Below are positions 1 to 32,184 of a stretch of DNA of 32,184 nucleotides, in pieces. Where the stretch lies: positions 1 to 32,184 of the forward strand of contig JAZDKB010000054.1 in assembly GCA_043803405.1 (NCBI GenBank), written 5' to 3'. Under the pieces are notes generated by a model, which was not told where the DNA came from, did no database searches, and saw only the letters and a list, made by a program, of their open reading frames with translations. This stretch comes from Spirochaetota bacterium (GTDB lineage Bacteria > Spirochaetota > UBA4802 > JAFGDQ01). Position 1 is the stretch's first letter, and each line of letters opens with the position of its first letter. Position numbers and translations under genes: made by a program.

Positions 1-141
1 AAAGCTGCTCAATACATTCAGAAAACAAATATAAAGGTTGCCTTTGTTTCAACGAATTCCATATCACAGGGCGAACAGGTCGGCATTCTCTGGAATGCGC
101 TGTTTAATAAATATAATATAAAAATACATTTCGCGCATAGT
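1..141. repeat. Terminal direct repeat (copy 1); assembly overlap indicating a circular molecule
   Basis: 1-141 is identical to 32044-32184, and an ORF continues in frame across the join. Confidence 0.97.
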
Positions 142-1206
142 ACTTTCAAATGGAGCAATGAAGCCAGGGGCATGGCTGCGGTGTTTGTTGTAATAATAGG
201 TTTTGGTAACTTTGACGCTGATGTAAAACTATTATATGAGTATGATGATCCGAAATCTGAAGCACACGAAACTAAAGTTAAGAATATAAATCCGTATCTT
301 ATTGAAGGTGGTGATATAGTAATATTGTCAAAATCTTCTCCAATATGTGATGTCCCAAAATTAATATATGGAAGTAAACCGGTTGATGCCGGGAATCTGT
401 TCTTAACGGATTTAGAAAAAGACGAATTAATCAAAAAAGAACCTGATGCAAAGAAGTATATTAAACCAATTTTAAGCGCAAAGGAATTTCTTAACGGTAA
501 ATTCAGGTGGGTGTTATGGCTTGTTGATGCTTCCCCGTCTGACTTGCAAAAATTACCTTTGATATTGGAAAAAGTTAATAATATAAAAGACTTCAGGTTG
601 AAAAGTACAAAAGTATCTGTACAAAAACAGGCTGAAACACCAACGCTGTTTTCTGAAATCAGGCAACCTAAAAATAATTACATACTTATCCCAAGGCATT
701 CATCAGAAAATAGAAAATATATTCCGATGGGTTTCTTTGATCCGGATTATATCGTAAGCGATTCATGCACAGCATTGCCTAATGCTACTCTCTTTCATTT
801 TGGTATTTTAATGTCATTAATGCATATGACCTGGGTAAGATATGTTTGTGGAAGAATCAAAAGTGACTTTAGATATTCAAATGATATAGTGTATAATAAT
901 TTCCCTTGGCCCGAAAATCCCACTGAAAGAAATGTAAAGCAAATAGAGGAAAAATCTCAACAGGTTCTTGATGCGAGAAATGACTATCCTGACAGCTCAC
1001 TTGCAGACTTATATGATCCGTTAACAATGCCGCCTAAACTTGTAAAAGCTCATCAGGAGCTGGACAAGGCTGTGGATCTTTGTTACAGAAGCCAGCCTTT
1101 CGTGAATGAAACAAAGCGTATTGAATTTCTGTTTGAGCTGTACAGCAAATATGACAGTAATCTCTTCACTGAAGAAAAAGAGAAGAAAAGAAAGAAAAAG
1201 AAATAA
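1..1206 (+). CDS. C-terminal part (target-recognition region) of MmeI-family type IIL restriction-modification enzyme; gene starts at 30481 and wraps
   Basis: Frame 1 reads KAAQYIQKTNIKVAFVSTNSISQGEQV into the 344-aa ORF, with MmeI-like segments (IPRHSSENRKYIPMGF, GRIKSDFRYS, YNNFPWP, SLADLYDPLTMP). Confidence 0.92.
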   Translation, partial: KAAQYIQKTNIKVAFVSTNSISQGEQVGILWNALFNKYNIKIHFAHSTFKWSNEARGMAAVFVVIIGFGNFDADVKLLYEYDDPKSEAHETKVKNINPYLIEGGDIVILSKSSPICDVPKLIYGSKPVDAGNLFLTDLEKDELIKKEPDAKKYIKPILSAKEFLNGKFRWVLWLVDASPSDLQKLPLILEKVNNIKDFRLKSTKVSVQKQAETPTLFSEIRQPKNNYILIPRHSSENRKYIPMGFFDPDYIVSDSCTALPNATLFHFGILMSLMHMTWVRYVCGRIKSDFRYSNDIVYNNFPWPENPTERNVKQIEEKSQQVLDARNDYPDSSLADLYDPLTMPPKLVKAHQELDKAVDLCYRSQPFVNETKRIEFLFELYSKYDSNLFTEEKEKKRKKKK

Positions 1207-1263
1207 CTATTCCCATGTATTTGCCGACCTTATTAAGATTCCCTTTATGGGGCTTGTAAAACA

Positions 1264-1590
1264 ATGAAAACCCTACCCTTTTTACTTATCCTTTTTCTCT
1301 TTACAGCTTGCGAACTAAACGAAAGCTATAATTTCGCCTATCGCATAGAAACGGATACAGAGATCACATCCGATATAACCTATTATCTTGACGGAGTTTA
1401 CGAGGAGGAAAGGATCACAACGCCCTGGCAGAGTAATTCAATGACAATAGCAGACGATTTCTTTTCATTTTATATTGAAATAGAGTACTCAGAATCGAGT
1501 GGCCGGTTCTATATCCTGCGTGATGGTGCGATATGGGAAACTCAAAGCTTTTATCCGGGTTATCATATAGAGTTTTCAAAAAATTTTTAA
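1264..1590 (+). CDS. Hypothetical lipoprotein
   Basis: 108-aa ORF with basic N-terminus, hydrophobic stretch and lipobox-like LFTAC. Confidence 0.7.
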   Translation: MKTLPFLLILFLFTACELNESYNFAYRIETDTEITSDITYYLDGVYEEERITTPWQSNSMTIADDFFSFYIEIEYSESSGRFYILRDGAIWETQSFYPGYHIEFSKNF

Positions 1591-1901
1591 GGAATTTGTT
1601 AAACTGTCCCCCTGCCCTTGCCGATATTATTATATTGTTAGGAACTGCTTGGTTTTTATTGCTATTGCTTATCTACGTTCGTCCTTTTTACTATTTACAA
1701 ACCTCATAAGAGAATAATTCATCACTTTTTACACATTTTATTAGGAGTAATCTGCTCCTAATGAGACATAAAAAAGTAATTGACTTTTTTAGGAGGAGGC
1801 CTATGCTATCCAGAAATCGTGATTTTCCGTAAATTTTGTCGTAATCGGAGTGTAAAAATGACCTAAATCGTCATTTTTTTCTTTTATAAGAGGGTTAAAA
1901 C

Positions 1902-1971
1902 AAAAAAGCCAGAAGCAGCGAACTTCTGACTTTTGTTCGGGGTGTTAGCCCGGATTGATTTCATTTCATTT
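1902..1971 (-). ncRNA. Putative antisense (counter-transcript) RNA in the rep leader
   Basis: Minus-strand TTGACA (2006-2001), 17 bp, TACATT (1983-1978), ending in stem GTCAGAAG/CTTCTGGC plus U6 at ~1934-1902. The G-U pair works only on the minus strand. Confidence 0.7.
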
Positions 1972-1977
1972 AGTAGT

Positions 1978-2006
1978 AATGTACTGAAACGTTACTGCTT
2001 TGTCAA
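1978..2006 (-). promoter_or_regulatory. Sigma70-type promoter for the antisense RNA
   Basis: TTGACA-N17-TACATT on the minus strand. Confidence 0.7.
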
Positions 2007-2066
2007 TCCTATTTTAACACCTCCCCTTAAAAACATAAAAAAAATAAAAAAAAGGGAGGGGTTTTT

Positions 2067-3524
2067 ATGCAAAATCGGTCTGGTTTGGCTCTTAGTCCGC
2101 TTGTAGATGATTCAGATAATGTCGTTTCCCTGTCCGCAGCCAGGGAACGCAAGTACAATCCTCAGGCAGCGTTCTACGCTCTGCCTAAAGCTTTTATAAA
2201 CCGTCTGCTTTTCAGTATGTCCGGGTCCACTCTCAAGGTTTTCCTTGCTCTGGTCTATCATACTGACTGCTGGAACGTTATCAAGTATCCTGGAAAGATA
2301 ACTCATTCCAATTTAATGAAGACCACCGGCATTAAGAAAAAAGAAACTATCTCAAATGCCTATAAAGAGCTCGAAGAACTCAGCATAATCGGCGGTTATA
2401 CTCCCGGCCATGGAGCGGATAACACTAAATTCTATTTTACGTTCGATATAAATCATTACAGGACAGATGAATGCTGTCTTGATCAGGCCGAAATATCCTC
2501 TTATTATGAAATGCTTTTATCCGGTAAATTTACAAACATGCCTTTTAGTGATCCTGCAGGTTCGGATAAAGAGACTGCTTCAAATGAATCCATAGATTTG
2601 TCTGGCTTTCCGGAGGAATCAGAGCCGGTTGGTAATGTATCACAGGCCTGCAGCGATGATTATGACATACCCGAATCCTCTGCAGCATCCTTCAGTGATG
2701 AAAATAAGTCTTCATGTTCTTCATCTTCGCTTAATTATGCCTTTACTATAGCGAGCTCGTGGGGTACTGAAATAAAATTATATCATAATGAAAATCCAGA
2801 TATCTTCTTTTTAGAAGATGGTTCTTTCTTTTGTGACAAAGATGATTTCTTTAAAAATTATCAGCATTGTGTAATTAAAGATACACTTACTATACAAGAG
2901 CCGGTGCAGACAATTACCTGTGAACTAGGCATTATACCAGCAGGTGTACCGGAAAACGGCATGCCCTCCCCCCTTGAAACGGCACAGGGGAGTACCGAAA
3001 AAAAGGACTCCCTTAAAACTATAAATAGCTATAAAATTAATAAACTAATAGTTATGGCTCAAAAAGATTTTAATTTTATTCATGAATTTAATAATTTCTG
3101 CATTGACGATTCTCCAAAGTATCTCAAAAATACTTTGTACTGGCTTATTCAGCATGCAGTTGATTTTAACTTGTCCCTCGGTGATGTCATAGACTCACTG
3201 AATGCCGCGAACAACAAAGGCAAGCACGGCAAAATGTGTTACCTGGTCGGCGTAATGCGAAACAAGGCCGGGAACAATTCCCGCGGCCTCAAGGTGATCA
3301 CAAAGCCGGAATTTGTCCAGGCAAAAGAGTATTTCAGCGAGCGTTTCGGCCATTGCATTGAGTATTTAAAATCATACAGCTTTGACTGGACAGCCGGGGA
3401 GCTTCGGTATACTCTCAAAGATCCGGCCAAAGACAGATCTTATCTTGCTGAATTTTTTAAATTTGTTGTTGAAGATATAAAAAAAGCTGTAGGGGTTTCT
3501 TTATCTCACGTTGAGGTTGCTTAA
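2067..3524 (+). CDS. Putative replication initiator (N-terminal winged-HTH, phage/plasmid Rep-like)
   Basis: N-terminal MSGSTLKVFLALVYH...LMKTTGIKKKETISNAYKELEELSII resembles a Rep wHTH; low-complexity linker; C-terminal YLVGVMRN resembles DnaD/Rep C-termini; strong RBS GGGAGG; antisense RNA upstream and internal repeats. Confidence 0.6.
   Translation: MQNRSGLALSPLVDDSDNVVSLSAARERKYNPQAAFYALPKAFINRLLFSMSGSTLKVFLALVYHTDCWNVIKYPGKITHSNLMKTTGIKKKETISNAYKELEELSIIGGYTPGHGADNTKFYFTFDINHYRTDECCLDQAEISSYYEMLLSGKFTNMPFSDPAGSDKETASNESIDLSGFPEESEPVGNVSQACSDDYDIPESSAASFSDENKSSCSSSSLNYAFTIASSWGTEIKLYHNENPDIFFLEDGSFFCDKDDFFKNYQHCVIKDTLTIQEPVQTITCELGIIPAGVPENGMPSPLETAQGSTEKKDSLKTINSYKINKLIVMAQKDFNFIHEFNNFCIDDSPKYLKNTLYWLIQHAVDFNLSLGDVIDSLNAANNKGKHGKMCYLVGVMRNKAGNNSRGLKVITKPEFVQAKEYFSERFGHCIEYLKSYSFDWTAGELRYTLKDPAKDRSYLAEFFKFVVEDIKKAVGVSLSHVEVA
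2946..3052. repeat. Three imperfect 23-bp iteron-like repeats plus AT-rich tract; candidate replication origin inside rep
   Basis: 2946 gtaccggaaaacggcatgccctc, 2969 cccccttgaaacggcacagggga, 2992 gtaccgaaaaaaaggactccctt, followed by aaaactataaatagctataaaattaataaactaata. Confidence 0.5.
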
Positions 3525-3775
3525 AGTATTTGTGTTTTTGTGTGACCGGTATTATTATTAAAAAATGTATTCATAGGTTGTTTATTGTTTTTTAGCTGTT
3601 TTAGGCTTTACAGTTTGGCCTGTACGGCGTTTTATTTATTTAGCTAATGCATAGGTTATCCCGTTCAGGCTGTTTATCTTAAAAAATTCATATTTTTATG
3701 CCGGCTGCTTATTGTGTGTTTGTTGAATTTGAAAGGTAAAGTGGTAGCAAATTCAATTATAGGCAGGTAAGTGAA

Positions 3776-4513
3776 ATGAGAGTATTAATCGCGGAGGATG
3801 AACAGGGCTTTGGTATTGTTTACAAAAGATTGATGGGGAAATGGGGTTTTGATTTTGACCTGGTCAATAACGGCAGGGACGCCGTTAGTCGTGCTGTCGA
3901 GAATGAAGGCAAATACGATATCTGTCTCATGGATATCGACATGCCTGTTATGGACGGCTGCGAGGCTGCAAAGCTGATTCGTTTAAAGACAAAGTATTTG
4001 CCGATAATTGCAGTAACGGGTGATGCCCGCTTAAAGAATAAGTATTCCGAATTCGGAATGGATGCTTACATAATGAAGCCGTTTAGTTTTAACGAGCTTC
4101 AGGAAAAGATAATCGAGTTAAGCATAAAGTCCGAAAAAATAACATACATAGATAATGAATTACATATTGAAAAGGAGATGCCGATGGATAAACAACATGC
4201 AGAGGAGTTGAGGGAGCTTGCGAAGAAAGATTTACGAAAAGTGAAATTTTTTGATGATCCCGGAGCTGCTGTTGTTGTACATAAGAATGTAGTGAACAAG
4301 ATATCGTATGATCTTAGTATAAAAAAACAGTCCCTGACAGTTTTTCTTAATCGTGATACGGAGAAGCCAACCCGCTGTATATTATACAGAGAAATTCCAC
4401 ACCTTATGCCGCAGGAATTCCTTACGGAAGATGAATATGATAAGTCAATTAAAACAGAAGATCAGGATTTACAGGAGTATAATAAACTTATTTTAAAACC
4501 CGAGGAAAAATAG
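3776..4513 (+). CDS. Response regulator (receiver domain) with C-terminal domain of unknown function
   Basis: VLIAEDE, YDICLMDIDMPVMDG (phosphoacceptor Asp), IIAVTG and YIMKPF receiver motifs. Confidence 0.9.
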   Translation: MRVLIAEDEQGFGIVYKRLMGKWGFDFDLVNNGRDAVSRAVENEGKYDICLMDIDMPVMDGCEAAKLIRLKTKYLPIIAVTGDARLKNKYSEFGMDAYIMKPFSFNELQEKIIELSIKSEKITYIDNELHIEKEMPMDKQHAEELRELAKKDLRKVKFFDDPGAAVVVHKNVVNKISYDLSIKKQSLTVFLNRDTEKPTRCILYREIPHLMPQEFLTEDEYDKSIKTEDQDLQEYNKLILKPEEK

Positions 4514-4597
4514 TTTCTAAAATTATAAAGAGTTCCCCTGCCCGCTTAATTTGTTTTTATCTCTAATCTGGTTCAATTTATCTTCAGGAGTTAAATC

Positions 4598-4951
4598 ATG
4601 TTGAAAAAATATCTGATGGTTGTTTTGTTTTTATTATTAACGGGCAGCTTATCCCCGGCCGGTAATTCTACAAAAGACAATTCATGGATTGTTATAAACG
4701 CATTGCTTGTTGATAAAAATAATGTCACAATAAAGCTGATCTATTTTGATTCCCCGGCAACAAACGTTAAAGCCAATGCAAGGAGATCCTGTAAAGATGG
4801 CGTTAATATAATTCTTCCTGAATACATGTTGAAGAAATACGAAGGTGATCCCCTCAGAGTTGATTTTGACTTAAAAAATGCAAAGTATAAAATTTATCAG
4901 AAATCAGGAGATAAGATTATTTCTTCAGGCAGCCTAATGCTTGAACTATAA
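4598..4951 (+). CDS. Hypothetical secreted protein
   Basis: RBS AGGAG; signal-peptide-like N-terminus MLKKYLMVVLFLLLTGSLSPA. Confidence 0.7.
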   Translation: MLKKYLMVVLFLLLTGSLSPAGNSTKDNSWIVINALLVDKNNVTIKLIYFDSPATNVKANARRSCKDGVNIILPEYMLKKYEGDPLRVDFDLKNAKYKIYQKSGDKIISSGSLMLEL

Positions 4952-5127
4952 TGTAAATATTGGCTTATTGTAAATAATTCTTGATTTTTCCATCTTTTAC
5001 TCTTCTCTATTTGGCCTGTATTGCGTTTTATTTATCCTTTTAATATAATTGGTTGTTTTTTTAAAATTTTTTAGAGTAGGGTAGGGGTGTCAGTATTCTT
5101 TTATAAAGTAATACTTTATATGTTCTG

Positions 5128-5559
5128 TTATTTCCGCAGCAGTTCAGCCGCTTCCTTTAGAATTCCCGGTTCTTTTATTTTTACAAGTTTCTGCGGCGAT
5201 TCCTGAATTTTTTCCATTGCACTGTAAAACCGGTCGAGTACATCACCTTCGACCGTAGGTATCAAGAATATATGTGTATGAGGAATACGTTTTCCGCGTG
5301 CATATAGGCACACAAAATCAGGCTTAAGGGTTTTCATTATTTTATTGGCTGCCCGATGAGCCAGTTTAAAAAGACTCACTGTTTCTTCTTCAGTCATCTC
5401 GTGCCACCATAGTACATGCCGCTTCGGAATAACAAGGCAATGTCCTTTTGAGTACGGGTTTATATCAAGTATTACCATGCTCAGTTCATCTTCCATAACC
5501 TTATAAGCAGGTGTTTTGCCGGATACGATATCGCAGAATACGCATTTATGTTTACTCAT
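5128..5559 (-). CDS. HIT family protein (variant triad)
   Basis: CVFCDIV, DINPYSKGHCLVIPKRH; triad reads PHTHIF instead of HxHxH. Confidence 0.88.
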   Translation of the reverse strand: MSKHKCVFCDIVSGKTPAYKVMEDELSMVILDINPYSKGHCLVIPKRHVLWWHEMTEEETVSLFKLAHRAANKIMKTLKPDFVCLYARGKRIPHTHIFLIPTVEGDVLDRFYSAMEKIQESPQKLVKIKEPGILKEAAELLRK

Positions 5560-5583
5560 TCTTGTCTCTGGAATAAATTATTT

Positions 5584-6921
5584 TTAAAATATATTTTCAT
5601 TTTTGAAAATAATCATGCCTAGCCGCTGGAAAGAAACACCTTTTTTTAAAGCATATTTATAAAAAGGTTTCCCGTTTTCCAATTCTGCATCAAAATAATT
5701 AAAAATAATATTTCTATATTTCTTAATATCCTTTAAAAGTTCAGACAGGTGAGTCGAGAGCAGAAAAATATGATCTTTATAACCCATCATTGAAGAAATT
5801 ACAGTTAAAGAAGCATCATAAGCATCTCTGTGATTTGTTCCTTTAAATAATTCATCTATTATCACAAAAATATTTTTACCACTTTTGCATTGCTCTGCTA
5901 TTTCTTTCATTCGTTTTACTTCACTGTAAAAATAACTGTAGCCAGCCCGGATATTGTCTTCGGTATTGATGCTTGTAATTAGTCCGTCAAAACAGGATAA
6001 TTCCATTTCTTCTGCCGGTACTCCCAGTCCGATATGTGCGAGATATACTGCTATTCCGCATGCTTTAATGAATGTCGATTTTCCTGCAAGGTTCGGACCG
6101 GTTAAAAAAACAAAGTTGTTATTTTTTTCAATACTGATTGAATTCCTGACAGGATCATTTATAAAAGGATGATATAAGCCTCTTACATTGAATATAGGAA
6201 AAGGAGATTCAATAAATTTTGGGAACACAAGGCTGTATTCTTTTATTGCGGTAGCTAAAGACAGTATCGCATCCATTTCATAAATGGATTTTATTATTGA
6301 TTGAATTATATGCTTTAACTGCCCCCGCAGCAACGTATCAAGTCGAAAAACTTGGATAGGGGACGATTCGCCGGAAGTATTTGTTTTTATCAGTTGATCA
6401 TTTTTTGAAAATAATTTTATATCCCTAAAAATCTTTTTAATCAGCTGCGGACAATTGTCCTGGTCAACTATTTTATGGAAACGATTAATGTTTTGCAATA
6501 GATTCAGAACGCATTTTAATCCGCCTGCAATAATAGAATAAGTATTTTTATCTTGAAACCGCCACCAGTATGCTTTCAGAAAAGCAAATCTGTGTTTGGA
6601 TGGTGAAATACACGAGATATTTTCGTTTATATAATTTTCCGCGTTTTTTACGAGATTATTGCCGATCGCATTATAAAATAAATTCCAGTTGTCGTAATCA
6701 TTCAAGATAAAGCAGAACACATTCTGCATCGCTTCAATTTTTTTTATGGATATTCTTCTAGGTTTAAAATAGCGTTCGAGTGCATAACGCCCGCCTCTTG
6801 TCTGGGTTTTATTAAATATATCGAAGATACATCGATTCTCGTCCTTTTGCTGTTTTGTTTGCAGTGTGATTATTTCCAGATCAAAAAGAGTTTGATTGTC
6901 CACTATCATTACTCTAACCAT
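5584..6921 (-). CDS. MutS-related ATPase (domain III/V only)
   Basis: GLYHPF, Walker A LTGPNLAGKST, SYFYSEVKR, Walker B IIDELFKGTN, LSTHL; no mismatch-recognition domain. Confidence 0.9.
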   Translation of the reverse strand: MVRVMIVDNQTLFDLEIITLQTKQQKDENRCIFDIFNKTQTRGGRYALERYFKPRRISIKKIEAMQNVFCFILNDYDNWNLFYNAIGNNLVKNAENYINENISCISPSKHRFAFLKAYWWRFQDKNTYSIIAGGLKCVLNLLQNINRFHKIVDQDNCPQLIKKIFRDIKLFSKNDQLIKTNTSGESSPIQVFRLDTLLRGQLKHIIQSIIKSIYEMDAILSLATAIKEYSLVFPKFIESPFPIFNVRGLYHPFINDPVRNSISIEKNNNFVFLTGPNLAGKSTFIKACGIAVYLAHIGLGVPAEEMELSCFDGLITSINTEDNIRAGYSYFYSEVKRMKEIAEQCKSGKNIFVIIDELFKGTNHRDAYDASLTVISSMMGYKDHIFLLSTHLSELLKDIKKYRNIIFNYFDAELENGKPFYKYALKKGVSFQRLGMIIFKNENIF

Positions 6922-6932
6922 TTAATTCAGTA

Positions 6933-8441
6933 CTAATTAGTTTGTTCTTCTGCAACGAATATCTCTTTATATAAATCTTCGCCAAAGCTAGTCTGTAGCG
7001 GCCTGCCTACAATAATTCTGAAAGTCCGTTTTTTATCCGGCTGTCTCTCTGCCCTCAAAAAAAGAATATTCTTTGTTTTTCTGCCGTAAAAACCGTCTGC
7101 GAATTCGTATAAATGAGTCACAAAGAAAATCTTGATGCCCTTTCCCAGCAGGGCGAGAATTATCTGTCTTGCTATTTCCGAGCCCTCTCTTTCATTTGTT
7201 GCAGCGAAAGATTCGTTTAAAAGCAGCATTGAACCCGGTTTTATGTTATCCACTATTCCGCTCATCCTCTTCAGTTCCTCGTCGAGTTTCCCGCTTTTCA
7301 TGGAAGCGTCTTCCTTCCGCTTGTAATGCGTGAAAACGCCTTCGCGGATATCCGCGCGGAATGATTCTGCAGGCACGAACATGCCGCACTGCATCATCAG
7401 TTGAGCAAGTCCGATGCTGCGCAGAAAAGTCGATTTGCCTCCCTGGTTGGCTCCTGTAATGATCATAAGATTTTTACTGTCAGCTTCCATGTCGTTTCCT
7501 GTAACTTTTCTTTTTACAGTCAGGGCCAAGCATATGTCATATAATCCGTTAAAAGTATGCTGCTTTTTGCCTGAAGCCGCAGGCTCAGGGAATGCGGCGG
7601 GTTCCTCTAACCGCACAAGCTGTTCATACAAATTCAGGCACCCGATGTAAAAAGCGAGTTCCGTCCTCAGCATGTGGAAAAAACTGTCTATATGATCCGC
7701 GGACTGTGCCAGCGCGTTTGCTGCAATATTTATTCCCCTGTCTTTCAGCTCCGACAGGGCCCTGGCCCCGTGTTCATCCCGCGGATGTATGTTGAACGAA
7801 TAGGCCGGCTTTCTGGCAAAAATCCTCTTCACCAGGCTTTTGTTCTTTTTATCATGCGGCTTGCGGAGGATGTAATTCTTCCCTTCGTTTCCCTGCCCCA
7901 GCTCAGCGCTCAGCAAAACGCCGTTTTTGAATTTCAGCTCGTCCAGGTGATACTGTATGATTTTAAAATATTTGTCGTTCAGTTCTTCACTGATCATCGC
8001 AAAAAACCGGCGAAAACCTTCCGACTCGAACTTATCCGCGTGTTCGTCTGTTATGTCTTTCAATCCCTGGAGCTGCCCGACGAACATCTGCAGCATACTG
8101 ACAGCTCCGCTTATAATCCCGCCCGGGTACCTGTTGAAAAAACCGAACCACCGTTTCTTTTTTTTAGCGAGCACTTCTTCCGATATATTATAAATATCTC
8201 TGACCGCCCCCGCGTTCTTCATGCAGTCTCTGAGTATATCCTGCCTGTAAAGTATCGTGTCTGCATCCTTTAAACCTGCCAGCACCGCTTTCTTTGCTGT
8301 TTCGAACAAAAATTCGTCATCGAGTGCCATTGCGTTAAGCAGAGTTTCCAGTTCCAGATCCTGCGTCAGTTCCCGTTCATTCAGCGGCAGCGGCTGCCCG
8401 GGATCAAAGTCCCTGTCCCTGTACATCAGAAAAGCCTTCAT
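6933..8441 (-). CDS. MutS-related ATPase (domain V), second of a coupled pair
   Basis: Walker A ITGANQGGKST, SGKLDEELKR, Walker B variant LLLNESF, FVTHL; ATGA overlap with the upstream gene at 8438-8441. Confidence 0.9.
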   Translation of the reverse strand: MKAFLMYRDRDFDPGQPLPLNERELTQDLELETLLNAMALDDEFLFETAKKAVLAGLKDADTILYRQDILRDCMKNAGAVRDIYNISEEVLAKKKKRWFGFFNRYPGGIISGAVSMLQMFVGQLQGLKDITDEHADKFESEGFRRFFAMISEELNDKYFKIIQYHLDELKFKNGVLLSAELGQGNEGKNYILRKPHDKKNKSLVKRIFARKPAYSFNIHPRDEHGARALSELKDRGINIAANALAQSADHIDSFFHMLRTELAFYIGCLNLYEQLVRLEEPAAFPEPAASGKKQHTFNGLYDICLALTVKRKVTGNDMEADSKNLMIITGANQGGKSTFLRSIGLAQLMMQCGMFVPAESFRADIREGVFTHYKRKEDASMKSGKLDEELKRMSGIVDNIKPGSMLLLNESFAATNEREGSEIARQIILALLGKGIKIFFVTHLYEFADGFYGRKTKNILFLRAERQPDKKRTFRIIVGRPLQTSFGEDLYKEIFVAEEQTN

Positions 8442-9970
8442 GCGCTCATGCGCTCCTTTATCAATTTATATGTAAGCCGATATTTTTCCGCTATTGACAC
8501 TGCGTATGCCAGCCCGTCAGCGGGTTTTCTAATGATTTTAAAAGTCCGCACAGCCGGGTTTTCCGGATCCACAGTGCTTACCATACTTACAGTCTTCGCG
8601 CTCAAGGAAGCCAGTTCGTCAATGAATGTCACGCACACGCACAGGGAATCCATTCCTGATATTTTTTTTATGATCTTTTTGCTTAAAAACACAGCATCTT
8701 TCAGGGACGTGGAAGTAAAAATTTCATTTATGAGTATAATGCTATCAGGTGCGGCCTGTTCCAGTATCGACTGAATTCTTACAAGATCGTCCTGCAGCTT
8801 ACCCCTGAGAGTCCTGATGTCCTCTTCTTTCTCAAAATGAGTAAAAACACAGCCAGGCAGAAAGAGCCCTGCTTTTTTTCCAGGCACAGGACAACCCAGA
8901 GCGGCCAGGTAATGCAGTTGCCCGAAAGTCCGGGCAAAGGTTGTTTTGCCGCCCTGGTTGGGCCCGGACACGATGAAAATGCGCTCTTTGCCTTTCAGAT
9001 AGAAATCATTGCAAATCACAGGCATTTTTCCAGCCATACATTTTTCCGCTAGCGCGAGATCAAACCCTTCGTAATTATAGACGTTTTTATTTTTATCGGA
9101 AACCTCAGGATAACAGAAATTCAGACCCGCTCGTCTGAACTTCGCAATATACTCCAGTAACGCGATATAAAACTGTATTTCCCTGTCGAAAACCATGACT
9201 GTTCTGTCCGTGTAAGCGGCATTTTTCTCACAGTAATTTAATAGGCCGGAAAATATTTCCGGATTCAGCTTTGCTGCCATTTCCAGTATCCTTGCTTCCA
9301 CGTGATTCATCCCGGACACTGCTGAAAGTTTTGACAGGTAATCCTTCACTGCGTGCTGTTTGAATTTTTCGAATGTTTTTTCAATCTCCGGGGTGTAATC
9401 GGTTTCGGATTCATATCCGCGGACTTTAACATTGCTTCCGTTTATAAGCACGCAATATTTGATTTTCGAAAGGCCGGATTTAAAGCTTTTTGTTTCTTTA
9501 AGGAGAGTCTTAAATCTGCCGGACCCGGTATAATCCGTTATGTATTCCCTGAATAATGAAAGCCCATGCGATTTTAAATTAATACCGGACAGATCATGAA
9601 CAAAACTGACAACTGCATCGCAGTAAATTTCCGCGGATTCCAGCAACCATGCCTCTTTATGGTATTTGTAATATAGCTTTTCCGCGTGGCCGAGATACCG
9701 CCTTGTGACTGTCATTTTCTCCGTGAATGATTTTATACAGCTGAAAACAGTCCGGTTCTCAAGATCGCGCATTATCTCCTGACGATAATTGACTGTCTCA
9801 ACATCGCCCGGCATGGCATAAAAAAACGGTTTCAGGTTGTATTCATCTCTGCCCGCGGTAACGGCTTCAATGATCTGATCCAGATTGAGATCAGGGAAAA
9901 ATGCGGGTTCAGATGGTTCTTTGTCCGGGCCGTTCTCCATCCCGCCAAAAAGTATGCTTTTAAAAATCAT
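8438..9970 (-). CDS. MutS-related ATPase (domain V), first of a coupled pair
   Basis: Walker A VSGPNQGGKTT, RGKLQDDL, Walker B variant ILINEIF, ADGLAYAVSIAEKY; ATGA overlap with the phosphatase gene. Confidence 0.9.
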   Translation of the reverse strand: MIFKSILFGGMENGPDKEPSEPAFFPDLNLDQIIEAVTAGRDEYNLKPFFYAMPGDVETVNYRQEIMRDLENRTVFSCIKSFTEKMTVTRRYLGHAEKLYYKYHKEAWLLESAEIYCDAVVSFVHDLSGINLKSHGLSLFREYITDYTGSGRFKTLLKETKSFKSGLSKIKYCVLINGSNVKVRGYESETDYTPEIEKTFEKFKQHAVKDYLSKLSAVSGMNHVEARILEMAAKLNPEIFSGLLNYCEKNAAYTDRTVMVFDREIQFYIALLEYIAKFRRAGLNFCYPEVSDKNKNVYNYEGFDLALAEKCMAGKMPVICNDFYLKGKERIFIVSGPNQGGKTTFARTFGQLHYLAALGCPVPGKKAGLFLPGCVFTHFEKEEDIRTLRGKLQDDLVRIQSILEQAAPDSIILINEIFTSTSLKDAVFLSKKIIKKISGMDSLCVCVTFIDELASLSAKTVSMVSTVDPENPAVRTFKIIRKPADGLAYAVSIAEKYRLTYKLIKERMSA

Positions 9971-10536
9971 TCAGTAATTCTCTCCAGCTTGTTTTTCTTT
10001 TGAACATATCTCCGGAAGCTTCTATCCATCGCGTCAGTTTCGCTCCATAGATATGGAAAATGTCCGTATACAAGCGACAGTTGTTCTGCTGCTGCTTCAG
10101 GCTCTTTATTCTCTTCGCGGTATTTCCAGACTGCGCACACAAGCCCGGTACGGTCTGAACCTCCCTGACAATGTATTAATACCGGTTTCGGTGCGTTTTT
10201 TATAATACCCATTATTTTATCAAGAGTCTCCGGATCAACCTCGCGCACCGCCGACAGGCGAAAATCAAAATGTCTGACTCTATATTGTTCCATCACATTC
10301 ATTTCATCCCTGTACCAGTCAGAATTTTTATGTTCGCCCCTGAGATTCAAAACGCTTTTTATTTTATATTTTTTAATATAGCCGGTAAATTCTTTTGCAT
10401 CGAGCTGTTTCGATCGATAAATAACGCCGTCTGTTACAACATGAAAATTGTCGTATTGCGACCATCCGGTGAGTAAAAATATCACAAAAACAAAAGGAAT
10501 AATCGGTAATAGATATTTTTTTCGCGCTATTTTCAT
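9967..10536 (-). CDS. Protein-tyrosine/dual-specificity phosphatase-like protein with N-terminal membrane anchor or signal
   Basis: CX5R loop IHCQGGSDRTG, IYRSKQ, VLNLRG. Start moved to 10536 (MKIARKKYLL...), which overlaps the stop of the USP remnant (ATGA). Confidence 0.88.
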   Translation of the reverse strand: MKIARKKYLLPIIPFVFVIFLLTGWSQYDNFHVVTDGVIYRSKQLDAKEFTGYIKKYKIKSVLNLRGEHKNSDWYRDEMNVMEQYRVRHFDFRLSAVREVDPETLDKIMGIIKNAPKPVLIHCQGGSDRTGLVCAVWKYREENKEPEAAAEQLSLVYGHFPYLWSETDAMDRSFRRYVQKKNKLERITE

Positions 10537-10706
10537 TTGACTACCAGCACAGAACACGGGGCAATCCTCACCAGGCTCGGACATGTGCTTCCCATCACGC
10601 GGTCATAAATCGCGGAATGCCCTATGAATCCCAGCATAAGAAAGTCATATCCGTTATCTTTGATAAATTCGACAATGGTTTTCACTTCATGGCCTATGAC
10701 TATATG
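10533..10706 (-). pseudogene. Universal stress protein (USP) C-terminal remnant
   Basis: Manual translation HIVIGHEVKTIVEFIKDNGYDFLMLGFIGHSAIYDRVMGSTCPSLVRIAPCSVLVVK* matches the USP C-terminal G-x2-G-x9-GS...APCSVLVVK pattern; the N-terminal half and start codon are missing. Confidence 0.82.
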
Positions 10707-10737
10707 GTTTCTGTGCTGTTTATGAGTTTTAATATTT

Positions 10738-12363
10738 TTAAAGATTGGGCATGTTGCTATTTATTAATTCTATGGACTGCACTATATCCTCTGTTTGACT
10801 TTTTTCGTCGCTAAGTATGGCTTCTATCGTAGCCAATTCGTTAACGATAAACCGATATGTCTGGTTTTTCAATTCTTCGATTTCTTTATTCACAATACCC
10901 GTAAGATCAGATGTAATACGATGAAGATTTTTATCAATTTCGTTAGGTATCTGGTTTGCAAAATATTTTTTAAATACGCCTTTATACAAAAACATCGGAA
11001 ATAAAAACCATAGCATATCCAGATGGAAGTCGCTTGCCCGGCTGACCCTCACATCCGGATTTCTTATTTCTTTTATCTCGACCACCCATTCTTCCGATTT
11101 AATTGTAATTCCCAGAACGGATTGTATGCTTTGATTCAGCCTGTCACGGAATGATTTAAGGAAAAACGAATAATGACGCTTCGCTGTTTCCACTATTTCA
11201 ACGAATTTAGGTCTCTCTGCATTCACTATTTTTTTAATTTCAGTTTGTAAAACTTCATTAAGCCATTTTTCATATTTGCGGGATATCTTGAATAAATTTC
11301 CGCGCCATGTTTTATATTCTGCAATAAACTTAATTCGGGCTGAATTACTTAGGTCCTTCTGGTACGGCTGTATATTCTTGAATATTTTTTCTCTTGTCTG
11401 GCTTAAAAAGTTAGTCATTAAAAGAAGAAGCTCCTCCCTAATGAAGTCTATTGTTAACCGATCGCTTAAAATCTGTGTTTTTAATATGCTCCGTTCGCTG
11501 TCCGATTTTCTTGAGACGCTAAGACTTAAGTTTAAATAACTAAGGCATGCCTGAGCGAGAGTATCTATCTTATATTTTAATATCTTATCGAATTCGCCGC
11601 CGAAATCTTTCATTAAAGGAGTAAAGAGTTTATCCTGCAAAATGGTTTGATATTTCTCTCTGTCCTGCTTTGCAGAATAGCTATAGACCGGAACATCGCG
11701 ATCGAATGACTTTTCCAAAGAATTATTTATATAATCGATTATCTCACCTGTCTGTGCGTCGGTGAATAAATCGGCCTTTGTTAATAAAAGAACAATATCC
11801 GGGCTGTACTTCTCGACCTCTTTTAACAAAACTATTTCATTCTCAGCTAAAGGGCGGTCTGCGCTGACAGCAACGATTGCAACGCCTATTTCCGGAGCCC
11901 ATTTTTCAGTGACTTCGCTGTTGTGTTTAAAAATACTACCAAGGCCTGGTGTGTCTACAAAACGAAGGCCTTCATATTGCTTCAATTCCGGTAGTTCAAC
12001 ATCGACCCAGAGCACATCCTTTATGTTTTCAGGGTTTTTTGACTCCGAAACATATGCATCTATCGAATTAATTGCGATTTCCTCAACATGTCCGTCTAAA
12101 AAAAATACCGCGACCTTCTCTTTTTCGCCATACATAATTCTTGTAATGACCGATGTCAGAGGAATTACGCCTGTAGGCAGAATCTCTTTGCCAATAAAGC
12201 TGTTCAGGAAAGAGCTTTTACCTGCTTTAAACTGTCCCAGAACAGCAACATCAATGATTTTATTTTGCGAAAAAAGACCGTCAATAATCTGTATGTTTCT
12301 GTTCAGAGTTTTAATGCTGTGTTTAACACAAATTTCTTTTATGGTTTGCAATAATGTCTGCAT
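10738..12363 (-). CDS. Bacterial dynamin-like GTPase
   Basis: G1 VLGQFKAGKSS, LPTGVIPLT, SESKNPEN, G3 VDTPGLG, G4 TKAD; long helical C-terminus with hydrophobic paddle (MLWFLFPMFLY). Confidence 0.88.
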   Translation of the reverse strand: MQTLLQTIKEICVKHSIKTLNRNIQIIDGLFSQNKIIDVAVLGQFKAGKSSFLNSFIGKEILPTGVIPLTSVITRIMYGEKEKVAVFFLDGHVEEIAINSIDAYVSESKNPENIKDVLWVDVELPELKQYEGLRFVDTPGLGSIFKHNSEVTEKWAPEIGVAIVAVSADRPLAENEIVLLKEVEKYSPDIVLLLTKADLFTDAQTGEIIDYINNSLEKSFDRDVPVYSYSAKQDREKYQTILQDKLFTPLMKDFGGEFDKILKYKIDTLAQACLSYLNLSLSVSRKSDSERSILKTQILSDRLTIDFIREELLLLMTNFLSQTREKIFKNIQPYQKDLSNSARIKFIAEYKTWRGNLFKISRKYEKWLNEVLQTEIKKIVNAERPKFVEIVETAKRHYSFFLKSFRDRLNQSIQSVLGITIKSEEWVVEIKEIRNPDVRVSRASDFHLDMLWFLFPMFLYKGVFKKYFANQIPNEIDKNLHRITSDLTGIVNKEIEELKNQTYRFIVNELATIEAILSDEKSQTEDIVQSIELINSNMPNL

Positions 12364-12395
12364 GATTCAATTCCTTAAAAAATCGAAAAAATATA

Positions 12396-12617
12396 TCAAA
12401 TATTTTTAATAAATAATAAAAATACTACAAAAACAATTATAATCACTATTGTAAACGCAGTTATCGCGTATTTAATAGACATAATGATTTTCTTTTTTTT
12501 CGGTATACCCGGGAAATGACTGTAGCCTTCATAAGCATTAATAAAAGCCGCAATAGCTCCCAGTATTCCAAAAATAGTTCCAAGAACCACGAGACCTGCG
12601 AAAAAACTTACTCCCAT
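12396..12617 (-). CDS. Small two-TM membrane protein, first gene after fluoride riboswitch A
   Basis: 73 aa, two hydrophobic helices separated by YEGYSHFPGIPKKKK. Confidence 0.75.
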   Translation of the reverse strand: MGVSFFAGLVVLGTIFGILGAIAAFINAYEGYSHFPGIPKKKKIIMSIKYAITAFTIVIIIVFVVFLLFIKNI

Positions 12618-12846
12618 TATACTATTACATCCATTGGTGGTGGATTACATCCCTAAAAGGAATTAATATCTTTTCCTTTGAGGGATTGTTTTACCCGTTC
12701 AGGTAATAAGCTCGACTTTTTTAATATGGTTTCATTTTATACCCTCAATGAGTATAATAATAAGTTTTGGGGGAATTGATAATTTTGTATTATAGCCATG
12801 GTTAATTTCAGGAACGCTCCGGCATCTACAGATGGAGGTTTGAAAA

Positions 12847-12925
12847 TAAAAAACCGCCCTTTATGCTAACAATTCCCCTGCAGGAGTCATTAGCCATTGA
12901 GGCGGTTTGGGTGAACTCCATCACC
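12847..12925 (-). promoter_or_regulatory. Fluoride riboswitch A (crcB motif) with overlapping intrinsic terminator
   Basis: Minus strand GGTGATGGAGTTCACCCAAACCGCCTCAATGGCTAATGACTCCTGC fits the fluoride aptamer (GGAGT/ACTCC pseudoknot); AAACCGCC pairs with downstream GGCGGTTT followed by a U-run. Confidence 0.93.
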
Positions 12926-13116
12926 TTAAATTAGTGATAGTTATAAATCTGTAAAATACTAATACATAAAAAGTCATTATTCATTTTTATGTCAAGATAA
13001 TTTTTATCATGTTACAAAATGAAACGTCGGGTATTTTTTCATATTTTAACAAAATAATCTGAATAATATATTGACAGTCATTCAATATATATGCCATGTT
13101 TAATAACATTAAAGTG

Positions 13117-13165
13117 GGCGATGGAGTTCGCCGTTAATCGCTTAAGCTCGCTGATGACTCCTACC
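13117..13165 (+). promoter_or_regulatory. Fluoride riboswitch B (crcB motif)
   Basis: GGCGATGGAGTTCGCCGTTAATCGCTTAAGCTCGCTGATGACTCCTACC; TTGACA at 13071 upstream. Confidence 0.92.
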
Positions 13166-13256
13166 ATAGCATAGAACCATCTAATTACGAATTTATATTC
13201 CGAATAAAAATAGAACTTCCATTCGGCGGAAATGTCGCGTAAAAGAGGATGGCCGA

Positions 13257-13679
13257 TTGTATCTAAAAATATCGGTTATGGAACAGGAAATAAAAAGAAT
13301 CCGAAAAGCGGCTTATAAGACGCTGCATCTGATATTCGTAAAGTACGTAGGTCCCGGTGCCTACCGTATCGTTAATTCTGAAGCTGAAGGTGGCATTCCG
13401 GTACTGACGGACTACATATCCTTTCATTATCATGAACCGCTTATTCGTGTAAAAGATATTGGTAAAAACATTATTTACCTGGTGACCCAGGAGCGGTTTA
13501 AGTTATCTTTTCTCGGAAAGATGATACAACTCGATCCCGGACTAGAGACTAAGCTCCACGCATGGTTTCCCTTTCTATGGGGCGAAGGCACGGCTGAGGA
13601 CGTCGGACGGTATAAATCGATTCTCAGGCAGTTAAAGGAATTAGCCGATATCACGGTGCCACCAAATTACGGGCAATAA
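13257..13679 (+). CDS. Hypothetical protein downstream of fluoride riboswitch B (start uncertain: TTG 13257 or ATG 13278)
   Basis: 140-aa ORF filling the gap between the riboswitch and the convergent enolase; no recognisable motif. Confidence 0.55.
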   Translation: MYLKISVMEQEIKRIRKAAYKTLHLIFVKYVGPGAYRIVNSEAEGGIPVLTDYISFHYHEPLIRVKDIGKNIIYLVTQERFKLSFLGKMIQLDPGLETKLHAWFPFLWGEGTAEDVGRYKSILRQLKELADITVPPNYGQ

Positions 13680-13704
13680 CATGCGATTACAATTGTTTAA
13701 TGAA

Positions 13705-14982
13705 TCAGTTATTAAATGGATTTTTAAATACCGCAAGTTTGCCTAACTCATGTTCTATTTCCAACAGGCGGTTGTATTTAGCAATACGCTCGCTTCTGCA
13801 TGCGGAACCGGTCTTGATCTGTCCGCCGCCCATTGCAACTGCAAAGTCGGCCATAAATGTATCTTCTGTCTCGCCGGATCGATGAGAGATTACGAATCCC
13901 CATCCTGCTTCTTTGCATAAATTTATTGCTTCAATGGTTTCCGTGACGGTTCCTATCTGGTTCAGTTTTATAAGTACTGCATTGGCCGTCTTTTCCTTTA
14001 TTCCTTTTTCGATGAACTTCGTGTTTGTTACGAATATATCATCACCCACTATCTGGATTTTTTCGCCGAGAGCTGCTGTATGTTCTTTGAATCCATTCCA
14101 GTCGTTTTCGTCAAGCCCGTCTTCTATGGAAACGATAGGATATTTGTCAATCCAGCTTTTATAAAACACAGTCATCTCCGAACTGTTCTTGTTTCCCTGG
14201 CCTGATTTCGCAAGGACATACATGCCTTTTTCGAAAAATGAACTTGCCGCAGGGTCTAACGCAAGGGCAACGTCTTTACCCGGCTCATATCCTGCTGCTT
14301 TTATAGCCTCTAAAATGACTTCGCAGGCCTCATCGTTGCTTTTGAGATTTGGAGCAAATCCGCCTTCATCGCCTACTCCTGTTGAATATCCTTTTTTGCC
14401 GAGTATCTTTTTAAGAGCGTGAAATGTTTCAGCACCATAGCGCAATGCTTCCGCGAAAGAAGGAGCACCGATCGGCATTACCATGAACTCCTGAAAATCA
14501 ACGCTGTTTTCAGCATGTTTCCCGCCGTTTAAAATGTTCATCATAGGTACAGGAATACAGTAAGAAGTTGCAGGGCATAGGTATGCATAAAGAGGTGTAT
14601 TTGCAGTAATTGCGGACGCTTTGGCTAAAGCCATGGACACACCGAGTATTGCATTTGCTCCGAGTTTACCCTTATTCGGAGTGCCGTCTAGTTCTATCAA
14701 GAGATGGTCGATCTCTGTTTGTTTAGACGGGTCCATGCCTACCAGCTTCGGAGCTAAGATATTGTTTACATTCGATACTGCCTTCAGCACGCCTTTGCCG
14801 TCGTAACGTTTTTTATCACCGTCTCGGAGTTCCACGGCCTCATTCTTGCCTGTAGAAGCGCCGGAAGGTACTGAAGAAGAAACTTTGATATTATTATCAA
14901 GCGTCATAAATACTCTGACGGTCGGATTGCCTCTTGAATCTAGAATTTCTATAGCACTGATTGCTTTAATTTTATTATTCAT
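13705..14982 (-). CDS. eno: Enolase (phosphopyruvate hydratase), 425 aa
   Basis: [49 protein letters not shown]. Start at 14982 behind RBS AAGGAG; the longer ORF start lies in the riboswitch. Confidence 0.97.
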
Positions 14983-14999
14983 TGTGTTCTCCTTAAAAA

Positions 15000-15025
15000 T
15001 AAAAAAATCCACTCTGCGGTGGATT
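15000..15025 (-). terminator. Riboswitch-controlled intrinsic terminator upstream of eno
   Basis: Minus strand AATCCAC-CGCAGA-GTGGATT followed by a U-run; upstream TCTGCGGT can pair with ACCGCAGA as an antiterminator. Confidence 0.8.
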
Positions 15026-15057
15026 GTCGGTTTTACTCCTACCGCAGAAAAACACGC

Positions 15058-15106
15058 AGCAGGAGTCATCAGCTAAAATAGCGTTTATGAGGGGGACTCC
15101 ATCCCC
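15058..15106 (-). promoter_or_regulatory. Fluoride riboswitch C (crcB motif) upstream of eno
   Basis: Minus strand GGGGATGGAGTCCCCCTCATAAACGCTATTTTAGCTGATGACTCCTGC. Confidence 0.93.
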
Positions 15107-15475
15107 GATTATTAATTAACAGAAGTATTATTATAAAGCTTAATAAATTTTTGATCGTCATAAGTCAAGATAAATTTATCTGTCAAAAAGATACTTCGGA
15201 CAACTCCGTTGACCAAATTATCTTCTCTCTTACCTTTAAGTTAGCCTTTCATTTTTAATCTTTCAGCAATACAAAAGATAAGTTGCCGTTTACCTCATCC
15301 CTGCTTCGGGTCGAGATTGCGGTCAAGCCAATACTTTAACGCTGGCTTGCCCGCAAACTCTCCCCTTATTGTTCGCAAAAGGCAGCATGACAATTATTTT
15401 TCTTCTGTAAACGTCTCCCTCCTCACCCCCACCATGGCAAAGGTCGCATTGTGGTGTTTATCCCCTGCACGTGGT

Positions 15476-15839
15476 AGCCAGATTATACTGTAATATATGC
15501 TCTGTTTTTCTGTTTCTATTTTCTTGTGCCGGCCGACATTTTATCTGCTACATGCCCCCTTTAGTGTAAATCTTGTCTATCATTGTTGATGGTCACATTG
15601 ACATAACGCAAGTTATGGTAAGTTACCCTCATTGTTTGTTTTTTCTGCTTCTTAATGCTTTGCTTTCGGGCATCTTCCCATAACTGGCGTTATATCACAT
15701 TGCCGGGCTACGCAATCGCGTTATTTGTTTTCTTATTGCTTCGCCTCGGCAATGAACCTCCCGTAAGTCTTTTTTTACGAGTTCGCGCGGGGGCAGGGCA
15801 GGGTGCTGATCCTCGCATATATTACAGTATAATCTGGCT
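15476..15839. repeat. Perfect 25-bp inverted repeat enclosing 314 bp
   Basis: agccagattatactgtaatatatgc (15476-15500) is the exact reverse complement of gcatatattacagtataatctggct (15815-15839). Confidence 0.92.
15596..15700. other. Two inverted dif/Xer-like 28-bp sites
   Basis: 15623-15596 (minus) acttaccataa-cttgcg-ttatgtcaatg and 15673-15700 (plus) tcttcccataa-ctggcg-ttatatcacat; both have the 11-6-11 CATAA-N6-TTAT layout. Confidence 0.5.
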
Positions 15840-16525
15840 TTTTAAACCCCACCCGCCCAGTCGGGCAATTCGTATATCTTCCTAAAGCGGGTTCGTGCCG
15901 CACGTCCGTGTGCGGCACTTGCTCGGCTTCCTGCCTCGCAACCCTTAGTCTATCAGTTTTTGTCCGTCTGTCTGCTTTCGTTTTTGCCCTCCTTCCCGGG
16001 TGCAGGGGATAGAGTTTGCTGTTTTTGCTCCGGAGGAGAGGTGGGGGTGAGGAGGGAGATGGGTAGTTCCCGGACGCAGCTTCTTTCGCCGGTGCGTCGC
16101 TTCTGTTTCGCTTGTTTTGTTTTCTTTGCTGTTGCTTCGCTCTTATGCCCGCCCACCCTTTAAATGTAAGTTTTGAAAGCCTGGCCGGTGTCTACTTTTC
16201 TTTTTGTCTTTCTTTCCTGAAAGCCCGCCGGAGTACAGCCCCGCTCATTCCTGGGGGCTTTGGTAAAGTTTTAAAAACCGTCCTGCCCTGGAAAAACCAG
16301 TTCAGGCCGGTATTTTAATCTTCTTTTATTTTTTTCCAGGAGTCCGCGGGGCAGTACACCGGCTTGTCTTGTTAATTTAGTTTTTTTGTGATCCGGCCAG
16401 TCTTTAAAAACTCTCATCGCCCTAAAAGCAGTAAAAGCTAATAAATAGATTTTTTAAAATTTTACTCTTCTCAGATTGCTTTATACAGCGTTTAAAAAAG
16501 TAGCCAAGGGGGAAAGGGCAGGGGA

Positions 16526-16705
16526 TTACTTATCTTCCGGCATGTTTATATTGTGTTTCATGCAGTAAAGGGCGGCTTTCCTCAGAAAGTCCCCGATCTT
16601 AATTCCCTTATCAATGCAGTAATGTGAAATATTTTTGTGTTCCTCAGAGGTGAGCTGCACAGTCGGGCGCTTCATGTTGTCGTATTGGTTCTTCTTATCT
16701 TTCAT
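16526..16705 (-). CDS. Small ribbon-helix-helix (CopG/ParG-like) DNA-binding protein, 59 aa; not in the ORF track
   Basis: MKDKKNQYDNMKRPTVQLTSEEHKNISHYCIDKGIKIGDFLRKAALYCMKHNINMPEDK*, a strand-helix-G-helix pattern; TTGACC-N17-TATAAA ends 6 nt before the ATG. Confidence 0.75.
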   Translation of the reverse strand: MKDKKNQYDNMKRPTVQLTSEEHKNISHYCIDKGIKIGDFLRKAALYCMKHNINMPEDK

Positions 16706-16748
16706 AACTTATTTATATATCGGCAGGTTTGCAGGGTCAATTAAAAAA

Positions 16749-16802
16749 AACGTTTAAACGTTAAAAAAGTTGTTGACGTGTAAACGTGTAAACGTGTATA
16801 AA
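16749..16802. promoter_or_regulatory. Divergent promoter region with AAACGT repeats (probable RHH operator)
   Basis: Palindrome aacgtttaaacgtt and three tandem acgtgta(a/t) units overlapping TTGACG...TATAAA. Confidence 0.65.
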
Positions 16803-16837
16803 TAATCATGTAATAAATCAAACAAGGAGGTATTTAC

Positions 16838-17278
16838 ATGAGCGTCAGTTACAAATCAAAAGAAAACATTCAGGGAATGACCGGCGGCCTTCTGTATTTT
16901 CTTGACAGTTACTGTGATGTGCTTACGGAGTCCAAGGCTTTTAAGGGCGTTAAAAAATGGGAAGGCGAACGCGAAGGATTGGAAGTACTTTTTATTTGCT
17001 GGCTTATGTTCCGCATGTGGGTCGCTAACAAGGTTGCTTACGCTGTTCAGTATAGTGAAAGCGTGGACCTTCATGAAGAAATCCCGGATATAGACCCCGT
17101 ATTTATTGAGCCTTCAGAACTTGCCGCCGATCTCCGTAACCTGAATTACAACATTTACACGAACGGCGGCCAGTGCTGGATGGATCACGAGTGGCATTCT
17201 GCTTTTAAGGAAATAGCCGATCGCATTAAAGCCATTTCGGAGAAGATGCCAGCCGGAAACCTGCTGAGAGTTGTTTAA
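16838..17278 (+). CDS. Hypothetical protein
   Basis: 146 aa; strong RBS AAGGAGG and upstream promoter. Confidence 0.75.
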   Translation: MSVSYKSKENIQGMTGGLLYFLDSYCDVLTESKAFKGVKKWEGEREGLEVLFICWLMFRMWVANKVAYAVQYSESVDLHEEIPDIDPVFIEPSELAADLRNLNYNIYTNGGQCWMDHEWHSAFKEIADRIKAISEKMPAGNLLRVV

Positions 17279-17298
17279 AAAATAATGTAGTATGGCAG

Positions 17299-17336
17299 GA
17301 GTGAATTTTTATATCGTACGATATAAAAATTCACTC
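17299..17336. repeat. Perfect 38-bp palindrome (terminator and/or binding site)
   Basis: gagtgaatttttatatcgt|acgatataaaaattcactc followed by a T-run. Confidence 0.9.
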
Positions 17337-17379
17337 GTTTTTTATTAACAACATTTTATTTAATCATAGAGGTGATGAG

Positions 17380-18003
17380 ATGCAGCCCGTTCAGGAATAC
17401 AAAGAACTTTCAAGAGCGTTCGATTATTATAATAAAAAACTTTTCAGCGGGGAAATCCCGCCGGCAATAATTACCCTCAGAGGGAAAAAATCAATCAACG
17501 GCTTTTTTCGTTTCCAGTCATTCACCGGCAGGAACGGAAATTCAGGTGAGCGGCTGGACGAGATAGCCCTCAATCCTGAGAATTTTCTCAGATCTGAGAA
17601 AGAAGTCCTCTCAACGCTGGTTCATGAAATGTGTCATGCCTGGCAATATCATTTCGGAAAGAAATCCAGAAAGACAGCATATCATGATAATGAATGGGCA
17701 AAGTGCATGAAGTCAGTCGGGCTGGTCCCTTCCGATACAGGCGAGCCTGGCGGAAGCATGACAGGGCAGGGGATGACCCATTACATAGAGGAAGGCGGAC
17801 GTTTCGACAGGTGTACTGCCGAGCTGCTCGGATCAGGCTGGAAGCTCAATTATACGCGTGAGAGCGATCCGGAAGGGATCGCGAAAAAAAAGAGGGAAAC
17901 AAAAACAAAATACTCATGTCCTGGGTGTGGAGTCAATGCCTGGGGAAAACTCGGAATAAATATTGTTTGCGGTGACTGTGAAGAAGTAATGGAGGCACAG
18001 TGA
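17380..18003 (+). CDS. SprT-like zinc metalloprotease
   Basis: LSTLVHEMCHAWQ (HExxH), YHDNEWA, C-terminal CPGC...CGDC zinc ribbon. Confidence 0.9.
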   Translation: MQPVQEYKELSRAFDYYNKKLFSGEIPPAIITLRGKKSINGFFRFQSFTGRNGNSGERLDEIALNPENFLRSEKEVLSTLVHEMCHAWQYHFGKKSRKTAYHDNEWAKCMKSVGLVPSDTGEPGGSMTGQGMTHYIEEGGRFDRCTAELLGSGWKLNYTRESDPEGIAKKKRETKTKYSCPGCGVNAWGKLGINIVCGDCEEVMEAQ

Positions 18004-18022
18004 AAAGGATTAGTCGTATGTC

Positions 18023-18685
18023 TTATTTACAATGCTTTTTAATAGCATCATAAGCTTCTGTATATCCAAGCTCATCTGCTTTGATTAAATCCTTACATCC
18101 ACTCTCATGTTTACTGAGTTGTAGCTTTGCAAGACCACGGAAATAATATGTTTTATCTTGTTCGCTCGGTATTCCACTATTAAGGGCATTGTCAAAATCT
18201 CTGAGTGCTCCGTGGTAATCTTTCAATTTTATTTTTGCATAGCCTCGATTGTAATATGAACTAGCATTACCTAAAGGAGCATTTTGCTTTAAGTTGATTG
18301 ATTTACTGAAATCATCAATCGCACTTCGATAATCTTTTAGTATGTTCTTGGCTATTCCTCGATAGTAATATGTTTCAGCTTTTTCAGTTGTTAAACCATA
18401 ATCAAGTGCTTTATCAAAATCTAAAATTGCCCCCTGGTGATCATTTAATTGTATTTTAGCATAACCACGTTTGTTGAATGCTTCAGCGAATTTAGGATTC
18501 AATTCAATTGCCTTATCAAAATCTACAGTTGCTCCTTGAAAGTCACGGCTTAATTTCATTGGCATTATTTTATCCATGCCTTGTTTAAAAAAGAAATTAG
18601 CATCGTGTGTTTCTTTATTACACATAGTGAAAGAAAAACTTGTAGTTAGGAGTAAACTAATTGCTATTGAAAATAGCTTTTTCAT
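18023..18685 (-). CDS. Exported tetratricopeptide-repeat protein
   Basis: Signal-like N-terminus; repeated YYNRGxAK...AIxDFxKA units. Confidence 0.88.
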   Translation of the reverse strand: MKKLFSIAISLLLTTSFSFTMCNKETHDANFFFKQGMDKIMPMKLSRDFQGATVDFDKAIELNPKFAEAFNKRGYAKIQLNDHQGAILDFDKALDYGLTTEKAETYYYRGIAKNILKDYRSAIDDFSKSINLKQNAPLGNASSYYNRGYAKIKLKDYHGALRDFDNALNSGIPSEQDKTYYFRGLAKLQLSKHESGCKDLIKADELGYTEAYDAIKKHCK

Positions 18686-18695
18686 TCTTTCTCCA

Positions 18696-18956
18696 TTATA
18701 ATGAAAGGTTTATCTGCAATGCGTCTGTTATCTTCAGAAATGTTTTGATCGTGTAGTTAGCCCCGTTCTCAATGCTTGACAGCTGCTGCTGTGATACATG
18801 CGCTTTTTTTGCGAGTTCCTGCTGTGACAGTCCGAGCTTTTGTCTTTCCTGCTGAATTCTTACAGCGAACTCCACCAGTTTCTTTTCTCGCAGGTAGCCT
18901 TCTTTGAAGGCCGGATTCTTTAATTGTTTATCTAAGTATTCTTTATGTGTCTGCAT
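18696..18956 (-). CDS. XRE-family HTH antitoxin (HigA-like)
   Basis: RQKLGLSQQELAKKAHVSQQQLSSIENG; directly downstream of a RelE-like toxin. Confidence 0.88.
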   Translation of the reverse strand: MQTHKEYLDKQLKNPAFKEGYLREKKLVEFAVRIQQERQKLGLSQQELAKKAHVSQQQLSSIENGANYTIKTFLKITDALQINLSL

Positions 18957-18965
18957 ATTTTACCT

Positions 18966-19349
18966 CTATTGCATTGTCTGCTTTTCAAAATCGTTTAAAG
19001 TCTTAAATCTTTTCGTAAAATCATTCCTGTACTTTTTTGCTCTCTCTATTTCGCTTTTCGGTACTGCTGAACTTTTTTTTGTGAACGAATGCGTCAGGAT
19101 TATGTAATTCTGAAAAACGAAAAAATAAAGTATTCTTTCCTGCTTTCCGGAAAGCTTTACTCTCAGCTCGTGTATCCCATCCTCAAGCAGGTCTGCGAAT
19201 GGCCTCGGAAGAGTAGGCCCCTGTTCTTCAAGGATCGTGATCCACGCCAGAACTTTCTGCCTGTTCTTTTCAGGCAGCTTGTCCAGGTATTCCCCGATAT
19301 CACATTCTTTACCTGCGGTCGTGTAGTAGTATACTTTCCATTTCTGCAT
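18966..19349 (-). CDS. RelE/ParE-superfamily toxin (HigB/Gp49-like)
   Basis: LEEQGPTLPRP, GIHELRVK, RILYFF, ILTHSFTKKS...PKSEIERAK. Confidence 0.9.
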   Translation of the reverse strand: MQKWKVYYYTTAGKECDIGEYLDKLPEKNRQKVLAWITILEEQGPTLPRPFADLLEDGIHELRVKLSGKQERILYFFVFQNYIILTHSFTKKSSAVPKSEIERAKKYRNDFTKRFKTLNDFEKQTMQ

Positions 19350-19354
19350 AAATA

Positions 19355-19383
19355 AATTTACATAATATATTATGTAATGTCAA
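19355..19383 (-). promoter_or_regulatory. TA promoter with 20-bp palindromic operator
   Basis: TTGACA-N17-TAAATT; perfect palindrome ttacataatatattatgtaa (19358-19377) fills the spacer; ATG follows the -10 after 5 nt. Confidence 0.82.
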
Positions 19384-19580
19384 GCAGTTATATCCCTTTA
19401 TTTGTTAATTTTTTTCATGAGACATAAAATATATTATCAGAACAAAAAAATATAAATGTTTAGTTTTATTTGTATAAACCCGCCGTCCCAATCCCGCCAA
19501 CATTTTTAATAGAAATCAGTGCAAAAAAAATTTTTGCAGCAAAATTGCGATACCAGTTTGCAAAAATTGTATTTATTTAA

Positions 19581-19646
19581 ATTTCGCAAAAATACGTTGC
19601 GAAATTTATTTTTGTTGACATTTCGCAATAAGTATTATTATGTCTC
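19581..19646 (+). promoter_or_regulatory. parA promoter/operator region
   Basis: Inverted repeat atttcgcaa-N7-ttgcgaaat, a further tttcgcaa copy and TTGACA at 19615. Confidence 0.55.
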
Positions 19647-19665
19647 CTTAAAAAGGAGGAAGCGT

Positions 19666-20592
19666 ATGAATAACTTTGACCTTCTATCGATTAAAGAAGC
19701 AAGCAAAATTTCCAGGATCCCTGATCGCACCATAAGGGACTGGATGAACGATTCCACTTTACAGACCTATAAGAATGATAACAATGTAATTTGCGTCAAT
19801 AGACGGGAGTTGCTCACCTCTGTTCCGACTGTTCTGACCATATTCAATCAGAAAGGCGGCTGCGGGAAAACATCGCTCAGCGTGCTTCTCGCGGACTATT
19901 ACGAAAAAAAGAAAGCTAAGGTTCTGCTTGTCGATTTTGATCAGCAGGGAAATCTCACCCAGACTTATTTTGCTTATGACGAGCTGAAGGACTCCCTCAG
20001 CCTTTACGATTACTTTGAAAAGAAAACCCCGCTTTCCAAGATGCTGAAAACATATAACGAGTACATAGACATCATACCGTCAAATATAAAACTGTCCCGC
20101 AAGGACAATTACGATATCGATGACCTTGACGCAATGCGCAAAGACTTTGCCCCGGTTTTTAAGAAGTGCAATGTCGTAATCATAGACTGTCCCCCTTCCC
20201 TGAATTCATTTTCAAAATTCGGGCTTATAATGAGCAATTATGTTTTAATTCCTGTGGTCCCGGAGCCATATAATTATGACGGCCTTTTTGAAGTCATGAA
20301 TACTATTAAGCGTCTGCAGAAATTTATCGAAGGCTTTATTGATTACAAAGTCGTTATTTCTGCACATGAACAGAGAATCATCAAGATTCATGAAAATTAT
20401 ATTGAGTTAATACGCAACGAGCTCAACGGCAAGGTTGCCGAACAATCAATACCCAATTTTGTCGGCATTAAGGAACGGAGTTTTCAGAAAAAGAATATAT
20501 TTGACATGTACGATTCCGATAAATCAGTTCAAAAAACTATGGCTCTTCTTAATGAGCTCGATTCGTTTATATACGACCAGAGAGGTGCCTGA
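19666..20592 (+). CDS. parA: ParA/Soj partition ATPase with N-terminal HTH
   Basis: Deviant Walker A NQKGGCGKT, VDFDQQGNLT, IIDCPPSL; N-terminal LSIKEASKISRIPDRTIRDW. Start at 19666 behind AGGAGG. Confidence 0.92.
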   Translation: MNNFDLLSIKEASKISRIPDRTIRDWMNDSTLQTYKNDNNVICVNRRELLTSVPTVLTIFNQKGGCGKTSLSVLLADYYEKKKAKVLLVDFDQQGNLTQTYFAYDELKDSLSLYDYFEKKTPLSKMLKTYNEYIDIIPSNIKLSRKDNYDIDDLDAMRKDFAPVFKKCNVVIIDCPPSLNSFSKFGLIMSNYVLIPVVPEPYNYDGLFEVMNTIKRLQKFIEGFIDYKVVISAHEQRIIKIHENYIELIRNELNGKVAEQSIPNFVGIKERSFQKKNIFDMYDSDKSVQKTMALLNELDSFIYDQRGA

Positions 20593-21392
20593 TGGCAAAG
20601 ACATTTGATTTATCTAAAATGAAACGCGGGAAGAGCCTTTCCGAAGCAGCAGAGAACATTGAGAACATGAGCGAGGAAACATCGGAAAGCATTGACGACC
20701 TTTTGCTCAATCCTCACAAGGAAAAAGTAACCAAAGCAGTTGCAGCGATCCGCCGTGATCCGTTCCTGGTGGACGAAGATAAAAATAAGCTCTTAAGCAC
20801 TCTCCGTTCGCAGTTTGCCGGCCTGTTTAACCTGAATAACTGCCCGAACGATTATGAATCACTCAAGCTTGAGGCTGTATTCCTAGCCGACCTGATGCAG
20901 GTTTCCTTTGTCCTTTTAGGCCAGAGACTTTTAAAAATAAGAGACAATGAGCTTTACCTATCGGATGGTTACAAGGACTTTAAAACATTTGTTGAGAAGG
21001 AAATAAAAATTGGTCGAACAACTGCTTATAATTATATCGATCTTGTTTCTTGTTTTGGTGTTCAAGCGCTTGAACACGGGAATGTCCCGGATCCTTCAAA
21101 ACTGATCCCCCTGCTGCCTGTTCTTAAAGCTAACCGCGAGGATATCCCGACAGAAGATATTAAATCCGAGTTCATTAAGAAAGCAAAAACCTCATCTTTC
21201 CGTGACCTGAAAGGCGAAATTAAACAACTTAAAATTCAGTATGGTCTGGCGAAAGAACCCGATGACATCGACAGGCTCGACAGGGCTTTTAATATTTTAA
21301 TGACTTCGTTCCCTGCAAAGCTTACAGCTGCGGATAAAAAGAAAATCAGAGATTATGTTAAGAAATTAAATTCTCTTTTGGACAGGAAATAG
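20592..21392 (+). CDS. Putative partition partner of ParA (non-canonical; DUF3102/pGP6-D/Borrelia PFam49-like)
   Basis: Coupled to parA (TGATG); LGQRLLKIRDNELY...GYKDFKTFVEKEIKIGRTTAYNYI; no GxRR ParB CTPase motif. Confidence 0.65.
   Translation: MAKTFDLSKMKRGKSLSEAAENIENMSEETSESIDDLLLNPHKEKVTKAVAAIRRDPFLVDEDKNKLLSTLRSQFAGLFNLNNCPNDYESLKLEAVFLADLMQVSFVLLGQRLLKIRDNELYLSDGYKDFKTFVEKEIKIGRTTAYNYIDLVSCFGVQALEHGNVPDPSKLIPLLPVLKANREDIPTEDIKSEFIKKAKTSSFRDLKGEIKQLKIQYGLAKEPDDIDRLDRAFNILMTSFPAKLTAADKKKIRDYVKKLNSLLDRK
21058..21077. repeat. Perfect 20-bp palindrome inside the partition gene; candidate parS-like site
   Basis: gtgttcaagc|gcttgaacac. Confidence 0.6.
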
Positions 21393-21474
21393 TGCGCTTT
21401 ATTTTTTTACTTATACGGTCTGCATGTTAGCGTCTAGCAACTTTATGGCGTATTCGTTTATATATTTTGTGTTT

Positions 21475-21512
21475 ATAAAAAAATCGAGGAGATGTCTCCT
21501 CGATTTTTTTAT
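21475..21512. terminator. Bidirectional intrinsic terminator
   Basis: ataaaaaaatcgaggaga-tg-tctcctcgatttttttat. Confidence 0.9.
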
Positions 21513-21610
21513 ATTATTATGTCGTTCGCCTTTTTCTCGACTCTCCGCCACTGCAGAGTACGCTTCCATACGGAACTTTCATATGGAAACTGATCGATTT
21601 AAAAGACGTT
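21475..21610 (-). ncRNA. Putative structured small RNA (three-way junction) with its own promoter and terminator
   Basis: TTGACA at 21642-21637 with AT-rich -10; stems CGTCTTTT/AAAAGGCG, TCGA/TCGA, TTCCATATG/CGTATGGAA, CTCTGC/GCGGAG. Three G-U pairs all favour the minus strand. Confidence 0.6.
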
Positions 21611-21684
21611 AATAATATTGCAGTTATTCTTTTATTTGTCAATTTTTTTTACACATAGAGGTGTGAATAATTTTTTAATCTTGC

Positions 21685-22260
21685 TTACCCTTTCTCCACC
21701 TCAACACATGTATACTCGATCTCGGCATAAGCATTCTCGATCTCTATTTCCGTTTCCTGTATACTTAGAGTGTGTTCGTCTATCCTGTCATCGAGTTTTG
21801 CCACCTCAACGGGATCCTCTTCGCCTTTCTTTATCTGGTTCAGTTTCCATATCTTGCTTAAAATTAAGTATTTTCTCTCTATCAGCTTCTTTATCTTAAA
21901 CTCATAGCTCTCTAGTTTCCTGTGTGCCTTTAGTTTTGCTGCTTCCCTCGCGTTCTGCCTGTCGTTTATTTCAAATACCTGGCTTGTGCTAATCGACGCA
22001 CTGTAGTGGTTTTCCTTTTCCTGGAATTCGCTTTCAGTGGCCTGTCTTGAAACCCCTACGTTCGGAAACAATTTAAAAAAATCACTTCCTCTTACAACGG
22101 AAGCTTTTTCAATTCTTTTGTTAGCCTCCCCTACCCTTTTCGTCAGGTCTTTGAGTTCCTGCTGTTTATCTTCCTGCAATGATCCAAAGGCATTAAAATT
22201 AATACATAATAAGACGATAATTGCCGTTATTATTATAATGGGTTTGTTTTTCATATTCAT
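21685..22260 (-). CDS. Secreted coiled-coil protein, possibly a single outer-membrane efflux (TolC-like) repeat
   Basis: Signal peptide; helix, LFPNVGVS...YSASISTSQVFE beta pair, then helices ending DPVEVAKL...IENAYAEIE. Confidence 0.55.
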   Translation of the reverse strand: MNMKNKPIIIITAIIVLLCINFNAFGSLQEDKQQELKDLTKRVGEANKRIEKASVVRGSDFFKLFPNVGVSRQATESEFQEKENHYSASISTSQVFEINDRQNAREAAKLKAHRKLESYEFKIKKLIERKYLILSKIWKLNQIKKGEEDPVEVAKLDDRIDEHTLSIQETEIEIENAYAEIEYTCVEVEKG

Positions 22261-22279
22261 ATCCTATGGAGCATAAATT

Positions 22280-22432
22280 ATGAAACCTGTTGTAATTCTT
22301 GCACAGGCAAAAGACCTTCTTTCCTATGTTAAGGGTATTCAGAATGTTGACCGGTTAAGTCTTCTGGAAATAAATAAAAGATTATTGAAAATGCAACTGG
22401 AAACTTCAGAAATTTTAGAAAAAATTGAATAG
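22280..22432 (+). CDS. Possible 50-aa helical protein (not in the ORF track)
   Basis: GGAG RBS then MKPVVILAQAKDLLSYVKGIQNVDRLSLLEINKRLLKMQLETSEILEKIE*; only 19 bp from the divergent start, so doubtful. Confidence 0.35.
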   Translation: MKPVVILAQAKDLLSYVKGIQNVDRLSLLEINKRLLKMQLETSEILEKIE

Positions 22433-22632
22433 TTTTTTTGTTGCTTTTTATTCTTAAATGTCTGAATATAAATGTAACAAAAAGGCCATTTCGACTCAAA
22501 ACCGGTCTGGCTGATATGTTATTCGTGTTATTCCGCGTTTGATTTCATTTAATTTTACTGCCGTTTTGCGTATCTTTTATTATCGTATATTGATATATTT
22601 CATCTTAATTTTTAATTAATTTTTTATCAATT

Positions 22633-24036
22633 ATGAATGACAACAGAAAAATACCGGTATTCTTATCGCATGATGAGGCAAAAAAGCTAATCCAGGGGCT
22701 TCGGAAGGACAGGCATTCTCTCGGATTGTCTCTGATGTATTACGGGGGTCTGCGTGTTTCCGAGATGACTGACCTTCGGATCAGCGATATTCACCTTGCA
22801 CGCGGTTTCATGAAGATAAACGGCAAGGGCAATAAAGAAAGAATTGTTCCCATCAATAACCGTTTACAGAAGGTCATAGAAAGCTATCTCCAAAAGCATG
22901 GCCACAAATTATCTCAGGATTCCTTTCTTGTTGGCGGCGATCGCCGTTCCTGGCATTATGTTGTGAAGAAATATTCAGGCCTTAGCCTTGGGAGAGAAGA
23001 CGTTCACTGCCATACTCTCAGACACAGTTTTGCTACTGGAATGTATATTAAAGGGATCCCGCTTGAACGAATATCCCAGCTCCTCGGCCATTCTAAGCTC
23101 GATACTACCATGATCTACAGTCATATTTCCACAGAACAGAAGCAGGAAGCTGTCCGTTCTCTCGACGATTCACGATCGCGTTTATTCGGCTTGGTGACTT
23201 CTCTTTTCCCCGCAAAAAAGAAGGCCGATATCTCCCTGAAAGATTACGGTTCACTCATAGGCCGTGATAATGAAATCAAAGAATTGACCCGGTATATCGA
23301 ATCCGGTGTTTCCGTAATACTCTCCGGCCCTCCGGGCTGCGGTAAGTCTGCAATTCTCAGAGCTATAAAGAGCTCTGTTTTTATTGAGGAATTTAAGAAA
23401 AAACAAACCTTAATAAAGATCATTCTCTCAGGTCAGGAAATGGGGGATAAGGTATATAAAGAAGCTTCAAAAGAACTTAAAAAACTTTCCATAGATGAGC
23501 TCCTGCAGGAGATAAAAGGTTCAGGGAAGATTGTCGTGATAGACGAGATCACCGGCCTTTCTAAAACAGATAAAAAGACGATTGCTTCACTTGCGGAAAA
23601 TACTGTTGTCCTGGCTGCATCTTCCCGTCCTGCAGACAGGAAACTATTTAAAACATTTATTGAGATCAAACCTTTAAGCCGTCATTACTGCAGGTTCGTT
23701 CTTTCAGAAATAGTGCATATGACTGATCCGCAGGCAAAGGAAAGGATTATTGACGATATCTTGCACCAGGCAAGCAGTAATTTAAAGGAAGCCGAATATA
23801 TCGCAAGTCAGCTGCAGCTCGGTAAATCCTCTGAGGAGATCACTACCGATGTCCGGGAATCGAACCAGGTGTCGATCGCTCCTATTCTCCTGATATTCGT
23901 TCTGTTCTTTGTGGCCTATGTTCTCAAGTCTTATGCCACTTCAATGGTTGCTTTTTCCTATGCGCTCCTTGTCTGCTTCAGGCTCGTATTTTACAGGTTT
24001 ATATTCATGCCGGCAACAAGTAAAAATAAAGGGTAA
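22633..24036 (+). CDS. Tyrosine recombinase catalytic domain fused to a P-loop ATPase and C-terminal TM helices
   Basis: GLRVSE, GKGNKER, HTLRHSFAT, LLGHS, TTMIY (complete R-K-H-R-H-Y); LIGRDNEI, Walker A GPPGCGKS, Walker B IVVIDEI; two hydrophobic C-terminal segments. Confidence 0.88.
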   Translation: MNDNRKIPVFLSHDEAKKLIQGLRKDRHSLGLSLMYYGGLRVSEMTDLRISDIHLARGFMKINGKGNKERIVPINNRLQKVIESYLQKHGHKLSQDSFLVGGDRRSWHYVVKKYSGLSLGREDVHCHTLRHSFATGMYIKGIPLERISQLLGHSKLDTTMIYSHISTEQKQEAVRSLDDSRSRLFGLVTSLFPAKKKADISLKDYGSLIGRDNEIKELTRYIESGVSVILSGPPGCGKSAILRAIKSSVFIEEFKKKQTLIKIILSGQEMGDKVYKEASKELKKLSIDELLQEIKGSGKIVVIDEITGLSKTDKKTIASLAENTVVLAASSRPADRKLFKTFIEIKPLSRHYCRFVLSEIVHMTDPQAKERIIDDILHQASSNLKEAEYIASQLQLGKSSEEITTDVRESNQVSIAPILLIFVLFFVAYVLKSYATSMVAFSYALLVCFRLVFYRFIFMPATSKNKG

Positions 24037-24044
24037 ACAATTCA

Positions 24045-25286
24045 ATGATAGCCGGCACTCATTACGCTTTTTCCTGTCTACTGTGCACTGCGTCCGGCTT
24101 CGATTATCAGACAACGCTTGTTGCTTCTCTTGTCTCCCTGTTGCCGGACATAGATCATCCGGCCAGTTTGATTGGCCGTATCTTTTCAGGTCCGTCAAAG
24201 TATATTCTCAGAAAGTACGGGCATAGAACAGTTACTCATTCCGTCTTTGCCGTTTTGGCAGCAGCTCTTCTGTTCTCCCCTGCCCTATTCTTTAACCTTG
24301 CTTTATACTTTGCTGTTTTGCTTGCTTTTTCAAGTCATATATTCCTGGATATTTTCAACGTTGGCGGGGTCAAATTATTTGCTCCTGTTTCTCAGAAAGA
24401 ATATATTTCCTTCCATTCCCCGGGTCTCCGGATCCTTGTTTCTTCATGGAAAGAGTATGTTTTATTATTTCTAATCGTCTTGTCAGCCTTTATGCTTTCC
24501 GGTCAGGATTTCTCAATGCATAAAGCGGTGCGTTTTGTGAGTAAATATTTCTATAAGACTTATGATGCAGCGATTGTGGATTTTCAGGAAAACAGCAAAT
24601 ATCAATGTATTGCAAAGGTTTCGCATTTCGATCATGCAGGAAGAAAAAAAGTCGAGGAAGAATTCCCTGTCCTGAATCTTTTCCTTGAAAAGGCTTATCT
24701 GCTTAAAGACGGGAATCGGATTATCATAAAAAAAGCTGATATTGATGAGATAGAGATTGAATCAACAGTGAAACCTATCAGTGTTGAGGTCATTGATGGT
24801 AAGGATTTTAGTAAACTGTCTGCTATCCCTGCGGGTTCTTTTATTTCCGGGACAGTAAAGGTTAATGTCTGCCCTCTTGAGATCAAGAACAGCGATTATG
24901 TTAAAGTTGAGAAAGGTCTTAATGAGATTACTTTTTATCTTACTTATGCTACTCCGGATGAGCTTTCTGAGATCATCAGCATAGATAAGGCAAGGAAAGA
25001 CGAGATCGAAAAACTTCAATCCAAGCTATATTCACATCAGATCGATCTGCTCCGTAAGGAAGAAACTTCTTTAAAATCAAGGCTCTCTGTACTCAGGCGA
25101 AAAGGCTTTTACGCGAATTATGCTTCTATCACTTCTGTAAATAACGAGCTTAAAAAAGTTAGATCAAAGATCGAGTCTTTAAAGCTCAGTGTTAGTGCCG
25201 GTGCGGATCAGGATACGTTGAGGGAGATTGAAAAGCTTGACAGGGGATTTAAGGTGGAGTATAAGTTGTATATGTATAGAATGTAA
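24045..25286 (+). CDS. YdjM/DUF457-like membrane metal-dependent hydrolase with a large C-terminal soluble extension
   Basis: GTHYAF, LLPDIDHP, GHRTVTHS, SHIFLD motifs and several TM segments; ~250-aa beta-rich and coiled-coil tail; starts 8 bp after the recombinase fusion. Confidence 0.85.
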   Translation: MIAGTHYAFSCLLCTASGFDYQTTLVASLVSLLPDIDHPASLIGRIFSGPSKYILRKYGHRTVTHSVFAVLAAALLFSPALFFNLALYFAVLLAFSSHIFLDIFNVGGVKLFAPVSQKEYISFHSPGLRILVSSWKEYVLLFLIVLSAFMLSGQDFSMHKAVRFVSKYFYKTYDAAIVDFQENSKYQCIAKVSHFDHAGRKKVEEEFPVLNLFLEKAYLLKDGNRIIIKKADIDEIEIESTVKPISVEVIDGKDFSKLSAIPAGSFISGTVKVNVCPLEIKNSDYVKVEKGLNEITFYLTYATPDELSEIISIDKARKDEIEKLQSKLYSHQIDLLRKEETSLKSRLSVLRRKGFYANYASITSVNNELKKVRSKIESLKLSVSAGADQDTLREIEKLDRGFKVEYKLYMYRM

Positions 25287-25343
25287 GTTTTTTTTATTAA
25301 AAAGATTGACTTCCAGGCCGTATATATACATATATTAATTAAC

Positions 25344-25424
25344 TAAGCCTGCTTTGCATGAACGCCGACTCCATGTCGTTGAAGGGTAACCTTCTTAGTG
25401 CAATGGCGGGCTTAATTTATTTTT
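25344..25424 (+). ncRNA. Putative DUF3800-associated structured RNA, convergent with and overlapping the DUF3800 gene 3' end
   Basis: TTGACT at 25306 with AT-rich -10; closing stem TAAGCCTGCTTTGCA/TGCAATGGCGGGCTTA (two G-U, plus strand only) around hairpins CGAC/GTCG and GAAGG-GTAA-CCTTC; U-rich tail. Confidence 0.68.
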
Positions 25425-26195
25425 ACTGCTTAATGGATTTTTCGGCCCGTAATAATTCTTCCATTCCTTATAATTCTCTTTGTCATATAAATCAATTACA
25501 ACTGGTATTTTTTCAACGATGTAGTCATAATATCGAGTCTCTCCTTTTTCAAACACTCTCTGGACAGCCCAGCAAAAATAATCCGCTATGTTCAGCAAAG
25601 GCTCGGTAATGTGGTTCTGTACATTAAAAGCAATTTCAGCCTTCGCTGTTTTCCCGTTTGTATTCTTTAAAAATCTGCCTTCTGCTTTTTTTAAAGCAAA
25701 ATCAAGATTCGTATTTCGTGTGCTTTTGCCTCTCTCCGCGACATTTATTATCATTTTACGTTCTTTCTGAAACTTATTCTTTAATAGATGCGCGAGCAGA
25801 TCAGCATAAAATTCATTCTCTTTTCCATTATGTTTGCTGATGTAAAGACCGATTATTTTTCTTCCTACTACAGCTTCAAAAGTACAGTCTATTGTCTTGA
25901 TGAATTCAAAAAAGATTTTACGTACTTCGGGTATGTCATCGGTTGCATGAAAGAAAAATCCTTCTTTTACTGCTTTCTTCTGTATGCTCGGCACTCCTTT
26001 AAAGTAATCGTCTTTAATTACTTTATCCTGCAGTTCTTTGATCTTTTCTCTTATCGGCTCTAAAGGTTCTTTAAAATGGACAAGTCCGAGGATAAAACAT
26101 TTAGACACTCCTTCCTGTCCCAGGATGTTTATTTTTCCTTTTCCATAAAAGGTAGTGTCTCCGGCTTCGTCCAGGAAGCGGTAATCGTTCTTCAT
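25395..26195 (-). CDS. DUF3800-family protein (RNase H-like fold)
   Basis: N-terminal FLDEAGD, FHATDD, C-terminal LNIADYFCWAVQR. Confidence 0.8.
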   Translation of the reverse strand: MKNDYRFLDEAGDTTFYGKGKINILGQEGVSKCFILGLVHFKEPLEPIREKIKELQDKVIKDDYFKGVPSIQKKAVKEGFFFHATDDIPEVRKIFFEFIKTIDCTFEAVVGRKIIGLYISKHNGKENEFYADLLAHLLKNKFQKERKMIINVAERGKSTRNTNLDFALKKAEGRFLKNTNGKTAKAEIAFNVQNHITEPLLNIADYFCWAVQRVFEKGETRYYDYIVEKIPVVIDLYDKENYKEWKNYYGPKNPLSSKNKLSPPLH

Positions 26196-26282
26196 GGTTT
26201 TGATCTTTTAGGAAAATTTTTAAAGTCCTGCATGTTTGTATCTTTTTTTATTAAAGATCAAGTGTAATTTTAATGCATTAAG

Positions 26283-26372
26283 GCAGGTTTGAATCAGGAG
26301 ATGCTGGGGAAGGTTGAAAAACTGGATGAGGGGTTTGAAGTTAATTATAAACTGTATGTCTATGAACTTTAA
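26283..26372 (+). pseudogene. Diverged second copy of the hydrolase gene 3' end
   Basis: AGLNQEMLGKVEKLDEGFEVNYKLYVYEL* versus AGADQDTLREIEKLDRGFKVEYKLYMYRM* (25197-25286): 16/29 identical, ungapped, same stop position. Confidence 0.82.
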
Positions 26373-28240
26373 CGTTTCCTTTTATTTGTGTTTTTCTTCT
26401 TTGTGATTTTATTTACAAAATCATACTTCCCTAATCGAAATAAAACCATTATAAGTAAATTAACATGTGTAATATGATATTCTGAGTAGTCCATTAAACA
26501 ATGAGCAACTTTATTTCTTAAATTTAACCCTGATTTTTCTATAAGTACATATTTAAAAAATAATAAATCATCCTCATCAAAAACAGTTTTTATTGATTCT
26601 TCGTGTAAAAGCCAGTTTATATCTTTCTCCATTGTAATGTTACGACTCTTAGAATCTTTCGTTTGTATAAAAGTTGTTATTTTTGAAAAAGTGCATATAT
26701 CACGAATTAGTCCTTCTATTTTTAAAGTTAAAGAATCGATAGCAAGGATGAAATTTGGAATGTAGCTTTTCTCAGAAAAATATATCTGCATTTGTGTAAA
26801 ATATTCATTTAAACTTGGTACTATTAAATTTAACCAGTTATATGTAATTTTTCCTCGAGGAATATTCTTTGATATGGTTTTCCCAAACCAAGATTTTTCT
26901 TTAAAAAATTTTATAATTGCAAAAATATCTATTTTCCCTTCTTTCACAATTTTTAAAAAAATGGTATCAATTAAAATTCGTTTTTCAAGCTGAATGTCCC
27001 ATCCAAATTGCCGTAGAATGTGATAATGCTTTTTTTCATCATCAGAGACAAAATGTTCAACCGTATGTCCATTTTGGTCTGTAATAGACATAGGCATAAT
27101 TTGTGCTATTACGCTAATTTTTGCTTCCTTGATCGCTCTTTTTTCCATATTCTTGAAGGTTGGCAATAATCCCTTATCAAGCATCAGACTTGTTATTATT
27201 CTTTCAGGTTTTTCTTTGCATAACCTTTCTGCATAATCTTCACAAATTTTTTTAAATTTAGTAACATCAATCTCCTGTTCTATTTTTTGAAATCTCTGCT
27301 TGCCTTTAAGCTGTTCATACTTTTCTTCAAGTTCTTTAGTCTTCTTCCTATCTTTTGCTTTCTTATAATATTCAATAGCATTCTGACAAAAATAAATTGA
27401 TGCTAAATCAGTTTCAGCCTTTCCATTCATTAAACCTTCGAATGATTTAGCAATGTTTCCGTACCAGTCATATGTTTTTTTACCTAATTTTTTATCAACT
27501 TTCTCTCCTGTTTTAAAAATGTCGATAGCACCATGAAAATCTTTTTTATCAAATAGTCTTAATCCAAAGTCATTACAAACTTTTGGAAAAGGAGTTAAAA
27601 ATTTAAGAGGATAGTCTTTTTTCAATTCAAGCATATGTTCAATTAATTTTATCCTCATGATAAATGCCGAACTGCTATTTAAATTAAAAGTTTTAACTAA
27701 CCTTTTGATTTCAGAACGAATCTCATTAGTATGATAATTAATCTTAAATCCAATAAAAGAAGCCGTCTCCATGAATGTTACTATATCAACTCCAATATGT
27801 GCAGTTGGATCCTTTTTATCTCTTTTTTCAAAAATACGAATCAGATCCAAGTATGCATCTATTGCTGATTTCGCATAGTTGATATGTTTCCGAGGACTTT
27901 CCCAAAGTATATGCGCATATCGTGCTTTTAAAAATGAATTCGTTGTTTTATTAAATCTATGTTCTATATATTCTAATTCCATATCACTAAATTTCATAAT
28001 ATCAGGAAAAAAAAGGAGCGCTCCTTCATTATTAGTTTTAGAATATCTATGTTTTATATTTCCATTATTCACTGTAAAATTAAAACAATCCATTTCCCAT
28101 TGGGCTTTTTCTCCCTCTTCATATTGTTTTAGTTCATTCTTTTTATCCCGAACATTTTTAAAAAGACTAAATACATGGTGATAATCAGTAGCTTCTTTTT
28201 CTAAATGTTCATATAATTCATTTAATTCAGTAAGTACCAT
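26369..28240 (-). CDS. DUF4209-like protein with C-terminal HEPN-type motif; putative defence nuclease
   Basis: LKARYAHILW in a helical N-terminus; IEGLIRDIC, GLNLRNKVAHC (RxxxxH); very low GC. Confidence 0.75.
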   Translation of the reverse strand: MVLTELNELYEHLEKEATDYHHVFSLFKNVRDKKNELKQYEEGEKAQWEMDCFNFTVNNGNIKHRYSKTNNEGALLFFPDIMKFSDMELEYIEHRFNKTTNSFLKARYAHILWESPRKHINYAKSAIDAYLDLIRIFEKRDKKDPTAHIGVDIVTFMETASFIGFKINYHTNEIRSEIKRLVKTFNLNSSSAFIMRIKLIEHMLELKKDYPLKFLTPFPKVCNDFGLRLFDKKDFHGAIDIFKTGEKVDKKLGKKTYDWYGNIAKSFEGLMNGKAETDLASIYFCQNAIEYYKKAKDRKKTKELEEKYEQLKGKQRFQKIEQEIDVTKFKKICEDYAERLCKEKPERIITSLMLDKGLLPTFKNMEKRAIKEAKISVIAQIMPMSITDQNGHTVEHFVSDDEKKHYHILRQFGWDIQLEKRILIDTIFLKIVKEGKIDIFAIIKFFKEKSWFGKTISKNIPRGKITYNWLNLIVPSLNEYFTQMQIYFSEKSYIPNFILAIDSLTLKIEGLIRDICTFSKITTFIQTKDSKSRNITMEKDINWLLHEESIKTVFDEDDLLFFKYVLIEKSGLNLRNKVAHCLMDYSEYHITHVNLLIMVLFRLGKYDFVNKITKKKNTNKRKR

Positions 28241-28290
28241 ATTAATATTTTAAACTTTTAAATTTGGTAATAAATCGAGTTTATAGAAAC

Positions 28291-28461
28291 TTATTTTTTA
28301 TGTTTCGTTTTATCCACCAAAGTAAATTTCTTTCCCGGTGTATTTGTTGGAGGTGCTATATGTCCTTTAACAAGTGTAACTTCTTTTCCTCCTGGGTTAT
28401 TATATTGCCCGGAAATAGTAACTTTTTCTCCTGGCTTGATTGTTGTTTTTTTAGTTGGCAT
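28291..28461 (-). CDS. YjzC-like small protein
   Basis: KPGEKVTISGQY...EVTLVKGHIAPPT pattern; start at 28461 behind GAGG. Confidence 0.7.
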   Translation of the reverse strand: MPTKKTTIKPGEKVTISGQYNNPGGKEVTLVKGHIAPPTNTPGKKFTLVDKTKHKK

Positions 28462-28547
28462 CTTGTACCTCATTGTTTTTTTTATTTTAAAAATATTATA
28501 GATTTTCTCTTAATAGAAATCCTGTAATTAAAATATAGTACTTAATT

Positions 28548-29081
28548 TTAACATCTATCTTCTTCATCAATATATGATACTATTAAAATGTTATCCAGAC
28601 CTTTATCATCAAGAATGTGCTGAATCTGGTTTTCTTTACTTTTAGGAGTGTCAAAAAGAATAATCCATGTTACCCACTCACGAGAGTATCCGGCACACTG
28701 ACCAATACAGCGATCCATTTCGGTTTTAACTGGATTTACCTTAACTTCAAGTGCAAGTGTACCTTCAATCAAAATATCCGGTTTTCCAAAAGGAGTGTTT
28801 GCTGCGATTTCTATTTCAAAATCTGTTTCTTTTTTTAACTGTTTTGCCAGTGCATCTCTTAACTCGTCTTCATTTTTGTATTCACCCTCCAGTTCAATTT
28901 CATCAAGTATTTCTCCGATTTCATCACAGACATCCTCTGTGAGATCAGGGTCATCCAGTTCTGCCCGGCTCATTTTACTTTCTTCCTGACTCCGATTGGT
29001 CAGCCAGTTACCTATGAGTAGACCTATACTCCCTACAGCAAAATACTTAAGACTATTGTTTTTATTATTTTCTACTGTCAT
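28548..29081 (-). CDS. PD-(D/E)XK nuclease-fold protein with N-terminal hydrophobic segment
   Basis: EDELRDAL...GKPDILIEGTLALEVKV...IGQCAGY; N-terminal YFAVGSIGLLIGNWL; RBS GAAGGA. Confidence 0.7.
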   Translation of the reverse strand: MTVENNKNNSLKYFAVGSIGLLIGNWLTNRSQEESKMSRAELDDPDLTEDVCDEIGEILDEIELEGEYKNEDELRDALAKQLKKETDFEIEIAANTPFGKPDILIEGTLALEVKVNPVKTEMDRCIGQCAGYSREWVTWIILFDTPKSKENQIQHILDDKGLDNILIVSYIDEEDRC

Positions 29082-29106
29082 AGTTTTACATTCCTTCTTC
29101 TATTTA

Positions 29107-29484
29107 TCACTGCTCTTTTTTAATCCCCTTCAAATATTCCTTAATCCTCTCCCTATCTTCGTTCTCTCTATCTCCCTTATAGTAAATCTCAATAAATTCA
29201 ATAGACTGTGATTCAACATAGTATGAATATATCACCCTGATTCCGGATTTTGCACCCTTCCCTTTCAATGCTTTACATGCGAATTTCTTTGCTTTGTATA
29301 TCTTTGGTTCTTCAGTATCGAATCCGGGAATTTCAAATATGCTCCCGTTATCAATATTTAATTCATGTAATAGTTTTAACTGTGCGTTTATAAAATTACT
29401 GAGGTCTTCTTCGAGTGTGTTATATTTTTTGATCAGCTTTTTGAGATCTCGGCTAAATTCCGGCAATCGATCGGTTTTAATCAT
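29107..29484 (-). CDS. RelE-like toxin
   Basis: EFSRDLKKLIKKY...LEEDL, GKGAKSGIRVIYSY, FIEIYYKGD; ATGA-coupled to the upstream antitoxin. Confidence 0.8.
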   Translation of the reverse strand: MIKTDRLPEFSRDLKKLIKKYNTLEEDLSNFINAQLKLLHELNIDNGSIFEIPGFDTEEPKIYKAKKFACKALKGKGAKSGIRVIYSYYVESQSIEFIEIYYKGDRENEDRERIKEYLKGIKKEQ

Positions 29485-30272
29485 TCTTCGTCATATTCTC
29501 TCGCTGAGTACTGGTTTGTCCTGTAGAATACCGTCTCATATTCTATCGGCTGGCCGTCTTCCGTTACTTGCCAGGGAACATCCTCATGCGAATAATTACT
29601 GATCTGTCTTGCTGTGTAGTCTGATAACTTGTTTAATACCTTGTCAATGACAGCCGTTTCATTTCCATTCAGTACGCTTATGTCTGCCTGCCGGAGAGGA
29701 AGATATTTTGTCTGTGGATAATTGAAATATTCGCTTTCAACTTTAATAAGGTCTTTATTTTCAAGCATAGTATCGACTATCTTTTTAAATTCAACCGGAG
29801 TAGGTCCGTAATGATTTTTTATGTAAGTGGCTCCGATCAATTGCTCTTCAAACATCTCATAGTAATCAAAATCTATAAAATATAACAGTTTATAAATAAC
29901 AGTTTCTCCAACATTGGATTTGGAACCGACTTTATTCAGTATATAAAGCAACACTTCCTTGAATTTTTTAAGATTCTTTTTAGGTACATTTATTCTAATT
30001 CCACCTTTGTCCCTAGGCTCTATTTCCACTTCTTCTTTTTCAAGGTTGATCACAGGTTCCTTTTTCATATTGAGTAAAGCATCAATCGAAGTGTTGAATA
30101 TTTTTGCAATAACCATGAGTTCATCCGGCGTAAGTTTGCGTTCTCCGTTTTCAATCTGCGAAAGCGTTGGTCGTGATACTTTGATTTTAATTGCCAGTTC
30201 CTGCTGGCTCAAACCTGTCTCTTCCCTGAGTGCTTTTACTTTATTGCCAAGTGTTTTATCTATATTGTCCAT
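29481..30272 (-). CDS. XRE-HTH plus Panacea (DUF4065/SocA-like) antitoxin
   Basis: HTH LSQQELA...SRPTLSQIENGER; KLLYFIDF, YIKNHYGPTP, ISNYSHEDVPW. Start at 30272 behind GGAGG with TTGACA-N17-TACATT upstream. Confidence 0.85.
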   Translation of the reverse strand: MDNIDKTLGNKVKALREETGLSQQELAIKIKVSRPTLSQIENGERKLTPDELMVIAKIFNTSIDALLNMKKEPVINLEKEEVEIEPRDKGGIRINVPKKNLKKFKEVLLYILNKVGSKSNVGETVIYKLLYFIDFDYYEMFEEQLIGATYIKNHYGPTPVEFKKIVDTMLENKDLIKVESEYFNYPQTKYLPLRQADISVLNGNETAVIDKVLNKLSDYTARQISNYSHEDVPWQVTEDGQPIEYETVFYRTNQYSAREYDEE

Positions 30273-30480
30273 TGGCTTTCCTCCATCTTCTCTTATACTA
30301 AATGTAATAAATGTTATAATTCTTGTCAAGCACATGTTAGCTTTTATTACATAATCTCGACTAAACAATAACTCTTCTTAACGCATTATTTTCAATTAAC
30401 ATCTCTTTTATTCTCAATTGTTATTGAAATTTTAATTTAACTTCTATTATTAGTAATAATCCAAACAAAGGAATAGAAAA

Positions 30481-32184
30481 ATGCCGTCACTAAGCTGGAA
30501 TGAGATCAAGACCAGGGCTGTAGAGTTCTCAAAAGAATGGGAAAATGAATCGAATGAAGATGCAGAAGCAAAATCTTTCTGGGATAACTTTTTTAATGTA
30601 TTCGGCATTTCCAGGCGAAGAGTCGCGACTTTTGAAAAGTTAGTTAATAAGTCGGCTGATACATCAGGTTATATTGATCTATTGTGGAAAAGCGTTATTC
30701 TTATTGAACATAAATCCCGGGGGAAAGATCTGGATAAAGCATATAAGCAGGCTATCGAGTATTTTCCCGGCCTTAAAGAAAGCGAGCTGCCTAAATATGT
30801 TCTTGTTTCCGATTTTGCCCGCTTTCGTTTATACGATCTTGAAGAAAGTTCCCAGCATGAATTTGTTATAACCGACCTGGTTAATAATGTACACCTGTTC
30901 GGATTTATTGCCGGATATCAGAAAAAATTATATAAAGAAGAAGACCCGGTCAATATTGAGGCAGCCGAACGCATGGGCAGGTTGCATGATAAGTTGCTGG
31001 AGATCGGTTATTCAGGGCACTTTCTGGAAATCTATCTTGTCAGGCTTTTATTCTGCCTGTTCTCGGATGACACAGGCATTTTTGAAAAAAACTTATTCCA
31101 TGATTATATTGAAACAAAAACAAGTGTTGATGGCAGTGATCTTGCAGCCCACCTTTCAACCCTGTTCTATGTATTGAACACTCCGCCGGAATCGCGATTA
31201 ACGAATCTTGATGAATCGCTCGCTTCTTTCCCTTATATCGACGGCAAGCTTTTTGAAGAGAATATCCCCCCGGCATCATTCGACAGTCAGATGAAGCAAC
31301 TGCTGCTTGATTGTTGCGATCTGAATTGGGGGAAGATATCCCCTGCGATCTTCGGCTCATTGTTCCAGTCAGTAATGGACCCGGAAAAAAGAAGGAATAT
31401 AGGAGGACATTATACTTCCGAGAAGAACATACTTAAATTGATCAAACCCTTGTTCCTTGATGAATTGTGGGATGAATTTTCGCGTGTAAAGAACAACAGG
31501 AATAAGCTTTCTGCTTTTCATAATAAAATTTCAAAATTAAAATTCTTGGATCCTGCATGCGGGTGTGGGAACTTTCTTATTATTACATACAGAGAAATCC
31601 GTTTGTTAGAGCTCGAAATTCTAAAAGTATTGTACTCAAATGAAATAGAAACTGGGCAGCATGTTTTTGAGATCGATGAATTTGAATTATTCATAGTTGA
31701 TGTTGATTCTTTTTACGGTATAGAAATTGAAGAATTTCCAGCCCGTATTGCTGAAGTCTCAATGTGGATGATGGATCATCAAATGAATATGAAAGTATCA
31801 GAGGCATTTGGTGAATATTATTCAAGATTGCCTTTAAAGAATAGTGCAAATATTGTAATCGGTAATGCGTTAAGGGTGAATTGGAATGATATTATGCCTT
31901 CTGGTAAGTTATCATATATCCTCGGTAATCCGCCGTTTATTGGTAAACATCTGCAAAATAAAGATCAGGGCGAAGATACGGAGATCATTTTTAAAGATAT
32001 AAAAGGCTCCGGCGTACTGGATTATGTAACTTGCTGGTATATTAAAGCTGCTCAATACATTCAGAAAACAAATATAAAGGTTGCCTTTGTTTCAACGAAT
32101 TCCATATCACAGGGCGAACAGGTCGGCATTCTCTGGAATGCGCTGTTTAATAAATATAATATAAAAATACATTTCGCGCATAGT
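30481..32184 (+). CDS. N-terminal part of MmeI-family type IIL restriction-modification enzyme (endonuclease plus adenine MTase); continues through the join to 1206, 922 aa in total
   Basis: MPSLSWNEIKTRAVEFSKEW; nuclease motif YIDLLWKSVILIEHKS; GGHYTSEKNI; motif I LDPACGCGNFL; motif IV GNPPF. Missing from the ORF track because it runs off the end. Confidence 0.93.
   Translation, partial: MPSLSWNEIKTRAVEFSKEWENESNEDAEAKSFWDNFFNVFGISRRRVATFEKLVNKSADTSGYIDLLWKSVILIEHKSRGKDLDKAYKQAIEYFPGLKESELPKYVLVSDFARFRLYDLEESSQHEFVITDLVNNVHLFGFIAGYQKKLYKEEDPVNIEAAERMGRLHDKLLEIGYSGHFLEIYLVRLLFCLFSDDTGIFEKNLFHDYIETKTSVDGSDLAAHLSTLFYVLNTPPESRLTNLDESLASFPYIDGKLFEENIPPASFDSQMKQLLLDCCDLNWGKISPAIFGSLFQSVMDPEKRRNIGGHYTSEKNILKLIKPLFLDELWDEFSRVKNNRNKLSAFHNKISKLKFLDPACGCGNFLIITYREIRLLELEILKVLYSNEIETGQHVFEIDEFELFIVDVDSFYGIEIEEFPARIAEVSMWMMDHQMNMKVSEAFGEYYSRLPLKNSANIVIGNALRVNWNDIMPSGKLSYILGNPPFIGKHLQNKDQGEDTEIIFKDIKGSGVLDYVTCWYIKAAQYIQKTNIKVAFVSTNSISQGEQVGILWNALFNKYNIKIHFAHS
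32044..32184. repeat. Terminal direct repeat (copy 2)
   Basis: Identical to 1-141. Confidence 0.97.

Follow-up and report, generated by a model that had tools for sequence, protein, structure and literature searches.

The window (the whole stretch of DNA analysed, 32,184 nt) carried a 141-nt terminal direct repeat (1-141 = 32044-32184), marking a circle of 32,043 bp and confirming that the element is circular, as first proposed. One region of this circle contained genes for a secreted, mostly helical protein (HEL; 21685-22260, reverse strand), a 50-aa protein (SMALL; 22280-22432, forward strand), a recombinase-ATPase fusion (INT fusion; 22633-24036, forward strand) and an extended YdjM-family protein (YDJ; 24045-25286, forward strand). 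The original prediction had placed HEL, the INT fusion and YDJ at exactly these positions and counted three genes; these three stood, but the conserved fourth gene, SMALL, had been missed. Elsewhere on the circle, the gene at 2067-3524 (forward strand) encoded a probable O-like helix-turn-helix replication initiator (PHROG replication initiation O-like match, E 1e-11; a relative matched HTH_36), and profile matches identified a partition pair, ParA and a Borrelia PFam49-like partner, at 19519-21392 (forward strand). An 18-bp stem at 21474-21513, between the converging par genes and HEL, is likely a transcription terminator. A promoter scan found 11 promoters where 11.2 were expected, i.e., no excess, and a 25-nt inverted repeat showed no strand-switch joint in the sparse, uninformative contigs from three of four listed sequencing runs. 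None of the 29 window proteins scanned matched a relaxase or type IV secretion system (T4SS) Pfam family, which agrees with the predicted lack of other mobility genes on the circle, and these families were also absent from 103 further proteins, mostly of related contigs.

The INT fusion (467 aa; model pLDDT 82) consisted of an Xer-like catalytic domain (aa 5-174), an AAA+/STAND-like ATPase domain (aa 205-410) and a membrane hairpin (aa ~413-457) of two hydrophobic helices at the C-terminus. Pfam matched Phage_integrase at residues 10-167 (E 1.6e-31) together with an AAA domain, and about 100 of the best 120 matches listed were full-length homologues of the fusion. In 50 aligned homologues the catalytic residues R41, K65, R130 and H153 were kept in all 50 and H127 and Y162 in 49; Walker A G-K and Walker B D304 were likewise kept in 50 of 50, while the second Walker B acid was D in 43, E in 6 and N in 1. 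The domain thus has the R-K-H-R-H-Y set and the lambda-Int catalytic fold of a tyrosine recombinase, and the Pfam matches, conserved residues and C-terminal helices bear out the predicted fusion of a catalytically complete recombinase to an ATPase and a membrane anchor.

By fold and sequence profiles the recombinase domain was closest to XerA, XerC, XerD and IntI (XerA: Z 22.3, rmsd 2.8, 170 aligned residues). It lies outside XerC, XerD and XerA proper: the core-binding (SAM-like) domain is absent, the catalytic domain begins at residue 5, and NCBIfam scores fell under the cut-offs for XerA (142 vs. 220) and XerC (126 vs. 335). The original prediction had cited TcpM and MpsA as relaxases of this fold; in a tree that did not include MpsA and MobK, TcpM formed a long branch, and hence an unsure placement, apart from the Spirochaetota fusion clade (support 100/99). 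The suggested likeness of the ATPase to a coupling protein was not supported. Coupling proteins have a RecA-type fold, whereas the nearest folds here were of AAA+ type (Cdc6/Orc1, Z 14.4; MuB, Z 12.2; TnsC, Z 11.8; also STAND/NLR) and the anchor is C-terminal. Members of this AAA+ clade are not known to pump DNA in conjugation, a point against the export interpretation below.

YDJ (413 aa; model pLDDT 84.5) comprised a YdjM domain (aa 1-155), a small beta-barrel (160-243) and a second beta domain with an inserted helical hairpin (304-399). The match to Pfam YdjM (PF04307) at residues 1-150 (E 1.1e-22) scored 80.8 bits against a cut-off of 29, placing the protein in this family of membrane metallo-hydrolases. 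Eight of nine His/Asp/Arg positions checked were kept in 63 of 63 homologues and the ninth, H6, in 62; with the Pfam match, these motifs support the polytopic hydrolase with a large tail that had been predicted. The tail is probably a fused periplasmic adaptor. Its profile matched a cyanobacterial adaptor-like protein (E 2.8e-4). In fold searches the barrel gave weak TrmB/Hfq/MscS-type matches and the hairpin, which sits between beta strands in the model, generic coiled-coil matches only; no adaptor was among the fold matches listed, the YDJ model had no Foldseek match at E 0.001 (best Z 8.4), and the tail had no usable match in the Atlas. Co-transcription of YDJ with the INT fusion, part of the original prediction, is suggested only by the 8-nt gap between the genes. 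A complex prediction for YDJ and the ATPase-TM part weakly supported their contact (score 0.35; best of three controls 0.00), with runs agreeing in at least 75% of contacts and a partner pLDDT of at least 69; 116 of the 157 solved pairs and 2 of the 215 mismatched ones attained this mark, with scores of 0.60 or lower in only 18 of the 157 solved pairs and in both mismatches.

HEL (191 aa) had an N-terminal hydrophobic stretch and one predicted beta-hairpin in an otherwise mostly helical protein. Its predicted structure and gene position suggest that it is probably a single-repeat (half) TolC-like outer-membrane factor, the label it had been given originally; its length leaves room for one OEP repeat, compared with the two per chain in TolC. 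The Atlas model reached a TM by query of 0.54-0.55 to OEP/TolC clusters across 133-138 residues, below the level at which the tool names a family, and a feature score of 0.92 to Pseudomonadota clusters of 217 and 240 aa. Proteins at the same position in other lineages did match OEP, and the profile of these counterparts reached 91.9% against it. HEL itself showed no such match by sequence: Pfam OEP (PF02321) matched 0 of 30 family members, hhalign gave only 0.3% for the HEL profile against OEP and only 0.6% against the counterpart half-TolCs, and comparison with PDB sequences returned coiled-coil noise alone.

All 16 loci examined contained SMALL, at a length of 49-50 aa and accompanied by an SD-like motif. 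Mismatches by codon position were 0.40/0.25/0.59. The protein is amphipathic, contains no hydrophobic segment and had no match in Pfam, PADLOC or PHROG; it is a candidate accessory factor or substrate.

Between the HEL gene and the INT fusion gene, just upstream of the latter, was a three-box site (22455-22502) with tyrosine-recombinase core geometry and one accessory repeat. Box A (22456-22465) is followed after 7 nt by the inverted box B (22473-22482), a variable 6-nt spacer (22483-22488) and box C (22489-22498). Of 23 loci, 22 shared this geometry without gaps. Boxes A and C of the same element co-varied (4.8 of 6 matches, vs. 3.5), a level reached in 0 of 10,000 shuffles for 19 loci, some of them closely related. 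In its own assembly the window copy scored 29.4 bits, having belonged to the training set of the profile, and the next-best site 18.3 bits; there was no second strong site among the best five of the profile scan per strand and contig, and no chromosomal copy was found. Of the two regions originally put forward as candidate targets, 22430-22630 proved to hold this conserved site, near 22480, but 15280-16410 yielded only a single loose core-motif match, at 16162. Eight stretches upstream of Bacteroidota fusions or separate recombinases gave two loose motif matches and no three-box site.

Integration at the site was considered and rejected. A split module was sought in five genomes, where HEL remnants lacking INT were found; these look like decay, because no ATPase-TM or YDJ match occurred elsewhere in the genomes. 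Nor does the site serve for integration in the related loci, since 22 of 23 kept it intact and four contigs were circular.

The module behaved as a unit. Gene order was kept in 23 of 25 related loci upstream and in 25 of 28 downstream, and the four module proteins co-diverged (rho 0.73-0.88), so that the synteny anticipated by the original prediction was found. Co-divergence was not seen between the module and ParA (rho -0.13 to -0.01; 12 contigs). The module occurred on different replicons of up to 67 kb, including a 6.46-kb circle with little besides the module and a Phage_CRI-type Rep (E 5.7e-6); most of the larger elements carried ParA systems. Cargo of these plasmids included restriction, CBASS-type and toxin-antitoxin genes. 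The module formed their fixed backbone while defence cargo varied.

A wider core, comprising an AAA+-TM ATPase and a long YdjM, often with a half-TolC and an adaptor, recurred on complete plasmids of Bacteroidota, Thermus, cyanobacteria, Gammaproteobacteria, Fusobacteria and Thermococcus. The ATPase and long YdjM of the module first proposed are therefore part of this core, but the recombinase is not universal: it was fused to the ATPase only in Spirochaetota and Bacteroidota, separate in Thermus, Gammaproteobacteria and cyanobacteria, and not found on the Thermococcus plasmid. On a Desulfocapsa plasmid, recombinase, helical protein, ATPase and YdjM lay in a single overlapping run. OEP scored over the cut-off in the Thermus partner (E 3.6e-13) and weakly in Flavobacterium and Fusobacteria. 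Wider relatives carried adaptor (lipoyl-hairpin) proteins, with weak lipoyl matches (E about 0.003) in the Thermus YdjM and a pSYSX neighbour; the pSYSX and Thermus counterparts gave nothing significant against PDB sequences. Cyanobacterial modules had a TrwB/HerA-type ATPase (TrwB_AAD_bind match in Synechococcus, E 1.5e-10). Large Ig-domain surface proteins followed YdjM in Thiospirochaeta and Thermococcus, in the latter in place of the TolC-like gene.

Altogether, 47 of 48 ATPase-bearing plasmids were typed as non-mobilizable. With a cyanobacterial query the count was 45 of 47; among cyanobacterial CyRepA1 plasmids, taken as the control set, it was 38 of 61 (Fisher p 2e-5, the records not being independent); MOB typing is poor for these taxa, and the 62% of the control set also typed "non-mobilizable" counts against the export interpretation developed below. 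Among viral contigs there were 20 pattern matches, 0 of them confirmed, and phage records gave no match.

Interpretation starts from what was shown: the genes present, their synteny, co-divergence and folds, the conservation of catalytic residues, and the conserved site. The locus probably represents, in Spirochaetota, a widespread and undescribed plasmid module that would build an envelope-spanning machine and most likely export the plasmid's own DNA; no description of such a module was found in the literature searched, mostly openly accessible papers. The chances are about even that it is, specifically, a DNA export system of the TolC/adaptor type in which, here, a tethered recombinase acts on the neighbouring site. 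Somewhat less assured, and proposed tentatively as a whole, is a class of T4SS-independent plasmid DNA transfer across bacteria and archaea. Here a TolC/adaptor-type conduit would be built from half-size parts and powered by a membrane AAA+ ATPase, and the YdjM membrane hydrolase would act as a channel or a strand-degrading nuclease. The plasmid would be opened at the three-box origin by a membrane-tethered tyrosine recombinase in Spirochaetota and Bacteroidota.

Under this model, oligomeric HEL would form the outer-membrane channel (six single repeats would equal a TolC trimer) and the YDJ hairpin would span the periplasm like an adaptor. The YdjM domain and the membrane hairpin of the ATPase would make up the inner-membrane part, with energy or gating provided by the AAA+ ring. 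The recombinase domain, tethered by the fusion, might bind the three boxes and cut at the 6-nt spacer, docking the plasmid at the channel and opening or monomerising it for export, possibly with SMALL as an accessory factor. Being tethered, the recombinase would probably be unable to accompany the DNA as a pilot protein; entry may therefore rely on the recipient, like that in Thermus transjugation. In lineages lacking the fusion, a separate recombinase, the TrwB/HerA-type ATPase (cyanobacteria) or something else might take its place.

Several observations count against export. The TolC link of HEL is weak by sequence. One full-length INT fusion (L274) stood alone, without HEL, SMALL or YDJ, and no TolC-like neighbour was seen in the stretches read around the Haliscomenobacter, Spirosoma and Flammeovirga fusions. 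The YdjMs of Gammaproteobacteria, Desulfocapsa and Fusobacteria had neither a hairpin nor a separate adaptor beside them. Recombinases of module plasmids did not form one clade in the tree, those on Nitrosococcus, Allochromatium and Methylobacter plasmids lay 20-34 kb from the module, and the Thermococcus plasmid had none.

Among the alternatives, plasmid maintenance survives best, although we consider it unlikely. A membrane-tethered recombinase would resolve multimers at a dif/lox-like site, stimulated by its ATPase as an Xer-FtsK analogue, and the envelope proteins would anchor or position the plasmid instead of exporting it. The XerA/C/D-like catalytic domain fits this, as do the free 6-nt spacer flanked by 10-bp inverted arms just ahead of the gene, the lack of integration use at the intact sites and circular contigs, and the resemblance of the recombinases on other module plasmids to ordinary separate enzymes. 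Maintenance does not account for the co-divergence of the recombinase with an outer-membrane factor and a periplasmic hairpin, for the scarcity of typed mobility genes or for the TrwB/HerA-type ATPase, and most larger elements already have ParA systems.

Still less probable is a pump-less, type I-like exporter of a protein, peptide or lipid-derived product, with YdjM as the processing enzyme, the recombinase as a regulator or passenger, and cargo such as SMALL (as a bacteriocin) or an adhesin. TolC, adaptor and inner-membrane ATPase are the type I secretion layout, the short, amphipathic SMALL was linked in every case here, and large Ig-domain surface proteins come after YdjM in Thermococcus and Thiospirochaeta. 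However, no cargo gene shared across phyla was seen in the plasmid regions read, a catalytically intact recombinase is fused to the motor in two phyla, and the archaeal version lacks an outer membrane.

Defence or exclusion, in which a STAND-like ATPase would sense incoming DNA or phage and trigger a membrane hydrolase or pore, is improbable. It draws on the similarity of the ATPase to STAND/NLR domains and on the defence cargo of these plasmids, but that cargo varies around the fixed module, a sensor domain is absent, and PADLOC (2023) gave weak generic ATPase matches only (best E 1.9e-5), with YDJ, HEL and SMALL unmatched. Extrusion of an inovirus-like filamentous or capsid-less particle, with SMALL as coat and the ATPase-TM protein as morphogenesis motor, is very improbable: the Phage_CRI Rep of the 6.46-kb circle, the C-terminal anchor of the ATPase and the 50-aa helical protein recall such phages, but SMALL has no hydrophobic segment, SMALL, HEL and the YDJ tail have no PHROG match, viral contigs and phage records gave no confirmed match, and elements reach 67 kb.

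For many plasmids no transfer route is known. T4SS-independent DNA export, if true, would explain the spread of "non-mobilizable" plasmids and give YdjM a function. The module is present on plasmids of the tractable Thermus thermophilus, Synechocystis PCC 6803 (pSYSX), Thermococcus barophilus and Thiospirochaeta perfilievii, so the transfer idea is directly testable; the fused form offers what the others lack, namely a catalytic residue, a precisely placed candidate target and a minimal element of 6.46 kb. Should it move no DNA, a recombinase-fused half-TolC/adaptor/AAA+/YdjM machine without a known pump still matches no described system found.

Among known systems, the outer-membrane factor, periplasmic hairpin adaptor and inner-membrane ATPase of the wider module resemble HlyBD-TolC, MacAB-TolC and EmrAB-TolC. 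In contrast to these tripartite exporters, its TolC is a single repeat, its adaptor is fused to YdjM or absent, its ATPase is an AAA+ protein with a two-helix anchor, and the module has a recombinase and DNA site attached; no type I or tripartite pump (ABC, RND, MFS) was found among the module genes in the window and the plasmid regions read. Periplasmic adaptors (MFP) carry their alpha-hairpin in a lipoyl domain; the YDJ hairpin is modelled between beta strands. The MOB_M systems (TcpM of pCW3, MpsA/B of SGI1, MobK of pIGRK) share the tyrosine-recombinase fold, a small gene alongside and a conserved, repeat-bearing site directly upstream, and the pCW3 conjugation locus also encodes a short YdjM, TcpI. 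They use a T4SS and coupling protein, however, and scans of the circle and of relatives found neither. In TcpM about 95 residues precede the catalytic domain, whereas the INT recombinase starts with it, is Xer-like and is fused to a membrane ATPase. The MOB_M relaxase profile sets membership at a score of 84 or more (bioRxiv 10.64898/2026.01.13.699239). The type IV coupling proteins TrwB, VirD4 and TcpA are of RecA/FtsK-HerA rather than AAA+ type, and their anchor is N-terminal rather than C-terminal. Thermus transjugation has the donor expel DNA (TdtA, ICETh1) and the competence system of the recipient take it up (PMC5365140); the likeness is one of concept, together with the TrwB/HerA-type ATPase of the cyanobacterial modules. 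The abstract of that study names TdtA, NurA, a restriction enzyme and a recombinase, and not YdjM, TolC or an AAA+-TM protein (PMC5365140). The XerCD/XerA-dif-FtsK and Cre-loxP systems offer the closest fold and profiles, inverted arms with a 6-nt spacer and a link to a membrane-anchored ATPase; INT departs from them in lacking the core-binding domain and in combining an AAA+ ATPase in the same chain with a third box and co-inherited envelope proteins.

The three ORFs of the module were confirmed at their predicted positions: HEL, a secreted helical protein (21685-22260, minus strand, 191 aa); INT, a recombinase-ATPase-TM fusion (22633-24036, plus strand, 467 aa); and YDJ, a YdjM-family protein with a helical-hairpin tail (24045-25286, plus strand, 413 aa). 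Synteny was assessed in 39 contigs or loci, counting those with a fusion of at least 40% identity and enough flank. HEL and SMALL, a 50-aa ORF (22280-22432, plus strand), lay upstream of the fusion in 23 of 24 counted loci, and YDJ lay downstream in 25 of 27. Adding L274, a chromosome-like contig outside this filter with a full-length fusion (1821-3218) and no YDJ, HEL or SMALL, changed the counts to 23 of 25 upstream and 25 of 28 downstream; the co-occurrence expected in the original prediction was borne out. Apart from L274, neighbours were missing at L276, a chromosomal fragment of the ATPase, at L191, where the fusion is truncated, and at L094, a short contig into which a gene has been inserted. 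Five of the 39 loci lacked the fusion: four contained HEL alone or HEL with SMALL (two with a broken HEL in a chromosome-like context, one cut by the contig end), and one contained a YDJ fragment.

The four module proteins co-diverged across 12 contigs (rho 0.73-0.88), whereas none co-diverged with ParA (rho -0.13 to -0.01). HEL was present in 13 of 401 phylum genomes, all within the order of the host assembly. ATPase-TM matches occurred in 30 of 122 genomes of this order (E 0.001); 16 were strong (E < 1e-20), and the weaker ones were generic ATPases. Four module contigs were circular, from 6.46 to 42 kb, and at least two types of Rep were recognized among them. Besides the module, the smallest (L092) encoded a Phage_CRI-type Rep, a NikA-like repressor and a few short ORFs.

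The window closed into a 32,043 bp circle through a 141-nt terminal repeat. Two features fit this host: the circle has 257 bp in common, at 90% identity, with chromosomal contig C19 of the same assembly, and its tetranucleotide usage correlates with that of the remaining contigs at 0.98. It carried an O-like initiator, ParA with a PFam49-like partner, and mixed cargo; no relaxase or T4SS family matched among the 29 window proteins scanned, in line with the original prediction of no other mobility genes. Three fluoride riboswitches (12874-12934, minus; 13108-13170, plus; 15053-15115, minus) preceded genes for a dynamin-like GTPase, a phosphatase and three MutS-like proteins, one ORF of 140 aa, and an enolase gene carried on the plasmid, possibly a fluoride-response cargo island. 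A perfect 25-nt inverted repeat (15476-15500 and 15815-15839, 314 nt apart) lay in 1.4 kb of non-coding sequence with a higher GC content and may mark an invertible segment or an origin. An imperfect 46-nt repeat occurred three times (3587-3632, 4983-5028, 16448-16493), its middle copy within the C19-like stretch. An MmeI-type restriction-modification gene spanned the circle junction (30481-32184 and 1-1206). A 59-aa ribbon-helix-helix-like ORF (16526-16705, minus) was common to eight module contigs, and its L092 copy matched NikA-like.

In predicted-structure comparisons, INT residues 5-174 resembled XerA (Z 22.3), IntI and XerH; the core-binding domain was absent. Residues 205-417 resembled Cdc6/Orc1 (Z 14.4), plant NLRs, MuB and TnsC, and the chain ended in two hydrophobic helices. 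This fold makes the ATPase an AAA+ protein instead of a coupling protein. Of 50 homologues, 48-50 kept each catalytic and Walker residue, in agreement with a catalytically complete recombinase; the exception was the second Walker B acid, mostly Asp. About 100 of the best 120 matches listed covered the whole query, and the few with source names were from Spirochaetota.

SMALL, overlooked in the original prediction like the site that follows it, was found in 16 of 16 loci examined, and its sequence change followed a coding pattern. Three boxes of 10 bp make up the site after it (22455-22502): box A and, 7 nt on, box B in inverted orientation, then a 6-nt spacer and box C. This geometry was ungapped in 22 of 23 loci, with the 6-nt spacer free in sequence, and boxes A and C co-varied within elements to a degree reached in 0 of 10,000 shuffles (19 loci, some of them kin). 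Tyrosine-recombinase core sites, dif among them, have this design of conserved arms flanking a free 6-nt spacer. The site fits a role in resolution, as an oriT-like sequence or as an operator. The oriT of MobK (PMC8152469) and that of TcpM (PMC6137059) likewise lie directly upstream of their genes, and a partner similar to a core-binding domain, the small separate protein MpsB, has been described (PMC6414798).

The proposed half-TolC-like nature of HEL stood in part: no sequence match to OEP was found, and the TolC-like case draws on likeness to OEP clusters in the Atlas (TM 0.54-0.55), on a feature score of 0.92 against clusters of 217 and 240 aa, which agree in size with gammaproteobacterial partners, and on gene position. 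In the modeled YDJ tail a small barrel precedes a beta domain that bears a long helical hairpin; the tail is probably periplasmic by helix count. Adaptor structures were not among the fold matches listed for this model; the tail profile matched a Synechococcus adaptor-like protein (E 2.8e-4). Multimer prediction, as originally suggested, was run on YDJ with INT 200-467 and scored 0.35 against 0.00 for the best of three controls, with at least 75% of contacts in agreement and a partner pLDDT of 69 or more, weakly favoring a complex; in calibration, 18 of the 157 solved pairs passed at 0.60 or under, as did both of the mismatches that passed among 215.

For the wider module, 20 plasmid regions were read. 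The window ATPase-TM matched three Bacteroidota plasmids. Recombinase-ATPase-TM fusions like INT lay next to a long YdjM in Haliscomenobacter (two), Flavobacterium, Spirosoma and Flammeovirga MY04 (YdjM split into two ORFs), and Thiospirochaeta pSpe had a recombinase-ATPase fusion across the record's start, close to its long YdjM. The ATPase-TM was unfused in Thermus, cyanobacteria, Allochromatium, Nitrosococcus, Methylobacter, Desulfocapsa, Fusobacteria and Thermococcus; pSYSM and Flammeovirga kamogawensis regions contained YdjM without the ATPase. A Phage_integrase domain was found on eight of 10 plasmids searched, pTBMP1 and the F. kamogawensis plasmid yielding none. In the recombinase tree the Spirochaetota fusions formed a clade (100/99), other recombinases were scattered, and TcpM was a long branch elsewhere. 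The fixed core is therefore the ATPase-TM with the long YdjM, and the recombinase is lineage-specific. Recombinases of 187-189 aa, also without the core-binding domain, occurred on cyanobacterial module plasmids (L309, L312, L315:4678-5247); pSYSX had one core-binding-less recombinase about 6 kb from its module.

Most diderm modules had a helical partner of 159-324 aa. Against OEP, the Thermus partner was over the cut-off, those of Flavobacterium and Fusobacteria were weak, and a joint profile of the partners matched at 91.9%. Lipoyl-type motifs flanked the C-terminal hairpin of Thermus YdjM; in pSYSX and Synechococcus the adaptor-like protein was encoded separately, accompanied by a TrwB/HerA-type ATPase. 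Thermonuclease (SNase) genes recurred on module plasmids (L289, L292, L293, L313, L315, L195), frequently no more than a few kb away. The pCW3 conjugation locus encoded a short YdjM-family protein, TcpI (L285:16483-16977), and on one module plasmid (L195:9756-12422) a short YdjM-like gene directly preceded a patatin and a CBASS-like SMODS-AGS_C nucleotidyltransferase.

Plasmids were typed as non-mobilizable in 47 of 48 Methylobacter ATPase matches, 45 of 47 pSYSX ATPase matches and 65 of 69 YDJ matches (some through the short YdjM domain only), compared with 38 of 61 plasmids from cyanobacteria that carry a CyRepA1 initiator. The contrast between 45 of 47 and 38 of 61 (Fisher p 2e-5) only hints at enrichment of module plasmids in this type, because the same plasmids were recorded repeatedly and the sets overlap.

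The most likely function of the module, with roughly an even chance, is export of the element's own DNA. HEL would form an outer-membrane ring, the YDJ hairpins the periplasmic part, and YdjM with the AAA+ ATPase the inner-membrane part, while the tethered recombinase would dock and open the plasmid at the three-box site. YdjM counterparts matched Zn_dep_PLPC weakly; as this fold also takes in P1/S1 nucleases, a strand-degrading role for YdjM is possible but speculative. Since the recombinase is tethered, it would probably not accompany DNA into a recipient as a pilot, and DNA release followed by uptake is plausible by analogy with Thermus transjugation (PMC5365140). Multimer resolution by the tethered recombinase, with the three-box site as its resolution site, is unlikely. 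Export of protein or peptide is somewhat less probable again, defence or exclusion is doubtful, and particle extrusion is very improbable.

No description of the module was found in the literature searched, whose coverage is missing most subscription papers. By membership tests, the module falls outside type I secretion, its ATPase outside the coupling proteins and its recombinase outside Xer. In layout it resembles tripartite exporters, and at its site it may act like the MOB_M relaxases, whose profile comes from bioRxiv 10.64898/2026.01.13.699239.

Follow-up and report, generated by a model that had tools for sequence, protein, structure and literature searches.

What does a tyrosine recombinase do when its catalytic domain is joined, in one chain, to an ATPase and a hydrophobic tail? 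The question is raised by a gene (22,633-24,036, forward strand) in a spirochaete contig whose whole analysed stretch of 32,184 nucleotides is called the window here. The gene encodes 467 residues comprising a tyrosine-recombinase catalytic domain, an AAA+ ATPase and a hydrophobic C-terminal segment. The initial annotation described a protein that starts at the catalytic domain without a core-binding domain, keeps all catalytic residues and runs stop-free into the ATPase, and on each of these points it proved correct. Translation of 22,633-24,036 gives a 467-aa ORF without internal stop, and one contig from another sequencing run spans 23,007-23,226 without a gap. Pfam Phage_integrase (PF00589) covers residues 10-167 (model 2-170/172, E 1.6e-31). 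The N-terminal core-binding domain of the Xer and simple site-specific recombinases was not found by either frame start or Xer profiles: the open frame begins at 22,609, only eight codons 5' of the ATG, which leaves no room for it upstream, and the XerA, XerC and XerD profiles align from position 90-100 onward only, with scores below their cut-offs, so that it is absent from the fusion itself.

The catalytic domain (22,648-23,166; residues 6-178; like the parts below, forward strand) carries R41, K65, H127, R130, H153 and Y162. In an alignment of 104 close homologues, with conservation counted over the rows having a residue in a column, these were kept in 99/99, 101/101, 102/103, 103/103, 104/104 and 103/104 sequences respectively, and a catalytic fold with R-K-H-R-H/W-Y places the protein in the tyrosine recombinase superfamily. 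The linker that follows (23,167-23,253; residues 179-207) is the least conserved part and has a pLDDT of about 50. The AAA+ core with its helical lid (23,254-23,862; residues 208-410) shows GR..E, GPPGCGKS, VVIDE and conserved R350 and N383, and Pfam P-loop families match residues 208-330. In the same alignment the Walker A lysine K238 was kept in 104/104 sequences and the Walker B residues in 102/102 (D304) and 102/103 (D/E305), the second of these being variable among distant homologues; Walker A, Walker B and the lid together are those of Cdc6/STAND/TnsC-like AAA+ proteins. An AlphaFold2 model of the fusion (pLDDT 81, pTM 0.46) matched XerA (5hxy) over residues 6-166 (Z 21.8, rmsd 2.2, 161 aligned) and Cdc6/Orc1 (2qby) over about 195-415 (Z 14.5, rmsd 4.5, 208 aligned), and the ATPase region also matched TnsC (7m99, Z 12.6) and MuB (8xvb, Z 12.5). 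Searching solved structures by sequence was of no use for the ATPase-TM part. The two transmembrane helices that had also been claimed stood only in part. The C-terminal segment (23,863-24,012; residues 411-460) is indeed hydrophobic, with hydropathy peaks beginning at residues 413 (2.83) and 435 (1.79), but the model draws 416-458 as a single continuous helix; judged from hydropathy, a polar K-S-Y break and a basic tail, the segment probably forms a hairpin in the membrane, its basic tail lying in the cytoplasm.

It had been allowed that homologues might always be two separate genes and the fusion peculiar to this assembly. That case is excluded, as, of the 120 homologue clusters listed, the window's own among them, 98 span 90% or more of the fusion at 47-83% identity; the named clusters are Spirochaetota. 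The recombinase and ATPase profiles fall in one open frame in 12 genomic or plasmid sources, and an assembly artefact is ruled out by the full-length homologues and the conservation of residues. The ATPase-TM profile matched 703 representatives at E<=0.001, 215 of them at E<=1e-10. Among 100 sequences of 405-570 aa (98 matches of this profile, the window protein and P0118) the catalytic set R, R, H/W and Y was kept in 77, the remaining 23 being fragments, decayed recombinases or other N-termini. Within the close clade (12 genes) all domains are constrained, with pN/pS of 0.18-0.37 outside the linker and synonymous sites near saturation; the membrane part had the lowest value (0.18) and the linker the highest (0.61). 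The claim that no characterised recombinase has such a layout also held: no description of the fusion or the module was found in the literature, a mention in a supplement or closed paper being possible, and in the main text of a survey of recombinase subgroups (PMC8138268) the words 'ATPase' and 'transmembrane' do not occur.

The distribution of the fusion is patchy, with matches in 16 of 122 genomes of the order and none in the six other genomes of the same family. A sample of the phylum gave matches in 107 of 401 genomes at E<=0.001, which were strong (E<=1.6e-9, own genome included) in 12, the others being Clp-like P-loop matches. A Bacteroidota sample gave 0/401 at E<=1e-45, a figure that is uninformative since three candidates per genome were scored without a positive control. 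Finished plasmids with the fusion are pA5BP1 (14 kb, from a cultured Flavobacterium), pTS, pSpe, one Flammeovirga plasmid and two Haliscomenobacter plasmids. Two viral-contig scans and 50,697 phage records held no full-length fusion match among the matches listed, and a viral origin was rejected on this basis. The recombinase domain is ~37% identical to XerA/XerD as against 26% to TcpM, and a quick-method tree, with 27 of its 53 inner branches open, gave no supported placement of it with relaxases and put TcpM on a long branch. Two features, a domain nearer to Xer than to TcpM and an ATPase that is not of the FtsK/HerA pump type, are points against the export of DNA considered below; counted in favour was a single orphan fusion, on contig G364:C14, where partners, site and four catalytic residues have all been lost.

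The window is an entire contig and is a circular plasmid of ~32 kb. Its end (32,044-32,184) is a 141-nt exact copy of bases 1-141, so that the circle measures 32,043 bp, and its junction is spanned by a 922-aa MmeI-type ORF. Profile matches identify a ParA and PF49/ParB-like partition pair (19,519-21,392, forward strand) and a probable plasmid replication initiator (2,067-3,524, forward; phrog_18020, replication initiation O-like, E 1e-11). There is also a small ribbon-helix-helix-type protein (16,526-16,705, reverse) common to related plasmids, whose relative on a 6.5-kb circle reaches a NikA-like cut-off. No Pfam match to a relaxase or type IV secretion was found among the 31 window ORFs scanned, and neither VirB4-like ATPase, coupling protein nor mating-pair genes occurred among 34 ORFs of three other closed circles, a chosen subset with small ORFs left out. 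Related closed circles are L015 (6,460 bp), G032:C80 (14 kb) and G373:C39 (32.7 kb). L015 contains four module genes, which make up about half of it, a Rep, the ribbon-helix-helix gene and one 110-aa ORF; because so small a circle holds little besides module and Rep, the module belongs to the backbone and is not cargo. Rep matches were to Phage_CRI on L015 (E 5.7e-6) and to REP_ORF2-G2P on pTS. Three contigs of 30-67 kb showed no terminal repeat. Within the order, none of the fetched contigs with a fusion match exceeded 67 kb, and ParA was usually present on them; carriers of the fusion reach 164 kb, with ParA/ParB.

Beyond what was initially annotated, the fusion belongs as a subunit to a conserved plasmid module that has a DNA site of its own and consists of a single-repeat TolC-like protein, a 50-aa helix pair, a three-box DNA site, the fusion and a YdjM-family membrane protein. 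The YdjM partner was present in 26 and the TolC-like gene in 24 of 33 fusion loci, counts that include near-copies and in which many TolC-like rows match profiles built from them. Most missing partners are explained by contig ends; in three loci with sufficient flank the TolC-like gene was undetected within the flanks fetched. In the window's clade the module has no second ATPase. No ABC, RND or MFS transporter was found in the module, nor any conserved substrate gene, the L015 circle included.

The TolC/OEP-like protein (21,685-22,260, reverse strand; 191 aa, single repeat) has a signal peptide followed by two strands and long helices. A structure link in the Atlas connects it to OEP clusters (TM 0.54-0.55), OEP was matched weakly by 3 of 17 members of its family, and a four-copy model scored 0.72 against 0.15 for the best control, its runs sharing at least 94% of contacts with pLDDT of at least 84. 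In the modelled contacts strand 39-50 runs antiparallel to strand 57-67 of its neighbour, and the long helices lie alongside one another in the manner of a TolC barrel. A caveat that must be applied to this pass is that it may stem from resemblance to solved TolC structures, and that the pass mark, reached by 20/30 solved homo-pairs and 1/23 single chains, was calibrated with two copies only. For this protein, too, solved structures searched by sequence yielded nothing of use, and profile comparison (hhalign) of the window family with seven distant candidates gave no match (Thermus OEP, probability 1.4%). From the modelling it is a probable subunit of an outer-membrane barrel; six half-TolC subunits would be equivalent to one TolC trimer. 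The amphipathic two-helix protein of 50 aa (22,280-22,432, forward) stands directly upstream of the fusion, in the window's clade only, and showed neither a family match nor a hydrophobic segment. Downstream, the YdjM-family inner-membrane protein (24,045-25,286, forward; 413 aa; PF04307 E 1.1e-22) has YdjM at 1-150 and then, in its model, an Sm/SH3-like barrel, an alpha/beta domain and a coiled-coil hairpin. Fold matches to it were weak (TrmB best, Z 9.5; WYL/MscS/Hfq E>=6e-3), Foldseek gave nothing at E<=0.001 and a lipoyl domain was not found, though the hairpin is present.

The candidate three-box DNA site (22,456-22,500) has arms at 22,471-22,482 and 22,489-22,500, a spacer at 22,483-22,488 and a third box that precedes the right arm by 33 bp. 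An inverted repeat with the consensus core ACAAAA-N6-TTTTGT, in which the 6-bp spacer is variable, was found in 18 of 20 regions upstream of the fusion, between it and the 50-aa gene. With three near-copies dropped, the arms covary within elements at positions 6-10 (48/75 paired against 34.8 in shuffles; 0/5000 as high), and the third, directly repeated box occurs at 33 bp in 13 of 15 elements (61/75 against 37.4). The window copy is degenerate and the weakest of the set, with 6/14 arm pairs. Four of five junction loci outside the defining set fit the strict core and the fifth is a variant; a matrix found, at low score, a copy with perfect 12-bp arms just 3' of the fusion gene in pA5BP1 and another 5' of the operon in G032:C80. 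No copy was found in four Bacteroidota or spirochaete plasmid records that carry the fusion (L118, L119, L121 and L122); the regions lacking one include those of pTS, pSpe, Flammeovirga and Haliscomenobacter. The exact core has two occurrences in the 3.98 Mb of the window's own genome and two in 1.57 Mb of control loci, and the site itself is present in one copy in the window's own genome. In most loci it lies in the promoter region of the operon. As a sequence pattern, inverted arms around 6 bp conform to the 6-8 bp cognate sites of Xer and simple recombinases. An invertible switch was rejected, as a second, inverted copy was looked for and not found, and so was a terminator, the terminator scan listing none there.

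The ATPase is also found without the recombinase. A lone ATPase-TM gene (254-343 aa) adjoins a YdjM gene on pL4C, pNWAT01, pALVIN01, p11801_1, pSYSX, pZRK30-1 and the archaeal pTBMP1, and the hosts of this unfused pair are Thermus, Nitrosococcus, Allochromatium, Synechococcus, Synechocystis, a fusobacterium and Thermococcus. On pL4C the operon encodes an OEP protein of 236 aa with a single repeat (PF02321 E 1.7e-9, model 1-187/187), and the C-terminus of its YdjM protein is a weakly matched lipoyl/HlyD-like part (E 0.002-0.024); OEP matches were weaker on pZRK30-1 and pA5BP1. On pAQ5 there is a 171-aa gene annotated as TolC family together with ArdA, the ATPase match being short. The operons of pSYSX and p11801_1 contain a TrwB/HerA-like ATPase (E 3e-7 and 1.5e-10) and an adaptor-like protein, with a thermonuclease close by; the lipoyl/HlyD match of the pSYSX adaptor-like protein is weak, and a pSYSX gene judged TolC-like by eye had no Pfam match. 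No TolC-like match was found among the neighbours scanned on pTBMP1, which is expected because an archaeon has no outer membrane. On many module plasmids the ATPase is unfused and a conventional full-length recombinase lies elsewhere, so that the core module does not need the fused recombinase domain, a further point against the export reading considered below.

Mobility typing set these plasmids apart: 29/30 and 40/42 module plasmid records were typed non-mobilizable as against 38/61 CyRepA1 plasmids (Fisher p 1e-4, on records that are not independent) and 240/456 in a second control, all counts being inflated by duplicates. The ATPase-YdjM core occurs on such 'non-mobilizable' plasmids in at least six bacterial phyla and an archaeon. 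MOB-suite calls pCW3, whose transfer locus contains TcpM and a YdjM-like gene, MOBM, yet it types the fusion carriers as non-mobilizable, and it may overlook relaxases in these hosts.

A backbone module with a barrel, an inner-membrane partner, an ATPase and a cutting domain with its site, on plasmids without known transfer genes, is most simply read as exporting DNA. The balance tilts modestly towards the fusion being the DNA-processing and motor subunit of a compact plasmid machine that exports the plasmid's own DNA. Its parts merit different degrees of confidence: the module is likely to span the envelope and transport something, DNA is a reasonably probable cargo, and direct action of the recombinase domain in transfer is close to an even question that leans slightly towards no. 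In such a machine the C-terminal hairpin would anchor an AAA+ oligomer in the inner membrane beside the YdjM-family protein, whose outer domains would bridge to the half-TolC barrel, a role that in other hosts would fall to an adaptor, fused or separate. The ATPase, in place of the core-binding domain, would gather the recombinase domains, which would bind the three-box site and cut via Y162. This cutting might start transfer as in MOB_M relaxases or close the transferred circle, and ATP would drive or license the hand-over of DNA to the channel.

The alternative that survives best, though it is rather unlikely, is a membrane-tethered plasmid dimer resolvase in which the fused ATPase is an FtsK-style activator or a tether and the channel genes are merely linked. 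Cre/loxP and Xer/dif resolve multimers, with FtsK as the model of an activator, and low-copy plasmids with ParA/ParB require a resolvase. One site per element beside the gene, its inverted arms set apart by a spacer of constant 6-bp length and variable sequence, is what a resolvase would have; the nearest relatives of the domain are XerA/XerD, and tblastn of the window found no recombinase besides the fusion. However, pSpe of Thiospirochaeta has the fusion plus a separate serine recombinase, the 6.5-kb circle with a rolling-circle-type Rep gives half its length to the module, and resolution leaves unexplained why the same ATPase accompanies the YdjM, adaptor and TolC-like genes in different phyla. 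Resolution and DNA export may both be true.

A non-canonical, type I-like secretion of a protein or small molecule, with the recombinase-fold domain as autoregulator or resolvase, is distinctly improbable. A TolC-like barrel with an adaptor is the layout of efflux and type I systems, the position of most sites in the operon promoter would suit autoregulation, regulators with a recombinase fold exist (MrpR 8a0a, Z 13.7 to the model) and the domain has decayed in some homologues. Nevertheless the module lacks an ABC or RND transporter and any conserved substrate gene, most clearly so on the 6.5-kb circle; a TrwB/HerA-like ATPase and nucleases travel with it, and the 77 sequences noted above retain the catalytic R, R, H/W and Y.

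It is very improbable that these are filamentous-virus-like elements, extruding coated DNA by means of the ATPase and channel with the 50-aa protein as coat. A membrane ATPase and an outer-membrane pore are the inovirus plan, and small circles with a G2P-type Rep (L015, pTS) fit it, but the 50-aa protein is confined to one clade and has no hydrophobic segment, the ATPase is AAA+ and not Zot/FtsK-like, carriers of up to 164 kb have ParA/ParB, and the viral and phage collections held no full-length match among the matches listed. An integrase reading, in which circular forms of an integrative element had been assembled, is hardly credible: the recombinase adjoins a core-type site, as int does attP, but the junction of the 50-aa gene and the fusion is intact wherever readable, the site is single-copy in its own genome and the contigs fetched with matches, at most 67 kb, usually have ParA. 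An anti-phage STAND-type ATPase with a membrane effector is just as remote, for although fold neighbours are STAND-like and the P-loop weakly matches nSTAND/Avs4, there is no sensor domain, PADLOC matches are at P-loop level only (best E 1.9e-5, 9-106/412) with none for the partners, the Avs4 model scores 17.6 bits against a cut-off of 1500, and the TolC-like barrel and adaptor are left unexplained.

The spread of plasmids that have neither relaxase nor type IV genes still calls for an explanation, and as the module is nearly exclusive with known relaxases it is a direct candidate for one. If DNA export is true, it would give a role to YdjM-family proteins and provide a natural single-repeat TolC barrel and the first recombinase ATP-coupled and membrane-bound in one chain. 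Were the cargo something other than DNA, the composition of the channel would still fit no described system found. The module is testable, since pSYSX from Synechocystis PCC 6803 and plasmids of Thermus thermophilus carry unfused versions and pA5BP1 a fused one.

Comparison with known systems shows that loss of the core-binding domain is not in itself new, being known for FimB/FimE, MobK, TcpM and MpsA. FimB and FimE are recombinases of ~200 aa that lack it, as does the fusion's domain, but similarity to them is weak (PRK09870 E 9.5e-7), they occupy a separate tree branch and there is no second inverted site here. For the relaxases MobK, TcpM and MpsA the accessible text of one study (PMC8152469) gives both AB and CB domains as absent, and that of a preprint describes MOB_M as a recombinase-like relaxase class (bioRxiv 10.64898/2026.01.13.699239). 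Like the fusion, MOB_M relaxases have only the tyrosine-recombinase catalytic domain; unlike it they are soluble proteins serving a type IV system that has an FtsK-like coupling protein, whereas the fusion has an AAA+ domain, a membrane segment and no type IV genes. The genes that define conjugative type IV systems are absent from the window, though cyanobacterial modules do carry a TrwB/HerA-like ATPase, and the module has neither the Zot/pI-type ATPase nor the small hydrophobic coat protein of inoviruses. By sequence and fold the nearest relatives are XerCD-dif/FtsK and Cre-loxP resolvases, which share the palindromic site, the 6-bp spacer and the idea of control by a membrane ATPase; the fusion differs in having no CB domain, a single chain, an AAA+ domain in place of a RecA-type translocase, a three-box site and channel genes. 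TnsC/MuB and Cdc6/Orc1 have the same ATPase fold (Z 12.5-14.5) and are AAA+ proteins that act on DNA with a DNA-cutting partner, but identity is about 12-14% and the fusion adds a membrane segment and, within one chain, a tyrosine recombinase as partner. An OEP-type protein is combined with an adaptor-like protein in type I secretion and tripartite efflux, as in several module hosts; the module has one OEP repeat and not two, YdjM and AAA+ as inner-membrane partners, a place in the plasmid backbone and no known substrate. Movement of DNA without a classical type IV system has been reported for Thermus transjugation (TdtA), in the portion of that work available, and proposed for the membrane proteins and ATPase of the pT26-2 core module in the main text of PMC6972569, where the word 'hydrolase' is absent; going by these partial descriptions, on which the likeness is drawn, both ATPases are HerA/VirB4-like, unlike the AAA+ of the module. 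In its proposed working the module most resembles a set of relaxase, coupling protein and channel assembled from different components. Set against these systems, it can tentatively be put forward as a third route of self-transfer, neither type IV secretion nor TraB-like, in which a half-TolC barrel, a YdjM protein and an AAA+ motor would be encoded by four genes in ~3.5 kb and in which, in Spirochaetota and Bacteroidota, a tyrosine-recombinase relaxase joined to the motor would let one chain find, cut and dock the origin.

The different replicons found on circles carrying the module indicate that it moves between plasmid backbones; some of these replicons are G2P-type rolling-circle Reps, as on the small closed circle L015 (2575-3624) and at L118 (14896-16314). 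Cargo on the module plasmid L205 (G373:C39) includes a CBASS-like pair of patatin and SMODS-AGS_C genes (10159-12422) and a type III restriction system; this plasmid also has a thermonuclease gene (470-982). Two window genes within 16526-17278, the RHH gene and one for a 146-aa product that belongs to no known family, are also present on several module plasmids, and the L015 relative of the window RHH protein reached the NikA-like cut-off.

The non-coding stretch preceding the RHH gene in the window holds long single-strand hairpins at 15590-15705 and 16215-16375, whose z, judged by 25 shuffles, is about -5 to -6, and no conservation of these was found by blastn in related plasmids. They could serve as promoter or single-strand initiation signals, or belong to an origin. 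Perfect 19-bp inverted repeats lie at 17299-17336 and, terminator-like and following the partition genes, at 21474-21513. Two toxin-antitoxin-like pairs are found at 18696-19349 and 29107-30368: the first is Gp49/RelE-like with an HTH partner, and in the second an HTH-Panacea antitoxin accompanies an ORF of 125 aa. Three copies of the fluoride riboswitch RF01734, at 12874-12934 (-), 13108-13170 (+) and 15053-15115 (-), score 51-58 bits and precede cargo genes, namely an enolase (13705-15069), a 140-aa ORF and a multi-gene run (5128-12363) that encodes a dynamin-like GTPase, a phosphatase, a HIT protein and three proteins with MutS domain V. Together the riboswitches and cargo genes look like a plasmid-borne fluoride-response cluster.

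An orphan fusion gene at L218 (G364:C14, 1821-3218) has decayed recombinase residues and chromosomal-looking neighbours, and it lacks both the module partners and the DNA site. At L005 the fusion gene (817-1224) is broken by a stop after 135 codons, and on the Flammeovirga plasmid L121 (10176-11440) it is the YdjM gene that is broken, into two ORFs. Homologues of 420-470 aa (P0133, P0139, P0171, P0185, P0191, P0220, P0239, P0250 and P0260) have a shortened, non-catalytic recombinase-like N-terminal domain; in other relatives (P0187, P0249 and P0264) the N-terminus is HTH-like instead. From such N-termini it seems that the ATPase favours a DNA-binding domain at its N-terminus.

The transfer region of pCW3 (L226) contains a 164-aa YdjM-like gene (16483-16977; hhalign probability 98%).
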